Shown here: piece after piece, positions 1 to 64,000 of the stretch
Layout of the letters: every line of letters begins with the position of its first letter
How positions within the stretch are numbered: the stretch's first letter is position 1
From: an uncultured bacterium
GTDB taxonomy: Bacteria > Oederibacteriota > PGYV01 > CAWJRG01
Direction: 5' to 3'
Assembly (NCBI GenBank): GCA_963845185.1
Contig: CAWJRG010000005.1
Span: 480,001 to 544,000 of the forward strand
Length of the DNA: 64,000 nt
Notes under the pieces: model-generated
What the model was told of the DNA's origin: nothing
Seen by the model: the letters and a program-made list of their open reading frames with translations, nothing else
Databases searched by the model: none
Program-made: the position numbers and the translations under genes

Positions 1-403
1 CTCGGTGTCAAAATTTCCTATGCGCTTTTTGGCAAGTTTAAGGTTGAAATTAAGATATGGCCTGCCTGAAAAGTCAAGTACCACCCTTGCAAGGGCTTCG
101 TCCATGATGCCGTAGGCAAACCCGAATCTTTTTATGCCTTTTTTGTCGCCCATGGCGTCGCATATCGCGTCGCCAAGGGTTATTCCAATGTCCTCGGTTA
201 TATGGTGTGCATCGATGTCGGCGTCGCCCATGGCTTTTATATTCATATCAATGAGGCTGTGTTTTGAATATCTGCTCCAGCATATGCGTTAAAAATGGCA
301 CCTGGGTACTTATGCTGTACCTGCCCTGTCCGTCAATGCACATTTCTATGGCAATTGACGTTTCCTTTGTTTTCCTTTTTGCTGAAGATTTCCTTTTTTT
401 CAT
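1..403 (-). pseudogene. hisB: Imidazoleglycerol-phosphate dehydratase, frameshifted (one extra base near 262-268); runs off the window start
   Basis: [15 protein letters not shown]...[10 protein letters not shown], then a stop at 248-250. The shifted frame continues [28 protein letters not shown] (DxHHxxED motif). The start overlaps the hisC stop (ATGA). Confidence 0.85.
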
Positions 404-1452
404 TTTACACCTCTTAAAAGCATTTTTAATACTGCCCTGTTTTCTTCGGGCCTGCCTACAGTGAGCCGCATCCATGCTTTTGCCGGCCCGAATTCGAATA
501 TTCTAATTGAAAACCCGTTTTTTTGAAAGAACTTTTTGGATTTTTCAGCGCCGCCTTTGGTTTTGATGAAAAGAAAGTTCGCGTCGCTCCTTACAATCCC
601 GTAATGATTTTTCAGCATATCGAACATTTTATCCCTTTCTTTTATTATGATAACAGCCTTGTTTTTTGTGTAATTGCCAAGCTTTAATATTTCCATGGCA
701 ATCAGCTGGGAAAAAGAATTGACGTTATAAGGAAGCCTGACTTTGCTTACCGCGCCGATAATCTTTTTGTGGGCTATCATGTAGCCCAGGCGTATTGCGG
801 CTGAATAAAGCTTTGAAAAAGTCCTGAAAATAATCAGGTTTTCATGTTTGTTCAGTTGCTCCAGGAATGTTCTCCCTGAAAAATCAAGGTATGCCTCGTC
901 TACCACCACAAGGGAATTTGCTGATTTGATTATATTTGATATTTTGCCTGCTGTAAAGCAATTGCCGGTTGGGTTGTTCGGGTATGCTATGAATATCAGT
1001 TTAGCCTTTGTTTGTCTCGCCTGTTTGATTATTTTTGTATCGTCAAGGTCAAAGCTCTTGTCAAGCGGGACCTCTATCACCCTGTTGCCGTTTATTATGC
1101 CCGCTATTTTATACATCTCAAAAGTCGGCGTCGGTATTATTATTGATTCGCCCGGGCTGCAGAATGCCTGCAGCAGGTAATTTATGATTTCATCCGAGCC
1201 GTTTCCAAAAAGGATATTTTCAGGTTTTACCCTGTTTTTTTTTGCGATTGATTCCCTTAAAGCGCCGGCGCATGAATCAGGATACCTGTTAAATGCGATT
1301 TTCTGTATTTTGGCCAGTATTGGTTTTTTTAAAGACAAAGGCAGGTCATATGGGCTTTCATTTGCGTCCATTTTATATTTTGCGTTGAAAAGCCCGGGGT
1401 TGTAAGCGCGCAAGCTCCTTATATTTTTCCTGGCCATATTCTCAATTTTCAT
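400..1452 (-). CDS. hisC: Histidinol-phosphate aminotransferase
   Basis: NESPY, NRYPD, GNGSDE, PNNPTG, DEAY and RTFSK motifs; lies between hisD and hisB. Confidence 0.95.
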
Positions 1453-1481
1453 TATGTTCCTTATTATTGTTGTGATTTGTG

Positions 1482-1509
1482 GTAGAGACGTTTTGCAAAA
1501 CGTCTCTAC
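1482..1509. repeat. GTAG-type REP-like perfect palindrome
   Basis: GTAGAGACGTTTTGCAAAACGTCTCTAC in the hisD-hisC gap; related copies at 25820-25887. Confidence 0.75.
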
Positions 1510-1547
1510 TTTATTTCAATTTATTTTGTATATTAAAATTCTGCCTG

Positions 1548-2798
1548 CTACCGCCTTATCCTTATGCTGTTCCTGTGGTACTCAAGCTTCTCAAACCCTG
1601 ACATTATCTCGATATCTTTTCCGAATGTTTTAATGGCTTTTGGTGTGCATTCCACTATATGTGTGTGCTTCATGAATTCAAGCACGGAAAGCGCAGAAAA
1701 AAACCTGGCCGTGCCGTTTGTTGGCAGTATATGGTTCGCACCGGCGATATAATCCCCGAATGCTACGGCCGAATAATTCCCGGCGAATATTGCGCCTGCG
1801 TTTTTGATTCCTGCTAATATTTTTTCCCTGTTTTTTGCTACCACAAGAAGGTGCTCCGGGGCTTTATAATTGGAGATTTTTACTGCATCCGCAATTTTTT
1901 TGACGGTAATTACGGTCACGTCAAAGCTCCTGTTTTTAAAAGCCTTTTTCATGCCCTTTTCCACGTCATCGGCAATTTTTAAGGAAGTTGTCAGGAGCAG
2001 GGCATGCCCGCTCGCGTGCTCCGCCTGCGCGAGAAGGTCGTAAATAATAAATCTTTCGTTTGCCGTCTCGTCCGCGATTATCGTTATCTCGGATGGTCCG
2101 CTTATGCTGTCAATGTCAACCATGCCGAACAAATACTTTTTTGCCATGGTGGAGTAGACATTTCCCGGCCCGACTATCTTGTCTACTTTCGGCACTGACT
2201 GTGTGCCGCAGGCAAAAGCCGCGATTGCCTGCGCCCCGCCCATTCTGTAAATATCATTAATGCCTATCATGTCTGCCGCCACAAGTATGTATGGGTTGAC
2301 TTCGCCCTCGTACCTCGGCGGCGAGGCAATCGCTATGTTTTTTACGCCTGCCACTTTGGCCGGAATTCCTGCCATAATGACCGTGGAAAATAAAGGCGCC
2401 TGACCGCCCGGTATGTAAATGCCTGCGGAATCCAGGGCAAGGTATTTCTGCCTGATTTTATAACCCGTGTTTTTATATACGTAATTTTTCAATGATTCCT
2501 TTTGTTTTAAGTGAAAATCCGTTATGTTTTTTATTGCTTTCTTTATTGAGGGCAAAACCCTTTGGTCGATTTTCAAATAAGCGGACCTGATAACTGATAA
2601 TGGTACCTTAAAGCCTTTAACCGCGGTTTTATCAAACATTATCGTGTACTTTAGCAGCGCTTTGTCTCCGTTTTTCTTCACATCCTCGATTATTGAAATA
2701 ATTTTCGGGGATATGGTCAGGTCCACGTTATTTATGTCGTCAATATGCTTGCAAATCTGTTTCTCTGTTTTTTTACTTAAAGTAAAACGCTTTATCAT
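1548..2798 (-). CDS. hisD: Histidinol dehydrogenase
   Basis: GIYIPGG, GGAQAIAAFA, KIVGPGN, GPSE, QAEH, APEHL and GANHILPT motifs. Confidence 0.97.
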   Translation of the reverse strand: MIKRFTLSKKTEKQICKHIDDINNVDLTISPKIISIIEDVKKNGDKALLKYTIMFDKTAVKGFKVPLSVIRSAYLKIDQRVLPSIKKAIKNITDFHLKQKESLKNYVYKNTGYKIRQKYLALDSAGIYIPGGQAPLFSTVIMAGIPAKVAGVKNIAIASPPRYEGEVNPYILVAADMIGINDIYRMGGAQAIAAFACGTQSVPKVDKIVGPGNVYSTMAKKYLFGMVDIDSISGPSEITIIADETANERFIIYDLLAQAEHASGHALLLTTSLKIADDVEKGMKKAFKNRSFDVTVITVKKIADAVKISNYKAPEHLLVVAKNREKILAGIKNAGAIFAGNYSAVAFGDYIAGANHILPTNGTARFFSALSVLEFMKHTHIVECTPKAIKTFGKDIEIMSGFEKLEYHRNSIRIRR

Positions 2799-2872
2799 TG
2801 TATGCTCCTGTTTCTATACGTTTTTTTATCTAATATCATTCCCCGCCCGTTACAATTGGTGCCCGGTCCCAT

Positions 2873-5206
2873 TCACGCCTTTCTTTCCTGCGCGTATGTT
2901 TTCCTGTGCTCCGCGCTTACTAGGTTTGCCCTTCTTAACTCGCTTTTTACCATTTCCTCGGTTATTATAGCATTATATTTTTTTGACATTTCTTCGGCGT
3001 ATTTTGATACTGATTCTTCCGGCTTGTCCACCACCATTTTCATCAATTCCTTTTTCTGTTCGAAAGTAAGGAATATAATCTCTTCTTTTCCTTTTTCTTC
3101 TTTTTTCTCTTTAACCAGTTCCTTGAAGTTATCCATTCTTATGCCCAGCCTCTTTTCTATTTCTTCGGTAGGCACTCGTTTTTTCCTGAGTTTCTTTATT
3201 TCCCTCGCAATCCTGGCGAACATCACCTTGTCCGTGCTTTTTTCCTTTATTACCACTATGGTGATGTCGTCGCTCTGCGGGAATCCGCCTGTAAAATTCT
3301 TTATCTCCTTGTCGAGGTTGTCTATGAATTCTTTCGGGGTAAGATGCGCGTATTTTTTTATTATATCAATAAACTTCTGCTCGCCCCACTGTTCCCTTTT
3401 CATGTTCATTGCTTCAGTTATTCCGTCAGTATATATAAGCATCAGGTCACCCTTTTCAAGCTTTATTTTTTCCTCGCCCATTATCTTCCTGAAAAGGTCG
3501 TCATCAGGCAGGTTTATGCCGAGCGGAAAACCCTTGGGCTTTATATAATAAACCTTGTCCTCTTTTGCCCTGTACAATATCATGGGGTTATGCCCCGCGC
3601 TTGAAAAAATTATTTTTCTCGATACTGAATCCAGTATTGAGTAAAAGGCCGTTACAAACATGCCCTTTTTCATGTCTTCTTTTACGAAATTATTGACCTT
3701 GCAAAGCACGGCTTTTGAAGACCTGTTCCTGAAGGATACAAGCCTGACAGCCGTTCTTATTATAGTCATAACTAGCGAGCCGGGCACGCCTTTTCCAGAT
3801 ACATCGGCGACTATCACGCCTATCAAATGCGGCCCCACTTTATTTATGTCAAAATAGTCCCCGCCCACATCTTTCGCCGACCTGTATAATGACGCTATGT
3901 CAAAACCTTCGGTGTCCGGTATGTTTTTCGGCAGCAGGGTCTGCTGGATGTCCTTGGCTACCTGTATTTCCTTTTGCATCTTTTCCTGTTCTACCATTGC
4001 CTCCTGTGCGCCCTTGAACTTGACGGCCATGTCGTTAAAAGCGTTTGCAATCTGGGAAAATTCATCAGTGCCGTCTATTTCAATCCTGTGCGAAAGCCTG
4101 CCTTCTCCTATGGCAAGGACGCCTTCCCTCAGCGTCTCCAACGGCTTGATTATGAGGTTTAAAAGCATATAAATGCCAAGCGCCGTAAGGATAAGAACAA
4201 GCATGCCGAGGCTAACCCCGACAATATTTAATCTTTTTGATGCCATAACCTGCTCAAAATCAGCCGGTGTTAGTATCAGGTGCACATCGCCGAGTTTCTC
4301 GCTGTTAAAAATTATCGGCTGGGTTATGTCGTATTTGGAATTTAATTTTTTGCCGAATTTTACGACCCTGACTTTCTGCGGATATTCGTTTTGCACCAGC
4401 ACCTTGCCGCCGTCTTCCGTATATGAAAACGGCTTATATAAATACTTGCTTTCGTTATGCGCCATTATTAAGCCGCCGGCATCGGTAATAAAAATTTCGT
4501 GTATATTTCCGTTGTTGGTTTTTATCTCGTTTAAAAGTTTGATAAGGTTCAGGTAATTCCCTTTTATCATGATATTCTTGCTGCTCTCGGATATGCCTCT
4601 GACAAGGTCCATGCTGTAAGTTATGAATTTGTCCTTTACGCTTTCCCTTTCATGGAATATGAAATAAAAATAAATAGAGGACATGAGCGCCACGATAAAA
4701 ACCGTGGTGGAGAGTACGAACTTTTCCTTTACGCCCTTTATGGATAATACGCTGAAAACTTTTTCAATCACACGCGTTTTTGAGTGATTTTTTGTCAGGT
4801 GAAGCTCGTTGCCCTTCTCGGTAATGACATAATCGCTTTGATTTGTGAGTTTTCTTATTATCCAGAGCCCCAGGCCGCCTTTTTTCCCCACGCGCGCGTA
4901 TTCATTTAAATCCGGCGTTTTAAAATGCTTCCAGTCGAAGCTCTTGCCTTTGTCTATGATTGTCATGTCAAGCCCGCGTTCTTTTACGGCTACTATAAAT
5001 TCGATATCGCCCATTGTGTCTTTATACGCATGACGGATTATATTAGAGGTGGCCTCATCAATAACCACCAGTATCGAATTCAAATCCTTGTAGGCAAAAT
5101 CGTGCTTTTTGCATATATCTATGAATTCCTGCTTTATCGTTTCGACATTTTCCTTCAGGGCGGGGTATTTGAATTTATATTGCGCGATGGTCTTGTTGCT
5201 GAACAT
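2873..5206 (-). CDS. Membrane signalling protein: N-terminal RsbW-like HATPase, 2 TM helices with extracytoplasmic sensor, HAMP, SpoIIE/PP2C phosphatase, C-terminal helical domain
   Basis: EATSNIIRHAY, DKGKSF and GGLGL (HATPase_c_2); two hydrophobic helices; DEFSQIANAFNDM (HAMP); VGGDYFD, ADVSGKG, TDGITEA and DDIT (PP2C). Confidence 0.85.
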   Translation of the reverse strand: MFSNKTIAQYKFKYPALKENVETIKQEFIDICKKHDFAYKDLNSILVVIDEATSNIIRHAYKDTMGDIEFIVAVKERGLDMTIIDKGKSFDWKHFKTPDLNEYARVGKKGGLGLWIIRKLTNQSDYVITEKGNELHLTKNHSKTRVIEKVFSVLSIKGVKEKFVLSTTVFIVALMSSIYFYFIFHERESVKDKFITYSMDLVRGISESSKNIMIKGNYLNLIKLLNEIKTNNGNIHEIFITDAGGLIMAHNESKYLYKPFSYTEDGGKVLVQNEYPQKVRVVKFGKKLNSKYDITQPIIFNSEKLGDVHLILTPADFEQVMASKRLNIVGVSLGMLVLILTALGIYMLLNLIIKPLETLREGVLAIGEGRLSHRIEIDGTDEFSQIANAFNDMAVKFKGAQEAMVEQEKMQKEIQVAKDIQQTLLPKNIPDTEGFDIASLYRSAKDVGGDYFDINKVGPHLIGVIVADVSGKGVPGSLVMTIIRTAVRLVSFRNRSSKAVLCKVNNFVKEDMKKGMFVTAFYSILDSVSRKIIFSSAGHNPMILYRAKEDKVYYIKPKGFPLGINLPDDDLFRKIMGEEKIKLEKGDLMLIYTDGITEAMNMKREQWGEQKFIDIIKKYAHLTPKEFIDNLDKEIKNFTGGFPQSDDITIVVIKEKSTDKVMFARIAREIKKLRKKRVPTEEIEKRLGIRMDNFKELVKEKKEEKGKEEIIFLTFEQKKELMKMVVDKPEESVSKYAEEMSKKYNAIITEEMVKSELRRANLVSAEHRKTYAQERKA

Positions 5207-6636
5207 TATTTTGTATTCCCCCCGATGTTTTCCAGGCGCATGATAATGTCGTTCACTTCTTTTATGTTTTCCAGCGCAAGCTTGTTATAGGGGTCGATAG
5301 AGAGTATCTTTTCCCATTCTGCTTTCGCTCCTTTGTAATCCTCTTTCATGTATTTATCCACGCCTTGTCTGTAAAGCTGCAGGATTTGCTCGCTGTAAAC
5401 CTGCGCACCCTGCTTTTCAATGATATTTTTCAGCAGCGCGTAATAATATTTGATGTTTATGTAATTCGGGTCATCTTTGTAAACCGTTTCAAACTCCGCG
5501 TAGGAGAGTTTGTAATCATTCGCATAATACCCTTCCAGGCCTTTTGCATAGTGAAATGACTTAAAATACTCCCCTTTGACCGCATCATTCTCGTGCGCCA
5601 GCATGGATGCCTTCAGCTTCTCAAGTTCCTTTTTGGCGTTTTCGAGGTCTTTGGCAACAAGTTCTTTTGCTTTTTCCGCGATTTTCTTGTCTTCAATTTC
5701 CTGTTTATTATTGCGCATTGATGTCATGCTGTCGCCGAACCTGACTTTCAGCGATACCCTTTGCTCAGTATCAATCTCGCTCATAAACATCCCGTAATCA
5801 ACCGATACCGTGCCTAATATATCAAGGCCCGCGCCGATTGAAGTAATGCTGTATGAATCGTATCCAGCCCTAAGATAAAGCATCTTGAAAAATCTCAGCT
5901 CCACTCCCAGTTTATATTCAAAATCAACCGCGGTTGGCAGGGTGAAATCAGCGTATAACCCCATGCGTGCATCCGGATTTTTTAAAAAATCCCTAAAAAA
6001 ACTTAAGCCCAGGGTGCAATACCTCGCTATGCTGTCAAAATCATTTTCAAGTTTTATCTGAGGCTCGATTAAATTTTTCACTATCAATCCAGCGTTCATC
6101 TGGTTTTCTCCGGATTCATAATTATATAAAAGCCCGAAGTCAGCGGCAAACCCCGTGTCGTGCGCGCTGTCCAGTCCCTGGTAATCCAGTTTAAGGCTGA
6201 TGCCCCCTGTGAGGTTTTTGATGAAAAAACTGCTTCCCCATCCGCCTATTATTTCTATAAGGTCCTGTGATGTTATATTTGTTGGCGCGCCTGATGAGTC
6301 CCTTAATTGAATGTTGCTTGTGCCCAGCCTGGCAAAAGAAAGCCCGAACGCCCCGTAATCAAGCGTGGGTATCCCGGCTGCTGCGTACTGGTACACGCTG
6401 TCAGAAAGTAAATTTATAGATGCTGCCTGAACCTCAATCCTGTCAATGGTGTCAAGGCCGGCGGGGTTGAAATAAATGCTTCCGCTGTCGTTTATTCCCG
6501 ATACAAAAGCACCGCCGAGCGTCTGCGCCCTCACGCCTATTCCTATGTCAAGCGGCGAAGTGAGCCCCGCGACGGACGCGAAAGCAAAAGCCCCTGTAAG
6601 GAATATAAATCCCGCCGTGAACGCGTATTTTTTCAT
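5206..6636 (-). CDS. PorV/PorQ-like outer-membrane beta-barrel with C-terminal coiled coil and TPR
   Basis: Signal peptide; GVRAQTLGGAF...YFNPAGL signature; YLRAGY strand; TPR-like C-terminus. Confidence 0.7.
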   Translation of the reverse strand: MKKYAFTAGFIFLTGAFAFASVAGLTSPLDIGIGVRAQTLGGAFVSGINDSGSIYFNPAGLDTIDRIEVQAASINLLSDSVYQYAAAGIPTLDYGAFGLSFARLGTSNIQLRDSSGAPTNITSQDLIEIIGGWGSSFFIKNLTGGISLKLDYQGLDSAHDTGFAADFGLLYNYESGENQMNAGLIVKNLIEPQIKLENDFDSIARYCTLGLSFFRDFLKNPDARMGLYADFTLPTAVDFEYKLGVELRFFKMLYLRAGYDSYSITSIGAGLDILGTVSVDYGMFMSEIDTEQRVSLKVRFGDSMTSMRNNKQEIEDKKIAEKAKELVAKDLENAKKELEKLKASMLAHENDAVKGEYFKSFHYAKGLEGYYANDYKLSYAEFETVYKDDPNYINIKYYYALLKNIIEKQGAQVYSEQILQLYRQGVDKYMKEDYKGAKAEWEKILSIDPYNKLALENIKEVNDIIMRLENIGGNTK

Positions 6637-8747
6637 TTTTCGGTTTCCTCTAATTCAAGGTGTATTTTCTGCGCGTCAATATCGACCCTTGCGATAATAA
6701 CGTTTATTTCCTGCCCCATCCTGAAAGTCTTTTTGCTGCGCCTTCCTCTGGCGCTCATGGTCTGCGCGTCAAACATGTAGTAGTCGTCGTATATCTTATC
6801 AAATTCTATGAAACCTTCAACCGGATAATCTTTGAATTCCAGCCCGATGCCATTTTTTGCTATTTTTGTAATTATAGCCGGAAGCGACTCCCCGAGCTTG
6901 TTTTTCATAAAATCCATGGCATATATCCTGAATACGTTTGATTCTGTTTTCTCAACCTTTTCCTCGGTTTCTGTTATATGGACGGCAGTGTCCTTAAAGA
7001 ACTTTTTTGAAAAATTGGTCATGCTCGCCCTGCCTAAAAAGTGCTTGATCAGCCTGTGCACTATTACGTCGGCATATCTCCTTATGGGCGAGGTAAAATG
7101 CGTGTATTTCTCAAGGCCCAGCCCGAAATGCCCGGTGTTTTCCTCGGAATAAGTCGCAAGCTTCATTGCCTTAAGCAGGTTTTTCTCTATCAAAAACCTC
7201 TGCCCGTAATTTTCAAGCATTGAAAGCACCCGCTGGAACTCGTTATTTGTCCCGTCCTGCAGCCTGAACTTCAGCCCCATGCCTTTCATCAGCATATTGA
7301 ACTCATCTACATCTTTTTGCGCAGGCGACGGATGGATCCGGAACATGCCGTAATTGATGTGTTTTAAAATATAGTCGGCAGCGCAGATATTTGCATAAAT
7401 CATGAAATATTCTATGATTTTATTCGACTTTTTTGCTTCCTTTCTTATTATGTCCGTAACATCCCCGTTTTCGTCAAAAACCAGTTTCGGCTCGCCCAGG
7501 GTAAAATCAATCATGCCTTTGCTTTTTAAGCTGGCTGCCAGTATTCCGCGCAAATCGTCCATTAGCATAAGCATGTTTTTAAGGCCCTTTTCTTTTGCCG
7601 TTACACTGCCGTCTATTATGTCCTGCACTTGCTCGTACGTAAGACGCTTCTTGTTGTTTATGACAGTTTCTTCTATTTTATACGATAAAATTTCCCCTTT
7701 ATTGTCTATTTCCATGAAAATCGAAAACGCCAGCCTGTCAAGGCCTTCGCGGAGCGAGCACAGGTCGTTTGACAGCGCCTCGGGCAGCATTGGTATGACC
7801 TCAACCGGAAGGTAAATGCTTGAGCTTCTTTTTCTCGCCTCAATGTCCAGCGCCGAATTCTCGCGGACATAGCGCGTGACATCCGCTATGTGCACCTCGA
7901 GAAAGTATTTTCCGTCTTTTTTCCTTAAGGACACAGCGTCGTCAAAATCTTTCGCGTCCACCGGGTCCACTGTTATTATAATATTTTTCCTCAGGTCCCT
8001 CCTGTTTTGAAAGTCCGACTCCTGCAGGGACAGCCTCGAAGCCTCGTTCTCCACTTCCCTCGGAAACTGCGTGCTGAATTCATACTTGCTCAGGAAAAGG
8101 TGCTTGTAAGCGCTTATCGGGTCGTTGCTTCCTATGTGCGATATTACATCGCCGTATATCATGCCGTTTCTTTCCACAATCCTGGAAACAAGTATCGTAT
8201 TTCCTTCCTTTATGTCGGAATCAGCTTCGTTAAGCCTGATGAAAGGCATTGGTTTGTTCACAGGCACGGCCTCGTACCTGCCCTTAAAGATCCTTGCCTT
8301 GCACAGCACGGGCATGCTTGTCCTTTTTATCACGCGTATTAAAGTCCCTTCTTTTTTCCCTTCCCTTCCTTCCCTGACGACCACTTCCACCTCGTCGCCC
8401 TGCAGCAGGTTTTTTATGGAATCCCTGCCGATAAAAATATCTTTGCCGTCGGGCATTATGACAAACCCGAAATCTTTTTTCAGCTCGACTTTTCCCGTGG
8501 CTGTCCTGCGCCCCGCTCCTGGCTGGCTGCCATGCTCCTCATGCACCCCGGCTTGAGTTAAAACCGCATATTTGTTTTTGTATTTTTCAATTTTGTTTTC
8601 CGTGATTAACTGGTTTAATATCTTTTTAATCTGCGATTTCCGCACGCCGAAACTTTTCAGCCTGTGTATTATGTACTTTATCCCGGCAGGCCTGCCTTCG
8701 TTTTTCAGCAGGTCGTAAAGCATTTCCTTGTCTATAATTTTACTCAT
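6633..8747 (-). CDS. rnr: Ribonuclease R (RNB family)
   Basis: TVDPVDAKDFDDA, HIADV, YTHFTSPIRRYAD; cold-shock and S1 domains. Confidence 0.92.
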   Translation of the reverse strand: MSKIIDKEMLYDLLKNEGRPAGIKYIIHRLKSFGVRKSQIKKILNQLITENKIEKYKNKYAVLTQAGVHEEHGSQPGAGRRTATGKVELKKDFGFVIMPDGKDIFIGRDSIKNLLQGDEVEVVVREGREGKKEGTLIRVIKRTSMPVLCKARIFKGRYEAVPVNKPMPFIRLNEADSDIKEGNTILVSRIVERNGMIYGDVISHIGSNDPISAYKHLFLSKYEFSTQFPREVENEASRLSLQESDFQNRRDLRKNIIITVDPVDAKDFDDAVSLRKKDGKYFLEVHIADVTRYVRENSALDIEARKRSSSIYLPVEVIPMLPEALSNDLCSLREGLDRLAFSIFMEIDNKGEILSYKIEETVINNKKRLTYEQVQDIIDGSVTAKEKGLKNMLMLMDDLRGILAASLKSKGMIDFTLGEPKLVFDENGDVTDIIRKEAKKSNKIIEYFMIYANICAADYILKHINYGMFRIHPSPAQKDVDEFNMLMKGMGLKFRLQDGTNNEFQRVLSMLENYGQRFLIEKNLLKAMKLATYSEENTGHFGLGLEKYTHFTSPIRRYADVIVHRLIKHFLGRASMTNFSKKFFKDTAVHITETEEKVEKTESNVFRIYAMDFMKNKLGESLPAIITKIAKNGIGLEFKDYPVEGFIEFDKIYDDYYMFDAQTMSARGRRSKKTFRMGQEINVIIARVDIDAQKIHLELEETEK

Positions 8748-10432
8748 TCCGCGTCCTCGGTTACTTTTAATACTTCCTCAATCGTAGTTATGCCTTCCTT
8801 AACCTTTTCCATGCCGTCCATGAACATTGTTTTCATCCCGTTCTGTACCGCCTTTTCCTTTATCTTTACCGACGGTGCCTTTTTGATTATAAGTTCCCTT
8901 ATATCCTCGTTGATATCCAGGAATTCGGATATCACGGTCCTGCCCCTGTATCCTGTATCGAAACAATATACACAGCCTTTACCCTTGTACAATTTATCCA
9001 TGCTATTGTTTTTAAAATATTTCTGCGAAATTTCCCTGTCTATTTCGTATTCTTCCCTGCATCTGTTGCAAATGCTCCTGACAAGCCTCTGGCTTATCAC
9101 GCCTTTTAAGGATGAAGCTATAAGGTACGGCTCGGCTCCCATGTCAAACAGCCTTGTCACGGCGCTTGAGGCGTCGTTTGTATGCACCGTGGCAAAAACC
9201 AGGTGCCCTGTAAGCGATGCCCTAAGCGCTATTTCTGTTGTCTCAAGGTCCCTTATCTCGCCTATCAGCACCACATCCGGGTCCTGTCGCAGTATCGAAC
9301 GCAAAATGTTTGCGAATGTAAGCCCTATTTCCGCGTGCACCTGTATCTGCGTTATGCCTTCTATCTCGTATTCGACCGGGTCCTCGGCTGTGGTTATATT
9401 TTTCTCACCGTTGTTTATTGCGGCAAGGGCGCTGTATAAAGTTGTTGTCTTTCCGCTCCCCGTAGGGCCTGATATTAGTATTATGCCGTTTGGTTTTAGA
9501 ATAATTTCCTTTAATTTCATAAGCACCTGTTCGGTGAATCCCAGGCTGTCCAGCCCCAGGATTATGGCGCTTTTGTCGAGTATCCTTAAAACCGCTTTTT
9601 CCCCCTTTATCGTCGGCGTTACCGCCACCCTGAAATCAATGTCCCTTCCTTCTATATTTATATGAAAGCTCCCGTCCTGCGGCATGCGGCGTTCTCCTAT
9701 GTCGAGCCGCGCCATTATTTTAATTCTCGAAATTATGGCCGGCGCCATAGCTATGGAAAACGACTGGTCTTCATTAAGTATGCCGTCTATCCTGTAAAGT
9801 ACTTTCAGTTTGTCGCTTAGCGGCAGTATGTGTATGTCGCTCGCCCTTTTAAGCAGGGCGCCCAGGATAATAAGGTTTACTGCTTTTATTACCGGCGCTT
9901 GCGTCGATACTTCCTGTATGCCTTTTATCTCAAAACCGAGTTTTTGCGTAAGCTGGTATGTTTCGTCGCTTATAGTTGATAAAAGTTTTCTTACCATGCT
10001 TGATTTAAAATGGTCCGAATATTCGTTTATTTTCCTCAATATGCCGCCGCGCGAGGCGAGTACGGGCCTGATTTTAAATTTGCTGTTTTTTTCAATCTGG
10101 TCTATTGTCATTACGTCGGTCGGGTCTGCCATGGCAATAGTCAAAACATCTTCCTTTTCTTCCAGGGGTATGATGACTTTTTGCGTGCATATTTCCTGCG
10201 ACAGCAGTATTACTGTCTCTGGTTTGGGCGCCTGTTCCGAAATATTTATGTAAGGCATGTTTAAAACTTCTGCCTCTGCCTTTAGCACAGGTTCTTCATC
10301 TATTTTGTTTTTAAGCATCATGTCTTCCACGCTGTCCTTCCCGCTGTCCGTGTATTTTTTTATTTCCGCTTCTTTAAATATCCCTTTTTTTACGAGAATT
10401 TCAGCGAATCTGGTGTTTTTTAATCCAAGCAT
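8744..10432 (-). CDS. PilB/GspE-family type IV pilus / type II secretion assembly ATPase
   Basis: ASDIH, GPTGSGKTT, EDPVEY, LRQDPDVVLIGEIRD, TGHLV and two CxxC motifs. Confidence 0.92.
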   Translation of the reverse strand: MLGLKNTRFAEILVKKGIFKEAEIKKYTDSGKDSVEDMMLKNKIDEEPVLKAEAEVLNMPYINISEQAPKPETVILLSQEICTQKVIIPLEEKEDVLTIAMADPTDVMTIDQIEKNSKFKIRPVLASRGGILRKINEYSDHFKSSMVRKLLSTISDETYQLTQKLGFEIKGIQEVSTQAPVIKAVNLIILGALLKRASDIHILPLSDKLKVLYRIDGILNEDQSFSIAMAPAIISRIKIMARLDIGERRMPQDGSFHINIEGRDIDFRVAVTPTIKGEKAVLRILDKSAIILGLDSLGFTEQVLMKLKEIILKPNGIILISGPTGSGKTTTLYSALAAINNGEKNITTAEDPVEYEIEGITQIQVHAEIGLTFANILRSILRQDPDVVLIGEIRDLETTEIALRASLTGHLVFATVHTNDASSAVTRLFDMGAEPYLIASSLKGVISQRLVRSICNRCREEYEIDREISQKYFKNNSMDKLYKGKGCVYCFDTGYRGRTVISEFLDINEDIRELIIKKAPSVKIKEKAVQNGMKTMFMDGMEKVKEGITTIEEVLKVTEDAE

Positions 10433-10447
10433 GTTCTCTCCTATATA

Positions 10448-10526
10448 TCAGCGTTCAGCGCTCAAATGCTCAATATTCAAAAGACCAGCGTTTGATTTAG
10501 CCTTGAACTTTGAACTTTTGAACCTT
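10448..10526. repeat. Degenerate heptamer tandem repeats (STRR-like) forming an imperfect inverted pair
   Basis: TCAGCGT TCAGCGC TCAAATG..TCAATAT TCAAAAG, then TTGAACT TTGAACT tTTGAACC. Confidence 0.5.
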
Positions 10527-10539
10527 GTCCTTTTCCCTC

Positions 10540-11400
10540 TTAGTCCTCGTCCTTGCTTCTTGCCGCCGCTCTTTTATCGCTGTTGATTATGTAATTGAAT
10601 TTAAGCAAATAAAGCAAAACATTGCTTTTGTTGAGCACTGTGTTGTCCGCGTGCAGGACCGTTTCGACGCCTATGATAAATGTGAAATCGTCAAAAAACC
10701 TGACGTTAAACTGCGGCGCAACTGTCAGGACATTTGAGACTACGCCGCTGTATTCATAAGCATGGTAATCCGCCTCAAGGACAAAATCAACTTTCTGTTT
10801 TTCCTCTTCATCGGAAAAATTCGCTCCTATTGCCGCGGACAGGTCCACTTCGCCGTTATAGCCGGCTTTGAATTCCAGGCACTGTTCCGCGACTGCCTGG
10901 TAAGAATAAAAAAACCATTTTATGTAATCCTGCTTGAGTATTCCGAGCACGGCGTTGAACTTGTTGTTGTCGTAAATAAACCGGCCGTTGTCCATGACTT
11001 TGTTCTGTATGGGCAGCCGCACCCCGTATATCAGCCCCGGGCCGTTATAATTGAATTTTTCGACAAGAACGGAAAAAAGGTGCGGGTTGTTGTAATCTAC
11101 CGGCGCAGCCGGCTCCTGCAATTCCTGAAAAATGTAAAGCAGGTTGAAGTTTAAAACCGTATTTACGTCTGCCGCGTACCTCAACCCGAAATTCTGGCTT
11201 AACCCGCTGAGCATGTCCACCTGCCCTGTGCTGGGGTCGTTGCTGTAAGGGTATTTATAGTCATACTCGAAATACTTTTCCTTGTAATAAGCCTGAAACT
11301 TGCCATAGTCGAGCCTGTCCCCGCCGTAATAATAAAATGTATCAGCTTTTATTGCTGTAAAAACAGCCGCAGCTGCCAGCGCGATAAGAATTTTTTTCAT
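10540..11400 (-). CDS. Hypothetical exported protein, probable outer-membrane beta-barrel
   Basis: Signal peptide and aromatic-rich amphipathic strands. Confidence 0.6.
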   Translation of the reverse strand: MKKILIALAAAAVFTAIKADTFYYYGGDRLDYGKFQAYYKEKYFEYDYKYPYSNDPSTGQVDMLSGLSQNFGLRYAADVNTVLNFNLLYIFQELQEPAAPVDYNNPHLFSVLVEKFNYNGPGLIYGVRLPIQNKVMDNGRFIYDNNKFNAVLGILKQDYIKWFFYSYQAVAEQCLEFKAGYNGEVDLSAAIGANFSDEEEKQKVDFVLEADYHAYEYSGVVSNVLTVAPQFNVRFFDDFTFIIGVETVLHADNTVLNKSNVLLYLLKFNYIINSDKRAAARSKDED

Positions 11401-11403
11401 GGT

Positions 11404-12426
11404 TTAATTATGGTTCCTTTTTTTGTTTCTTAACTTCGCCTTTACATGATGGGTGAAATCCTCGGAAAAAACATGCGAGCCGTCCGCCTTAACCACAAAA
11501 AACATGTAATCCGTCACAGCAGGCTTTAGCGCGGCAGCCATGCTTTTTATTCCCGGGTTGCATATCGGAGCCGGCGGCAGGCCCCGGTGCCTGTAAGTGT
11601 TGCATTTCGAATTAAACTGCAAATCATCCAGGGTCAGCGGGTCGTGTTTTTTATTCATGGCGTATCTTACGGTCGCGCAGGATTCCAGCCTCATGTTTGC
11701 CCGCAGCCTGTTATAAAAAACCGAAGCTATAATTTCGCGTTCCGCGTCGAACTTGGCTTCTTTTTCCACGATTGACGCCATTTTTAAAATATCGTATCCC
11801 GTAAAATCCTTGCCGTCCTGTGAATATGACTTGTTTGGTTTTATCAACGATCTCTCGATAAACCTCTGGTACATAGTCCCGATGATTTTTTCATCGGTCT
11901 CGCCCCTGATAAAATTATAAGTGTCGGGGAACAAAAATCCTTCCGCGGTCCCGTATTTTATCCCTATTTTATCAAGGAAAGCCCTGTCTTTTACAAGCGC
12001 CAGGAATTTATTCCCGTCCATAAGTTTTTGCCCCTCCAGAAGAGCGGCTATATCGTATATGTCCGACCCTTCGGGTATGGTTATCTCGTGCTTCAACACG
12101 TCGCCTTTAATCATTTTTGCCGCCACGCCTGCCATATTCTCGTTTTCGGCGAATTCGTATTCGCCTGCCCTTAATTTTTTGTACTTCGCGCCCGCGAACA
12201 GATACGCGTCAAAAATAAATTTGTTTCTCACCACTCCTTCGCTGCCCAGCATCCTAGATACTTTCTTAAAACCCGTGCCGTAATTGATGTAAACCTGCCT
12301 TTTATCCCCCGGGGAAAGCGACCACGGCAAATAAACAGAAAACACGCATCCTAAAGCAAGGGTAAATACCGCAATGCCGAGGAGACTTATGTTGTTTTTA
12401 AAATTAAAAAAGCTGTTTTTACTCAC
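11404..12426 (-). CDS. mltG: Endolytic transglycosylase MltG (start probably GTG at 12426)
   Basis: TIPEG, EGFLFPDTY, ASIVEKEA, GLPPAPICNPG; follows ruvX. Confidence 0.93.
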   Translation of the reverse strand: MSKNSFFNFKNNISLLGIAVFTLALGCVFSVYLPWSLSPGDKRQVYINYGTGFKKVSRMLGSEGVVRNKFIFDAYLFAGAKYKKLRAGEYEFAENENMAGVAAKMIKGDVLKHEITIPEGSDIYDIAALLEGQKLMDGNKFLALVKDRAFLDKIGIKYGTAEGFLFPDTYNFIRGETDEKIIGTMYQRFIERSLIKPNKSYSQDGKDFTGYDILKMASIVEKEAKFDAEREIIASVFYNRLRANMRLESCATVRYAMNKKHDPLTLDDLQFNSKCNTYRHRGLPPAPICNPGIKSMAAALKPAVTDYMFFVVKADGSHVFSEDFTHHVKAKLRNKKRNHN

Positions 12427-12850
12427 TTTTCGCCTTCCTGGAATTGTTGTAAAAATCAAGGTAATTTTGTAGTATTAATGCCGCACTGATTTTATCTATT
12501 ATGCCTTTCCTTTTTTCCCGGCGGACGTCGCCTTTTATGAGCAGTTTTTCAGCCTGCATTGAGGTCAGCCTCTCGTCCCAGAATATAACATCCGTACAGC
12601 CCGTGTTTATTTTCAGCCCTTCCCCGAATTCGTTTACTGCCGTGGTTTTTTCTCCCGGCGTCCCGTCCATGTTGATAGGGTTGCCTATTACAAGCCTTGC
12701 CGGAGAATATTTGGCAAAGAGTTTTTTTATTTCCTCAAACAGATTGCCGTCGTTGCTTATATAGCCTATCGGGCTTGCTATCAACGGCATCTCGTCGCTT
12801 ATTGCGACGCCTATCCGCTTTGTCCCGAAATCAAAAGCCATTATCCTCAT
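12419..12850 (-). CDS. ruvX: Holliday junction resolvase-like / pre-16S rRNA nuclease YqgF
   Basis: AFDFGTKRIGVAISD, WDERLTS, IDKISAALILQ; alaS-ruvX-mltG synteny. Confidence 0.95.
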   Translation of the reverse strand: MRIMAFDFGTKRIGVAISDEMPLIASPIGYISNDGNLFEEIKKLFAKYSPARLVIGNPINMDGTPGEKTTAVNEFGEGLKINTGCTDVIFWDERLTSMQAEKLLIKGDVRREKRKGIIDKISAALILQNYLDFYNNSRKAKSE

Positions 12851-12853
12851 AAA

Positions 12854-15481
12854 TCAGGTCTTTGCCTTTATAAGGGAAGGCAGCTGCTTTAAAGCCGCGT
12901 CCAGTTTCGACACGTTTTTGCCGCCTGCCTCTGCCAGGTCTTTCCTGCCTCCGCCGCCGCCCTCGCATACGGACGCTATTTCCTTCACTATCTTTGACGC
13001 GTCTATCCTGTCAATCAGGTCGTTTGTGACCCCGCACAAAAAACTCACCCTGTCGTCCTTCACCACCGATATAAAAACGACTCCTTTTTTAAGCTTTGAT
13101 TTCAGTATATCTGCCAGCTCGCGTGTAACCTTGCTGTCTATGTTTTCAAATTTCAGGTTCACGAGCTTTACCCCGTCCACTTCCTCGGCTTTGGAAACAA
13201 ATGAGTCAGCCTCCCTGAGTATATTGTTCTTGCTTATCTCGCCGATTTTCTTTTCCAGGTTTTTAAAATCCGAAAACATCTTTTCCACCCGGTCTTTCAG
13301 TTCAGAGACCTCTCCGAGCTTGAACATTTCTTTTAAATGCCCGATGAAATCCTCATGCTGAACAGTGAGGTTGTAGGCGTTTTCCCCGGTCAAAGCCTCT
13401 ATCCTCCTGATTCCTGCCGCTGTCGAGCCCGATGATATAATCTTAAAAAGACCAATCTCTCCTATGTTTTTCAAGTGCGTGCCCGCGCACAGTTCTTTTG
13501 AAATATCATCCACGCTGATAACCCTTACCCTGCCCTTGTATTTTTCCTCAAAAAGCGCCATTGCGCCTGTCTGCTTTGCCTCTTCCACGTTCATGACTTT
13601 TACGTTCACAGGCAGGCTTTCCTGCACCCATTTATTGACCGTATGCTCTATGTCCCTGATTTCAGGCCCGCTTATTGCCGCAAAGTGCGTGAAGTCAAAC
13701 CTTAGCCTGTCCGGCCCAACGTAAGAGCCTGCCTGCTCCACGTGCTGGCCAAGGATGCCCCGCAGCGCTGCCTGAAGCAAATGCGTGCCTGTATGGTTTT
13801 TCATTATTGCCTTTCTTCTTTCCTTGTCCACCTCGCCCTTTACCGTATCCTGCTTGCTTATTTTTCCTTTTACGATTTTCGCCCTGTGCAAAAATATATC
13901 CTCTGCTTTTTGCGTGTCAATTATTTCAACCCTGGCATTTTCATTTGAAAAATACCCTGTGTCGCCAATCTGACCGCCTGACTCGCCGTAAAAAGGCGTT
14001 TTATCCAGCACTATGAAAACCTCCTGGCCTTCATTTGCCTCGTTTATCTCTTTTGAGTCTTTTACTATTGCCAGCACTTTGCATTTATCCTCGCTGAAAA
14101 CCTCATAGCCCGTGAATTCGGTTTTTGCCAGCCTGTTTATCAGTTCTTCCGGGATAAACTTCATGGCCTCAACATTCACGCCCTGCCATGCTTTTTTTGC
14201 CTGTTCCCTCTGCCTTTCCATAAATTCATTGAATTTATCCATGTCAAGCTTGAGCCCGGCTTCAGTTAAAATCTCTTCTGTGATTTCAACAGGGAATCCG
14301 AAAGTATCATAAAGCTTGAACGCTGTTTCCCCCGGAAATGCGCCTGCTCCTGCGTTTTTCAGTTTCTTTATCTCCTCGTCGAGTATTGCTATGCCTTTAT
14401 CCATTGTTTCCTGGAACTTGTCTTCCTCGGTCTTGATTATCTGGGTTATGTACTCCTTGCGCCGGACAAGCTCAGGGTATCCGTCTGCCATGGCTTTTAC
14501 CACCACCGGAACTACCTTGTATAAAAAGGTTTCGTCAAGCCCGAGCAGCCTTCCGTGCCTTACCGCCCTCCTGATAAGCCTCCTTAACACGTACCCCCTG
14601 CCTTCGTTTGACGGCAAAATGCCGTCGCCGGTAAGAAAGACAACCAACCTTGCGTGGTCCGCGACGACGCGCAGTGAAACGTCGGACTTTTTTTCTTTTT
14701 TGTACGCGACGCCTGATTTGTCTGACACGTCTTTTATAATCGGCATGAAAAGGTCGGTTTCAAAGTTGGAATAAACCCTCTGCGACACGGCTGCCAGGCG
14801 CTCAAGCCCCATGCCTGTGTCTATGTTTTTCTGTTTTAATTCGGACATTGTGCCGTCCTCTTTTTTGTCGAACTGCGTGAACACAAGGTTCCATACCTCC
14901 AGGAACCTGTCGTCGTTATTTTCTATGTCGTGCGCCGTAACTTTTGCGGTCTCGCCTCCCTCAAGGTCAAAATATATCTCGGAGCAGTACCCGCACGGCC
15001 CTACCGGCCCCATTTCCCAGAAATTCGTGGCTTTTCCCAGCCTGAAAATCCTGTCTTCGGGTATTTTCATTTTGTTTTTCCAGATTCCCGCGGCCTCGTC
15101 GTCGTCCTTGTAAATCGTGATGTACAGCTTGTCTTTCGGCAGCTTTACTACATCGGTGAGAAATTCCCATGCCCATCTTATCGCGTCTTCCTTGAAATAA
15201 TCCCCGAAGGAAAAATTGCCGAGCATTTCAAAAAACGTGTGGTGCCTGCGCGTCTTACCCACCTGCTCTATGTCGTTTGTCCTGATGCATTTCTGGGACG
15301 ACGCAGCCCTCGTGTAAGGAAGCGTCACTTTCCCCTGAAAATAATCCTTGAAAGGCACCATGCCCGCGACTGTAAAAAGCAGGCTCGGGTCTGACGGGAT
15401 TAAAGAGGCGCTCGGCCGTATCGTATGGCCGCGCTCCTCGAAAAATCCCAGGAATAACTTCCTGAGTTCATTGCTGTTCAA
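12854..15481 (-). CDS. alaS: Alanine--tRNA ligase
   Basis: HHTFFEMLGNFSFGDYFK, IDTGMGLER, editing HxxxH and ELCAGTH, GGGGG C-terminus. Confidence 0.99.
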   Translation of the reverse strand: MNSNELRKLFLGFFEERGHTIRPSASLIPSDPSLLFTVAGMVPFKDYFQGKVTLPYTRAASSQKCIRTNDIEQVGKTRRHHTFFEMLGNFSFGDYFKEDAIRWAWEFLTDVVKLPKDKLYITIYKDDDEAAGIWKNKMKIPEDRIFRLGKATNFWEMGPVGPCGYCSEIYFDLEGGETAKVTAHDIENNDDRFLEVWNLVFTQFDKKEDGTMSELKQKNIDTGMGLERLAAVSQRVYSNFETDLFMPIIKDVSDKSGVAYKKEKKSDVSLRVVADHARLVVFLTGDGILPSNEGRGYVLRRLIRRAVRHGRLLGLDETFLYKVVPVVVKAMADGYPELVRRKEYITQIIKTEEDKFQETMDKGIAILDEEIKKLKNAGAGAFPGETAFKLYDTFGFPVEITEEILTEAGLKLDMDKFNEFMERQREQAKKAWQGVNVEAMKFIPEELINRLAKTEFTGYEVFSEDKCKVLAIVKDSKEINEANEGQEVFIVLDKTPFYGESGGQIGDTGYFSNENARVEIIDTQKAEDIFLHRAKIVKGKISKQDTVKGEVDKERRKAIMKNHTGTHLLQAALRGILGQHVEQAGSYVGPDRLRFDFTHFAAISGPEIRDIEHTVNKWVQESLPVNVKVMNVEEAKQTGAMALFEEKYKGRVRVISVDDISKELCAGTHLKNIGEIGLFKIISSGSTAAGIRRIEALTGENAYNLTVQHEDFIGHLKEMFKLGEVSELKDRVEKMFSDFKNLEKKIGEISKNNILREADSFVSKAEEVDGVKLVNLKFENIDSKVTRELADILKSKLKKGVVFISVVKDDRVSFLCGVTNDLIDRIDASKIVKEIASVCEGGGGGRKDLAEAGGKNVSKLDAALKQLPSLIKAKT

Positions 15482-15941
15482 TTAAATTTCCTCCTGAGTA
15501 TTCATTTAAAATTTTTTCAACTGAGTCGTAGGAAAAACCGCGCGACATGAGGCTCCTGTAAATAAATTTTTTTGCCTCTTCCTCGGTTTTTCCCTTTATT
15601 TTGTAGAGTTTTTTCAGGATATATTTTCTTGCCGTATCAGTCTCGTCTATGTTTTTAATTTGCTGTTCAAAATCATCCTGTTTAATGCCTTTTTGTTTCA
15701 ACTTCTTCATTATTATATATTTGCCCCAGGGCCTGTCTTCTGAATATTTTTTCACAAGCCTGGCGGCATAGGTTTTATTGTCAATGAAACCGTGCTCTTT
15801 CAGGTATTTTAATGTTTTTTCCGCGGCATCCCTGCTGTATCCTCTGTCCGCCAGTTTCTCAAGAAGTTCTTTTTCTGAAAAATCCTTTATTTTAAGGATT
15901 TTCAGCATGTATTTCCTTGCTTTTTCAAGCTCATTTTCCAT
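15468..15941 (-). CDS. recX: Regulatory protein RecX
   Basis: SEKELLEKL, GFIDNKTYA, LKQKGI, LMSRGFSYD; lies upstream of alaS. Confidence 0.85.
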   Translation of the reverse strand: MENELEKARKYMLKILKIKDFSEKELLEKLADRGYSRDAAEKTLKYLKEHGFIDNKTYAARLVKKYSEDRPWGKYIIMKKLKQKGIKQDDFEQQIKNIDETDTARKYILKKLYKIKGKTEEEAKKFIYRSLMSRGFSYDSVEKILNEYSGGNLIEQQ

Positions 15942-15949
15942 ACTAAATG

Positions 15950-15978
15950 ATTATAAAGTATTTACACTCAAAAGTCAA
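15950..15978 (-). promoter_or_regulatory. Sigma70 promoter for recX-alaS operon, probably leaderless
   Basis: TTGACT-N17-TATAAT; only 8 nt separate the -10 box from the recX ATG and there is no SD. Confidence 0.7.
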
Positions 15979-16004
15979 AGGTCAAATTCCATGCAATTTC
16001 CCCC

Positions 16005-16113
16005 TGTTAATTACTGCTGCAAAATTCGGAGCATGAGGACCAGGTATTTCGGAGCAAAAGGACCAGTCGTTTCGGCCGAAAAGGACCAGACATTTCGGTC
16101 CAAAAGGACCAAC
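16005..16113 (+). repeat. IS21 left end with four IstA-binding repeats
   Basis: TTCGG(N)AGGACCA units with TTCGG at 16025, 16048, 16071 and 16094 (23-bp period). Confidence 0.9.
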
Positions 16114-16212
16114 TTATCCACTTATTTCAGGATACTATAACGCAGCCTGAAATCCAAGCATAATCCTCAAAAACTGCCATACTGTGCCATTCTAAAATTA
16201 GGAGGCACACAG

Positions 16213-17796
16213 ATGGCACAAAAGAGGTTATGCATGAGAAAAAGCAAAGAGATTTTGAGGTTGAAGTACGAGTTAGGCAAGACAGAAAGAGAAATACGGG
16301 ACATATGCGGGCTGAAAAGCAAGACAACGGTCCACAGGTGCCTTGAAAGAGCCGGGAAGGCGGGTATAACATGGCCGTTGCCCGAAGGCATGACCGAGGA
16401 CGTGCTGGAGGCACAACTGTTTCCGGCCATACAGCCTTGCAAGGAATTCAAAAAAATCGCAATAGATTGCGCGCATGTTCACGAACAGATGCAGATGGAT
16501 AACGTAACCAAAAAACTCATTTGGGAAGAATATGTCGAATCAAATCCAAACAACCACTATGGATATACTCAATTCTGCCAATATTACAACAGATGGACAA
16601 ATAACCTGAATTTCAGCATGAAACAGGTATATAAGGCCGGGGAAAAAGTATTTGTGGATTTTGGCAGCGGGTTATCCGTAATCGATAAAGAGACCGGCGA
16701 GATAATGAAGACGCATGTGTTTGTAGCAGTGCTCGGTGCGTCAAAATATTCGTATGCGGAAGCGGTATTTAACCAGGACCTGCCGTCATGGATATTGGTA
16801 AACAGACATATGCTTGAATTTTTTGGATGCGTACCTCAGGTAATAATCCCGGATAATTTGAAGGCGGCAGTAGATAAAGCTGATTGGTATGAGCCGTTTA
16901 TTAACCGGTCATACGAAGAATTTGCCGGACATTACGGGACAAATATATTTCCAACAAGGCCCAGACAGCCCAGGGATAAAGCTCTTGTAGAAAATGGCGT
17001 CAGACTGGTCAAGCGGTGGATTCTGGCTAGGCTGCGGAACAGGATGTTTTTCAGTCTCGCAGAGTTAAATGCGGCAATACGCGAACTGCTTGAGAAGTTT
17101 AACGACAACATAATGAAAAAAGTCGGTAAATCAAGGAGAGAACTATTCCTCACGTTGGACAAACCCAATATGAATCCCCTGCCTGAACATCCTTTTGAAT
17201 ATGCGGAATGGAAAAAAGCCAGAGTTGGTTGTGATTACCACATATCTTTTGGGAAGCACATGTATTCCGTGCCGCATTATTTGAAAGGCAGCGAAATAGA
17301 CATAAGAGCGACAAGTTCAATCGTAGAAGTATATTTAAAGGGCAACCGGATATGCTCGCACAAAAGAAGTCACAAAGAACATGATTTTACCACGGTAAAA
17401 GAGCATATGCCGGAAAGACATCAGGCAGTAGCCGGTATAACCCCGCAAAGCCTATTGGATTGGGCTGAAAAAACCGGGCCCAATGTCCTAAGAATGGTAC
17501 AGACTAAACTCGATTCAAAAATGTTTTATGAACAGTCATACAGGAGCTGCCTTGGAATATTGAACCTTGCCCGTAAGTACGGGAATGAGCGCCTGGATAA
17601 GGCGTGTAAACGTGCCTTGCACTTCGGCACTATGTCCTACCCTAAAGTTTCAAGTATTTTAGAACAAAAACTTGAAGATCAGGAATATGAAAAGTTGTAT
17701 ATAACAAGGCCTCACTTGAACCACGAAAATATCCGCGGCGGTCAGGAATTTGCAGACAGACTTCTTGAAAAACAAAAAACGGAGGAAATACAATGA
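16213..17796 (+). CDS. istA: IS21 DDE transposase
   Basis: GEKVFVDF, PDNLKAAV, PRDKALVENGV, YSVP, HENIRG. Confidence 0.97.
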   Translation: MAQKRLCMRKSKEILRLKYELGKTEREIRDICGLKSKTTVHRCLERAGKAGITWPLPEGMTEDVLEAQLFPAIQPCKEFKKIAIDCAHVHEQMQMDNVTKKLIWEEYVESNPNNHYGYTQFCQYYNRWTNNLNFSMKQVYKAGEKVFVDFGSGLSVIDKETGEIMKTHVFVAVLGASKYSYAEAVFNQDLPSWILVNRHMLEFFGCVPQVIIPDNLKAAVDKADWYEPFINRSYEEFAGHYGTNIFPTRPRQPRDKALVENGVRLVKRWILARLRNRMFFSLAELNAAIRELLEKFNDNIMKKVGKSRRELFLTLDKPNMNPLPEHPFEYAEWKKARVGCDYHISFGKHMYSVPHYLKGSEIDIRATSSIVEVYLKGNRICSHKRSHKEHDFTTVKEHMPERHQAVAGITPQSLLDWAEKTGPNVLRMVQTKLDSKMFYEQSYRSCLGILNLARKYGNERLDKACKRALHFGTMSYPKVSSILEQKLEDQEYEKLYITRPHLNHENIRGGQEFADRLLEKQKTEEIQ

Positions 17797-18533
17797 GCAT
17801 AGAACAGACAATAGACAAGCTTATTGAAATGAAGTTGACAGGTATGTCACAGTCCTACAAAGAAAGAAGGATAAAACCGGATCACAAAGACCTCTCGTTT
17901 GACGAGTTTTTTGGGCTTGTGGTAGATGACGAGCACATATACAGAAAAAACAAACGACTTAAAAAACTTTTAAAAAAAGCCAAATTTAAATTCGCTTCTG
18001 CCTGCCTTGAAGATATTGATTACAGGCAGCAAAGAGGCATGCTAAAAACGCAGGTGGTAAATCTTCAAAATCCATCGTGGCTGGAAAATCACCAGAATAT
18101 TCTCATTACTGGCCCTACAGGCATCGGAAAAACATATCTTGCCTGCGCGTTTGGTACCTGGGCATGTAGAAATGGCTTTACAGTCTATTATTCCCGCTGG
18201 TCAAGGCTTCTCGCTGATATACACGCTTCCCGCAGCGATGAGAGTTATCTTAAGTATCTTCGAAAACTCGCTAAGATAGATTTGCTTATAATCGATGATT
18301 TTGGAATGAATTCTCTTTCCGAGAATAACAGAGATGATTTTTTTGAAATTATTGAAGAAAGGTACTTGATCGGCTCTACTATTATTACAAGCCAGTTGCC
18401 TATCAAAAATTGGCACGAATTCATGGGCGAGGCTACAATCGCAGACGCAGTAATGGACAGGCTTCTTCAGGTTTCGTATAGATTCGAACTAAAAGGAGCT
18501 TCCATGCGGAAACAACAAAAAAACATCGAATAA
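17793..18533 (+). CDS. istB: IS21 helper AAA+ ATPase
   Basis: GPTGIGKT, LLIIDDFG, TSQLP..WH, ADAVMDRL; ATGA overlap with istA. Confidence 0.97.
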   Translation: MSIEQTIDKLIEMKLTGMSQSYKERRIKPDHKDLSFDEFFGLVVDDEHIYRKNKRLKKLLKKAKFKFASACLEDIDYRQQRGMLKTQVVNLQNPSWLENHQNILITGPTGIGKTYLACAFGTWACRNGFTVYYSRWSRLLADIHASRSDESYLKYLRKLAKIDLLIIDDFGMNSLSENNRDDFFEIIEERYLIGSTIITSQLPIKNWHEFMGEATIADAVMDRLLQVSYRFELKGASMRKQQKNIE

Positions 18534-18645
18534 AGCATTTGGTTTTATCGGCGGTTATTAAAATCTTGATAAGCGCAAATGAAAGTAATATAATAATATT
18601 ACTGAATTAGTTGTTTATTTTAAATAAAATCGCGAGGTGTTCAGA

Positions 18646-19059
18646 ATGCCTGAATTATTAAGATTTGGAGTTTCATTGGACAGCCACCTTCTTAAAAAAT
18701 TTGATAACCACGTTAAAAATAACAAATATCCAACAAGGTCAAAAGCCATAGCCGATTTGATAAGAAAGGTATTTGTGGAACAAGAATGGGAGGATGGCAA
18801 AAATGTAGCTGGAGCCATAATAATTGTTTATGACCATCACAAGAGAGATCTAGTAAATAAGTTGATTAACACACAACACGATTTTCAGGACATTATAATA
18901 GCCTCACAGCATGTTCATCTTGATCACAACAATTGTCTCGAAGTGGTCGTTGTAAAGGGGAAAACGTCAAAAATTCGTGAGCTGGCGTCGATTTTAAAGT
19001 CCGCAAAAGGAGTAAAACACGCAGCTTTATCCGCCGCCACAACTGGTAAAAATTTTTAA
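18646..19059 (+). CDS. nikR: Nickel-responsive regulator NikR
   Basis: RFGVSL ribbon-helix-helix, YDHH, QH..., HVHLDHNNCLEV; SD GAGGTG before ATG 18646. Confidence 0.95.
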   Translation: MPELLRFGVSLDSHLLKKFDNHVKNNKYPTRSKAIADLIRKVFVEQEWEDGKNVAGAIIIVYDHHKRDLVNKLINTQHDFQDIIIASQHVHLDHNNCLEVVVVKGKTSKIRELASILKSAKGVKHAALSAATTGKNF

Positions 19060-19113
19060 TTCCATGTCAGCAATTCTATACTTATAATAATTAAACAATG
19101 TGGAAAAATCCTG

Positions 19114-19163
19114 TTGACATCTGGCTTCTATTCGTGCTACATTTTTTATAAACGTGGCACGAA
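19114..19163 (+). promoter_or_regulatory. Sigma70 promoter overlapped by a putative NikR operator
   Basis: TTGACA (19114)-N18-TACATT with extended TG; inverted repeat TTCGTGCTAC-N13-GTGGCACGAA at 19131-19163. Confidence 0.8.
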
Positions 19164-19175
19164 AGGAGCAATGGT

Positions 19176-19865
19176 ATGAATAAAGAAGGGTTAATATTAG
19201 CTTTGTTTTTTGTTCTTTTCGTCGTGGATAATGTATTTGCCTCAAGACCGCTTTCTACCGACGACGCGTACACAATCGAAAACGGCAAGACCGAGATAGA
19301 GCTGGGCTATGATTTTGTAGGAGGAACGGCTGGAGAAGATAATACACATATGGCCGGCATCCAGGTAGGACACGGCATTACGGAAAAGATGGACATAAAG
19401 GTCGTATTCCCCTATTCCGTGAGCCCAGCAAGAGGCGCGGAAGGTGTTTTAATCGGCTTAAAGCTGACGGTTTTAAGTGAAGCCGAAAATATACCCAGCG
19501 CTGCGGTGAGCGTTTTTACCGAGCCGGGGCAGCCGGAATACTCGGTAAACGGCATAATCTCAAAAACGCTGGGTTCTGTCAGCCTGTACCTGAATTTTGG
19601 CTATGAATCAACTGGTGTTCCGGGTGAGCAGGGAGGATATACATGTTCGATAGCCGGGGATTACAATATAACCGAAAATATCTCGATCGGAGCGGAAATA
19701 ATTGACTCAACGGAAGAAAAGTTTATTCATCATAATGTTACGCCGTTTATAGGCGCACGTTTTTCAGTGGCAGAATGGATCACGATAGATGCAGGAACAG
19801 GAATTAACTTTAGCAAAGAATCTCGATTAGTTCATGTGACATCTGGATTGACGTTAAAAATATAA
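19176..19865 (+). CDS. Putative outer-membrane beta-barrel transporter
   Basis: Signal peptide, RPLSTDDAYT N-terminal motif, amphipathic strands; first gene of the NikR-controlled operon. Confidence 0.65.
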   Translation: MNKEGLILALFFVLFVVDNVFASRPLSTDDAYTIENGKTEIELGYDFVGGTAGEDNTHMAGIQVGHGITEKMDIKVVFPYSVSPARGAEGVLIGLKLTVLSEAENIPSAAVSVFTEPGQPEYSVNGIISKTLGSVSLYLNFGYESTGVPGEQGGYTCSIAGDYNITENISIGAEIIDSTEEKFIHHNVTPFIGARFSVAEWITIDAGTGINFSKESRLVHVTSGLTLKI

Positions 19866-19881
19866 TTAAAAGGAGGAATAT

Positions 19882-20568
19882 ATGCACATACCTGATGGTT
19901 ATCTCGGCCCACCTACCTGTGCCGTAGCTTTTGCGGCTATGGTACCTATTTGGACGGTTGCCGTAAATAAGGTTAGGAAAACGCTCAAGACAAAACAGGT
20001 CCCTTTACTTGCATTAGGAGCGGCGTTTAGTTTTGTTATAATGATGTTCAATGTCCCTATACCTGGAGGTACGACCGGTCATGCTGTAGGCGGTGTTATC
20101 ATCGCAATACTGCTTGGCCCATGGGCTGCGTGCATAGCTATTACCGTAGCGCTCGTGATACAAGCGTTGCTTTTTGGTGACGGTGGAATCACAGCATTGG
20201 GCGCAAACTGTTTTAATATGGCTTTTGTCATTCCATTTACTGGCTACTATCTGTATAAACTTTTTGCTGGAAAGTCAAAAATTGGCTCAATGCGGCAAAT
20301 AATATCAGCTGGGGCCGCAGGATACCTAGGAATAAACCTTGCGGCTTTTTGTGCAGGAGTGGAATTCGGTTTACAACCTATTTTTCATCACACAGTATCC
20401 GGCCAATCTTTGTATTGTCCTTACGGTTTGAACGTGGCGGTACCAGCAATGTTGCTTGAGCACATAATACTTTTCGGCTGGGTGGAAGCAATCGTGACGG
20501 CGTTGGTGCTTGTTTACATCGGAAAACAAATGCCCGAGCTATTACAGAACGGGGGTGCAGATAAATGA
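19882..20568 (+). CDS. cbiM: ECF Co/Ni transporter substrate-binding component CbiM/NikM
   Basis: MHIPDGYL N-terminus, GTTGHAVG, QALLFGDGGITALGAN. Confidence 0.95.
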   Translation: MHIPDGYLGPPTCAVAFAAMVPIWTVAVNKVRKTLKTKQVPLLALGAAFSFVIMMFNVPIPGGTTGHAVGGVIIAILLGPWAACIAITVALVIQALLFGDGGITALGANCFNMAFVIPFTGYYLYKLFAGKSKIGSMRQIISAGAAGYLGINLAAFCAGVEFGLQPIFHHTVSGQSLYCPYGLNVAVPAMLLEHIILFGWVEAIVTALVLVYIGKQMPELLQNGGADK

Positions 20569-20903
20569 AGCCAACGATAAAATTGTGGATAGGACTAGCA
20601 GTGTTGGCAATCCTGTCACCGCTCGGATTGCTGCTGCCGTTATTTTTTAAGGCCGGGGCTGCGTGGGGCGAGTGGGGCACTGATGAAATAAAACAAATTG
20701 CAGGCTATGTTCCAGAGAAACTGAAAAAATTATCGGAATTATGGAAAGCTCCAATGCCTGATTACTCTTTTGCGGGCTGGGAGAATAAAAACATGGAGCA
20801 TTTGAGCTTTGCTTATATTTGTTCGGCAATTTTAGGCATAATAGTAATTGTTGGGATATCTTTTATTATAGGCAAGCTGCTTGTAAAAAAAGAGGAAAAA
20901 TAA
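20565..20903 (+). CDS. ECF accessory membrane component (NikN/PDGLE-like)
   Basis: LSPLGL..AWGEWG..APMPDYS, two TM helices; between cbiM and cbiQ. Confidence 0.8.
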   Translation: MKPTIKLWIGLAVLAILSPLGLLLPLFFKAGAAWGEWGTDEIKQIAGYVPEKLKKLSELWKAPMPDYSFAGWENKNMEHLSFAYICSAILGIIVIVGISFIIGKLLVKKEEK

Positions 20904-20904
20904 A

Positions 20905-21756
20905 TTGAAACGAAACAGTTTTATTGAAAAAACAATCCTCGCTGCGGTATCTATTATAAAAGAGTCTGTTTTTTCAGAAGAAATAGCATCCAAAATAGGT
21001 TTTCTGCAGGGACTGGATGCCAGATTTAAGGTTTTGTCTATTTTTGTTTTCGTGTTCTGCGCTCTTTTTCTGAGACATGAGCAATTGCTTCTAATACTTT
21101 ATGTATTATGTCTTGCGCTTACGGTTTTATCCGGCGTAAGTCTTATTTTTTTCTTTAAACGTACTCTGCTGTTCATACCCCTTTTTTCATTTTTAATAGT
21201 ATTCCCTTCAATATTCGGTTTTTTTACGCCGGGACAAGTAATATGGGAGGGACATATCGGCAGTGTTGTGTTTTCAATAACCAAACAGGGGCTAAATGGC
21301 GCTGTATTAATTATAACGCGTGTAACGGTTTCGGTATCCCTTATAATCTTACTCAGCCTTACAACCCGACATTTTGAATTGCTTAAGACGCTTAGGACGT
21401 TCGGAATACCGGATATTTTTGTAATGGTGGCCGGAATGTGTTACCGCTACATATACCTTTTCGCTGGAATTGTCGAGAACACTTTTCTTGCTATAAAGAG
21501 TCGAACCGGAGGAATCATAAAGACAGGGCACGGCCAAAAAATAACAGCCTGGAATATAGCAATGCTGTGGCGTAGGTCATATATATTAAATGAAAATGTA
21601 TACGACGCTATGCGCTCACGCGGTTTTACGGGTGAACCGGTATCGTTAAATGCGTCTATGGCAAAAATGCGGGATTTTATCTGGTTTGCATTTTTTATTA
21701 CTGCGGCAGCATCTTTTATTGCTCTTGATTATTTTATTAAAGGCTGGAAAACATAA
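20905..21756 (+). CDS. cbiQ: ECF transmembrane component CbiQ/NikQ
   Basis: LDARFK, YRYIYLF, AMRSRGF. Confidence 0.92.
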   Translation: MKRNSFIEKTILAAVSIIKESVFSEEIASKIGFLQGLDARFKVLSIFVFVFCALFLRHEQLLLILYVLCLALTVLSGVSLIFFFKRTLLFIPLFSFLIVFPSIFGFFTPGQVIWEGHIGSVVFSITKQGLNGAVLIITRVTVSVSLIILLSLTTRHFELLKTLRTFGIPDIFVMVAGMCYRYIYLFAGIVENTFLAIKSRTGGIIKTGHGQKITAWNIAMLWRRSYILNENVYDAMRSRGFTGEPVSLNASMAKMRDFIWFAFFITAAASFIALDYFIKGWKT

Positions 21757-22583
21757 TGAATGAAAATATTTTTGAACTAAAAAATATTGAGTATACTTAT
21801 CCTGGTAAAGTGCCAGCCCTAGCAGGCATCCGTCTTGATATAAAAAAAGGTGAACGTATAGCGCTAATAGGCGCAAACGGATCGGGGAAGTCAACTTTAC
21901 TTACTATGCTGAATGGTCTTATTTATCCGAGTAGTGGAACAATTGTTTCTTTCGATAGAGAACTTTCAGAAGCAGCGTTTAACGACATGGATTTTGTAAA
22001 ATTTTTCAGGGCAAAAACAGGTTTTGTATTCCAAAATCCCGAAGTACAACTTTTCTGCCCTACCGTGAGAGAAGATATAGCTTTTGGTCCGCTCTGTATG
22101 GGAATGCCTGCTGAAGAAGTCCGGAAACAAACGGAAGAAACAGCAGCAGAACTCGGTATAACAGAACTGCTCGACAGGCCGCCGCATCGTTTAAGCATAG
22201 GCGAAAAAAAGAAAGTGGCGTTAGCCACGGTGCTGGTGATTAACCCGGATGTCATGCTTCTTGATGAGCCAACAGCTGGGCTTGACCCGCTCACTACTCA
22301 ACATATAGTGGACATACTAGCCAAGGCTTCCACGGAAGGAAAAACAATAATAACAGCAACACACGACCTTCATATAGTTGAGGAGATATCTGACAGAGTG
22401 ATAATTCTATCAAGGCATGGTAACATAGCTGCCGAAGGTAAACCTGACGTACTTTTGAATAACTTTAAATTGTTGGAAGAAAACAATCTCGTTCATGCAC
22501 ATGGACATAAGCATGCGGATGGTACTACAATGCACGTACATCCGCATCAGCATTTACATCACAAACACGAACACAAAGAGTGA
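21756..22583 (+). CDS. cbiO: ECF ATPase CbiO/NikO with His-rich tail
   Basis: GANGSGKST, FQNPEVQLF, LSIGEKK, DEPTAGLD; C-terminal HAHGHKH...HVHPHQHLHHKHEH. Confidence 0.93.
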   Translation: MNENIFELKNIEYTYPGKVPALAGIRLDIKKGERIALIGANGSGKSTLLTMLNGLIYPSSGTIVSFDRELSEAAFNDMDFVKFFRAKTGFVFQNPEVQLFCPTVREDIAFGPLCMGMPAEEVRKQTEETAAELGITELLDRPPHRLSIGEKKKVALATVLVINPDVMLLDEPTAGLDPLTTQHIVDILAKASTEGKTIITATHDLHIVEEISDRVIILSRHGNIAAEGKPDVLLNNFKLLEENNLVHAHGHKHADGTTMHVHPHQHLHHKHEHKE

Positions 22584-22687
22584 GTGGACGCCTTAAGCGG
22601 ATTTTTCAGATTTCCGGACAGATAAAAAGCTTGAAAGAAGCAAAATTTTAAGCTATTATTCACATTGGATTAAGCTTGGATGTTGCG

Positions 22688-22770
22688 TGGTTCTTTTAAA
22701 ACGAATTGTTTGGTCCTCATGAAACGAAAACCTTGGTCCTTTTGACCGAAATTTGCACTGCGTTAATACA
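22688..22770 (-). repeat. IS21 right end with three inverted IstA-binding repeats
   Basis: TGGTYC...CGAA units at 22688, 22711 and 22734; terminus ...GTTAATACA mirrors the left TGTTAAT. Confidence 0.85.
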
Positions 22771-22878
22771 GGCAATATATTGCGTTTTGCTGGAAAATAC
22801 AGGGATTTATTGACGAATAGCTGCAGGTAAGGCAAAACCTTTGACAAGACTCTTCGGCACGCTGTCTTTGGCGTGGAT

Positions 22879-23304
22879 TTAAGTAAAAATTGAAATTATA
22901 ATGCCGGTTATAAGGACAATCACTGCGTAAAGCGAGCCCTTCCAGGGCGTATCAGCCTTTGTATCCTTGTACAAAGAATAATTAACGGCAAATATGCCGA
23001 TGCAGTATATTAAAGCCACGCAGGGAATTGAATATTTATAGAATATCCCCGGCAAAAAATAATTCACAACAGGAAAAATCATCAATAAAATTGATATTAC
23101 CAAAAAGCCGAGGCCCACAAGCCTTAGAAATGACAAAATTAAAAATTTAAGCGGGCCTTCTATTTCATCCCACGGCCTGCCGGCAGCCTGTTCTTGAAAT
23201 GGCAAAAATTTCCCGGATAAAAAGCTTTTTAATGCCATAACCAGGAAGACCAGGCCTACTAAAAAAAATAATACTATTGGTATTGCTTTAATGATTTCCG
23301 TCAT
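22879..23304 (-). CDS. Hypothetical 4-TM membrane protein
   Basis: MTEIIKAIP start after a GAGG SD; four hydrophobic segments. Confidence 0.7.
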   Translation of the reverse strand: MTEIIKAIPIVLFFLVGLVFLVMALKSFLSGKFLPFQEQAAGRPWDEIEGPLKFLILSFLRLVGLGFLVISILLMIFPVVNYFLPGIFYKYSIPCVALIYCIGIFAVNYSLYKDTKADTPWKGSLYAVIVLITGIIISIFT

Positions 23305-23350
23305 TGATTGCCACCTCAACAAGTTTTTAATGTTCTTTTTTTGATTTTTT

Positions 23351-23400
23351 GCAGTCTGCAAATAAAAAAAGGAACGGCTGTTTCTTGGCCGCCCTTTTTT
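23351..23400. terminator. Bidirectional intrinsic terminator (copy 1 of a duplicated element)
   Basis: A-run, GG(AA)CGGCT-loop-GGCCGCCC, T-run; near-identical to 24755-24802. Confidence 0.7.
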
Positions 23401-23485
23401 GATTCTTCTTAACACGCTGCACATAGCAAGTCCCACGCCTTTGCTTACCACTCACCCCATCCCACTTACCACTTATTTTTCCTTC

Positions 23486-24622
23486 TTATTGCGAGTGCCA
23501 CACATCGTTTACCTGGGTGCCGTATTGACCGCCTGCTTCAAGCCCGCCTATGACCCACATTTCATTATTAAACACAACGCTGCTGTGGAATTCCCTTGCA
23601 GGAAAAGCAGTGTATTGATTGACAATGCTCCAGTTCATACCGTCCATCGAGCCCCAAATATCATCGAGCAGATTTCCGTGATAGTCGCTGCCTGCTATGA
23701 CGTACATTATGTTGTTATATAAAACCGCGGAATGGCCGTCCCTCGGCGAAAACGCTGCTGCTTCTGTTCCAAGCGACCAGGATGTCCCGTCAATTGAATA
23801 AAACGTGTCATTCATATCATAACCATAATTATTGACGCCCCCAAGAATCCACAATTGATTTGAGGTAGTAATACTCGCGAACTCGTCCCTTGTGTCAAAC
23901 GCTGCCGAAGCCGCGGCCTCGGTCCATGTTATGCCGTCTGACGAATACCATGAATCATTCAAGAAGTTCCCTGACTCTTCGGATCCGCCTATTACCCACA
24001 TATAATTATTAAATACCACACTGCAATGGCCGTAGCGCGGATTAAATGCCGCGCCGCCTGTGGCTTGCGCCCAGTTTTGCCCGTCCGACGAATACCAGAC
24101 ATCGTTTAATGCAGCGCCGTTATCGTTGTCTAAAAAGACATCCCATCCGCCAATAACCCACATTAAATTATTGTATACCACACTGCTGTGGCTGTCCCTC
24201 GCGCTGAAAGCCGCGCCGCCCGTGGCATCATTCCAGTTTACGCCGTCGCTGGAATACCATACGTCGTTATAATCCCCATCATTGTTGTTAAATCCACCTA
24301 TTACCCACATTTCATTATTAAACACTACGCTTGTGTGGCTGTCCCTTGGGCTAAAAGCCGCATTGCCAGTGGCTACCACCCAGATGCCACCAGGATAAGG
24401 TGTCGGAGAAACAGTGAAGGTCGGAGAGATTGTATAAGTTGGAGATATGGTGGGTGTTGTAGTCTTTGTCCATAATGTAGCTATTGCGGTCAGCGTCAAA
24501 TTAGGAGTCGGCACAAAATGGCCTTGCAATCCCGGCCCCGAAGGTGTTGTTTTTTGGCTGCATGAAAATGCGATCAATGCTAAAACCAAAAAAATCAAAA
24601 TAAAAATATAATATTTTCTCAT
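23486..24622 (-). CDS. Kelch-repeat beta-propeller lipoprotein with Thr/Pro linker
   Basis: Lipobox AFSC; TPTISPTYTISPTFT linker; six AAF.PR..H..VVFNN.MWVIGG..NDVW.S.DG..W repeats. Confidence 0.85.
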   Translation of the reverse strand: MRKYYIFILIFLVLALIAFSCSQKTTPSGPGLQGHFVPTPNLTLTAIATLWTKTTTPTISPTYTISPTFTVSPTPYPGGIWVVATGNAAFSPRDSHTSVVFNNEMWVIGGFNNNDGDYNDVWYSSDGVNWNDATGGAAFSARDSHSSVVYNNLMWVIGGWDVFLDNDNGAALNDVWYSSDGQNWAQATGGAAFNPRYGHCSVVFNNYMWVIGGSEESGNFLNDSWYSSDGITWTEAAASAAFDTRDEFASITTSNQLWILGGVNNYGYDMNDTFYSIDGTSWSLGTEAAAFSPRDGHSAVLYNNIMYVIAGSDYHGNLLDDIWGSMDGMNWSIVNQYTAFPAREFHSSVVFNNEMWVIGGLEAGGQYGTQVNDVWHSQ

Positions 24623-24754
24623 TTTTACCTCCAAGCACGAGTTTATTTTGGAAACTTTAAATAATATGCTGATTTATATAATATTTGACGAATCCAAAAG
24701 GTCAAAAGTTTACTGGTTTAACACGCCATCGCATGCTTTAAATCCGGTTCTTCG

Positions 24755-24802
24755 GCAGTCTGCCAATAAAAAAAGGCGGCTGTTTTTTAGCCGCCCCTTT
24801 TT
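24755..24802. terminator. Intrinsic terminator (copy 2)
   Basis: AAAAAAAGGCGGCT-loop-AGCCGCCCCTTTTT downstream of the Bor-like pair. Confidence 0.75.
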
Positions 24803-24812
24803 AAGCTAAAAT

Positions 24813-25145
24813 TTACTTAATAACATCTACTTCGGTAGTGGTGGAAATAACTGTGACATTTGAACCGATACCATTAATCAGCCAATTTAAAAAACTCGTA
24901 TATGTGGTCACCTTGACCTTTTCTTTCGGCTGGATAAGATCTCTTGTGCTGTTGTCCCCGAGCGGTACAAGCCCCCATAGTAAATAAAAATTCATTTGGG
25001 TACGGACTTCTTTTACCTGGTATTTTTCCTGGTCAGGCATTAAATAAGCGTAGGAATTGTCTGGTGCTTCAACATTTACCGTAGAACAAGAAATAAAAAT
25101 AAAAACAATAAATACTGCAAGTAAAACCACGATTATTCTTCTCAT
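24813..25145 (-). CDS. Bor/Iss-like small lipoprotein (paralog 2)
   Basis: Lipobox FISC; NFYLLWGLVPLG motif; 110 aa. Confidence 0.7.
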   Translation of the reverse strand: MRRIIVVLLAVFIVFIFISCSTVNVEAPDNSYAYLMPDQEKYQVKEVRTQMNFYLLWGLVPLGDNSTRDLIQPKEKVKVTTYTSFLNWLINGIGSNVTVISTTTEVDVIK

Positions 25146-25170
25146 ATTCGCCTCTTTTTTAAGCTAAAAT

Positions 25171-25503
25171 TTATTTAATAACATCTACTTCGGTAGTGTT
25201 TGTGCTAATTGTAACAAAACCTATAATATAATTAAGAATGTAATTTACAACGGTTAAAGATGTGGTGACCTTGACTTTTTCTTTCGGCCGAATAAGGCTT
25301 TGTGAGCTGTTGTCGCCGAGCGGTATAAGCCCCCACAGTAAATAAAAATTCATTTTACTGCGGACTTCTTTTACCTGCCATTTTGCAGAATCTGGCATTA
25401 AATAAGCAAAGGAATTGTCCGGTGCTGCGACTTTTACCGTAGAACACGAAATAAAAATAAAAACAATAAATACTGCAAGAAAAACCAAGATTATCTTTTT
25501 CAT
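25171..25503 (-). CDS. Bor/Iss-like small lipoprotein (paralog 1)
   Basis: Lipobox FISC; NFYLLWGLIPLG; tandem duplicate of 24813-25145. Confidence 0.7.
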   Translation of the reverse strand: MKKIILVFLAVFIVFIFISCSTVKVAAPDNSFAYLMPDSAKWQVKEVRSKMNFYLLWGLIPLGDNSSQSLIRPKEKVKVTTSLTVVNYILNYIIGFVTISTNTTEVDVIK

Positions 25504-25819
25504 CTTCGCCTCCTTTTTTAAGTTGTTTGTTAGAATCCCATAATTATATGAATTATATCAGTATTAATTTAAAAATCAACTGATAGCGGAAAATAAAACC
25601 AGATTAGTTTCATCACTTAAAACCAAAACAATGACTAAGGAATCGGCGGGACAAGACACTGAACTTGCTTTCTCTACTGCAACCCCGGCTTTATTCCGAA
25701 GAACCGCCTATCTTATATGACAAACTAAAGAATTTGTCAGGTTAATACCCACGCCTCGCTGACTTTCAACAACTGAATAATAAACCAGTCTGCAACTGCC
25801 CTCATAGCAAGCTTTTATT

Positions 25820-25887
25820 GTAGAGACAGGCCCCTGCGCCTGTCTCGCTCTCATATCAGTAGAGACGACCCGGCGGGTCGTCTCTAC
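25820..25887. repeat. Pair of GTAG-type REP-like palindromes
   Basis: GTAGAGACAGG..CCTGTCTC (25820-25846) and GTAGAGACGACCCGGCGGGTCGTCTCTAC (25859-25887). Confidence 0.75.
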
Positions 25888-25897
25888 ATCTAATCCG

Positions 25898-26170
25898 TTA
25901 TATCCTGTCATACTCATCTTTTGTAATAACGCCTAAAACCTTTATATTCCTTTTATGCAATAACTTGCCCATTAAACTGTCATCATCCACCATTTGCGCA
26001 GAATAAATCCATCGGCCGTTCCTGCTTATAGCCAGAAAGAAATCACCGTAATAAGCATTGGGTGCAAATCTGTCTTTTAAAATATCTTTCTGGATACCGC
26101 CGACAAATGGAGTCCCGCTTACTTCCTGTTCCCATTGCTCTTTAGTATATACTTTATCTTTTTCAAGCAT
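25898..26170 (-). CDS. Hypothetical protein, 90 aa
   Basis: AGGAG SD and an upstream CTGACA-N17-TATAAA promoter. Confidence 0.6.
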   Translation of the reverse strand: MLEKDKVYTKEQWEQEVSGTPFVGGIQKDILKDRFAPNAYYGDFFLAISRNGRWIYSAQMVDDDSLMGKLLHKRNIKVLGVITKDEYDRI

Positions 26171-26266
26171 TGATACTCCTGTGGAGAAAAGTCTGAAAGG
26201 TTAACCGCAAATTTTATACAATAAATTAATGAATTTGTCAGGTTAATATCGCCAAAAGAATAAATG

Positions 26267-26758
26267 TTATTTGATTATTTGCTCGGCAGCATCATTTGCA
26301 CTCATATCAGAAACATCAATTTTTATTGTATCCAAATTGAAATATAGCGGAATCCGGGCGACGCTTCTGCTGATAACGTCTTCTTGTCTTATGCCGGCAT
26401 CAATATCTTTTTGCAGCCTTGCAATTAAATTTTCTTTTTTACAGATTAACGATATTTTCTTTATCTCGCAGGTATCAGCATTTAAATTGGAAATAATACC
26501 GTCAATAATACTTTGTTCATGCATCACCCAGCAAAAAATAATGTTTTCATAAGCAGAGCATTTTATAAAATTATTCAGCAGGTGGCATATATTATCAACT
26601 ACCATTGCTTTGGTTTCTTCCGTGACTTGAAACGGATTCATGTCCCAGCACCAGTCTCCGTTGAGGAATATGCTGTTAGGTAATTTCTTTTTAAGGCATT
26701 GGGCTACAGCAGTCTTTCCTACTCCCATTGTACCGCCGATTATATATAACTTTTTCAT
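26267..26758 (-). CDS. P-loop AAA-family nucleotide/small-molecule kinase
   Basis: MKKLYIIGGTMGVGKT, LNGDWCWDM; AGGAG SD before 26758. Confidence 0.8.
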   Translation of the reverse strand: MKKLYIIGGTMGVGKTAVAQCLKKKLPNSIFLNGDWCWDMNPFQVTEETKAMVVDNICHLLNNFIKCSAYENIIFCWVMHEQSIIDGIISNLNADTCEIKKISLICKKENLIARLQKDIDAGIRQEDVISRSVARIPLYFNLDTIKIDVSDMSANDAAEQIIK

Positions 26759-26843
26759 ATGCCTCTCCTGCAAATTCCGATTTGTCATACAGTTCCTATT
26801 AACAAAGCATAGCATAAGCCGCTGGAAAAGCCAATATGATGAA

Positions 26844-27110
26844 GCGGTGGGATTGGTCACCTCGCGCCTACCTCGGCGCTCCTCGACCCCCTCTCTCACT
26901 TACGCTCGGCTCTGCCTCACTTTTCCTCGCTATCCGCTCGGCGTTCGTTCGCTTCAATTCCCTAAAGCTCATTAAATAAAAATCCCCGCGGTGGGAATTG
27001 ACTACTACGCCGCTACCCACGGCTGCGTAGTCTCCCCTCTCTCACTTACGCTCGGCTCTGCCTCGCTCTTCCTCGCTATCCGCTCGGCGTTCGTTCGCTT
27101 CAATTCCCAC
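26844..27110. repeat. Two ~120-bp direct repeats bounded by tmRNA T-arm sequence
   Basis: Copies at 26844-26962 and 26988-27110 share a 75-bp core with 2 mismatches; GCGGTGGGAATTGA is identical to ssrA 27167-27180. Confidence 0.85.
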
Positions 27111-27120
27111 TTTCATATAA

Positions 27121-27157
27121 ATATAAAAAGGGAACCCAAAGGTTCCCCTTTTTATAT
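27121..27157 (-). terminator. ssrA intrinsic terminator
   Basis: ATATAAAAAGGGAACC-CAAA-GGTTCCCCTTTTTATAT. Confidence 0.85.
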
Positions 27158-27158
27158 T

Positions 27159-27498
27159 TGGTGGAGGCGGTGGGAATTGAACCCACGTCCAGACCTGCTT
27201 TGATAAAGGTCGTTACATGCTTTTTCCGGAATTTATTTTCGCGCAGCAAGCTCCTCCGGACGGGATTTTGCTGCGCTACACTCCGTATATCTTAACGCCG
27301 CCCTCCGGAGCACAAGACGGCGGGCAGCCTGCTATTTGGCCCCTTTAACTTCCCGCAGGCAAAAAAGTCAAAGAGGAGTTGCTGTTAAGCAGCTAGTGCG
27401 AAATTGTTCGCGATTACTTTGTCCACCTGTTTAACGAGGCAGTGGACCTCGGCATGCACCTTGTATCTACACGAGACCTGTCGAAACCGGTCGCCCCC
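27159..27498 (-). ncRNA. ssrA: tmRNA; tag peptide (A)ANNFALAA
   Basis: 5' GGGGGCGA..., 3' ...TTCAATTCCCACCGCCTCCACCA; tag ORF at 27385-27411; directly downstream of smpB. Confidence 0.97.
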
Positions 27499-27619
27499 AC
27501 AAAAAATTTATAAAATAAATTTTTTGAGAGAATTCGAGAGGTGAAAGTTAATAGTTGATTAAAGCAAAACCTCTTAAATTCGGTCTACTTTCTCCTATCT
27601 ACTTTCTGTATCTTTTGCT

Positions 27620-28072
27620 TTATAAGCTTATCTTGTATCTTTTTTCTTCCCTTAAAAGGTCGCGTTTTTTTATGTCCTCGCGGTGGTCGTACTCTCTCTT
27701 GCCTTTCGCGAGGGCAATCTCGACCTTGACCCTGCCACCTTTAAAATACATTGAGAGCGGCACGAGTGTCAAGCCCTTTTTATTCATCTTGCCAATGAGC
27801 CTGTTTATTTCGCTTTTGTGCAGCAGGAGTTTCCTGTCGCGCACCGGGTTGTGGTTGTTTATGTTTCCGTGGGAATATTGCGATATGTGGCAGTTTATAA
27901 GGTACGCCTCGCCCTTGATTATCCTGGCGAAACTGTCTTTCAGGTTTACTTTGCCGTCCCTTATTGACTTTACTTCCGTGCCCTGCAGGGCAATCCCCGC
28001 CTCAAGACTCTCGAGTATCTCAAAATTATGGAAAGCTTTCCTGTTTTTTGTTGCTGCTTTCTTGTCTTCCAT
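27620..28072 (-). CDS. smpB: SsrA-binding protein
   Basis: NRKAFHNF, EAGIALQGTEVKS, RKLLLH, GKREYDHRE. Confidence 0.98.
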   Translation of the reverse strand: MEDKKAATKNRKAFHNFEILESLEAGIALQGTEVKSIRDGKVNLKDSFARIIKGEAYLINCHISQYSHGNINNHNPVRDRKLLLHKSEINRLIGKMNKKGLTLVPLSMYFKGGRVKVEIALAKGKREYDHREDIKKRDLLREEKRYKISL

Positions 28073-31000
28073 TATTTTATCACTACAATCTTTGTGAAAT
28101 ATTCCTTGTCCGAGACTTTAAGCACGCCGTAATAAACGCCGTTTAATACAACCTTGTGGATGTCGTTTAACCCGTCCCAGGAGTATTTATAAAGCTGCCC
28201 GCCCTGCTGCTGTTCGCTGTTTACGATAGTCTTGACTTTCCTGCTTATCGGGTCATATATGTCAAAAGAAACTTTGGCGCTGCCTGGCAAATAATACTGT
28301 ATGGTCGTCTGCTGGCTGCCTGCCCTGAACGGGTTCGGGAAATTGTAAAAACTTGACTTTATGTCCAGGGTCGTTACATTTATCGTGTCAGATACAAACG
28401 GGAACTGGTGTGTATTTGTGCTTATATAAAGCAGGCTACCATCGAGCTGCTCCATATTTAAATCAAGCGGGTTCTGTACCATCAGGTTAAATCCTGTATC
28501 CGGTGCCCCGCTTTTTATGTCGATTACTATCCTGTAAGTGGCGCTTGTCCCGGCAGCAATGCCTGTGCTGGAAGTGTTTGAAAGCGGGTCTATTGATATA
28601 AACTGGCTGTTAGCCGTGCCCCATGCTGTCTGGCTTATGACATTTCCGTTGTCGTCCGTCACGTAAACCGTGCTTATCCAGTTGTTGTTCGCGCCGTTTA
28701 CCGTAAGCGTCACGCCTGTTAATTTATAATTCGGGCCTGCCGGCGCGTTCGGGTTTGTAATTATCAGGTTCATGACGTTTATACCCTGCTGCCCAGGCGC
28801 GACCGTGTTGATGTTGTAATTATTGTAATCGGCTATTGCATAGCTTGTGGCGTTTCCCGTCACGGATATCGGGTCTGAAACAGCGTTTGGATAAACTCCG
28901 TTCTGTACGCCTGCCAGTATCTGGTAAACAAGGCCGGGTTTTGTAAAATATACAATGAACTGTGCCTGGCCGTTCACAAGATTTTTGTTTGCATTGGGTA
29001 TGTCTGTATAAGGAGCCTCTGCAGGATTAAAGCTGCTGATGTTTATTGAATTTTGCGCCTGCGTATAAACAGTCCAGTTGTTTTCTTCCACGCACAGGAC
29101 CGTAATGGTAACAGCGTGCCCTGCCTGCTGCATAAGAGGAGAACCTGTATATCCCGGCGCAAAATTAGCCAATGTTTCGCCGGGCGCCAGCACAAGCAGC
29201 GCTATAACCGGCGTATTTGTGACTGTTACAGTGGCTGTAATTGTTGGCGTGCCTGTAAAAGTGCAGGTACGCGTGTCTGTTTCTGTCAATGTTACTGTAA
29301 CTGTAAATGTAGCTGTATCTGTACAGGTATTTGTGGAAGTGGATGTAGGTGTCCATGTAGGCGTATTGGTCTGTGTATTTGTAAGGGTATAAGTCGGCGT
29401 CCATGTGCCGGTTGCTGTGAACGTCGGGCTTGATGTCGGCGTCCACGTAGGCGTTGCAGTTGATGTCGGGCTCGATGTCGGTGTCCACGTCGGTGTTGAT
29501 GTTGATGTCGGGCTCGATGTCGGCGTCCATGTCCCTGTTGCTGTTGAGGTCGGGCTCGATGTCGGCGTCCACGTAGGCGTCGCCGTGAAGGTCGGGCTCG
29601 ATGTCGATGTCCATGTGCCGGTTGCCGTGAACGTCGCGCTTTCCGTGACTGTCAATGTAGGTGTTACAGTTGATGTCGGGCTGGATGTCGACGTCCATGT
29701 GCCTGTTGCCGTTGATGTTGGAGTTGACATTATTACTTCCTGCGAATAGCCGTTTGCCGTCACTCCCCTGTCATCTGCCATGCCGTTTAAATGGCTCCAG
29801 TAAAATTTATTCCCGGCGTCGCTTGTACCGTTGAATGTTATTATGTCGAAATTCGGGTTACTTGATATGTTCCATGCCGTCAAATATGAAACATCTATCG
29901 TTGTTGCTCCTACGCTTACTGTCCCTCCATTCGCACTTACCGGCAAACCTGTTATTGTCACACTTGCAGGTATTTCAATGTCTACCTGTGTTATGGGGCC
30001 CTGCCCTGCAGCTAATACATAATAAGAATACGTCACCTGCGCTCCGCTTACTGCGGTATTGGGATGAACATATACATACGCTGCTGCAGTCGCAGTATTT
30101 GTCGGCGTCACTGTCGGCGTCACTGTCGGTGATGCTGTCGGTGTCCACGTGCCTGTCGCTGTGAACGTAGGGCTCGAAGTCGGCGTTCCTGTATTTGTTG
30201 TTGTAGATGTAGGGCTGGACGTCGTAGTCCATGTAGGCGTATTCGTCGGCGTCCATGTTGACGTTATTGTGAATGTCGTCGTCACTGTCCCCGTCTCGGT
30301 TATCGTAAATGTTGTTGTTATTGTCAGCGTATTCGTGGGTGAATAATTTGGCGAAATGGTGCTGGTAACCGAAATAGTGCTTGTCTGGGTTATTGTGGGC
30401 GACACTGTATTTGTAGCTGAAATTGTTGCTGTTTCTGTAGCTGTGTATGTAGACGTAATTGTACTGGTGATTGTAGGCGTCCATGTTTCTGTAACAGTAG
30501 AAGTCGGTGTTGATATTATTACTTCCTGCGAATGTCCTGATAATGTCACTCCCCTGTCATCCACCATATTGTTTAAATGGCTCCAGTAAAATTTGTTGCC
30601 GGCATCGCTTGTGCCGGTAAATGTTATTATGTCATCATTTGGATTGCTTAATGCGTTCCATGCAACTGCGTATAATACCTCTATTGTTGTACCCGTTATT
30701 ATTACTGACCCTCCATTTGTAGTTACGATCTCACTCGAAGGCGCTGTTATTGTCACGCTTGATGGTATTTCAATGTCCACTTGTGTTATTGGCCCTTGTC
30801 CTGCCGCTGAAACAATATATGAATACGAAACCGGCTGCCCACTCACAGCAGTGTTTGGCTGAATATATACATAAGCTGCTCCCATTGGCGTACTCGTCGG
30901 CGTCGCAGTAGGTGTTATTGTGGATGTCAGCGTCCATGTACCTGTTGCCGTGAACGTAGGGCTTGACGTCGGCGTCCATGTACCTGTTACTGTAAATGTC

Positions 31001-34000
31001 GGGCTTGATGTCGGCGTCCATGTACCTGTTACTGTAAATGTCGGGCTTGAAGTTGGCGTCCATGTAGGCGTTGTAGAGAATGTAGGGCTGGACGTCGGCG
31101 TATGTGTCAGTGTCCATGTTTGAGTTGTTGTGAACGTCGGGCTGAAAGTTGGTGTCCATGTTCCTGTTACTGTAAATGTCGGGCTTGATGTCGGTGTCCA
31201 TGTTGGTGTATTTGTCAATGTCCATGTTGGTGAACTAGTCGGCGTATTTGTCGGTGTATTCGTAGGTGTATTCGTGGGCGTACATGTTGATGTATTCGTC
31301 GGCGTCCATGTCGGTGAACTGGTCGGTGTATTTGTCGGTGTATTCGTAGGTGTCCATGTCGGTGAACTCGTCGGTGTATTTGTAGGAGTATTTGTTGGCG
31401 TCCATGTCGGTGTGTTTGTCGGCGTATTTGTAGGTGTGCTCGTCGGCGTCCACGTCGGCGTGAATGTAGGCGTTGTTGTGGATGTTGGTGTCGTGCACAT
31501 CACTGTCTGCGAATATCCGCCATTCGGCACAGGGCATGGGTTTCCGTTTACCGCACTTATGTATGTTTCGCTCGGACCGCCCGATATTGCGCTGAATATT
31601 ATTATATCAAAATTCGGGTTGCTTGTATCGTTCCATGCTGTACCGTATGTCACTGATATTGTATTCGCTCCCAAAACTACTGCCCCTCCATTATTGCTTG
31701 TTGGTGTGCCCCCTGTTACTGTTACGCCTCCGGGTATTGTTATTACAAGGCTCGTTATCGGCCCTTTACTTGCCGCGTCCACATAATAACTGTATGATAC
31801 CGTGTCTCCGTCAACTGCAACTGTCGGCTGGATATATGCGTATGCGAATGCCGTTGCCGTGTTTGTAGGCGTTGCTGTCGGCGTCACTGTATTTGTCGGC
31901 GTCCATGTCCCTGTTATCGTGAATGTCGGGCTCGATGTCGGCGTATTTGTAGGTGTACTTGTCGGCGTGCTTGTGGCCGTATTCGTCGGTGAACTGGTCG
32001 GCGTATTTGTAGGCGTGCTCGTTGCAGTCCATGTTGGCGAACTGGTAGGCGTGAATGTCGGTGTATTTGTTGCTGAACTCGTCGGCGTCCACGTTGGTGT
32101 ACTTGTCGGCGATACTGTAGGCGTGCAGAAACCCGCAAGCACGTTGAAATTATTGACTACAAAATAACCCAGTGTTCCTGTTGTTGAATTTGCGGCAATA
32201 CCCACCCAGTATGTGGTATTCATGGCTATGGTCAGGGACGCAACCGGTATCCATGCAACCCCGTCGCTCGAATAATACCCTGCAAACATGGTACCAACCC
32301 TCTGCAGTCTTACATATCCTATGCCAGCGTTGTTATAAGTACCATTCCCGCTGCTTGTATTTGTATTAGCCGCGCCGGTCGTGGCCCTATGGATAAAATT
32401 ATATACCCCTGACCACTGCGCGCTTATGAAAGCAAAAGTGCTGTTTGTTTCAAGCGTTTCCCTCATCATAATCCCGGCCCTTGAGGAAGCTGCCAGGTTT
32501 GAAACACCATCTATGACCAGGGTCACATCCATGTCGCCCGAAACCGGCTGGTATATGTATCTTAACGAATCTGAAGTGCTGCCCACCATTGGGCTGCCGG
32601 CAGCCGTGATAGTCAGGGCTCCGCCTCCCTCTGTCTGCGATCCCGCCATGCCGGGAGTGCCTATGTCTGACGCGCCCCAAATGCCTGAATTAAACGAGCT
32701 GCCGCTGAACGTGTCGCTCTGCACGCATTGCGGGATTATGGGGGTATCTGTTATTGTAATTGTCGCTGTCGCCGTCAAAGTCCCTGTTATCGTGAAAGTC
32801 GGGCTTATCGTCCCTGTCCATGTCGGTGTATTTGTCGGAGTAAATGTCGGGCTTGATGTCCCTGTCCACGTCGGCGTGAATGTTGGGCTGTTTGTCCCTG
32901 TCCAAGTCGGAGTATTTGTCGGTGTCCACGTTGGTGTGTTTGTTATCGTCCATGTCGGCGTATTTGTCGGCGAATCCGTCGGCGTCCATGTCGGTGTCCA
33001 CGTCGGTGTACTCGTAGGCGTATTTGTCGGCGAATCCGTCGGCGTCCATGTCGGTGTCCACGTCGGTGTACTCGTAGGCGTATTTGTCGGCGAATCCGTC
33101 GGCGTCCATGTCGGTGTCCACGTCGGTGTACTCGTAGGCGTATTTGTCGGCGTGAATGTCGGGCTAGATGTCAGTGTCCATGTCGGTGTGTTTGTCGGCG
33201 TTACTGTAAACGTCGGTGTCACTACTGTCACTGACTGCGAATCCCCTGCCGGCGCAGTGCAGAAATACGTTCCATTTACCACGCAGGGAAACGTCTGAAC
33301 CCCAGACGGCAATATCGCGTTAAATGTTATTATGTCAAAATTCGGAGTGCTGGCATTGTTCCATTGCGGACTGTATGTTACAAGTATGTTATTTCCGGGA
33401 CGGGTTATGCTTCCTCCCATCTGGCTTGCGGGTGTGCCTAATATTGATACCGCTCCCGGTACTCCTATTAATACGCTCGTTATCGGCCCATCCCCTACTG
33501 CGTCAACGTAATAACTGTATGTTACCGTGTCTCCTGCCACTGCCTGGTTCGGCTGGATGTACGTGTATGCCAAAGGCGTTGATGTTGGCGTCGCAGTTAT
33601 GCTCGGCGTTGCTGTTGGTGTCCATGTCGCTGTGTTCGTTGGTGTCCATGTTGGTGAACTAGTCGGCGTCCATGTTGGCGTGTCTGTCGGACTCGATGTC
33701 GCTGTAAATGTAGGTGTAAATGTTGGTGTTGTTGTAGATGTGGGTGTTAATATTATTACTGTCTGCGAAGACCCATTGGGCACTGGGCAGAGATTTCCGT
33801 TTACAGCGCTTATGTATGTTTCCGAAGGCCCGCTCGATATTGCGCTGAATGTTATTATGTCGAAATTCGGGTCGCTATTATCGTTCCATCCTGCTCCGTA
33901 TGTCACTGTTATTGTATTTGCTCCCAAAACTACTGCCCCTCCATTATTGCTTGTTGGTGTACCACCTGTTACTGTCACGCCCCCTGGTATTGTTATTACA

Positions 34001-36993
34001 AGGCTTGTTATCGGCCCATCCCCTGCCGCGTCTACATAATAACTATATGATACCGTATCTCCTTCTACTGCCACTGTCGGCTGAATATACGCGTACGCGA
34101 ATGGCGTCGATGTGTTTGTCGGCGTCGCTGTCGGCGTCACTGTATTTGTCGGCGTCCATGTCCCCGTATTCGTCGGCGTCCACGTTAGCGTACCCGTCGG
34201 CGTATTTGTTGGTGAACCCGTGGGCGTCCATGTAGGCGTATTCGTCGGCGATATTGTCGCCGTGCAGAAACCCGCGAGCACGTTAAAATTATTTACAGCA
34301 AAAGCACCGAGCCCTGCTACTGTTGAATTTGAGGCAATGCCCACCCAGTATGTGGTGTTCATGGCTATGGTTACGGCCCCAGCCGGTATCCAGTTAACCC
34401 CGTTGCTCGAATAATACCCTCCAAATACATTCCCCACCCTCTGCAGTCTCACATAGCCTGTGCCTGTGAATGTGCCACTGCTTGTATTCACGTTGGCCGC
34501 GCCGGTCGTTGTCCGGCGTATAAAATTATATACCCCGATATGCTGTGCCGAGACGCAGGCGAACGTGCTGTTTGTTTCAAGCGATTCCCTCATCATAAGC
34601 CCAGCCTTTGCGTTATTTGCTACGCTTGAAATGCTGTCTACAAAAATGGTCACATCCATGTCGCCTGAAACCGGCTGGTATATATACCTGAAAGTATCGG
34701 AGTTGCCGCCTGTCAGGTTTGTGCCGCCGTCGGCCATGATTTGCAGAACTCCGCCTCCTTCCGTCTGCGACCCGGCCAAGCCTGCGCCTATGTCTGACGC
34801 GCCCCATATGCTTGAATTAAACGTACTGCCGCCGAACGTGTCGCTTTGCACGCATTGCGGGATTATGGGTGTATCTGTTACGGTGATTGTCTGTGTTGCA
34901 GTCAATGTTCCTGTTAGCGTAAATGTCGGGCTCGACGTTCCTGTCCAAGTAGGCGTGAATGTCGGGCTCGTTGTCGGTGTCCATGTCGGTGTATTCGTCG
35001 GTGTCCATGTTGTCGTATTCGTCGGCGTGTTTGTTGATGTGAATGTTGGGCTTGCTGTGGGAGTCCATGTCGGCGTAATGGTCTGGGTTACAGTGAATGT
35101 CGGCGTCACCACTGTCACTGACTGCGAATCCCCTGATGGCGCGCTGCAGAAATATGTGCCGTTTACCACTCCCGGAAATGTCTGTATCCCTGCCGGCAAT
35201 ATCGCGTTAAATGTTATTATGTCAAAATTCGGAGTGCTGCCGTTGCTCCATGGCTGGCTGTATGTTACAAGGATGGTGTTTCCGGGCCGCGTTATGCTTC
35301 CACCCATATTACTAATGGGAGTGCCTATTATTGATACCACTGCCGGTACTCCTATCAGCAGGGTCGTTATCGGCCCGTCTCCGACAGCGTCAACGTAATA
35401 ACTGTATGTTACCGTGTCTCCTGCCACTGCCTGGTTCGGCTGGATGTACGTATATACCAAAGGCGTTGATGTTGGCGTTGCAGTTATAGTCGGCGTTGCC
35501 GTATATGTCAATGTCCATGTGCCTGTTGCAGTAAATGTCGGGCTCGATGTCGTTGTATTTGTTGGTGTCCACGTTGGTGTGTTTGTCGGCGTAAACGTCG
35601 GACTGGATGTTGGTGTCCATGTAGGTGTAAATGTTGGGCTAGTCGTCGGTGTCCATGTCAGCGTGCTCGTAGGCGTCCATGTCGGTGTATGAGTCGGCGT
35701 CCATGTTTGAGTAACAGTAAGCGTCGGCGTAACTACTGTCACTGACTGAGAATATCCGTTTGGTGCAGAGCATAAATATGTGTTGTTTATCAGGCTTGTA
35801 TATGCTTGTGTCCCGGCATCAGATATTGCACTAAATATTATTATGTCAAAAGGCGGGTCGCTTTCGTTGTTCCATTGCGGGCTATATGATACATTTATAT
35901 TCCCTCCCAGCAAGCTTACGCTTCCGCCAATACTGCTTGTTGGAGTGTCTGGTATTGATACCCCTTCCGGAATTTCTATTATCAGGCTCGTTATTGGCCC
36001 ATCCCCTGCCGCGTTAACATAATAACTGTATGTTACTTTATCCCCTGCCACCGCCACTGTCGGCTGGATATACGCGTATGCCACAGGTGTTGACGTAGGT
36101 GTAAATGTCACGGTTATGGTTGCTGTCGGCGTATTAGTCGGCGTCCAAGTTGTAGTATGTGTTGGTGTCCATGTCGGCGTGTTAGTCAATGTCCATGTCG
36201 GTGTCCACGTCGGGCTGTATGTCGGAGTATTTGTAGGTGTCGGCGCGACTTGTAATTCGATTTCCAGCATTGCACAACGGGATGCAACAGTAGAATTATA
36301 AGTCACAGAATATGACCCTGCAGCGCCTGTTGTTATATCGTGCCCTGCTCCGCGTATGTAATTGGTTGTATTTTCAATATTCCAGCGTTCATTGGCCGTG
36401 GTCGTAAATACCATATCCCCGCCGCTTCTTTCAACAAATAGTCCTGAAATCCAGCTGTTGTTCTGTGCTGTATTGAATGTGACAGTCAATGTATTAGCAG
36501 TGGTAGCGCCTGCACCGGAATTGGCAACTCCGTTATTGCCAATTGAACTCACACCGTCATATTCTATGACGCCCATGCTAATCATATCGCCGGCGACACC
36601 TGAAGTGTTAACATTGATAGTGTATGTACCGTTTGGCGGGTTTTGCAAATACCATATTTCGCCTTCAAGGCCGAGAGTATTACCTAAATAAGCTGATGTT
36701 TTCGTTACACAGTTAAAAGCATAGCCGTCATACGAAACGCCGGATATTGACAACCACGTTCCTGGAGCTGAAGTTTCCCTGATGCCGCAGCTGAATATTA
36801 ACATCCTGTTTGTATTGCTGCTCGTGGCATAGGTAAAAGATGGGTCGGCTGTATTTGCGGTTGTGCTGTCCATGTTGTAATAACTTATGTCGGCAAAAAC
36901 AATGCCGGGCATAAATATAATGAAAAATAAGACCGCAAATGCACTTATTGTGAAATGGAATCCCGGCTTTTTGAATAAAAACTTTTTTTTCAC
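28072..36993 (-). CDS. Giant (2973 aa) secreted modular surface protein: Thr/Pro/Trp linkers, 7 Ig-like repeats, 2 ConA/DUF1349-like domains, C-terminal FlgD-Ig/T9SS-type sorting domain
   Basis: Signal peptide; seven AY.YIQP..AV.G..V.YSYYV.A...GPIT modules; two SDTF...[12 protein letters not shown] domains; C-terminus NFPNPF...IYD...WDG..D....NGVY...KIVVIK. Confidence 0.85.
32957..33152. repeat. Perfect 60-bp tandem repeat (~3.3 copies) within the giant gene
   Basis: Identical sequence at a 60-nt period, encoding [20 protein letters not shown]. Confidence 0.95.
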
Positions 36994-37006
36994 ATTTTAC
37001 CTCATT

Positions 37007-37148
37007 GCTGTCCGGAACCGGCAATTTACAACAGCAGTATGTCCCTAAATATCAGGCATACCAGTTTCCGGACAACTATTCATCCCAGAAAGGCTTGATT
37101 ATGCTTTTCCTTAATGATAATTATACAATATACACTCCTGTTTATCAA
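37007..37148 (-). promoter_or_regulatory. Sigma70 promoter plus structured 5' leader of the giant gene
   Basis: TTGATA-N17-TATAAT (37148-37120); long stem 37076-37061/37021-37007 ending just before the GAGG SD. Confidence 0.65.
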
Positions 37149-37233
37149 ACCTAATTTTCTTGCGGATTATTTGACTTTTTTCGTACCAAAATGCGGTTTT
37201 ATGCTTTATTTAAAAGCATTTTTAGGAAGTTTA

Positions 37234-38112
37234 CTATTTTTTCTTTGCCCTTGGATGTGCCTTTTCGTATTCCCTTTTTAATTTTGCGATTGAAAGGTGG
37301 GTATATATCTGTGTCGTTGAAAGGTTTGCATGCCCCAGGAGTTCCTGCACCGCTCGCAGGTCCGCTCCCCTGTCGAGCAGATGCGTGGCAAAAGAATGCC
37401 GCAGCGTATGCGGTGTTACTTTTTTTTCAATTCCGGCGCGCCTCGCGTATTTTATTATCATTATTTCCACGCTTCTCGGAGTCAGCCTTCCCTTGTTCCT
37501 GTTTATAAAAAGCGTTTTACCGGCATCGTATGTTTTGAGCTGTTTTAAGTACTCCTTCAAAAGATTGAGCACCGCGCCGCCTATGGGCGCTATCCTCTCT
37601 TTTGAGCCTTTGCCGAAAACTTTTATTTCTTCGTTTATGAAATCTATGTTTTCAATGTTCAGACCCGTGAGTTCGCTCACCCTGATTCCCGCCGAATAAA
37701 TGAGCTCGAGTATCGTTCTGTCGCGCAGTCCGGAAAAATCCTTTGTTTCTATCGAGTCCAGAAGTTTTGCCGTTTCCTCCTCGGTCAAAAAAGACGGGAG
37801 TTTTTTTTCCTTTTTCGGAGTCAGTATGTACGCGAACGGGTTTTTTTGTATTTTTTTGTTCCTGATGAGGTATTTATAAAAATTCCTGACCGCTATTATT
37901 TTCCTTATTACGGAATTCCTGCTGAGCTTTCTTTTGTTTAGCGATTCAATAAACCCCCTTATTTCCGCGTCGCTTACCCCGGTTTGCCCTTTTGTAAACT
38001 GCAGGAACTGCTTTATGTCGTTTACGTAGTTTATTACGGTTTTTTTTGAATAGTTTCTTTCGTTGCTTAAAAAACTCGCGTATTCATTCAGTTCTTTGTT
38101 TTCTTCATTCAT
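37234..38112 (-). CDS. xerC: Tyrosine recombinase XerC
   Basis: RVSEL, GKGSKER, HTLRHSFATH, LLGHANLSTTQIY; dprA-topA-xerC synteny. Confidence 0.85.
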   Translation of the reverse strand: MNEENKELNEYASFLSNERNYSKKTVINYVNDIKQFLQFTKGQTGVSDAEIRGFIESLNKRKLSRNSVIRKIIAVRNFYKYLIRNKKIQKNPFAYILTPKKEKKLPSFLTEEETAKLLDSIETKDFSGLRDRTILELIYSAGIRVSELTGLNIENIDFINEEIKVFGKGSKERIAPIGGAVLNLLKEYLKQLKTYDAGKTLFINRNKGRLTPRSVEIMIIKYARRAGIEKKVTPHTLRHSFATHLLDRGADLRAVQELLGHANLSTTQIYTHLSIAKLKREYEKAHPRAKKK

Positions 38113-40435
38113 TTTCTTTTACTGGCTTGTCTTCCTTGAACTCGCATTTTTTGCAGTATATGACCGTTTTGTCCTTTTTCCATTTTTCCAGCAGGAAAGG
38201 CGCGCCGCACACCGGGCACTTCCTGTCCACGGGTTTGTCCCACACCATGAATTTGCAGTTGGGGTAATTCGAGCACCCGTAAAATTTCCTGTATTTCTTG
38301 AATGTGCGCTCGATTATGTCGCCTGTGCCACAGTCCGGGCATTTGATTCCGGTCGATATGATTATCTGCCTCGTGTACTTGCATGCCGGGTAATTAGAAC
38401 AGGCTATGAACTTCCCAAAAGGCCCCTGCTTTATGACCAGCGGTGCGCCGTCATTCGGGCATTTCTCGTCTATCTTGTCTTCCGGTTTCTGCTCGCCGAG
38501 CGGCTTTGTGTTCTTGCAGTCCGGGTATCCCGAACAGGCAAGGAACTTGCCGTGCCTGCCCCACTTTACTATCATTTTTTTTCCGCACAACTCGCACACC
38601 TTGCCGGTTTCCGTTTCTATTATTTTTTTTGTGTCTATCATGTTAGGCTCGGCTTTCTTCAGCAGCTGCTCAAAATTCACGTAAAAATTTTTAAGCAGCT
38701 GGTGCCATTCCACGGCGCCTTCCTCTACAGCGTCGAGGTCGTCCTCCATCTTGGCGGTGAATTCCTCGTTTATGATTTCAGAAAAATTCTTCGCGAGTAT
38801 GTCCCACACAATCGTGCCAAGCTCGGTGGGCTTAAATTTTCCCCTGTCCCTCTCCACGTATTTCCTTATGACTATTGTGGAAATGATAGGCGCGTAAGTC
38901 GAAGGCCTGCCGATGTCTTTTTCCTCGAGCGCCTTTACGAGCGTGGCGTCGGTATACGCCGGCGGCGGCTGCGTAAAATGCTGCCCCGGCAGGAGCTCAA
39001 CCAGATCCAGTTTTTCGTTCATATTTAATTCCGGCAGCTGGTTTTCCTGCAGTATTTCCTTGTCCGCATCCGGTTCCTTGTTGTTCCCGTTTTCGTTGCC
39101 GTTATCGCTTTCCGCATCTGCGGCCTTGACAATGTCGTAAACCTTTAAAAAACCGTCGAATTTCTTGACCGAGCCGTTTGCCTGCAGAAGGTAAGCGCCT
39201 GCCTGTATTTTTACCCTGGTATCGTCGAATACGGCCTGGGTCATCTGCGAAGCGACGAATCTCTTCCATATCAGCGAATACAGTTTATACTGTTCCGGGC
39301 TCAGGCTTTGTTTCAAGTCTTCCGGGTTTCTTAAAACCGATGACGGCCTTATGGCTTCATGCGCGTCCTGTGATGATTTTTTGCTTTTATAAAAATTGGG
39401 CGTCTCAGGCGCGTATGCCGGTCCGAAATCCGCGCGGATATAGTCAAGCGCTTCTTTCTGCGCTTCGGCCGCCACTCTCAAAGAATCTGTCCTCATATAT
39501 GTTATTAATCCTACATGCCCCTCGCCGTGTATCAGCACTCCTTCGTAAAGCTGCTGGGCTATGACCATTGTTTTCTGGGCAGTGTACCTGTAGCGCTTTG
39601 CAGCTTCCTGCTGCATTGTGCTTGTGATAAAAGGAGGCAGCGGTTTGCGCGACCTTTCCTTTTTCTGTATGTCGGAAACAATATAAGACTGGGCCTTCAA
39701 TTCCTCAACTATTTTATCTGCTTCTTCCTTTATTTTAACTTCAATTTTTTGACCGTCTTTTTCAGTAAGTTTTGCGGTCAGCTTCTGCTTGCCTGCGTTT
39801 TCAAGCAGGGCTTCCACGCTCCAGTATTCCATTGGCTGGAAAGCGTCTATTTCCTTCTGCCTGTCCACTATCAGTTTGAGCGCGACCGACTGCACTCTGC
39901 CGGCCGACAGACCTTTTCTTATGGTCTTCCACAAAAGCGGGCTTATCTTGTATCCCACCAGCCTGTCCAGTATCCTCCGCGCCTGCTGGGCGTTGACCAG
40001 ATTCATGTTTATTTCCTGCGGGTTTTCCAGGGATTTAAGCACGGCTGTTTTTGTTATCTCGTTGAACATCACCCTTGAGATTTTAGCGTCGCCCTGTTTT
40101 TTGAGCTCGTCTGCAACGTGCCAGCATATTGCCTCGCCCTCCCTGTCAGGGTCTGCGCCGAGGAATATTTCACTGGCTCCCTTTACTTCCTTTTTTATTT
40201 CGCTTAAAATTTTCCTTTTGTCGCGCATTACTATATATGATGGCTCAAAATTGTTTTCCACGTCCACGCCAAGCTTGCTTTTGGGAAGGTCCTTAAGATG
40301 CCCTTTTGTCGCCAGTACCTTGTATCCGGCACCCAAAAACTTTTTTATGGTATGGACTTTTGTCGGCGACTCGACTATCAATACTTTTCCCGGACCTGCT
40401 TTTGATTTCTTTTTGCTCTTTTCAGTATTTTCCAA
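38105..40435 (-). CDS. topA: DNA topoisomerase I
   Basis: VESPTK, DPDREGE, SAGRVQS, ITYMRTDS, C-terminal Zn ribbons. Confidence 0.98.
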   Translation of the reverse strand: MENTEKSKKKSKAGPGKVLIVESPTKVHTIKKFLGAGYKVLATKGHLKDLPKSKLGVDVENNFEPSYIVMRDKRKILSEIKKEVKGASEIFLGADPDREGEAICWHVADELKKQGDAKISRVMFNEITKTAVLKSLENPQEINMNLVNAQQARRILDRLVGYKISPLLWKTIRKGLSAGRVQSVALKLIVDRQKEIDAFQPMEYWSVEALLENAGKQKLTAKLTEKDGQKIEVKIKEEADKIVEELKAQSYIVSDIQKKERSRKPLPPFITSTMQQEAAKRYRYTAQKTMVIAQQLYEGVLIHGEGHVGLITYMRTDSLRVAAEAQKEALDYIRADFGPAYAPETPNFYKSKKSSQDAHEAIRPSSVLRNPEDLKQSLSPEQYKLYSLIWKRFVASQMTQAVFDDTRVKIQAGAYLLQANGSVKKFDGFLKVYDIVKAADAESDNGNENGNNKEPDADKEILQENQLPELNMNEKLDLVELLPGQHFTQPPPAYTDATLVKALEEKDIGRPSTYAPIISTIVIRKYVERDRGKFKPTELGTIVWDILAKNFSEIINEEFTAKMEDDLDAVEEGAVEWHQLLKNFYVNFEQLLKKAEPNMIDTKKIIETETGKVCELCGKKMIVKWGRHGKFLACSGYPDCKNTKPLGEQKPEDKIDEKCPNDGAPLVIKQGPFGKFIACSNYPACKYTRQIIISTGIKCPDCGTGDIIERTFKKYRKFYGCSNYPNCKFMVWDKPVDRKCPVCGAPFLLEKWKKDKTVIYCKKCEFKEDKPVKENE

Positions 40436-40464
40436 TGTCTTCTCCCGTAATTTTTAACCTTGCC

Positions 40465-41586
40465 TTACTTCGTCCTTACGAAATTTTTCCCGCTCAACTG
40501 CCTGACCACGCCTTTTAATTCCAGCATTGTCATGATTCCGGCCAATTTAAATACATCCATATTACTTTCGATTGCGATATTGTCAATATGTTTTTTCTCA
40601 AACCCTATTGCCTCGACTATTTTTCTTTCGCTTTCATTCAGGTCAACAAGCTCCAGTTCCGCCTGTATATCCTCTTTCCTGTCGTCTTTTAAAAATATTT
40701 CGAACTCTTCCATGATATCTTTCGCGTTTTGCACAAGCTTTGCTCCCTGGGAAATCAGGCCGTTCGTCCCGACTGACTTTTCATAAAAAATACTCCCGGG
40801 TATGGCAAAGACTTCCCTGCCCTGCTCGAGCGCGCAGTCTGCGGTTATCAGTGCGCCGCTTCTTCTCCCGGCCTCGACAATAAGCACGCCGTCGGACAGG
40901 CCGCTTATAAGCCGGTTTCTGCGCGGAAAATTTTGTTTTAAAGGCAGCATTGCAAGCGGGAACTCCGAAATGACCAGGCCGTTCTTTATTATATTTTTTG
41001 TCATGTAATGTTTTTCAAGCGGATGAACCATGTTCATTCCAAACCCGAGCACAGCGATGGTGAAAAACCCGTTTTTTAACGCTTCCATGTGCGCCACGGA
41101 ATCTATGCCCCGCGCCATGCCGCTGACGATTATAAAATCACGCTTTGTTTCCTTCATTTCTTTCATGATTTTTTGCAGCGCCCTTTCGCCGTAATCGGTC
41201 GCTGCCCTGGTGCCGACAACTCCTATATTCAAGGCGGATTTTGGTATGGAATCGAAGGCGCCTGCGCAGTACAAGACAGGCGGCGGGTCAAATATTTTTT
41301 TCAGAAGCAGCGGGTAGTCCTCGTCGTATATGGTGATTATTTTTATATTTTTTTCTTCAGCTTCCTTTAACTCGTTTTCAAGCGAGTAATACTCGTCAAA
41401 ATTTTTTATGTATTTTATTATCTCGTCCCCTATGCCGTCGACAGCTGTTAATTCTTCGCAGGAAGCTCCAAACGCGTCTTTCGGGTTTTTAAACCTGCCT
41501 ATAAGCCTGTTCAGCCTCACGCTGCCGACGCCCGGCACCATGTTGAGCGCGATTAAGGCTTCTTTTTCAGTCATATTTTCATTCAT
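40465..41586 (-). CDS. dprA: DNA-processing protein DprA
   Basis: DPPPVLY, VGTR, VSGMARGID, FPRRNRLISGLS, GALITA. Confidence 0.96.
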   Translation of the reverse strand: MNENMTEKEALIALNMVPGVGSVRLNRLIGRFKNPKDAFGASCEELTAVDGIGDEIIKYIKNFDEYYSLENELKEAEEKNIKIITIYDEDYPLLLKKIFDPPPVLYCAGAFDSIPKSALNIGVVGTRAATDYGERALQKIMKEMKETKRDFIIVSGMARGIDSVAHMEALKNGFFTIAVLGFGMNMVHPLEKHYMTKNIIKNGLVISEFPLAMLPLKQNFPRRNRLISGLSDGVLIVEAGRRSGALITADCALEQGREVFAIPGSIFYEKSVGTNGLISQGAKLVQNAKDIMEEFEIFLKDDRKEDIQAELELVDLNESERKIVEAIGFEKKHIDNIAIESNMDVFKLAGIMTMLELKGVVRQLSGKNFVRTK

Positions 41587-41588
41587 GA

Positions 41589-41786
41589 GTGGAACCCCGC
41601 CGACACGAGTCGGCGGCTCCTTTAAAAACCACCGGAGGTTATCATAAGTTCCCTCCGGAAAGGTATAATTAATCCCCCACAAAATCGGGGGGATTTCTTT
41701 CTGGATTTATTTTCACTCGGTTTTGTTAATTTTATTCAGGAATCTAAAATTTGGATAATAATATATAGAATTTTTAATAATGTCAA
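41589..41786 (-). promoter_or_regulatory. dprA promoter and three-hairpin leader (IS200/IS605-end-like)
   Basis: TTGACA-N17-TATTAT (41786-41758); hairpins at 41671-41695, 41632-41658 and 41591-41620. Confidence 0.55.
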
Positions 41787-41827
41787 GTTTATCTTGCCGT
41801 CGATAGAAAAAAATTATTGGCTGATTT

Positions 41828-42598
41828 TTACCAGCCTTCTTTTTCATCGGGATTTGGCTTGTTGTTTTTTTCACCCAGTGAAAAATCAAAAACAATGCCG
41901 GCTCCGAAATATGGCCCGGAATAGTCAAGGTTTCCATTCTCGGTAACCGTCTCGTACCCCGTTTCATTATAATTAACTTCTGTGCTGCCTTTGGCTACCC
42001 TGTATCCGCCCTTCAAAGATATCGCGAATGACTTTAAAATCCACAGGTCTACGCCGCATTCTATATTGACGCCGAAGAAAAAAGGTTTCCAGTCGCGCGT
42101 GACTTCATATGCTTCCGTGCCGTCCTGATTATATAATTCTTCCTTAATATGGTTGTTGAAATAATAATAGGCGCCCGCGTCCGCGCCCAGGTACATGGCC
42201 ATAAAATATTTTCTCAGTCCTAATCCGCTGTAAAAAACCGAAAAATCCGAATCAACAGTGTAAAGCGCCTGGCCTGGCGACCAGTATGCAATCGTTTGCT
42301 TGTCGGGTAAACCCAGCCAGTAGTTCTTGAAGTACACGCCCCATTCGCCCGCGTTTTTGCTGTCCATCTTCATGACATAATTAATTTCCACAAAAGGGCC
42401 GGCGTTGAGTTTTGTGAATTGGGCTTTTAGGTCGTATCCCTTGAAATAAAGCTCATTTTCCTGCATTTCCTTGTTGTAATCCGTCAGGGCCGCATTGTTA
42501 TAACCGCTGAATATCTCCAGGCAATTTTTGTTTTCCGCGTAAAGGTTAAAAGAACATAATATGCAGAATAAAATAAAAAGTGTTGTGTGTTTTTTCAT
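41828..42598 (-). CDS. Hypothetical outer-membrane beta-barrel protein
   Basis: Signal peptide MKKHTT...; YSGPYFGAGIVFDF terminal strand. Confidence 0.65.
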   Translation of the reverse strand: MKKHTTLFILFCILCSFNLYAENKNCLEIFSGYNNAALTDYNKEMQENELYFKGYDLKAQFTKLNAGPFVEINYVMKMDSKNAGEWGVYFKNYWLGLPDKQTIAYWSPGQALYTVDSDFSVFYSGLGLRKYFMAMYLGADAGAYYYFNNHIKEELYNQDGTEAYEVTRDWKPFFFGVNIECGVDLWILKSFAISLKGGYRVAKGSTEVNYNETGYETVTENGNLDYSGPYFGAGIVFDFSLGEKNNKPNPDEKEGW

Positions 42599-42629
42599 TC
42601 TCCCCCTTTGCTCCCCGCTCAGCATGTCT

Positions 42630-44762
42630 TTACACAAAATTTATTTCTATTTGCGCGCCGTTGTTAATCAGCGTCGTATAACCTGCTTTTTCGCCGTTAA
42701 CCCGCAGTTCAAGCATCTTGCCTTTCATCTGGTCACGGTCTATCGGGTAGTACCTGAAAATGCTGGACAGCAATATTTGCTCGTCTTTGGCTTTTGTTTC
42801 TATATTCGCCCCGTTAATCAGGAATTCGTCTTCTGAAACTTTTTTGCCGTTCATGTAAATTTCAAAATTTTCGCTTTCTATCCCGTACAGCTTGCCGTTT
42901 ATGTACACTTCGATTTTTTTCTTCGCGGAATATTTTAATACATCCCTTATCCTGTAATAAACCGGGACGTTTTTAAACTCGACTTTATCCATGTTCCTGA
43001 TTTTATATTCCATCGAAACATCCATGCCGTTTACTTTAAGCTGGTAACTTTTCTGTTTCAAAACGACAGGTTCACCGCCGATTGTTATTATTATATCCCT
43101 TTCATTTGTGTCCCGGGCGGCAAAACCGCATTTAAGCAGGGCATCTTTAATTGTCTCTATCTTTTCCACGGATATTTCCGCCCTGTCAACGACAGGCTCA
43201 TTGATAGATATTTCCCTGCCAGCCAGAAACGCCTGCGGGTAAATTTCGGTTATTTTGCCGTTTATTTCGATTGTGGTGAAATATTCTTCAGGTATGATTG
43301 CCCTGATTGTGGCGGCCGCGTCCTCGCCGTCTTTTGTGCCTGTTATTTCTATTTTATCACCTTTTTTAATTTCATCTTCGAGCGTCTTTCCCGCGCCGTT
43401 GACATAAATCTTCGAATGCTCGCCCTTCCCGCCGCGCAGTATCTTGATCTCTTTATTAAACGTAAAAGTTATCGCGCCTCCCGGTTTGCCGTATAAATTT
43501 TTAAGTTCTATACCCCGCGCGATTACGGCGTCTATAACTTTTATCTTGCTTTCCATGTTTATAATGTAAGTTTTTTCGCCGTTGACATCCACGTCGACGA
43601 ACCCGAGCCCTCTTTTATAAAGCGCTGTTTCCAGAATACCGAGCGGGGTTATGCCTTCTGTTCCGGCAAGCGAATCGGGCAGGTTTACTATGTTCAGGAT
43701 GTTTTTGGGCAGCCTGCTTCCCACGCGCACTGCCGGCAAGCCAAGGTTTTCCGCCACTTTCTCGCGCAGGATTTCCAGCCCGCTGCCTCCGCCCACCATT
43801 ATTACTGCCTGCGGCTGTTTTAAGTTTAAATTAAAAATCCCGTCGGCAATTTCCCTTGCAAGCTCTTCGGTTTTTTCGCTTATGGCTTTTTTAAAATCCT
43901 CGTAAGCCACAAAAATTTTATTGTTGAAAATATCCTCGGTTTCAATGCCCCATTCCTTGTCGATAAACCGCTTTATCTTTTCGCCGTTTTTAAAGTCAAC
44001 AAGGAACTTATTGCATATTTCTTCTGTTATTTCATCGCCTGCCTTCGGAATCATCCCGTATGCCGTTATTTTATCCTTGTCGGTTATGGCTATATCCGAT
44101 GTGCCTGCGCCGACGTCGACAAGGGCCAGGTTCAGGAGCCTCATGTCTTCCGGTATGGTAACGTAAAGCGCTGCAATTGGTTCCAGGGTTATTGCCTCTA
44201 TTTCGAGCGAGCAGTTTTTCAGCACGCCAAGCAGGCTGTCAAAGACAATTTTCGGCAGGAAAGTGACTATTGTGTTTATATAAAATTTTTCTTTTGCAAT
44301 TTGCTGCAAGGGGTTTTTTATTGTCTGTCCGTCTATCATGTAAAACACCGGAGAAAAACCCACGCAGTAATAATCTGTTTTTTTCTTTTCAATAATGGCG
44401 GTGTGGGCGGCGCGCACGCTTTCAAGCTCAATATAAGACAAGTCTTCCCTGGTAATTTCCCCTTTTTTGTCCATCGTGGCTTCGGCAATTTCGGTGTGCA
44501 GATTTCTGCCGGCAAGTGCCGTGGTAACCTTGCTTATTGTAATATTGTTTCTTGCCTCAAGTTCTTTTTTTATCCTGCCAACTATATTGCTTACTTCCTC
44601 TATATTATGTATCTGCCCATCGAGCATTGCCCTGCTTTCATGCTCGCGGACCACTGCGTCTATTATGCAGACTTTCCCGTCCCTAATATCGCCCAGTATG
44701 CCTGCAACTTTTCTGGTTCCTATATCAAGCGCAAAAACCATTTTTCTCCCCTTTTCATGCAA
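42630..44762 (-). CDS. FtsA/PilM-like actin-family ATPase with C-terminal beta-grasp-like repeats
   Basis: ALDIGTRK, LEPIAA, VDVGAGTSD, VGGGS; repeated VNG.....(I/L)..GD.IE units. Confidence 0.85.
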   Translation of the reverse strand: MHEKGRKMVFALDIGTRKVAGILGDIRDGKVCIIDAVVREHESRAMLDGQIHNIEEVSNIVGRIKKELEARNNITISKVTTALAGRNLHTEIAEATMDKKGEITREDLSYIELESVRAAHTAIIEKKKTDYYCVGFSPVFYMIDGQTIKNPLQQIAKEKFYINTIVTFLPKIVFDSLLGVLKNCSLEIEAITLEPIAALYVTIPEDMRLLNLALVDVGAGTSDIAITDKDKITAYGMIPKAGDEITEEICNKFLVDFKNGEKIKRFIDKEWGIETEDIFNNKIFVAYEDFKKAISEKTEELAREIADGIFNLNLKQPQAVIMVGGGSGLEILREKVAENLGLPAVRVGSRLPKNILNIVNLPDSLAGTEGITPLGILETALYKRGLGFVDVDVNGEKTYIINMESKIKVIDAVIARGIELKNLYGKPGGAITFTFNKEIKILRGGKGEHSKIYVNGAGKTLEDEIKKGDKIEITGTKDGEDAAATIRAIIPEEYFTTIEINGKITEIYPQAFLAGREISINEPVVDRAEISVEKIETIKDALLKCGFAARDTNERDIIITIGGEPVVLKQKSYQLKVNGMDVSMEYKIRNMDKVEFKNVPVYYRIRDVLKYSAKKKIEVYINGKLYGIESENFEIYMNGKKVSEDEFLINGANIETKAKDEQILLSSIFRYYPIDRDQMKGKMLELRVNGEKAGYTTLINNGAQIEINFV

Positions 44763-44783
44763 GATCGGTCATGTGGTACCGGC

Positions 44784-45404
44784 TCATGCCCTAATTACCG
44801 AAAGCAGTACCTTGACTGACGGTATATCAGGCACTAAAAGCAGATACCCTTTTATTACTTCGTCGTTTGCCGCTGAAAACTGGGTCTCAACGCATAATAT
44901 ATTGTTTGAAAGCCCTTCCACTCCCTCGCCTATGGATGTCAAAATAGCAGAGGCTATGTCAAAAACCAGGTTCGGCACCGAAGGCAGCAGCAAAATACCC
45001 AGGAATTCATTTAAAGCATTTAAGTAAGCGCCTGCCAGTATATTTCCTGTTTCTTTAATCGCCGAACTTCCTATTTCCGAAAGGACTTTTGTAGTGCCTG
45101 ATTTTTTTTGCAGAAGCATGTCGGCAAGCGACAGCGCGCTTTCCCGCGTTAACAAAAGCACTATTTTTGCTGTTATATCTCCCAGCACATTCATCACAAT
45201 GCCGGCAACAAGGCTGTTTGCATCGCCTATAAGCCCTGAAATGTCGGTGAGTTTAATCACCTTGACCTCCGGGACTGTTATCATTATCTTTCTTTTTATA
45301 AGCTGGGACATCGCTGTTGCCGCATGCCCGGCTCCTATATTTCCAACCTCTTTTAGCGCGTCCACCTGAGCGTCTGTTAAGTTAAGCAAAATTTCGTCTG
45401 ACAT
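44784..45404 (-). CDS. cheC: CheC phosphatase (copy 2)
   Basis: DALKEVGNIGAGHAATA and SAIKETGNI (ExxN motifs). Confidence 0.93.
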   Translation of the reverse strand: MSDEILLNLTDAQVDALKEVGNIGAGHAATAMSQLIKRKIMITVPEVKVIKLTDISGLIGDANSLVAGIVMNVLGDITAKIVLLLTRESALSLADMLLQKKSGTTKVLSEIGSSAIKETGNILAGAYLNALNEFLGILLLPSVPNLVFDIASAILTSIGEGVEGLSNNILCVETQFSAANDEVIKGYLLLVPDIPSVKVLLSVIRA

Positions 45405-45460
45405 TTTTCTCCAATCGTTGTTATCGTTTTATATAACTGTTAGCGGCCGTTGAAACGGGA

Positions 45461-47407
45461 TTAAATCAACGCCGGCACATCCACTATAAGGCTTATTTTC
45501 CCGTCGCCCAGTATTGTAACTCCTGAAAAACCTCTGGCATATCTTAGAAATTCCCCGAGGCTTTTTATCGCGATTTCCTGCTGTCCCATGACCTCGTCTA
45601 TTTCCAGGGCTATCTTTTTGTCCCTGACTTCCACTATGACTATATTGACTATTTCTTTTTCTTTCCGTTCCTTTTTCAAAAGTTCCGCGAGGCTTATTAT
45701 AGGTATAACTTCGCTTCTCAATATTATCACGCGTTTTTCCTGTATTAATTTTATTTCGGCAGCCGGAATTTCAAGCGTTTCAGTTGTATGGATTACAGGA
45801 AGCGCATATATGTTGCCGCTCGATTTTATAAGCAGGGCTTGTATAATAGCAAGCGTTAAAGGCAATTTCAATGTAAATTTTGTTCCTTCGCCCGGAAAAT
45901 TTTCAATTTTAAAAGTCCCGCCAAAAGATTCCACTTTCGTTTTTACCACATCCACGCCCACACCCCTGCCTGACATTTTATCGGCCTTGTCAACGGTGGA
46001 AAAACCCGGCAATGCTATAAGGCTTATTGCCTCTTCATCGGTTAATGACTTTACCTTTTCTTCCGTCATTATGTTTTTTTCCAGTGCTTTTTTACGGACT
46101 TTTGAAACATCAATACCTCTGCCGTCGTCCGAGACTTCTATTAAAACAGAGTTTCTTTCCCTTCTCGCAGAAATCCTGATAAGGCCCTTTTTATTTTTTC
46201 CCAGGTTGGTGCGCGCTTCGGGCGGCTCAACGCCGTGGCCAACAGCATTCCTTATAAGGTGTATCATCGGCTCTGTTATTTCTTCAAGGAGAGTCCTGTC
46301 GATTTCAATATCGCCCCCTGTTATTTCAACCTCAATTTCTTTTCCCGCTTCCTGCGCCATGTCCCTTATCATTCTGGGATACCTTTCAAAAATATGGGAT
46401 ACGGGCAGCATCCTCACCTGCGTGACCTCAACCTGCAGTTCGTCTATTATCCTGTCAAGCTCGGTTGTTGTCTCTAAAAGCTGGTTGTATTTTTTTTCTT
46501 TGGATATCTGGTCAAGCCTTATTTTATTTATTACAAGCTCTCCGACAAGGTTCATCATGATGTCCAGTTTGTCGATATTTACCCTGACGCTTTGCGAAGC
46601 CGCTGCTTCTTTTTTTCCCTTATCTTTCGCCTTATCCTCCGTATCTTTTATACTGGTGGCAACGGCCGGGCTTTCTTTCACTTCATCAACCGCGACTTTT
46701 TCGATCTCGGCTATTTTTAAAAGGATTTTTTCCACATCTTCCCGGGCAATTTGAGATATAAAAACAAGAAAAAAAGAATTGTCAAAATTTCCTTCCTCAA
46801 TGTCCTTTGCGGGTGGGCTTGATTTGATTATTTCACCTTTCTCGGATAAATTTCTGAACACCATAAAAGCCCTTACATTTTTGAAAACGCAGCCTTTTGC
46901 TATATTTACTTTTACTTTGTATATTTTTAAATTTTGAGCCTGCGCTTCTTTAATGACGTTTTCTTCAACTTCAATGTCTATTTCTGCAGCTTTATTTTCT
47001 TCATTTTTTTTTATTGCTTCGGCTTCGTTCGAAAGCATGTTTTTGATGTCTTTTATTATATCCTTGTAATCGTCCGTAGTATCCATATTCTGACGTAATA
47101 TGCTTTCTATAAATTTATCCAGCGTATCCACGCTTTTAAACAGTAAATTTATTACGGAATCATCCATGGCCATTTTTCCGTCCCTTATCCTGTCCATGAC
47201 TTCTTCAAGCATATGTGTAAACTCCGCCAGCCTGTCGTAACCCATGGTGGCAGCCATGCCTTTTAACGTGTGGGATGAGCGGAAAAGTTCGTTTAAGGGC
47301 GTAATGTCGCTGATGTTTTTTTCAAGCACGAGCAGGGCATTATTCATGTTTTTTATGTGGTCTTTTGCTTCCTCTATGAAAATATCCTTGTAATTTTCGA
47401 CGTCCAT
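45461..47407 (-). CDS. cheA: Chemotaxis histidine kinase
   Basis: HPt FRSSHTLKG, P2 domain, HLIRNAVGHG, DDGRG, GRGVG, CheW-like C-terminus. Confidence 0.98.
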   Translation of the reverse strand: MDVENYKDIFIEEAKDHIKNMNNALLVLEKNISDITPLNELFRSSHTLKGMAATMGYDRLAEFTHMLEEVMDRIRDGKMAMDDSVINLLFKSVDTLDKFIESILRQNMDTTDDYKDIIKDIKNMLSNEAEAIKKNEENKAAEIDIEVEENVIKEAQAQNLKIYKVKVNIAKGCVFKNVRAFMVFRNLSEKGEIIKSSPPAKDIEEGNFDNSFFLVFISQIAREDVEKILLKIAEIEKVAVDEVKESPAVATSIKDTEDKAKDKGKKEAAASQSVRVNIDKLDIMMNLVGELVINKIRLDQISKEKKYNQLLETTTELDRIIDELQVEVTQVRMLPVSHIFERYPRMIRDMAQEAGKEIEVEITGGDIEIDRTLLEEITEPMIHLIRNAVGHGVEPPEARTNLGKNKKGLIRISARRERNSVLIEVSDDGRGIDVSKVRKKALEKNIMTEEKVKSLTDEEAISLIALPGFSTVDKADKMSGRGVGVDVVKTKVESFGGTFKIENFPGEGTKFTLKLPLTLAIIQALLIKSSGNIYALPVIHTTETLEIPAAEIKLIQEKRVIILRSEVIPIISLAELLKKERKEKEIVNIVIVEVRDKKIALEIDEVMGQQEIAIKSLGEFLRYARGFSGVTILGDGKISLIVDVPALI

Positions 47408-47416
47408 TTGTACCCT

Positions 47417-48469
47417 CTATCTTTTCTCTATGGCGTCAATTATGGCTTCGGTTACTTTGTCGACAGAAACAACCACGTCCACTATTCCTTTATCAACGGC
47501 AGCTTTGGGCATGCCGTAAATAACCGAAGTTTCCTTGTCCTGCGCTATTATGATTCCATTTTTTTCTTTTACCTTTTCAAGGCCGGCTGCCCCGTCTTTT
47601 CCCATGCCTGTCAGGACGACGCCTATTATCCTGCCCTTAAAATTTTCCGCCACCGAAAAAAAAGTCATGTCCGCCGACGGCCTTACCCCAGACCTGAACG
47701 GTTTCTGGTTTAAGTCTATGGAATACATGTTGTTTCCGTTTTCTTTTATTTCCATATGGTAATTGCCGGGTGCAAGGTATGCCATGCCTGTTTTTATCAC
47801 GTCGTCCTGCGCCGCTTCTTTCACGGTTATTATCGACTGGTCGTTAAGTCTGTCGGCCAGTGTTTTTGTAAATCCGGGCGACATATGTTGTACTATTAAA
47901 AAACTGGCAGGAATATCGCGTGGTATGCGCGGCACAATATCGCTTAATGCTTTTGGACCGCCTGTTGACGCCGCGATTACAACCATTATATCCTGTTCTA
48001 TTTCATGTTTTTTTTCATACTTTTTCTTTTCTATATTCGCAGGGGTTATGAATACGAGCTTTGAAGGGTCGACCATTTTTGCGGTTTTTATTTTATCAAG
48101 AAGTTCGCCTTGGATTTTTTTTATGTCTATTGATATTTCGCCGGATGGTTTGCAGACAAAATCAACAGCGCCGTATTCCAGCGCCTGCAGGGTTATTTCC
48201 GCTCCCTTGGGGGTATAAGCCGAAACCATGATCACGGGCGTCGGCGCTTCACTCATTATATAGCCGAGCGTCTGAAGGCCGTTAAGCCTGGGCATTTCAA
48301 CATCGAGGGTAATAACGTCCGGCTTAAGTTCCCGTAATTTTTTCAGCGCCTCGTTGCCGTCTTTTGCAGTGCCTATGACTTCGATTTCCTTGTTTTCTTC
48401 AAGCATCTGCGATATTACCTTGCGCATAAAAGATGAATCGTCAACAACAAGGACTTTTATCATATCCAT
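47417..48469 (-). CDS. cheB: Chemotaxis methylesterase (REC + CheB)
   Basis: ASTGGP, QHMS, TGMGKDGA. Confidence 0.98.
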   Translation of the reverse strand: MDMIKVLVVDDSSFMRKVISQMLEENKEIEVIGTAKDGNEALKKLRELKPDVITLDVEMPRLNGLQTLGYIMSEAPTPVIMVSAYTPKGAEITLQALEYGAVDFVCKPSGEISIDIKKIQGELLDKIKTAKMVDPSKLVFITPANIEKKKYEKKHEIEQDIMVVIAASTGGPKALSDIVPRIPRDIPASFLIVQHMSPGFTKTLADRLNDQSIITVKEAAQDDVIKTGMAYLAPGNYHMEIKENGNNMYSIDLNQKPFRSGVRPSADMTFFSVAENFKGRIIGVVLTGMGKDGAAGLEKVKEKNGIIIAQDKETSVIYGMPKAAVDKGIVDVVVSVDKVTEAIIDAIEKR

Positions 48470-48475
48470 GTATTG

Positions 48476-58823: not shown

Positions 58824-58824
58824 T

Positions 58825-60021
58825 TTACTTTTGAGTCTTTACAACATCGCCGATTTTTATCGGATCTTTTTGCTTAATAACGATGCCCACCGAACTTTTC
58901 TTCATAGAATTAAGAACGACAACCTTGCCCATCTCGTCATAAAAATCATTGTTTTCTTGGTCTTGACTTTTCCTGTATACGGTTAATTTTTCTCCAGGCA
59001 ACAAGCCCTCGTCAAGGCCTTTATCCATATAAACCAAATTTTTATTATTTATTAATTCATTATTTGATGAAACTTTAATAATAAACGCTTCTATATCTAG
59101 ATTTTTTTTCCTGATTTTTCCAGTGAGTTTATTGTAATATTCTTTCAAATCCTTTCTAAATTTTATTTTCAGATTGTTGCGTATGGGTTCGTAACTTTTT
59201 TTAATTTTTACTTTATACACGTTTGCCTGATTATTTTCAGCCCTATCAATTACTTTTGCAACGCCGACAATATTTATCAATTTGCCAAGTGGGGCATCGG
59301 TAAAAGGATCGTTAATATCCTCACCGTCCTTATATATTATAAACTCGCTTCCACTTTTGGACGCCCTCCCTACAGAAATGTTTATATATGCTAGATCCTC
59401 CTGTGACATTAGCTCTTCTCCATTCATTGAATAAATTAAGCCGTCTTCCTTGAAATTATCGCTGATAAAGCCTGCCCTTTCAACCATGATATAGCCGGCT
59501 CTTTCAATTTTTCCTTTTCCTTCCGCCTCAAGGACTATGACTCCGCCGCCGCCTTCCTCCTCAGGCTGTTCAACCGAAAGCATTTCTTCTTTTTCCGGCG
59601 ATATTTCTTGAATTGGTTTCTTGTTGGTTATATATTGCTCCAGCTTTTCTGGTTCAACTTCTCCTGGGGACAATATAATTATGCCTTCTCCTTCGCCTTC
59701 ATTTTCCGTATTTTTCTCAACTATAGCAGGTGTTGCTTCGACAACTGGAGTGCTGACAGTTATAATTACTGTAGCTCCAACGGTTGATTCCGCTTGCTGG
59801 TTTGTTGATATTGCGGTGGGAGTTAAAGCAGATTTTACTTCTGCCTTTTTATCTTTTGCATTTACCGTAGTAGTTTGTTCAGGTTGCACAACAGCTTTAT
59901 TACTATTTGTAGCAATCCCCGTATCGATAAAATCGCTGTCCTGACCATAAATATTTTCACTAAAATACATAAAAATAAAACAAAGGAAAGGAATAGAAAA
60001 AACTTTAAAATATTTTTTCAT
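58825..60021 (-). CDS. Exported protein with low-complexity linker and two FlgT-C/TsaP-C-like beta domains
   Basis: Signal peptide; YINISVG....GSEFIIYK...DPFT...LG and YMDKG..EGL.PG..LTVYR units. Confidence 0.55.
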   Translation of the reverse strand: MKKYFKVFSIPFLCFIFMYFSENIYGQDSDFIDTGIATNSNKAVVQPEQTTTVNAKDKKAEVKSALTPTAISTNQQAESTVGATVIITVSTPVVEATPAIVEKNTENEGEGEGIIILSPGEVEPEKLEQYITNKKPIQEISPEKEEMLSVEQPEEEGGGGVIVLEAEGKGKIERAGYIMVERAGFISDNFKEDGLIYSMNGEELMSQEDLAYINISVGRASKSGSEFIIYKDGEDINDPFTDAPLGKLINIVGVAKVIDRAENNQANVYKVKIKKSYEPIRNNLKIKFRKDLKEYYNKLTGKIRKKNLDIEAFIIKVSSNNELINNKNLVYMDKGLDEGLLPGEKLTVYRKSQDQENNDFYDEMGKVVVLNSMKKSSVGIVIKQKDPIKIGDVVKTQK

Positions 60022-60030
60022 TTATATTCC

Positions 60031-60426
60031 TCAATAAAATGTTTTTAATTCATTCAGCCTGTTTTTAACCTTTTCGGCATACTTGCTGTCCGGGTATTTA
60101 TCTAAAAATTCCTTATATGCTTCTTTTGTAGCCCTTATATCCATTGATGCATCGAGGGTTTTTGCCCGGAGATAATATACCATGTCCAGCATATTTGAAT
60201 TATCGTATGTATCGATGAATTTGTCTATAAGTTCAAAAGACCTTTTATATTTACCTACAAAACTGCAATAAGACGCGTTAAAAAAAAGTATTTTTTCTTT
60301 TTGTTCCTCTTGTTTGATATTTTTGTCGGTATAATTCTCAATAGCTTTGCTTACCGATTCTGCCCCCGTCACAACATAAAGTACTATAGCTATTAAAATT
60401 ACTGCAATTACTAATAATTGTTTCAC
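60031..60426 (-). CDS. Small membrane-anchored TPR (BamD/CpoB-like) protein
   Basis: N-terminal TM; YKEFLDKYPDSKYAEK. Confidence 0.6.
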   Translation of the reverse strand: MKQLLVIAVILIAIVLYVVTGAESVSKAIENYTDKNIKQEEQKEKILFFNASYCSFVGKYKRSFELIDKFIDTYDNSNMLDMVYYLRAKTLDASMDIRATKEAYKEFLDKYPDSKYAEKVKNRLNELKTFY

Positions 60427-60470
60427 TTTTTTACCTATCCTTTTTTAAGGAATATTTATTATTATGATTA

Positions 60471-60499
60471 ATTGTAGCATTTTTAAAATATTTTGTCAA
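60471..60499 (-). promoter_or_regulatory. Sigma70 promoter of the chemosensory operon
   Basis: TTGACA-N17-TACAAT with extended TG. Confidence 0.75.
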
Positions 60500-60869
60500 T
60501 TTTTAAAAGTCTACTGTAATTTTGCTGGTTTTTCTCATTTTTCGGATTTTTTAGTTTAATTAATTAAGAAATCCCTGTTAGTATATGTTATTTCCTTATT
60601 TTAGTATTTGTCTGCCAACTTTGGCAAATTTTGATTCTTCATTACAAATTATATATATTCCTTAACTATTGGTTTTTATCATGCAATTGCTAGCCGCGTA
60701 TTATCACCCAAGCAAGCTAATCTTTTTACCTAAAAACAAATTGCCGCTTAAAATCAAAACTTGAGGTTTGTTATGTGGCTCAATTTTGTATTTTTACTCA
60801 TTAAAAAATCAACTTTTGTTTTAATAATCTTTTCTGTATTAAAGAGAATAAAATCCGAGGAATAAAATC

Positions 60870-60899
60870 TTGACAAACATTATATTTTATTGTTAGAAT
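60870..60899 (+). promoter_or_regulatory. Sigma70 promoter of the divergent sugar operon
   Basis: TTGACA-N18-TAGAAT with extended TG. Confidence 0.7.
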
Positions 60900-60929
60900 A
60901 CCTAAAATTCATTTTCGCGGAGGAAAACA

Positions 60930-61556
60930 GTGAAAAATAATGCATTAATAAGGTTGTTTACTATATTATTGTTAATAACGTTTTTGTTAATAGGCTGCGG
61001 TAATAAAGGCGCCCAATCCTCAAGAACATTAAATGGTTTTATAAATAGTTTTGAAACCCTGCCTTCAGATTCAGCCATAGGTGATTTCGACCTCGAGACA
61101 AACGGATATGTCAATTTAGAGCAGTCTAAAAAATACGCTACCCAGGGCAAATCTTCATGCAAGGCGGTATTTTCAGTGCCAGTTGATTTTGTTTCCACAA
61201 CGCAGGTCGCAAAAATGCAAAGTTGGATCGCCGGCATAACAATGAGCATAAATACTCTTTCCAAGCTTCCTGTTACAGACTGGTCTTTGTTTAAAAAATT
61301 TTCCGTTGATATTAGCAATCCCGATAATGTATCAAAAGATTTCTTTATCAAACTAACGGATATGCAGGGTAAAGAATATATCGCACCTCCTTTCCAACTT
61401 AAGGCAGGTAGAAACAAACTCGAAATAACACTTGAGGATGTTAAGAATGCTAGGCTTGATATTGCAAATATGGTTGCCTTTGAGCTTTATATGGATACTA
61501 AAACCGACCCAAAAGATATCACACTTTACATAGATAACATACATTTAGTGCCTTAA
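60930..61556 (+). CDS. Lipoprotein with probable carbohydrate-binding jelly-roll domain
   Basis: Lipobox LIGC; DWS.F..F..DI.NP and LYIDNIHL motifs. Confidence 0.6.
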   Translation: MKNNALIRLFTILLLITFLLIGCGNKGAQSSRTLNGFINSFETLPSDSAIGDFDLETNGYVNLEQSKKYATQGKSSCKAVFSVPVDFVSTTQVAKMQSWIAGITMSINTLSKLPVTDWSLFKKFSVDISNPDNVSKDFFIKLTDMQGKEYIAPPFQLKAGRNKLEITLEDVKNARLDIANMVAFELYMDTKTDPKDITLYIDNIHLVP

Positions 61557-61564
61557 TTTTCAAT

Positions 61565-62425
61565 ATGAAAACAATATTGGATTTATTAAGAGTCAAGCAG
61601 TGGACAAAAAATCTTCTCATTTATGCCGCCCTTGTATTCACAAAAAATCTTTTTAATGGCCCTTACCTTCTAAAAACAACTATAGGCTTTATTTTGTTGT
61701 GTTTTACTGTAAGCTCGCTCTATATAATTAACGATATAAAAGATTGTAAAGAAGACCGCTACCACCCAGAAAAGAAGAAAAGGCCGATAGCCTCCGGTAA
61801 AATATCAAAAGATACGGCGATTGCAATAAGCATCATGCTGTTGCTTGTTTCTCTGCTTGTTTCCTTTCTTATTGACAGGCCTTTCTTTTTAATAATTCTA
61901 ATCTATGCAATTATGAATATGCTTTATAACATTATACTCAAACATGTCGTCATAATAGATGTATTTATAGTTGCAGCCAACTACGTTCTGCGCGCAGTAT
62001 CAGGGGCTATAATAATAAAAGTTGTTATTTCACCTTGGCTTTTAATCTGCACGTCCCTGCTTGCCTTATTTTTAATACTTGCGAAACGTAGGTACGAACT
62101 GTCGCTAAGGGACGCTGCCCGCCACAGAAAAATCCTTAAGGAATATTCAATACCGTTACTCGATGAAATGATATCTGTAGTGACGTCTTCGACTGTCATC
62201 GCTTATTCGCTTTACACTTTCACTTCGCAGACGGCTTTGAGTCACAACCTTCTTATGCTTACCATCCCTTTTGTTTTATATGGTATATTTCGTTATCTGT
62301 ACCTGATACACAAAAAAAACATGGGCGGAAGCCCCGAGATGGTGCTATTAAAGGATATTCCACTCATTATCGATATAATTTTATACGTAATTACTACAGT
62401 ATTTATAATGTATTATAAAAGATGA
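61565..62425 (+). CDS. UbiA-family decaprenyl-phosphate phosphoribosyltransferase-like protein
   Basis: LRVKQWTKN, YIINDIKD...D..HPEKKKRPIASG, KRRYE, YGIFRY. Confidence 0.88.
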   Translation: MKTILDLLRVKQWTKNLLIYAALVFTKNLFNGPYLLKTTIGFILLCFTVSSLYIINDIKDCKEDRYHPEKKKRPIASGKISKDTAIAISIMLLLVSLLVSFLIDRPFFLIILIYAIMNMLYNIILKHVVIIDVFIVAANYVLRAVSGAIIIKVVISPWLLICTSLLALFLILAKRRYELSLRDAARHRKILKEYSIPLLDEMISVVTSSTVIAYSLYTFTSQTALSHNLLMLTIPFVLYGIFRYLYLIHKKNMGGSPEMVLLKDIPLIIDIILYVITTVFIMYYKR

Positions 62426-63366
62426 TACTTGCAGTAAATATAAATTCCACCCTTGATGTAGTTGTCCCAATAAACAAATTCAAACACGGCGCAGTCCTGC
62501 GCACAAAAAGTATTAATTCATATCCCGGCGGTAAAGCTACAAATGTTGCGCGCGCGCTTGCTGCTCTTGGCGCGGATGTAATTGCAACAGGTTTTACATC
62601 ATATAATGAAACTGGCTTTATGCGCGGTTTTTTGAAAAAGCACAGAGTGGAAAGCGATTTTGTTTCTGTTTCTGGTTCAAACCGCATATGTCTGCTTATC
62701 ACCGAACAAGAAACAAACACGGAAACAATAATAAACAGCGAATCAAATTTTAATATTACCGAAAAGGATATCTCCGTTTTCTTAAAAAAAATAAAAGATT
62801 TGTCAAAGAAAGCCTCTTTTGTCATTTTGTCAGGCAGTTTACCTTTATCTTTGCCTAAAAATTTTTATCAAACAGTCATAAAAGTCTTAGGAAAAAATTC
62901 AAAAATACTGCTTGATACCTCCTCGGAATATCTTTTCCACGGTATCAAGGCGTCACCTTATATAATAAAGCAAAACATTCACGAGCTCGAAAGTGCGTTT
63001 AAAATCAATTTTGGTGCGGACTTTCATTCCTCTGCTGCAAAAAATAGAATAAAAAATTTCATGACTGAATTGTCAAAAAAATATTCTGTCCCTACAATAA
63101 TAGTCACGCTCGACAAAAATGGCTCTTTCATGTTTAACAGGGGCACTTTTGTTTATTGTACAGCAGTTAAGGTTAAGAAAACTATATCCCCTGTCGGCTG
63201 CGGCGATGCTTTTTCCGCAGGCCTTGTGTATGGTTTGTCAAAACCCTGGCCTGTGTCAAAAACAATGAGGCTTGCGGCCTGCTGCGCAGCCGCAAACTTA
63301 TCCTATTTAGGTTCGTGTTTTTTCAAAAAAAAAGACGTACAATTACTTTTTAAGGGGGCAATATGA
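62422..63366 (+). CDS. PfkB-family hexose-phosphate kinase (1-phosphofructokinase-like)
   Basis: PGGKATNVA, LSGSLP, KQNIHEL, PVGCGDAFSAG. Confidence 0.88.
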   Translation: MILAVNINSTLDVVVPINKFKHGAVLRTKSINSYPGGKATNVARALAALGADVIATGFTSYNETGFMRGFLKKHRVESDFVSVSGSNRICLLITEQETNTETIINSESNFNITEKDISVFLKKIKDLSKKASFVILSGSLPLSLPKNFYQTVIKVLGKNSKILLDTSSEYLFHGIKASPYIIKQNIHELESAFKINFGADFHSSAAKNRIKNFMTELSKKYSVPTIIVTLDKNGSFMFNRGTFVYCTAVKVKKTISPVGCGDAFSAGLVYGLSKPWPVSKTMRLAACCAAANLSYLGSCFFKKKDVQLLFKGAI

Positions 63367-64000
63367 AGAGATTAGCAGGCAAAATAGTATTTGTATTTTT
63401 ATTTTTGGCGTTTATTTTTAACATCGCGTTCGCCGTACCTCCGGCTCAATCCGTCACTGTTTTAAAAAAGGTTTTAAATCCCGAACACTGGAGAAGCCAG
63501 GCGCTGGATAATATAATTCCTTTTTGGACGCAGACAATTGACAAAGACAGCGGCGGTTTTTTCACAGACATTAACGAAAACGGTTCTGTCTGGGGCTCTG
63601 GCAACAAATATCCTCGCATGATATCCCGCCTTGTCTTCGGGTTTTGTGCTGCCTATATGCTGTCCGGCGATGGTAAATATCTGGACTTTGCGGCGCACGG
63701 CATGGATTACCTGAAAAATTTCGGCTGGGATAAAAATTACGGCGGATGGTACACCTCCACTGATGAAAACAACGAACCTGATACAACCGAAAAAAATTTA
63801 TTCGATGAGACTTACTGCAACCTTGGCCCGGTGCTTTATTATTTTGTAACTGGCAATAAAGATGCCCTGTCTTATGTGCAAAAAACTCATGAATTAATGC
63901 AAACCAAGGCATGGGATAAGGAATATTCCGGTTATTTTGCACGGGTTGGTGAGCGATGGGAAGACATAACTTCCAACAAATCATTTAACGCCGAAATCGA
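63363..64000 (+). CDS. AGE/cellobiose 2-epimerase family protein with signal peptide (partial, runs off the window)
   Basis: Hand translation: MKRLAGKIVFVFLFLAFIFNIAFA-VPP...IIPFWTQTIDKDSGGFFT...SRLVFGF...WDKNYGGWY. Absent from the ORF track because it has no stop in the window. Confidence 0.8.
   Translation, partial: MKRLAGKIVFVFLFLAFIFNIAFAVPPAQSVTVLKKVLNPEHWRSQALDNIIPFWTQTIDKDSGGFFTDINENGSVWGSGNKYPRMISRLVFGFCAAYMLSGDGKYLDFAAHGMDYLKNFGWDKNYGGWYTSTDENNEPDTTEKNLFDETYCNLGPVLYYFVTGNKDALSYVQKTHELMQTKAWDKEYSGYFARVGERWEDITSNKSFNAEI

Follow-up and report, generated by a model that had tools for sequence, protein, structure and literature searches.

IS21 elements normally enclose only istAB, and the locus described here raises the question of whether a single pair of IS21-type ends can also enclose, and move, a complete nickel-uptake operon. 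The locus lies in the window, by which we mean the whole 64-kb stretch of DNA that was analyzed. Our preferred reading, to which we give a probability of roughly 0.88, is that positions 16018 to 22757 are a 6,740-bp IS21-family transporter IS, a type of unit transposon with an IS as its core, in which one pair of ends encloses istA, istB, and a six-gene nickel-uptake module (Table 1).

We looked into the extent of the element by comparing its copies within the genome. Copy-to-copy identity begins exactly at 16018 (TGCAAAATTCGG...) and ends exactly at 22757 (...CCGAAATTTGCA), which gives termini of the form TGCA...TGCA. The left flank of the window copy reads ...ttaattaCTGC directly before TGCAAAA, and CTGC recurs after the right terminus as a 4-bp target duplication (the chance of a random 4-bp match is 1 in 256). 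Target duplications in the IS21 family are 4 to 8 bp long. An earlier note on this DNA had placed the ends at 16005 and 22770, each off by 13 bp, and the TGT...ACA that it took for the element ends lies in flanking DNA on both sides. Its statement that no target duplication was visible was wrong, because the correct termini reveal CTGC on both sides. Its proposal of a 6.77-kb transporter IS stood as regards the unit with its cargo, which recurs at other sites, but not as regards the length. Contigs of an IS about 93% related, in run X4, also start at 16018.

The same note had described four left repeats before istAB and three inverted right repeats that do not directly follow istB, and a pattern search agreed with this layout. 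The left end holds four direct repeats with a 23-bp period (TTCG-N7-AGGACCA, 16025 to 16111), and the right end holds three inverted repeats (22688 to 22750). Across the 64 kb of the window, the pattern TTCGN{6,7}AGRACCA matched 7 times, each time at one of the two ends (0.10 expected; 0/100 shuffles reached 7), and no end-like repeat was found behind istB. These repeats are presumed IstA binding sites.

Table 1. Features of the element and its immediate flanks (window positions).
Feature	Position	Strand	Remarks
Target duplication, left copy, CTGC	16014..16017	.	Same four bases after the right terminus
Left end (IRL), terminal TGCA plus four repeats	16018..16111	+	Copy identity from 16018; presumed IstA sites
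istA, IS21-family DDE transposase, 527 aa	16213..17796	+	NCBIfam NF033546; Pfam rve, Mu-transpos_C_2
istB, AAA+ helper ATPase, 246 aa	17793..18533	+	Pfam PF01695; start overlaps istA stop
Cargo segment, about 4.1 kb	18534..22650	+	Spans from istB stop to the right end's conserved inner box
Promoter-like TTGATA-17-TATAAT	18566-18594	+	Upstream of nikR; 11/12 consensus positions
Palindrome AGTAATAT-AATA-ATATTACT	18584-18603	+	Overlaps the promoter-like site upstream of nikR (18566..18603)
nikR, nickel-responsive repressor, 137 aa	18646..19059	+	NCBIfam NF003381 equivalog; Pfam NikR_C
Promoter-like TTGACA-18-TACATT	19114-19143	+	Upstream of barrel gene (19114..19160)
NikR-operator-like inverted repeat GTGCTAC-N13-GTGGCAC	19134-19160	+	Overlaps promoter-like site; 16 nt before barrel gene
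Predicted outer-membrane beta-barrel channel, 12 strands, signal peptide, 229 aa	19176..19865	+	AlphaFold2, Foldseek
cbiM/nikM, ECF S component, 228 aa	19882..20568	+	NCBIfam PRK11909
PDGLE-domain small membrane protein, 112 aa, NikN/CbiN-like S partner	20565..20903	+	Pfam PF13190
cbiQ, ECF T component, 283 aa	20905..21756	+	TIGR02454, 135.1 bits (cut-off 111.8)
cbiO, ECF ATPase, 275 aa	21756..22583	+	Pfam ABC_tran, 109.7 bits
Right end (IRR), three inverted 23-bp-period repeats plus terminal ...TGCA	22688..22757	-	C1 identity stops at 22757
Target duplication, right copy, CTGC	22758..22761	.	Matches 16014-16017

IstA scored 253.2 bits against NCBIfam NF033546 (cut-off 160), as an IS21-type IstA should, and 35.9 bits against Pfam rve (cut-off 32.6). 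IstB, encoded directly 3′ of istA as in IS21, scored 230.1 bits against PF01695 (cut-off 24.1). IstA was 100% identical across the three copies in the genome, and IstB was full length and identical across them; only three IstB matches in the genome exceeded the cut-off, all inside element copies. The claim that both transposition genes look intact was thus borne out. A composite transposon, with two IS copies around the cargo, had already been argued against and was ruled out: each copy has a single istAB and a single pair of ends, and therefore the element is not composite. In addition, no second left end or istAB was found near 22757.

As the earlier note had proposed, we searched the genome for other insertions. 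Positions 15500 to 23300 gave four blastn matches, starting at 16017/16018 or ending at 22757. C5 holds the window copy, which is complete. The C8 copy (16018 to 22611, 99.94% identity) runs into a contig end that cuts off its final 146 bp, and the assembly does not reach its right flank; C6 holds 16017 to 20845, up to a contig end, and C1 holds 19367 to 22757, from a contig end. The left flank of C6 and the right flank of C1 both carry TTTAC, and from this matching 5-bp duplication and the overlapping contig ends we infer that C6 and C1 are one copy. The genome has three near-identical copies, each with different flanks (three distinct ones on the left and two on the right, unrelated to one another). 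Outside contig ends, where the differences between copies cluster, they differ by at most 4 substitutions; 4 are private to the C8 copy and do not lie at its contig end. Since near-identical copies have different flanks and target duplications, istAB and the cargo have moved as one unit. On the evidence of the assembly, these results show a 6.74-kb unit inserted as one piece at at least three genome sites, with target duplications of 4 to 5 bp; the sites need not be in one cell if the assembly mixes strains.

Next, we looked into where the cargo sits in comparison with ordinary relatives, among them some of 2.6 to 2.9 kb. In two ordinary relatives (L008 and L009), the right end lies 50 to 190 nt behind istB, and 18 of the 30 loci examined are arranged likewise. 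In the nearest relative (L034), about 17 nt separate the istB stop from a box, tattATCCACATTGGATTATGCTTGG, which corresponds to about 22650 to 22680 in the window. Because the right end of L034 directly follows istB, the 4.1-kb cargo can be placed in a spacer of roughly 17 nt. The relatives of about 93% in run X4 diverge from the window sequence at 18524 and 18533. Judging by its position, the cargo fills the only site within the element that can take an insert without disrupting a gene or an end. The lineage also includes a solo end fragment, a 54-nt left end that is 98% identical (L018). The earlier note had pointed to relatives with the nik operon at this locus but no istAB as evidence against its reading; no close relative of the genome was found among the 60 genomes searched. 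IS-free homologous nik operons were found elsewhere in the order and phylum (G017 and G048), both with the same gene order, the former with 66 to 76% amino acid identity, the latter also with a barrel gene. These look like the kind of operon that would have been captured.

The ORFs and the Pfam and NCBIfam matches confirmed the gene order described from the sequence alone, namely nikR, the barrel gene, cbiM (for an S component of the NikM type), the PDGLE gene, cbiQ, and cbiO. The module's own repressor was likewise upheld, with NikR scoring 171.9 bits against the NF003381 equivalog (cut-off 105) and 109.3 bits against NikR_C. The barrel protein itself had no Pfam or NCBIfam match, and PF13557 was matched by 22 of 70 aligned homologues. 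Its AlphaFold2 model (pLDDT 91.2, pTM 0.82) has 12 strands and matched FapF, the COG4313 channel 4rl8, KdgM, and NanC in Foldseek (E 2.5e-8 to 1.1e-5); the modeled product is an outer-membrane barrel channel. The S component scored 355.6 bits against PRK11909 (cut-off 225), and its alignment to nickel-bound TtNikM2 (4M58) showed Met1, His2, His67, and Gln94 to be conserved, including the metal ligands Met1-His2 and His67 (ligand residues of TtNikM2 as given in PMC3945884). The ECF set also has its N-like partner, T component, and ATPase: the PDGLE protein scored 41.5 bits against PF13190 and aligns with the C-terminal third of PRK07331, a 323-aa model for a fused CbiM, and the best NCBIfam models for cbiO are ECF and cobalt ATPases, all below equivalog cut-offs.

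Every homologue of CbiM, NikR, the barrel, the PDGLE protein, CbiQ, and IstA/IstB that we found in the genome lies on the element (for NikR, three by tblastn, one per copy), and no NiCoT was found in the genome. C9 encodes at least two [NiFe]-hydrogenase large subunits.

Two stretches of the cargo may control its expression. The first, upstream of nikR, is promoter-like. In the second, the inverted repeat before the barrel gene matches a published NikR operator consensus, GTGTTAC-[N13/14]-GTAACAC (PMC545781), at 11 of 14 half-site positions, the consensus being delta-proteobacterial; the repeat is of the GTGYYAC-N13-GTRRCAC type, like the sites that the same source predicts upstream of delta-proteobacterial nik operons. 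A degenerate operator pattern, its degeneracy fitted after the site had been seen, had 3 matches in 3.5 Mb, all in the three copies, with about 0.27 expected. The repeat is thus plausible as a NikR operator.

The readings that compete with ours differ in how well they fit these observations. One, which we judge unlikely, is that the module takes up cobalt as a B12-related CbiMNQO transporter and is not a nickel system. The names of the best NCBIfam models do point to cobalt ("cobalt transporter CbiM," CbiQ, cobalt ATPase), and the planar site of TtNikM2 is described as also able to hold Co2+ (PMC3945884). However, a NikR equivalog and a NikR-operator-like site precede the operon, and no cobalamin riboswitch was found at E values up to 1. 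Moreover, the S component scored 266 bits against nickel-bound TtNikM2, compared with just 60.5 bits for the CbiM in 5x3x, and its small partner is of the PDGLE type, which the long PRK07331 form has as a fusion with the S component. From the genes and sites together, we infer a nickel-uptake system.

A slightly less probable reading is that the element was once mobile and now consists of fixed, domesticated host nickel-uptake loci whose istAB is no longer active. The host's only recognizable NikR and CbiM genes are on the element, and their loss would therefore be costly; furthermore, neither a transposition intermediate nor a right-end-to-left-end joint was seen among the contigs of four public runs. 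Against this, IstA and IstB are full length, above family cut-offs, and identical in three copies, and the few substitutions that separate the copies outside contig ends point to recent spread.

We consider it very improbable that the copies reflect segmental duplication, recombination, an assembly artifact, or binned strains instead of transposition by IstAB. Three of the four blastn matches touch contig ends, the differences between copies cluster there as assembly noise would, and no circle or tandem junction was seen in the contigs of the four runs. However, the shared sequence is bounded exactly by TG...CA termini with IS21-type repeats, direct duplications of 4 to 5 bp surround two copies whose flanks are unrelated, and the substitutions private to the C8 copy lie away from its contig end; even if strains differed in their insertions, transposition would have made the difference. 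Finally, we give almost no credence to an ordinary, solely mobile istAB beside a resident chromosomal nik operon, with 22688 to 22757 left over from another, decayed IS (a possibility that the earlier note had itself raised): related IS21 elements do enclose only istAB and solo ends such as that of L018 do occur in the lineage, but the right end is absent behind istB, the genome has no cargo-less copy (3/3 IstB matches over the cut-off sit in the full unit), and other sites hold the 6.74-kb unit between the same termini, in different flanks and with target duplications of their own.

If the element is an IS21-family transporter IS, IstA would bind the repeats at both ends and pair them, IstB would choose and present the target, and the whole segment would move by the usual IS21 route. 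Plentiful nickel would lead NikR to repress the internal operon, and the module would supply nickel, for example, for the [NiFe] hydrogenases of the host. Transposition would have raised the copy number of the nickel module to three.

A separate metagenomic clade of IS21 elements (loci L048 to L053 and L057) likewise carries cargo after the istB stop and ahead of the right end's inner box. In L050 this consists of cbiM and PDGLE (target duplication AACTTA), in L052 of DUF4395, cbiM, and PDGLE (GAAC), in L057 of an APH-type kinase (TTGA), and in L053 of a radical-SAM-like gene; L048 and L049 carry a barrel, DUF4395, and cbiM at two different left flanks. The clade resembles the window element in using the same slot and in a load of mostly Ni/Co ECF S components (cbiM plus PDGLE), with one variant barrel-first. 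It differs in its proteins (IstA 45%, IstB 59 to 60%, and CbiM only 33 to 37% identical to those of the window element) and in being without nikR, cbiQ, and cbiO. Cargo-less lineages lie between the window element and this clade in the IstA tree, and placing both cargo-bearing groups in one clade was rejected (p-AU 6.7e-14, for a group named after the tree had been seen). We entertain, at somewhat less than even odds, the idea that IS21 elements tolerate cargo directly behind istB and that two or more separate IS21 lineages, from bacteria of anoxic sediment or peat, filled this slot with Ni/Co ECF genes, in a recurrent, selected partnership of IS and transporter and not a one-off capture. If so, the smallest load would be a cbiM-PDGLE pair and the largest a full operon under NikR control that includes an outer-membrane channel, and transposition would both disperse and multiply the genes for acquiring trace metals.

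How does the element compare with known systems? Tn7- and Mu-like elements pair a DDE transposase with an ATPase. With composite and Tn7/Tn552/Tn402-type transposons, the element shares the carriage of cargo; no TnsA/TnsD/TniQ-like or resolvase genes were found among the ORFs inside the unit. With IS21 and IS5376, it shares a DDE IstA and an overlapping AAA+ IstB, TG...CA termini with repeated end sites, and short duplications (here 4 to 5 bp, CTGC in C5 and TTTAC for C6/C1). It differs from them in having six non-transposition genes between istB and the right end, in measuring 6.74 kb instead of about 2 to 2.7 kb, and in its four left and three right repeats, the ends of IS5376 being described with binding sites L1/L2 and R1/R2 and a 5-bp target duplication (PMC10122671). 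The cargo has the S, N-like, T, and A components of NikMNQO/CbiMNQO systems under NikR in their usual order and keeps the TtNikM2 ligands, but here the whole regulon is inside a transposable element and present in three copies. Transporter ISs (tIS in ISfinder/TnCentral usage) are an already known kind of element, and the one described here shares with them a single transposase module and a single pair of inverted repeats, passenger genes inside, and movement as a unit, to judge from three copies that share their ends, of which two have duplications. No published IS21-family transporter IS was found in the literature searched. Single cases with one extra ORF are described in IS6 (ISDsp3; PMC7986276) and in IS1202 (PMC10132070), whereas the present element belongs to IS21 and carries six genes as a regulated operon.

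The DNA at 16018-22757 is an IS21-family unit of 6,740 bp that encloses a predicted nickel/cobalt uptake module (see the table), and the interpretation to that effect in the earlier note stands, with its ends corrected and a target duplication now visible. The end repeats described there were recovered in a motif scan of the 64-kb window, where TTCGN{6,7}AGRACCA had seven matches (0.10 expected; seven reached in 0 of 100 shuffles): four on the forward strand at the left end, three on the reverse strand at the right end and none elsewhere, the stretch 3' of istB included. The termini had been placed at 16005 and 22770. Identity between copies in the genome (blastn) starts at 16018 (TGCAAAATTCGG...) and ends at 22757 (...CCGAAATTTGCA), which sets the true ends 13 bp inward of those positions. 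Once the ends are corrected, a direct duplication, CTGC/CTGC, brackets the copy in the window, where no target duplication had been seen.

Features of the element and its copies in the source genome (window coordinates; for copies, the part of the element matched by blastn)
Feature	Coordinates	Strand	Evidence or remark
End repeats, left	16025-16111	+	4 matches to TTCGN{6,7}AGRACCA
istA	16213-17796	+	NCBIfam IS21-transposase model, 253 bits (cut-off 160)
istB	17793-18533	+	PF01695, 230 bits; overlaps istA
Promoter-like TTGATA-17-TATAAT	18566-18594		upstream of nikR
Palindrome AGTAATAT-AATA-ATATTACT	18584-18603		perfect, 8+8; overlaps -10 of the promoter-like site upstream of nikR
nikR	18646-19059	+	NikR equivalog, 172 bits (cut-off 105)
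Promoter-like TTGACA-18-TACATT	19114-19143		before the barrel gene
NikR-operator-like GTGCTAC-N13-GTGGCAC	19134-19160		overlaps the promoter-like site; 16 nt 5' of the barrel gene
Barrel ORF	19176-19865	+	229 aa; no direct Pfam or NCBIfam match
cbiM	19882-20568	+	PRK11909, 356 bits (cut-off 225)
PDGLE-domain ORF	20565-20903	+	matches C-terminal part of the long fused CbiM model
cbiQ	20905-21756	+	TIGR02454, 135 bits (cut-off 111.8)
cbiO	21756-22583	+	ECF-type ABC ATPase; under equivalog cut-offs
End repeats, right	22688-22750	-	3 matches to TTCGN{6,7}AGRACCA
Copy on contig C5	window locus		complete
Copy on contig C8	16018-22611		99.94% identity; reaches contig end
Copy part on contig C6	16017-20845		reaches contig end
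Copy part on contig C1	19367-22757		begins at contig end

A blastn comparison of 15500-23300 with the 11 contigs (3.5 Mb) of its own genome, a check that the earlier note had proposed, found further insertions on C8 and on C6/C1 besides that on C5, the contig carrying the window. There were three matches to the left part of the element and two to the right end, and the flanks of the copies were mutually unrelated. The C6 and C1 matches share ~1.5 kb of element interior, and TTTAC both closes the left flank on C6 and opens the right flank on C1; these two are therefore best read as a single copy that the assembler split. The element thus occupies three or more sites, and duplications of 4 to 5 bp flank it at two of them. 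The C8 copy carries four substitutions, and the differences in C6 and C1, concentrated where these contigs end, resemble assembly noise. The C6/C1 copy sits inside the loop of a terminator-like hairpin (G000:C6:~142520-142561 with G000:C1:~331380-331420, G000 being the source genome); reconstruction of the empty site gives aaagacgccc-TTTAC-tgaataaaacaaaggggtgtcttt and then a run of Ts. A search for a junction of right with left end (IRR-IRL) or an empty site, made in Logan contigs only and uninformative either way, gave no joint and no contig bridging either end. Contigs of a peat metagenome (run X2) are identical to both C5 flanks (15702-15977 and 22783-23083), and neither reaches the insertion point. 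We also considered a promoter formed at such a junction, in which the terminal TTTGCA (6 nt) of the right end would serve as a -35-like site, and dropped the idea because no convincing -10 was seen by eye in the left end.

The S component encoded by the element aligned with nickel-bound TtNikM2 (4M58) at 266 bits over 216 residues, versus 60.5 bits with CbiM of 5x3x. It keeps, in the alignment to 4M58, Met1, His2, His67 and Gln94, which a passage on TtNikM2 gives as metal ligands or their support (PMC3945884). The 229-aa ORF, blank in the direct profile scans, had two matches in a word-index search and 271 homologues at E ≤0.001 in a HMMER search. An alignment of 70 sequences was built from the query, 68 of the 150 listed homologues and one word-index match, and 22 of the 70 matched PF13557, an outer-membrane barrel family. 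An AlphaFold2 model (pLDDT 91.2, pTM 0.82) has a signal helix and 12 strands, and its best Foldseek matches are the 12-stranded outer-membrane channels FapF, the COG4313 channel 4rl8, KdgM and NanC. The HMMER homologues, the fold and the Foldseek matches, which settled the identity of this ORF, bear out its earlier description as an outer-membrane barrel. We infer from anatomy and homology that the element moves and that its cargo would take up nickel.

Control of the operon by NikR is predicted. The operator-like site resembles the signal that one passage predicts for NikR at nik operons of delta-proteobacteria, GTGTTAC-[N13/14]-GTAACAC, variants of which include GTGccAC (PMC545781). The genome has three matches to a degenerate form of this signal, all within the three element copies, against ~0.27 expected; the count is a weak test, since the degeneracy was chosen after the site had been seen. 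The palindrome at 18584-18603 may serve in autoregulation or may reflect nothing more than AT-rich sequence. An Rfam scan of 15500-23300 (E up to 1) found no cobalamin riboswitch or other Rfam family, its sole match being a chance one to a miRNA family (E = 0.98).

The place of the cargo within the IS can be read from relatives without it. In the nearest relative, L034 (IstA 66%, IstB 77% identity), the right end lies directly behind istB, with a box, tattATCCACATTGGATTATGCTTGG, ~17 nt past the istB stop. The element has the counterpart of this box at ~22650-22680, so that the cargo is mapped by this comparison to ~18534-22650, in the spacer between the istB stop and the right-end box. Ordinary IS21 relatives from the same order and phylum (L008 and L009) have three repeats of 23-bp period, with the terminus ...TTTTGTA or ...TTTTGCA, beginning ~45 nt behind istB. 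Directly behind the relative in L008 (1870-2260), a unit of ~157 nt with the hairpin GCGGCCTGAAAGGCCGC occurs about three times in tandem. A metagenome scan by IstB gave 52 loci, 30 of which had sequence on both sides and were searched for an inverted match to the left end behind istB. The best match lay within 200 nt of istB in 18 of the 30 (E up to 0.05) and 1.1 to 1.7 kb behind it in four (E = 7.6e-13 to 2.6e-6); eight had no clear match, including L048 and L049, in which the contig breaks off within the cargo. In a second peat metagenome (run X4), contigs of an IS ~93% identical to ours begin exactly at 16018 and, in two variants, diverge from the element at 18524 and 18533 (the istB stop). 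The 225 to 255 nt past the divergence start without the right-end box, and these relatives may therefore carry a different cargo.

The full unit was absent from the 60 relatives searched, none of which is of the same genus, so there was no syntenic empty site to compare. Among species-representative genomes, IstA had no match above 52% identity, and an exact search with 24 nt of the left end found one locus, in a bog metagenome-assembled genome of the same order (L018, 5209-5262 on G021:C15). Only a left end of 54 nt stands there, with 98% identity to the element's terminus and no istA behind it, apparently a scar left by this IS lineage. Operons with the same gene order and free of IS occur in G017, of the same order (amino acid identity 76% for CbiM, 70% for PDGLE, 66% for CbiQ and 69% for CbiO), and in G048, of the same phylum (barrel gene included, at 35%); in the stretches examined, 19.9 kb of G017 and an 8.9-kb contig of G048, there was no match to IstA or IstB. 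The cargo was probably captured from a resident operon like these. We rejected the idea that read-through to a surrogate right end had captured it, because the distal end is an authentic right end with the inner box of L034.

In the host genome (99.4% complete by markers), all homologues found of CbiM, NikR, the barrel protein, PDGLE, CbiQ, IstA and IstB lie within the element. No NiCoT permease was found in the genome, and contig C9 has genes for at least two [NiFe]-hydrogenase large subunits. As judged from sequence, the element is the host's sole recognisable nickel-import and nickel-sensing system. Its G+C content (41.4%) differs little from the ~45% of the DNA around it. The C5 copy is inserted between a 190-aa ORF and recX, ~40 nt past a promoter-like site of recX. 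A gene unrelated to the element, for a Kelch-repeat beta-propeller protein of 382 aa (23486-24634, reverse strand), adjoins the insertion site.

A second group of cargo-bearing IS21 elements emerged from the IstA tree, in which nine sequences form a tight clade (SH-aLRT 100). Three of the nine lie on contigs that stop within 29 nt of istB; the remaining six continue past it, and cargo is present in each. The cargo is cbiM and PDGLE in L050 and L051 (target duplication AACTTA in L050); DUF4395, cbiM and PDGLE in L052 (GAAC); a 318-aa barrel-like ORF (PF13557 at its cut-off), DUF4395 and cbiM in L048 and L049, which have two different left flanks; and an APH-type kinase in L057 (TTGA). The barrel of L049 was not significantly similar to our 229-aa ORF by BLASTP (E = 0.075). 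A further locus, L053, has a radical-SAM-like ORF 5' of its right end; its left end is off the contig, and its istA, cut by the contig end, is outside the tree. L051 (126 and 3762) shares the left flank and element with L050 (8276 and 11912), has a different right flank and lacks a target duplication; a contig chimera, or copies that have rearranged with one another, could account for this. When we aligned the terminal 170 to 215 nt of four cargo variants and a cargo-less relative (L081), homology resumed at a common box, TTGTAGTTTTTCAGC, ~100 nt from the terminus, indicating that the same slot was used. L081 (421 and 3365) has its right end 129 nt behind istB and a second right-end-like sequence ~2.9 kb further on.

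The CbiM proteins of this clade are only 33 to 37% identical to that of the element, and cargo-less lineages lie between both cargo-bearing branches in the IstA tree. A tree joining the two branches was 110 log-likelihood units worse (p-AU = 6.7e-14), in a quick tree search with the group named post hoc. Repeated loss of cargo may explain this distribution; separate captures are the simpler reading.

Insertion sequences are usually regarded as bearing their own transposition genes alone, and the IstA/IstB machinery of IS21 is a structural model system. The element is a transporter IS (tIS) with an unusually complete and self-regulated cargo and a parallel clade, in a family with no tIS described in the literature searched; nor did any of the papers listed there describe an insertion sequence with CbiM. 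Together with the second clade, it suggests that IS21 ends are able to mobilise several kilobases and that IS21 has a defined place that tolerates cargo. In uncultivated anaerobes, trace-metal uptake, besides drug resistance, would spread on such elements, and annotators should bear in mind that an IS21 element may extend for kilobases past istB before its far end is reached. Passages of two papers describe tIS as IS-like elements bearing passenger genes (PMC3129680, PMC9330008), and later additions mentioned in others are ISDsp3, of the IS6 family (PMC7986276), and three from IS1202 (PMC10132070). The few published tIS are, in those passages, ascribed to families other than IS21 and mostly carry one ORF each, whereas the element described here is of IS21 type and carries a 4.1-kb operon with predicted regulation.

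Follow-up and report, generated by a model that had tools for sequence, protein, structure and literature searches.

The window analysed here, a stretch of 64,000 nucleotides, carries a run of 19 genes built around a chemotaxis (che) core. On balance, and with modest confidence, we read this run as encoding the main chemotaxis pathway of the lineage, and the only one in this genome, with an unusual input module acting on motility. It is most likely not a receptor-free system serving something other than motility. We favour a main motility-control pathway because the core is F1-like, its CheA is the sole CheA, its CheYs are single-domain proteins, and the genome further encodes a receptor with a likely periplasmic domain together with motor genes and a suitable FliM. 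If correct, the gene content suggests that internal state may be fed straight into motility control.

Organization of the operon and its che core

The 19 open reading frames lie on the minus strand, from 60426 down to 41828 (Table 1). Intergenic distances computed from their coordinates range from -23 to +59 bp, with the widest gaps at g05/g06 (59 bp) and CheA/CheC2 (56 bp), bearing out the first-pass annotation, which had described 19 co-oriented genes with small gaps. The one promoter it placed ahead of the operon coincides with the top-scoring minus-strand sigma-70 match (60499-60471) within 41000-60999. Because this region contains 92 consensus matches compared with 51 expected from shuffles, the promoter match alone is no proof. 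At the other end, a terminator-like hairpin overlaps the g19 stop, and dprA is preceded by its own promoter-like site (41786-41758, read directly).

Table 1. Features of the operon, in order of transcription.
Feature	Position	Strand	Description	Basis
Promoter-like site	60471..60499	-	sigma-70 type, TTGACA-17-TACAAT, TG before -10	11/12, consensus match only
g01	60031..60426	-	131 aa, membrane-anchored small TPR protein (YfiO/BamD-like)	Pfam YfiO, 34.5 bits
g02	58825..60021	-	398 aa, apparently secreted, disordered linker and TsaP/FlgT-like C-terminal domain	structure model, Foldseek
g03	57396..58823	-	475 aa, membrane-anchored HD-GYP protein	Pfam HD_5, 127 bits
g04	56581..57399	-	CheR	Pfam CheR_N, CheR
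g05	55393..56571	-	392 aa, cytoplasmic TPR protein (TPR392), 9 bp past cheR	Pfam TPR families
g06	54731..55333	-	200 aa, extended CheW: MshEN_N-type four-helix domain (~9-63), CheW (67-199)	Pfam, NCBIfam, profile, alignment
g07	52513..54702	-	729 aa, cytoplasmic TPR protein (TPR729)	Pfam TPR
g08	52166..52516	-	P-II (GlnB/K family), che-linked subfamily	Pfam P-II, 87.9 bits
g09	51765..52130	-	CheY1, single REC domain	Pfam REC
g10	51139..51762	-	CheC1	Pfam CheC; top NCBIfam match Thermotogales CheC, under cut-off
g11	50650..51132	-	CheD	Pfam CheD; top NCBIfam match Thermotoga-type CheD, under cut-off
g12	49337..50650	-	MCP	Pfam MCPsignal, hydropathy scan
g13	48819..49334	-	CheW	Pfam CheW
g14	48476..48841	-	CheY2, single REC domain	Pfam REC
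g15	47417..48469	-	CheB	Pfam REC, CheB_methylest
g16	45461..47407	-	CheA, Hpt-P2-H-kinase_dim-HATPase_c-CheW	Pfam
g17	44784..45404	-	CheC2	Pfam CheC
g18	42630..44762	-	710 aa, FtsA/PilM-like actin-fold protein, long C-terminal region	Pfam FtsA
g19	41828..42637	-	269 aa, apparently secreted, beta-rich	low-confidence model
Terminator-like site	41819..41836	-	hairpin and T-run at g19 stop	read directly in sequence

The core, comprising MCP, CheW, CheA, two CheYs, CheB, CheR, two CheCs and CheD, is F1-like (Bacillus/Thermotoga/archaeal type), and the earlier domain calls for these genes agree with Pfam matches over cut-off. The available part of one account gives CheC with CheD and 44H receptors as F1 features (PMC10746217). 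More specifically, the MCP g12 has two membrane segments spaced 11 residues apart in a hydropathy scan, and therefore no periplasmic domain; its 159 residues beyond the hairpin tip amount to about 22 heptads per arm, the length of a 44H receptor. The top NCBIfam match of CheA is haloarchaeal CheA, under the equivalog cut-off. Both CheYs are single-domain proteins of 121 aa by Pfam, and CheY1 is 70-84% identical among full-length loci of the same order. The genome is 99.4% complete and holds no other CheA; by tblastn, no second copy of CheA, CheW, CheR, CheC, CheD, the extended CheW or g02 was found elsewhere in it.

An input module of four conserved cytoplasmic proteins

Between cheR and cheY1 lie four conserved cytoplasmic proteins: TPR392, the extended CheW, TPR729 and P-II. 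The call of g06 as an MshEN-CheW protein holds, with Pfam MshEN silent even at E ≤ 10. Residues 12-63 match NCBIfam NF053729 (55.7 bits, cut-off 38), the family of an MshE-related c-di-GMP-binding domain, and a profile from 26 orthologous N-terminal extensions matches the PDB chains PilF GSPII-B, PilB and MshE (E 3e-26 to 1e-10). In the alignment, MshEN motif I begins with Ser in place of Arg or Lys, motif II is without its terminal Gln, and the central Gly is often missing in the host's order; the C-terminal MshEN subdomain is missing from the extended CheW. In the accessible part of one report, c-di-GMP is not bound by PilF GSPII-A, one motif of which is degenerate (PMC11731258). Elsewhere, c-di-GMP signalling is represented in the genome by 10 GGDEF matches, six further HD-GYP loci and, within the flagellar operon, a PilZ gene.

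The nearest PDB match of the P-II protein is 2eg1 (E 1.8e-28). Across 30-36 orthologues, che-linked P-IIs keep G35, G37, Q39, K/R58, the GDGKIF loop and the C-terminal RxRTGE motif; Phe or Tyr replaces R38, and Tyr51 is missing. In a quick tree, a branch divides the 33 che-linked P-IIs from 91 of the 92 other P-II rows, which group apart (SH-aLRT 90); the joint branch of the che-linked proteins is weakly supported (28). P-II and TPR729 are jointly absent from G017. TPR392 has no hydrophobic segment in the hydropathy scan and is syntenic throughout the phylum.

Flagellar motor and receptors

As the first-pass annotation had noted, no flagellar genes are present among the ORFs scanned in the window; they are found elsewhere, on contig C9. 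The flagellar operon encodes FlgB/C, FliE-K, FlgD/E, MotAB, FliL/M/N(Y), FliO-R and FlhB/A/F/G along with a PilZ protein, a sigma-28-like factor and FapA, and a second flagellar locus encodes FlgF/G/A/H/I/J, FlgN and FlgK. The flagellar gene set of the genome is complete for rotor, stator, export apparatus, rod and hook. The N-terminus of FliM (MPDDILSDSELNALL) is a CheY-binding-type motif, and FliN is FliY-like.

Two further MCP genes are present in the genome: one heads the flagellar operon, and in the other some 130 residues separate two hydrophobic segments, a spacing compatible with a periplasmic domain. In view of these receptors, the earlier proposal that the array senses internal state rather than external ligands is not supported. 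A non-flagellar role as the default likewise gives way before the sole CheA, the F1 hallmarks, the single-domain CheYs and the FliM motif. A genome check for flagellar versus pilus genes found both the motor set and T2SSE-family ATPases. Flagellin_N, Flagellin_C, FliS and FliD were not found in the genome, while positive controls did match. An HMM built from four same-phylum flagellins reached a best E of 0.3 against all six-frame ORFs.

Flanking genes and a possible link to type IV pili

The g01 call as a small TPR protein agrees with YfiO/BamD-like models (NCBIfam BamD sub-threshold), and residues 4-22 are hydrophobic; at ≥80% coverage, g01 was detected in 12 of the 21 loci of the same order. 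For g02, an N-terminal leader is readable by eye (the hydropathy scan flagged no segment) and Pfam FlgT_C matches sub-threshold (E 0.008). The model of about residues 178-398 (pLDDT ~88) matches TsaP (6ve2_O, Foldseek E 5.8e-7, TM 0.62 on target) and FlgT (3w1e, E 6.7e-3), in keeping with its designation as TsaP/FlgT-like. In family f11 too, g02 homologues precede cheR.

In g03, HD and GYP motifs are readable in the translation and hydrophobic segments lie at 12-48. Matches of g18 to PilM_2 and NCBIfam ftsA fall under cut-off, the former just under; its look-alike clusters in Atlas are commonest in Bacillota and Thermotogota, and it follows CheC2 in 16 same-order loci, two f11 loci and one f17 locus. 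The earlier domain calls for the gene set are borne out except 'OM barrel' for g19, which has no Pfam or NCBIfam family match and a model with mean pLDDT 46 and long predicted beta-hairpins. Its N-terminal hydrophobic leader was seen by eye and not flagged by the hydropathy scan. By tblastn, g19 occurs in only 2 of 21 same-order loci, and its membership in the che system is uncertain.

A type IV pilus link is possible, given the TsaP-like gene of this operon and the PilT-TPR ATPase of two other families: in f17 (L108) and f11 (L117), a fusion of a PilT-type ATPase with TPR repeats stands at the head of the operon, followed by weak g01 and g02 homologues. The pathway could accordingly steer mainly type IV pili, or perhaps both organelles. 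CheY-P or the TPR/P-II module would then act on the PilT-TPR ATPase, and the place of the TsaP-like protein would be at the pilus secretin. We regard this as the leading alternative, though a rather unlikely one. In its favour, g02 has its best structural match in TsaP complexed with PilQ, the extended CheW carries a kind of domain known from pilus ATPases, searches of the genome turned up neither flagellin nor FliD or FliS, and the host keeps a PilT-TPR orthologue (C1:301775-304048, 43% identity) and has eight T2SSE-family ATPase matches. However, linkage of PilT-TPR to the che operon has been lost in the host's order, the fold match of g02 extends weakly to FlgT and a Vibrio LPHT-ring entry, and Pfam found no LysM domain in g02. 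The FliM N-terminus, the FliY-like FliN and the MCP heading the flagellar operon also speak against it, as does the lack of Pil-Chp marks discussed below.

Conservation across the phylum

Neighbourhoods were compared across the host's phylum, for which 99 genomes were available, using loci outside the host genome, a check set beforehand. Of 39 such loci, 36 have P-II within the che cluster (18/21 same-order, 14/14 f17, 1/1 f22 and 3/3 f11); for contrast, two P-II loci (L098, L099) have no che genes beside them. Two cytoplasmic TPR proteins, an MshEN-type CheW, P-II and a TsaP-like protein accompany the core phylum-wide. Cluster-bearing families are those in which FlhA is common, a weak support for the motility reading, kin not being independent. 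Speaking against that reading, the cluster occurs without an FlhA match in two good genomes (G003, G077), and some lineages have a motor without CheA (f13: FlhA in 4/5 genomes, CheA in 0/5; likewise G027 and G030).

These data bear on a second alternative, which we consider improbable: that the accessory genes are passengers of an old operon whose products act elsewhere, for instance in nitrogen metabolism or envelope assembly, beside an ordinary F1 core. It would suit the generic TPR matches, the ~50% identity of P-II to ordinary GlnB, and an F1 gene order that is not fixed in the available part of one account (PMC10746217). The HD-GYP gene, found in 13 same-order loci, is missing from L090, L094 and the other families, and in G017 and in family f6 the core persists without adjoining P-II. 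However, the order cheR-TPR-extended CheW-TPR-P-II-cheY1 is kept at 31-66% protein identity over at least four family-level lineages, TPR729 has ~95 invariant positions among 30 sequences, and one accessory protein is itself a CheW. Stop and start codons overlap between TPR729 and P-II here (ATGA) and between the extended CheW and P-II in L119 (f11). Moreover, four other P-II copies exist in the genome, two ~20 bp apart on contig C10, a third ~2 kb off and a fourth ~110 kb off.

An 'alternative cellular function' (ACF) pathway with c-di-GMP turnover, adhesion or polarity as output, like Myxococcus Dif or Pseudomonas Wsp, towards which the first-pass annotation leaned, seems very improbable: the operon HD-GYP, the sensor-less in-cluster MCP, the missing flagellin gene and a TPR protein directly after cheR, reminiscent of the CheR-TPR fusions given as a mark of ACF clusters in the available part of one study (PMC3447774), would fit it, but a multidomain response regulator is absent, the full adaptation set (CheB, CheR, CheC, CheD) is present, the HD-GYP gene lies outside the ancestral block, and the sole CheA belongs to a genome keeping MotAB, FliG, FliM and FliN.

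Proposed mechanism and comparison with known systems

Under the preferred motility-control reading, the extended CheW would join the receptor-kinase lattice via its CheW domain, and c-di-GMP on its N-terminal bundle would alter coupling, with the operon HD-GYP enzyme perhaps trimming the c-di-GMP pool locally. The P-II trimer may report ATP/ADP, and possibly 2-oxoglutarate, acting via TPR729 or the extended CheW. P-II is kept without TPR729 in family f11, and TPR729 is therefore not its sole partner. The TPR proteins would serve as scaffolds, and CheY-P from this pathway would act on the flagellar-type motor. Effectively, second-messenger level and metabolic state would join the receptors in gating kinase output and, through it, motility behaviour.

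The first-pass annotation knew of no described che system with this gene set; likewise, our literature searches found no published account of such a cluster, and a CheW-domain survey contains no mention of MshEN, T2SSE, TPR or c-di-GMP. Marks of pilus-type Pil-Chp systems are missing from the core: its CheA carries one Hpt and lacks a receiver domain. The response regulators here are single-domain, whereas multidomain response regulators are a hallmark of ACF systems in the available part of their description (PMC3447774).

Gene content and layout of the che operon

The host genome (3.5 Mb in 11 contigs, 99.4% complete) carries on the minus strand of the window 19 co-oriented ORFs, here g01 to g19, whose intergenic distances, computed from the ORF coordinates, range from -23 to +59 bp. 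The promoter-like and terminator-like signals listed in the table suggest that all 19 genes may form one transcription unit; the promoter sites are consensus matches, of which 92 were observed against 51 expected from shuffles.

Matches above the Pfam cut-offs identify an HD-GYP protein (g03; HD_5), CheR, a 392-aa TPR protein (g05, TPR392), a CheW domain at residues 67-199 of a 200-aa protein (g06, the extended CheW or CheW'), a 729-aa TPR protein (g07, TPR729), P-II (g08), CheY, CheC and CheD (g09-g11), a methyl-accepting protein (MCP, g12), CheW, a second CheY, CheB, CheA (g16; Hpt-P2-dimerisation-HATPase-CheW), a second CheC (g17) and a 710-aa FtsA/PilM-like protein (g18). The cluster reported in the first-pass annotation is thereby confirmed, both for the che core and for the accessory genes. 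Of the remaining genes, g01 encodes a small, membrane-anchored, YfiO/BamD-like TPR protein, and g02 (398 aa) begins with an N-terminal leader recognised by eye, after which come a linker modelled as disordered and a C-terminal domain modelled with confidence. The apparently secreted, beta-rich product of g19 had been proposed to be an outer-membrane barrel, which neither family searches nor a fold model (mean pLDDT 46) confirmed. The MCP has two membrane segments separated by 11 residues and four methylation-consensus sites.

The GC-rich stretch between g19 and dprA, when translated, matches short segments at nine further sites in the genome. It looks like a copy of a dispersed structured leader repeat, and the listed start of the dprA ORF (41682) is probably too far upstream.

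Coordinates of the features discussed, in the window unless a contig or locus is named (C, contigs of the host genome G000; L, loci; f, family-level lineages)
Feature	Position	Strand	Description
che operon	60426-41828	minus	19 ORFs
Sigma-70-type promoter-like site	60499-60471	minus	11/12 consensus plus TG; top match of that strand in 41000-60999
Hairpin then T-run	41836-41819	minus	overlaps final stop codon of the operon
Second promoter-like site	41786-41758	minus	upstream of dprA
GC-rich multi-hairpin stretch	41560-41720	minus	between g19 and dprA, immediately before the dprA start
Long ORF	28072-36993	minus	2973 aa; raised G+C (48-51% vs ~42%); no Pfam match in first or last 1000 residues
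tmRNA gene	27159-27498	minus	Rfam RF00023, 190 bits
IS21-type pair	16213-18533	plus	transposase (rve and Mu-transposase C-terminal domains) and IstB-like ATPase
PilB/GspE-type ATPase	8744-10432	minus	with Pfam MshEN domain
777-aa protein	2873-5206	minus	anti-sigma-type kinase domain (HATPase_c_2), HAMP, SpoIIE phosphatase
Flagellar locus 1	C9 (L100/L101/L102, C9:250001-310000)		FlgB/C, FliE-K, FlgD/E, MotAB, FliL/M/N, FliO-R, FlhB/A/F/G, PilZ protein, sigma-28-like factor, FapA
Flagellar locus 2	C9 (L127, C9:386001-406000)		FlgF/G/A/H/I/J, FlgN, FlgK
Stand-alone PilZ-domain gene	L101:18978-19355 (G000:C9:288978-289355)		125 aa; after flhF-flhG in the flagellar operon
PilT-TPR gene, f17	L108:9-2105		opens the che block
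PilT-TPR gene, f11	L117:1941-4244		opens the che block
PilT-TPR gene, host genome	C1:301775-304048		43% identical; unlinked to the che operon
Locus without TPR729 and P-II genes	L123 (G017:C36:1-20000)		same order

Conservation across the phylum

The phylum comprises 99 species genomes, and 21 proteins of the window were mapped onto 39 che loci from the other genomes. Within the same order, 18 of the 21 loci have P-II between the TPR729 gene and cheY1, and 14 keep the complete order from cheR to cheA at protein identities of 41-88%; CheA had no match in the remaining two genomes of the order. The HD-GYP gene was found in this order only, two of whose loci lack it. In a lineage of another order (f17), all 14 loci read cheR-TPR-CheW'-TPR-P-II-cheY-cheC-cheD-cheW-cheY-cheB(-cheA-cheC), with the MCP gene absent from all 14 and g18 from most. 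The single f22 locus has the same arrangement up to the contig end. Three f11 loci run TsaP-like-cheR-TPR-CheW'-P-II-cheY, with MCP and g18 present and TPR729 absent, and in f6 the cluster starts at cheY1. The neighbourhood of accessory genes and che core therefore holds across the same-order, f17, f22 and f11 loci. The first-pass annotation had named lack of such conservation as grounds against its proposal; because the accessory genes are syntenic with the che core in the 39-locus survey, this objection falls away.

Two loci deserve separate mention. In same-order locus L123, the TPR729 and P-II genes are lost jointly, and two genus-mates retain both; this natural deletion is useful for inferring that the two proteins act as a pair. 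In L119 (f11), a 666-aa ORF considered as a TPR-CheW-P-II fusion was rejected, since only the P-II domain lies in that frame and the stop of CheW' overlaps the start of P-II.

The P-II and TPR proteins

Judged by its sequence, the che-linked P-II is a true member of the GlnB/K family (87.9 bits for PF00543, whose cut-off is 25), 112-116 aa long and about 50% identical to Aquifex 2eg1, with scores below the NCBIfam GlnB/GlnK equivalog cut-offs (104 against 202 and 99 against 181). G35, G37, the GDGKIF loop and the C-terminal RxRTGE (R101/R103), the nucleotide-binding positions in E. coli GlnB numbering, are identical in all 30 aligned orthologues; Q39 and K40 hardly vary, and position 58 is K or R in the orthologue alignments. 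Position 38 is occupied by Phe, Tyr, Val or Leu instead of Arg, and there is no Tyr at the position of Tyr51. R38 and a modifiable Tyr51 belong to the T-loop of enterobacterial GlnB/GlnK, where they define the enterobacterial regulatory mode and not the whole family.

The host genome has four further P-II genes. A quick P-II tree places 33 che-linked sequences on one side of a branch of low support (28). Of the 92 other P-II rows, 91 form a separate group (SH-aLRT 90), the last being a long branch at the root of the drawing. When genome contigs were searched with the P-II protein, 79 among the 80 loci listed were ordinary glnB/glnK-type genes in other phyla, and one (L001) was an orthologue; this listing does not bear on how far the cluster extends beyond the phylum.

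Neither TPR392 nor TPR729 contains hydrophobic segments. TPR729 has about 95 invariant positions across 30 sequences, its C-terminal tail included. Complex prediction for TPR729 and P-II, with one copy of each and P-II thus not as a trimer, scored 0.02 against a mark of 0.32 and is evidence neither way.

An MshEN-type domain on the extended CheW

In residues 1-66 of the extended CheW, the NCBIfam model NF053729, which describes an MshE-related c-di-GMP-binding domain, scores 55.7 bits, above its cut-off of 38. When 26 orthologous extensions are combined into a profile, it retrieves the PDB chains of PilF GSPII-B, PilB and MshE with E values from 3e-26 to 1e-10. Pfam MshEN (PF05157) had no match on these 66 residues, and Pfam applied to the extension by itself returned only a sub-threshold DUF4388. 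Because Pfam places PF05157 on the window's own PilB at residues 57-141 and not on the N-terminal hairpins, this model seems to cover a different part of the MshEN domain; hhalign of the extension profile against the first 160 residues of that PilB, with its PF05157 match at 57-141, gave a probability of 12% and is uninformative.

Motif I keeps L2, G3, G10, L17, L21 and Q24, with Ser as its first residue; motif II keeps L2, G3, L17 and L21 and ends in Ile or Met, without the terminal Gln. Spacers between the motifs measure 5-7 residues, with 7 in this protein and 5 in most of the relatives. According to the accessible part of PMC11731258, the first MshEN residue need not be Arg, and GSPII-A, in which one (the second) motif is degenerate, does not bind c-di-GMP. 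Binding of c-di-GMP by the extended CheW is plausible. The genome also encodes c-di-GMP signalling proteins, with 10 GGDEF matches, six further HD-GYP loci and the PilZ gene of the flagellar operon.

A word-based search for the fusion returned 20 proteins including the window's own, all with a CheW domain. A profile search of 1.84 billion representatives gave CheW in 4 of the 32 proteins scanned among the best 150 hits, these 32 comprising the hits that matched in a single stretch and most short hits (up to 317 aa); beyond the top 150 lay 1837 hits with E<=1e-10. Fusions of MshEN to CheA, CheX, REC and HD-GYP are already listed in PMC5013675, whose accessible part does not name CheW as a partner.

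Class of the chemosensory core

CheC and CheD occur together with CheA, CheW, CheY, CheB and CheR, all above the Pfam cut-offs. The pair CheC and CheD and receptors of 44 heptads (44H) are features of class F1, as far as the accessible text of PMC10746217 goes, which also gives 44H receptors as cognate to F9. By residue count, 159 residues past the hairpin tip in g12 and 153, counted from where the tip motif begins, in another MCP of the genome fit about 22 heptads per arm. The best NCBIfam match of CheA is haloarchaeal CheA (506 bits, below the cut-off of 950) and its best PDB match is T. maritima CheA; the best NCBIfam matches of CheC and CheD are those of Thermotogales, all below the equivalog cut-offs.

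Marks of two other classes are absent from the core. A CheA of the Pil-Chp type has several Hpt domains and a C-terminal receiver, and the CheA found here contains a single Hpt and a P2 domain but lacks REC. ACF pathways are marked by multidomain response regulators (PMC3447774, accessible part); here each of the two regulators consists of a REC domain only (121 aa), and CheB is a standard REC-methylesterase.

A flagellar motor gene set without filament genes

The first-pass annotation had proposed a non-flagellar role for the system and a reading of internal state instead of external ligands. The CheA of the cluster is the sole CheA of the genome, and none of the cluster's che genes is duplicated elsewhere in it. 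The same genome carries a complete set of genes for basal body, L and P rings, hook, FlgK, stators, switch and export. The N-terminus of its FliM is MPDDILSDSELNALL, which resembles the CheY-P-binding peptide of FliM, and its FliN is FliY-like. Two further MCP genes are present, one with a probable periplasmic domain of about 130 residues and the other as the first gene of the flagellar operon. The sole CheA beside a motor gene set, the CheY-binding-like FliM N-terminus and the single-domain regulators all speak against a non-flagellar role, and because of the two further MCPs, one of them with a probable periplasmic domain, sensing does not appear confined to internal state.

Because the PilZ gene follows flhF-flhG in the flagellar operon, its position suggests that the motor may be under c-di-GMP control. 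FlgE of this genome is 647 aa long, and the two FliK-like proteins measure 802 and 877 aa.

Neither the host genome nor three near-complete genomes of the phylum (G019, G036 and G027) gave a match to Flagellin_N, Flagellin_C, FliS or FliD, while positive controls matched. Furthermore, an HMM built from four same-phylum flagellins found nothing among all six-frame ORFs of the host genome (best E 0.3); a search for FlaA (PF04620) matched no control either and is hence uninformative. Of the 99 genomes of the phylum, 69 have FlhA, 13 have Flagellin_N and 12 have both, so that 57 of the 69 FlhA-positive genomes have no Flagellin_N match. In the 12 genomes with both, the flagellin genes lie on the contig of a lower-scoring FlhA (a second copy or the only one), which is taken to be part of a distinct flagellar set of the ordinary kind. 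By family, the distribution of the che/P-II cluster follows that of the filament-less motor set, related genomes not being independent. The motor also occurs without CheA, in lineage f13 (FlhA in 4/5 genomes, CheA in 0/5) and in G027 and G030. The accessible part of a 2026 preprint (PMC13277936) counts FCPU426 with those lineages in which the loss of ancestral flagellar genes is highest.

The signs of a motor output are indirect, namely the FliM N-terminal motif, the FliY-like FliN and the MCP in the flagellar operon. On balance we favour, with moderate confidence, a pathway whose output most likely acts on the flagellar-type motor that has no filament genes.

Pilus control as the main alternative

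The main rival to a motor output, and a serious one, or else a second output beside it, is control of pili, which we consider less likely than the motor. It draws on the fold of g02, whose C-terminal domain, in the predicted structure, has TsaP on PilQ as its best structural match (E 5.8e-7), with flagellar FlgT far weaker. TsaP has an N-terminal peptidoglycan-binding LysM domain and FlgT-like domains; in g02 no LysM was matched by Pfam at E<=10, and the N-terminal half is predicted to be disordered. It draws also on genes for a PilT-type ATPase with a long TPR region, which head the che block in L108 and L117, where weak homologues of g01 and g02 follow, and which have a counterpart in the host genome, where there are 8 T2SSE ATPase matches.

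Proposed integration and its significance

With the motor output as the preferred reading, a wider and more doubtful one, which we rate as unlikely, would make the receptor-kinase lattice a metabolic integrator that steers a non-ordinary flagellum (rod, L/P rings, hook and FlgK, no filament), perhaps together with a PilT-TPR pilus-retraction motor. More specifically, a P-II trimer docked via TPR729 and a c-di-GMP-loaded CheW would set the gain of the kinase, and this gain would follow ATP/ADP/2-oxoglutarate and the level of the second messenger.

P-II proteins are the most widespread sensors of metabolic status, and no bacterial signalling machine is better understood than the chemotaxis array. 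We found in the literature no description of a che operon with this conserved accessory set, of an F1 operon carrying P-II, of a conserved genetic pairing of P-II with a chemotaxis array, or of a CheW with a domain of c-di-GMP-receptor type. The claim of a new chemosensory system accordingly stands for its conserved accessory set, whereas its receptor-independent and non-flagellar parts overreach. If P-II or c-di-GMP acts on the array, there would be a direct route from energy and carbon-nitrogen state and from lifestyle signalling to taxis. A motor without flagellin, FliD and FliS but with stators, switch and chemotaxis genes raises the question of its role in a free-living, probably cellulose-degrading lineage.

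Comparison with known systems

The Dif system of Myxococcus xanthus has a CheC-like protein and a short-loop MCP that lacks a periplasmic sensor, and its chemosensory core has been proposed to be linked to pili; Dif is not known to have a CheB/CheR adaptation pair in its cluster, and it controls exopolysaccharide. The present system shares the sensor-less short-loop MCP, the CheC-like protein and the proposed pilus link, and unlike Dif has a complete adaptation set and a flagellar switch partner. Like the CheR-TPR fusions WspC and FrzF, the operon couples a TPR module to CheR genetically, in this case as a separate gene 9 bp downstream. In those fusions the TPRs are short, often of 2 repeats, and lie in clusters with multidomain response regulators (PMC3447774, accessible part), whereas the TPR protein here is unfused and 392 aa long, and the regulators are plain CheYs.

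In its modelled beta-rich fold, the C-terminal domain of g02 resembles TsaP of the type IV pilus secretin ring (a strong match) and FlgT of the Vibrio H-ring (a weak one), and g02 differs from both in its long disordered Thr/Glu/Ala/Pro-rich linker, the absence of a detected LysM and its location in a che operon. The CheW extension resembles MshEN/GSPII (V. cholerae MshE, 5htl; T. thermophilus PilF GSPII-B, 8pdk) in its two tandem 24-residue helical-hairpin motifs and in retaining L2, G3 and the hydrophobic core positions as well as Gln24 of motif I. Unlike MshE and PilF, it has only the N-terminal four-helix subdomain, joined to CheW, with a Ser start in motif I and no terminal Gln in motif II. 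The che-linked P-II shares with GlnB/GlnK (E. coli, Aquifex 2eg1) the fold family, the GDGKIF loop, Q39, K58 (K/R) and RxRTGE; it differs in the replaced R38, the missing Tyr51, a T-loop sequence conserved inside the che-linked group, and a gene that always lies between a CheW/TPR gene and cheY, not beside amtB or glnA.

The closest likeness of the core is to the F1 systems of Bacillus subtilis, Thermotoga maritima and archaea, with which it shares a CheA of Hpt-P2-P3-P4-P5 architecture, CheW, single-domain CheY, CheB, CheR, CheC and CheD, and a switch protein of FliY type; the residue count of its receptor would fit about 44H. It departs from them in four additional conserved genes, those for P-II, the MshEN-type CheW and two TPR proteins, which separate cheR from cheY1, in two CheY and two CheC, in the TsaP-like gene upstream and in a partner motor gene set without flagellin. 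On its gene content, the system would best be filed as an F1-type variant with a new conserved accessory set.
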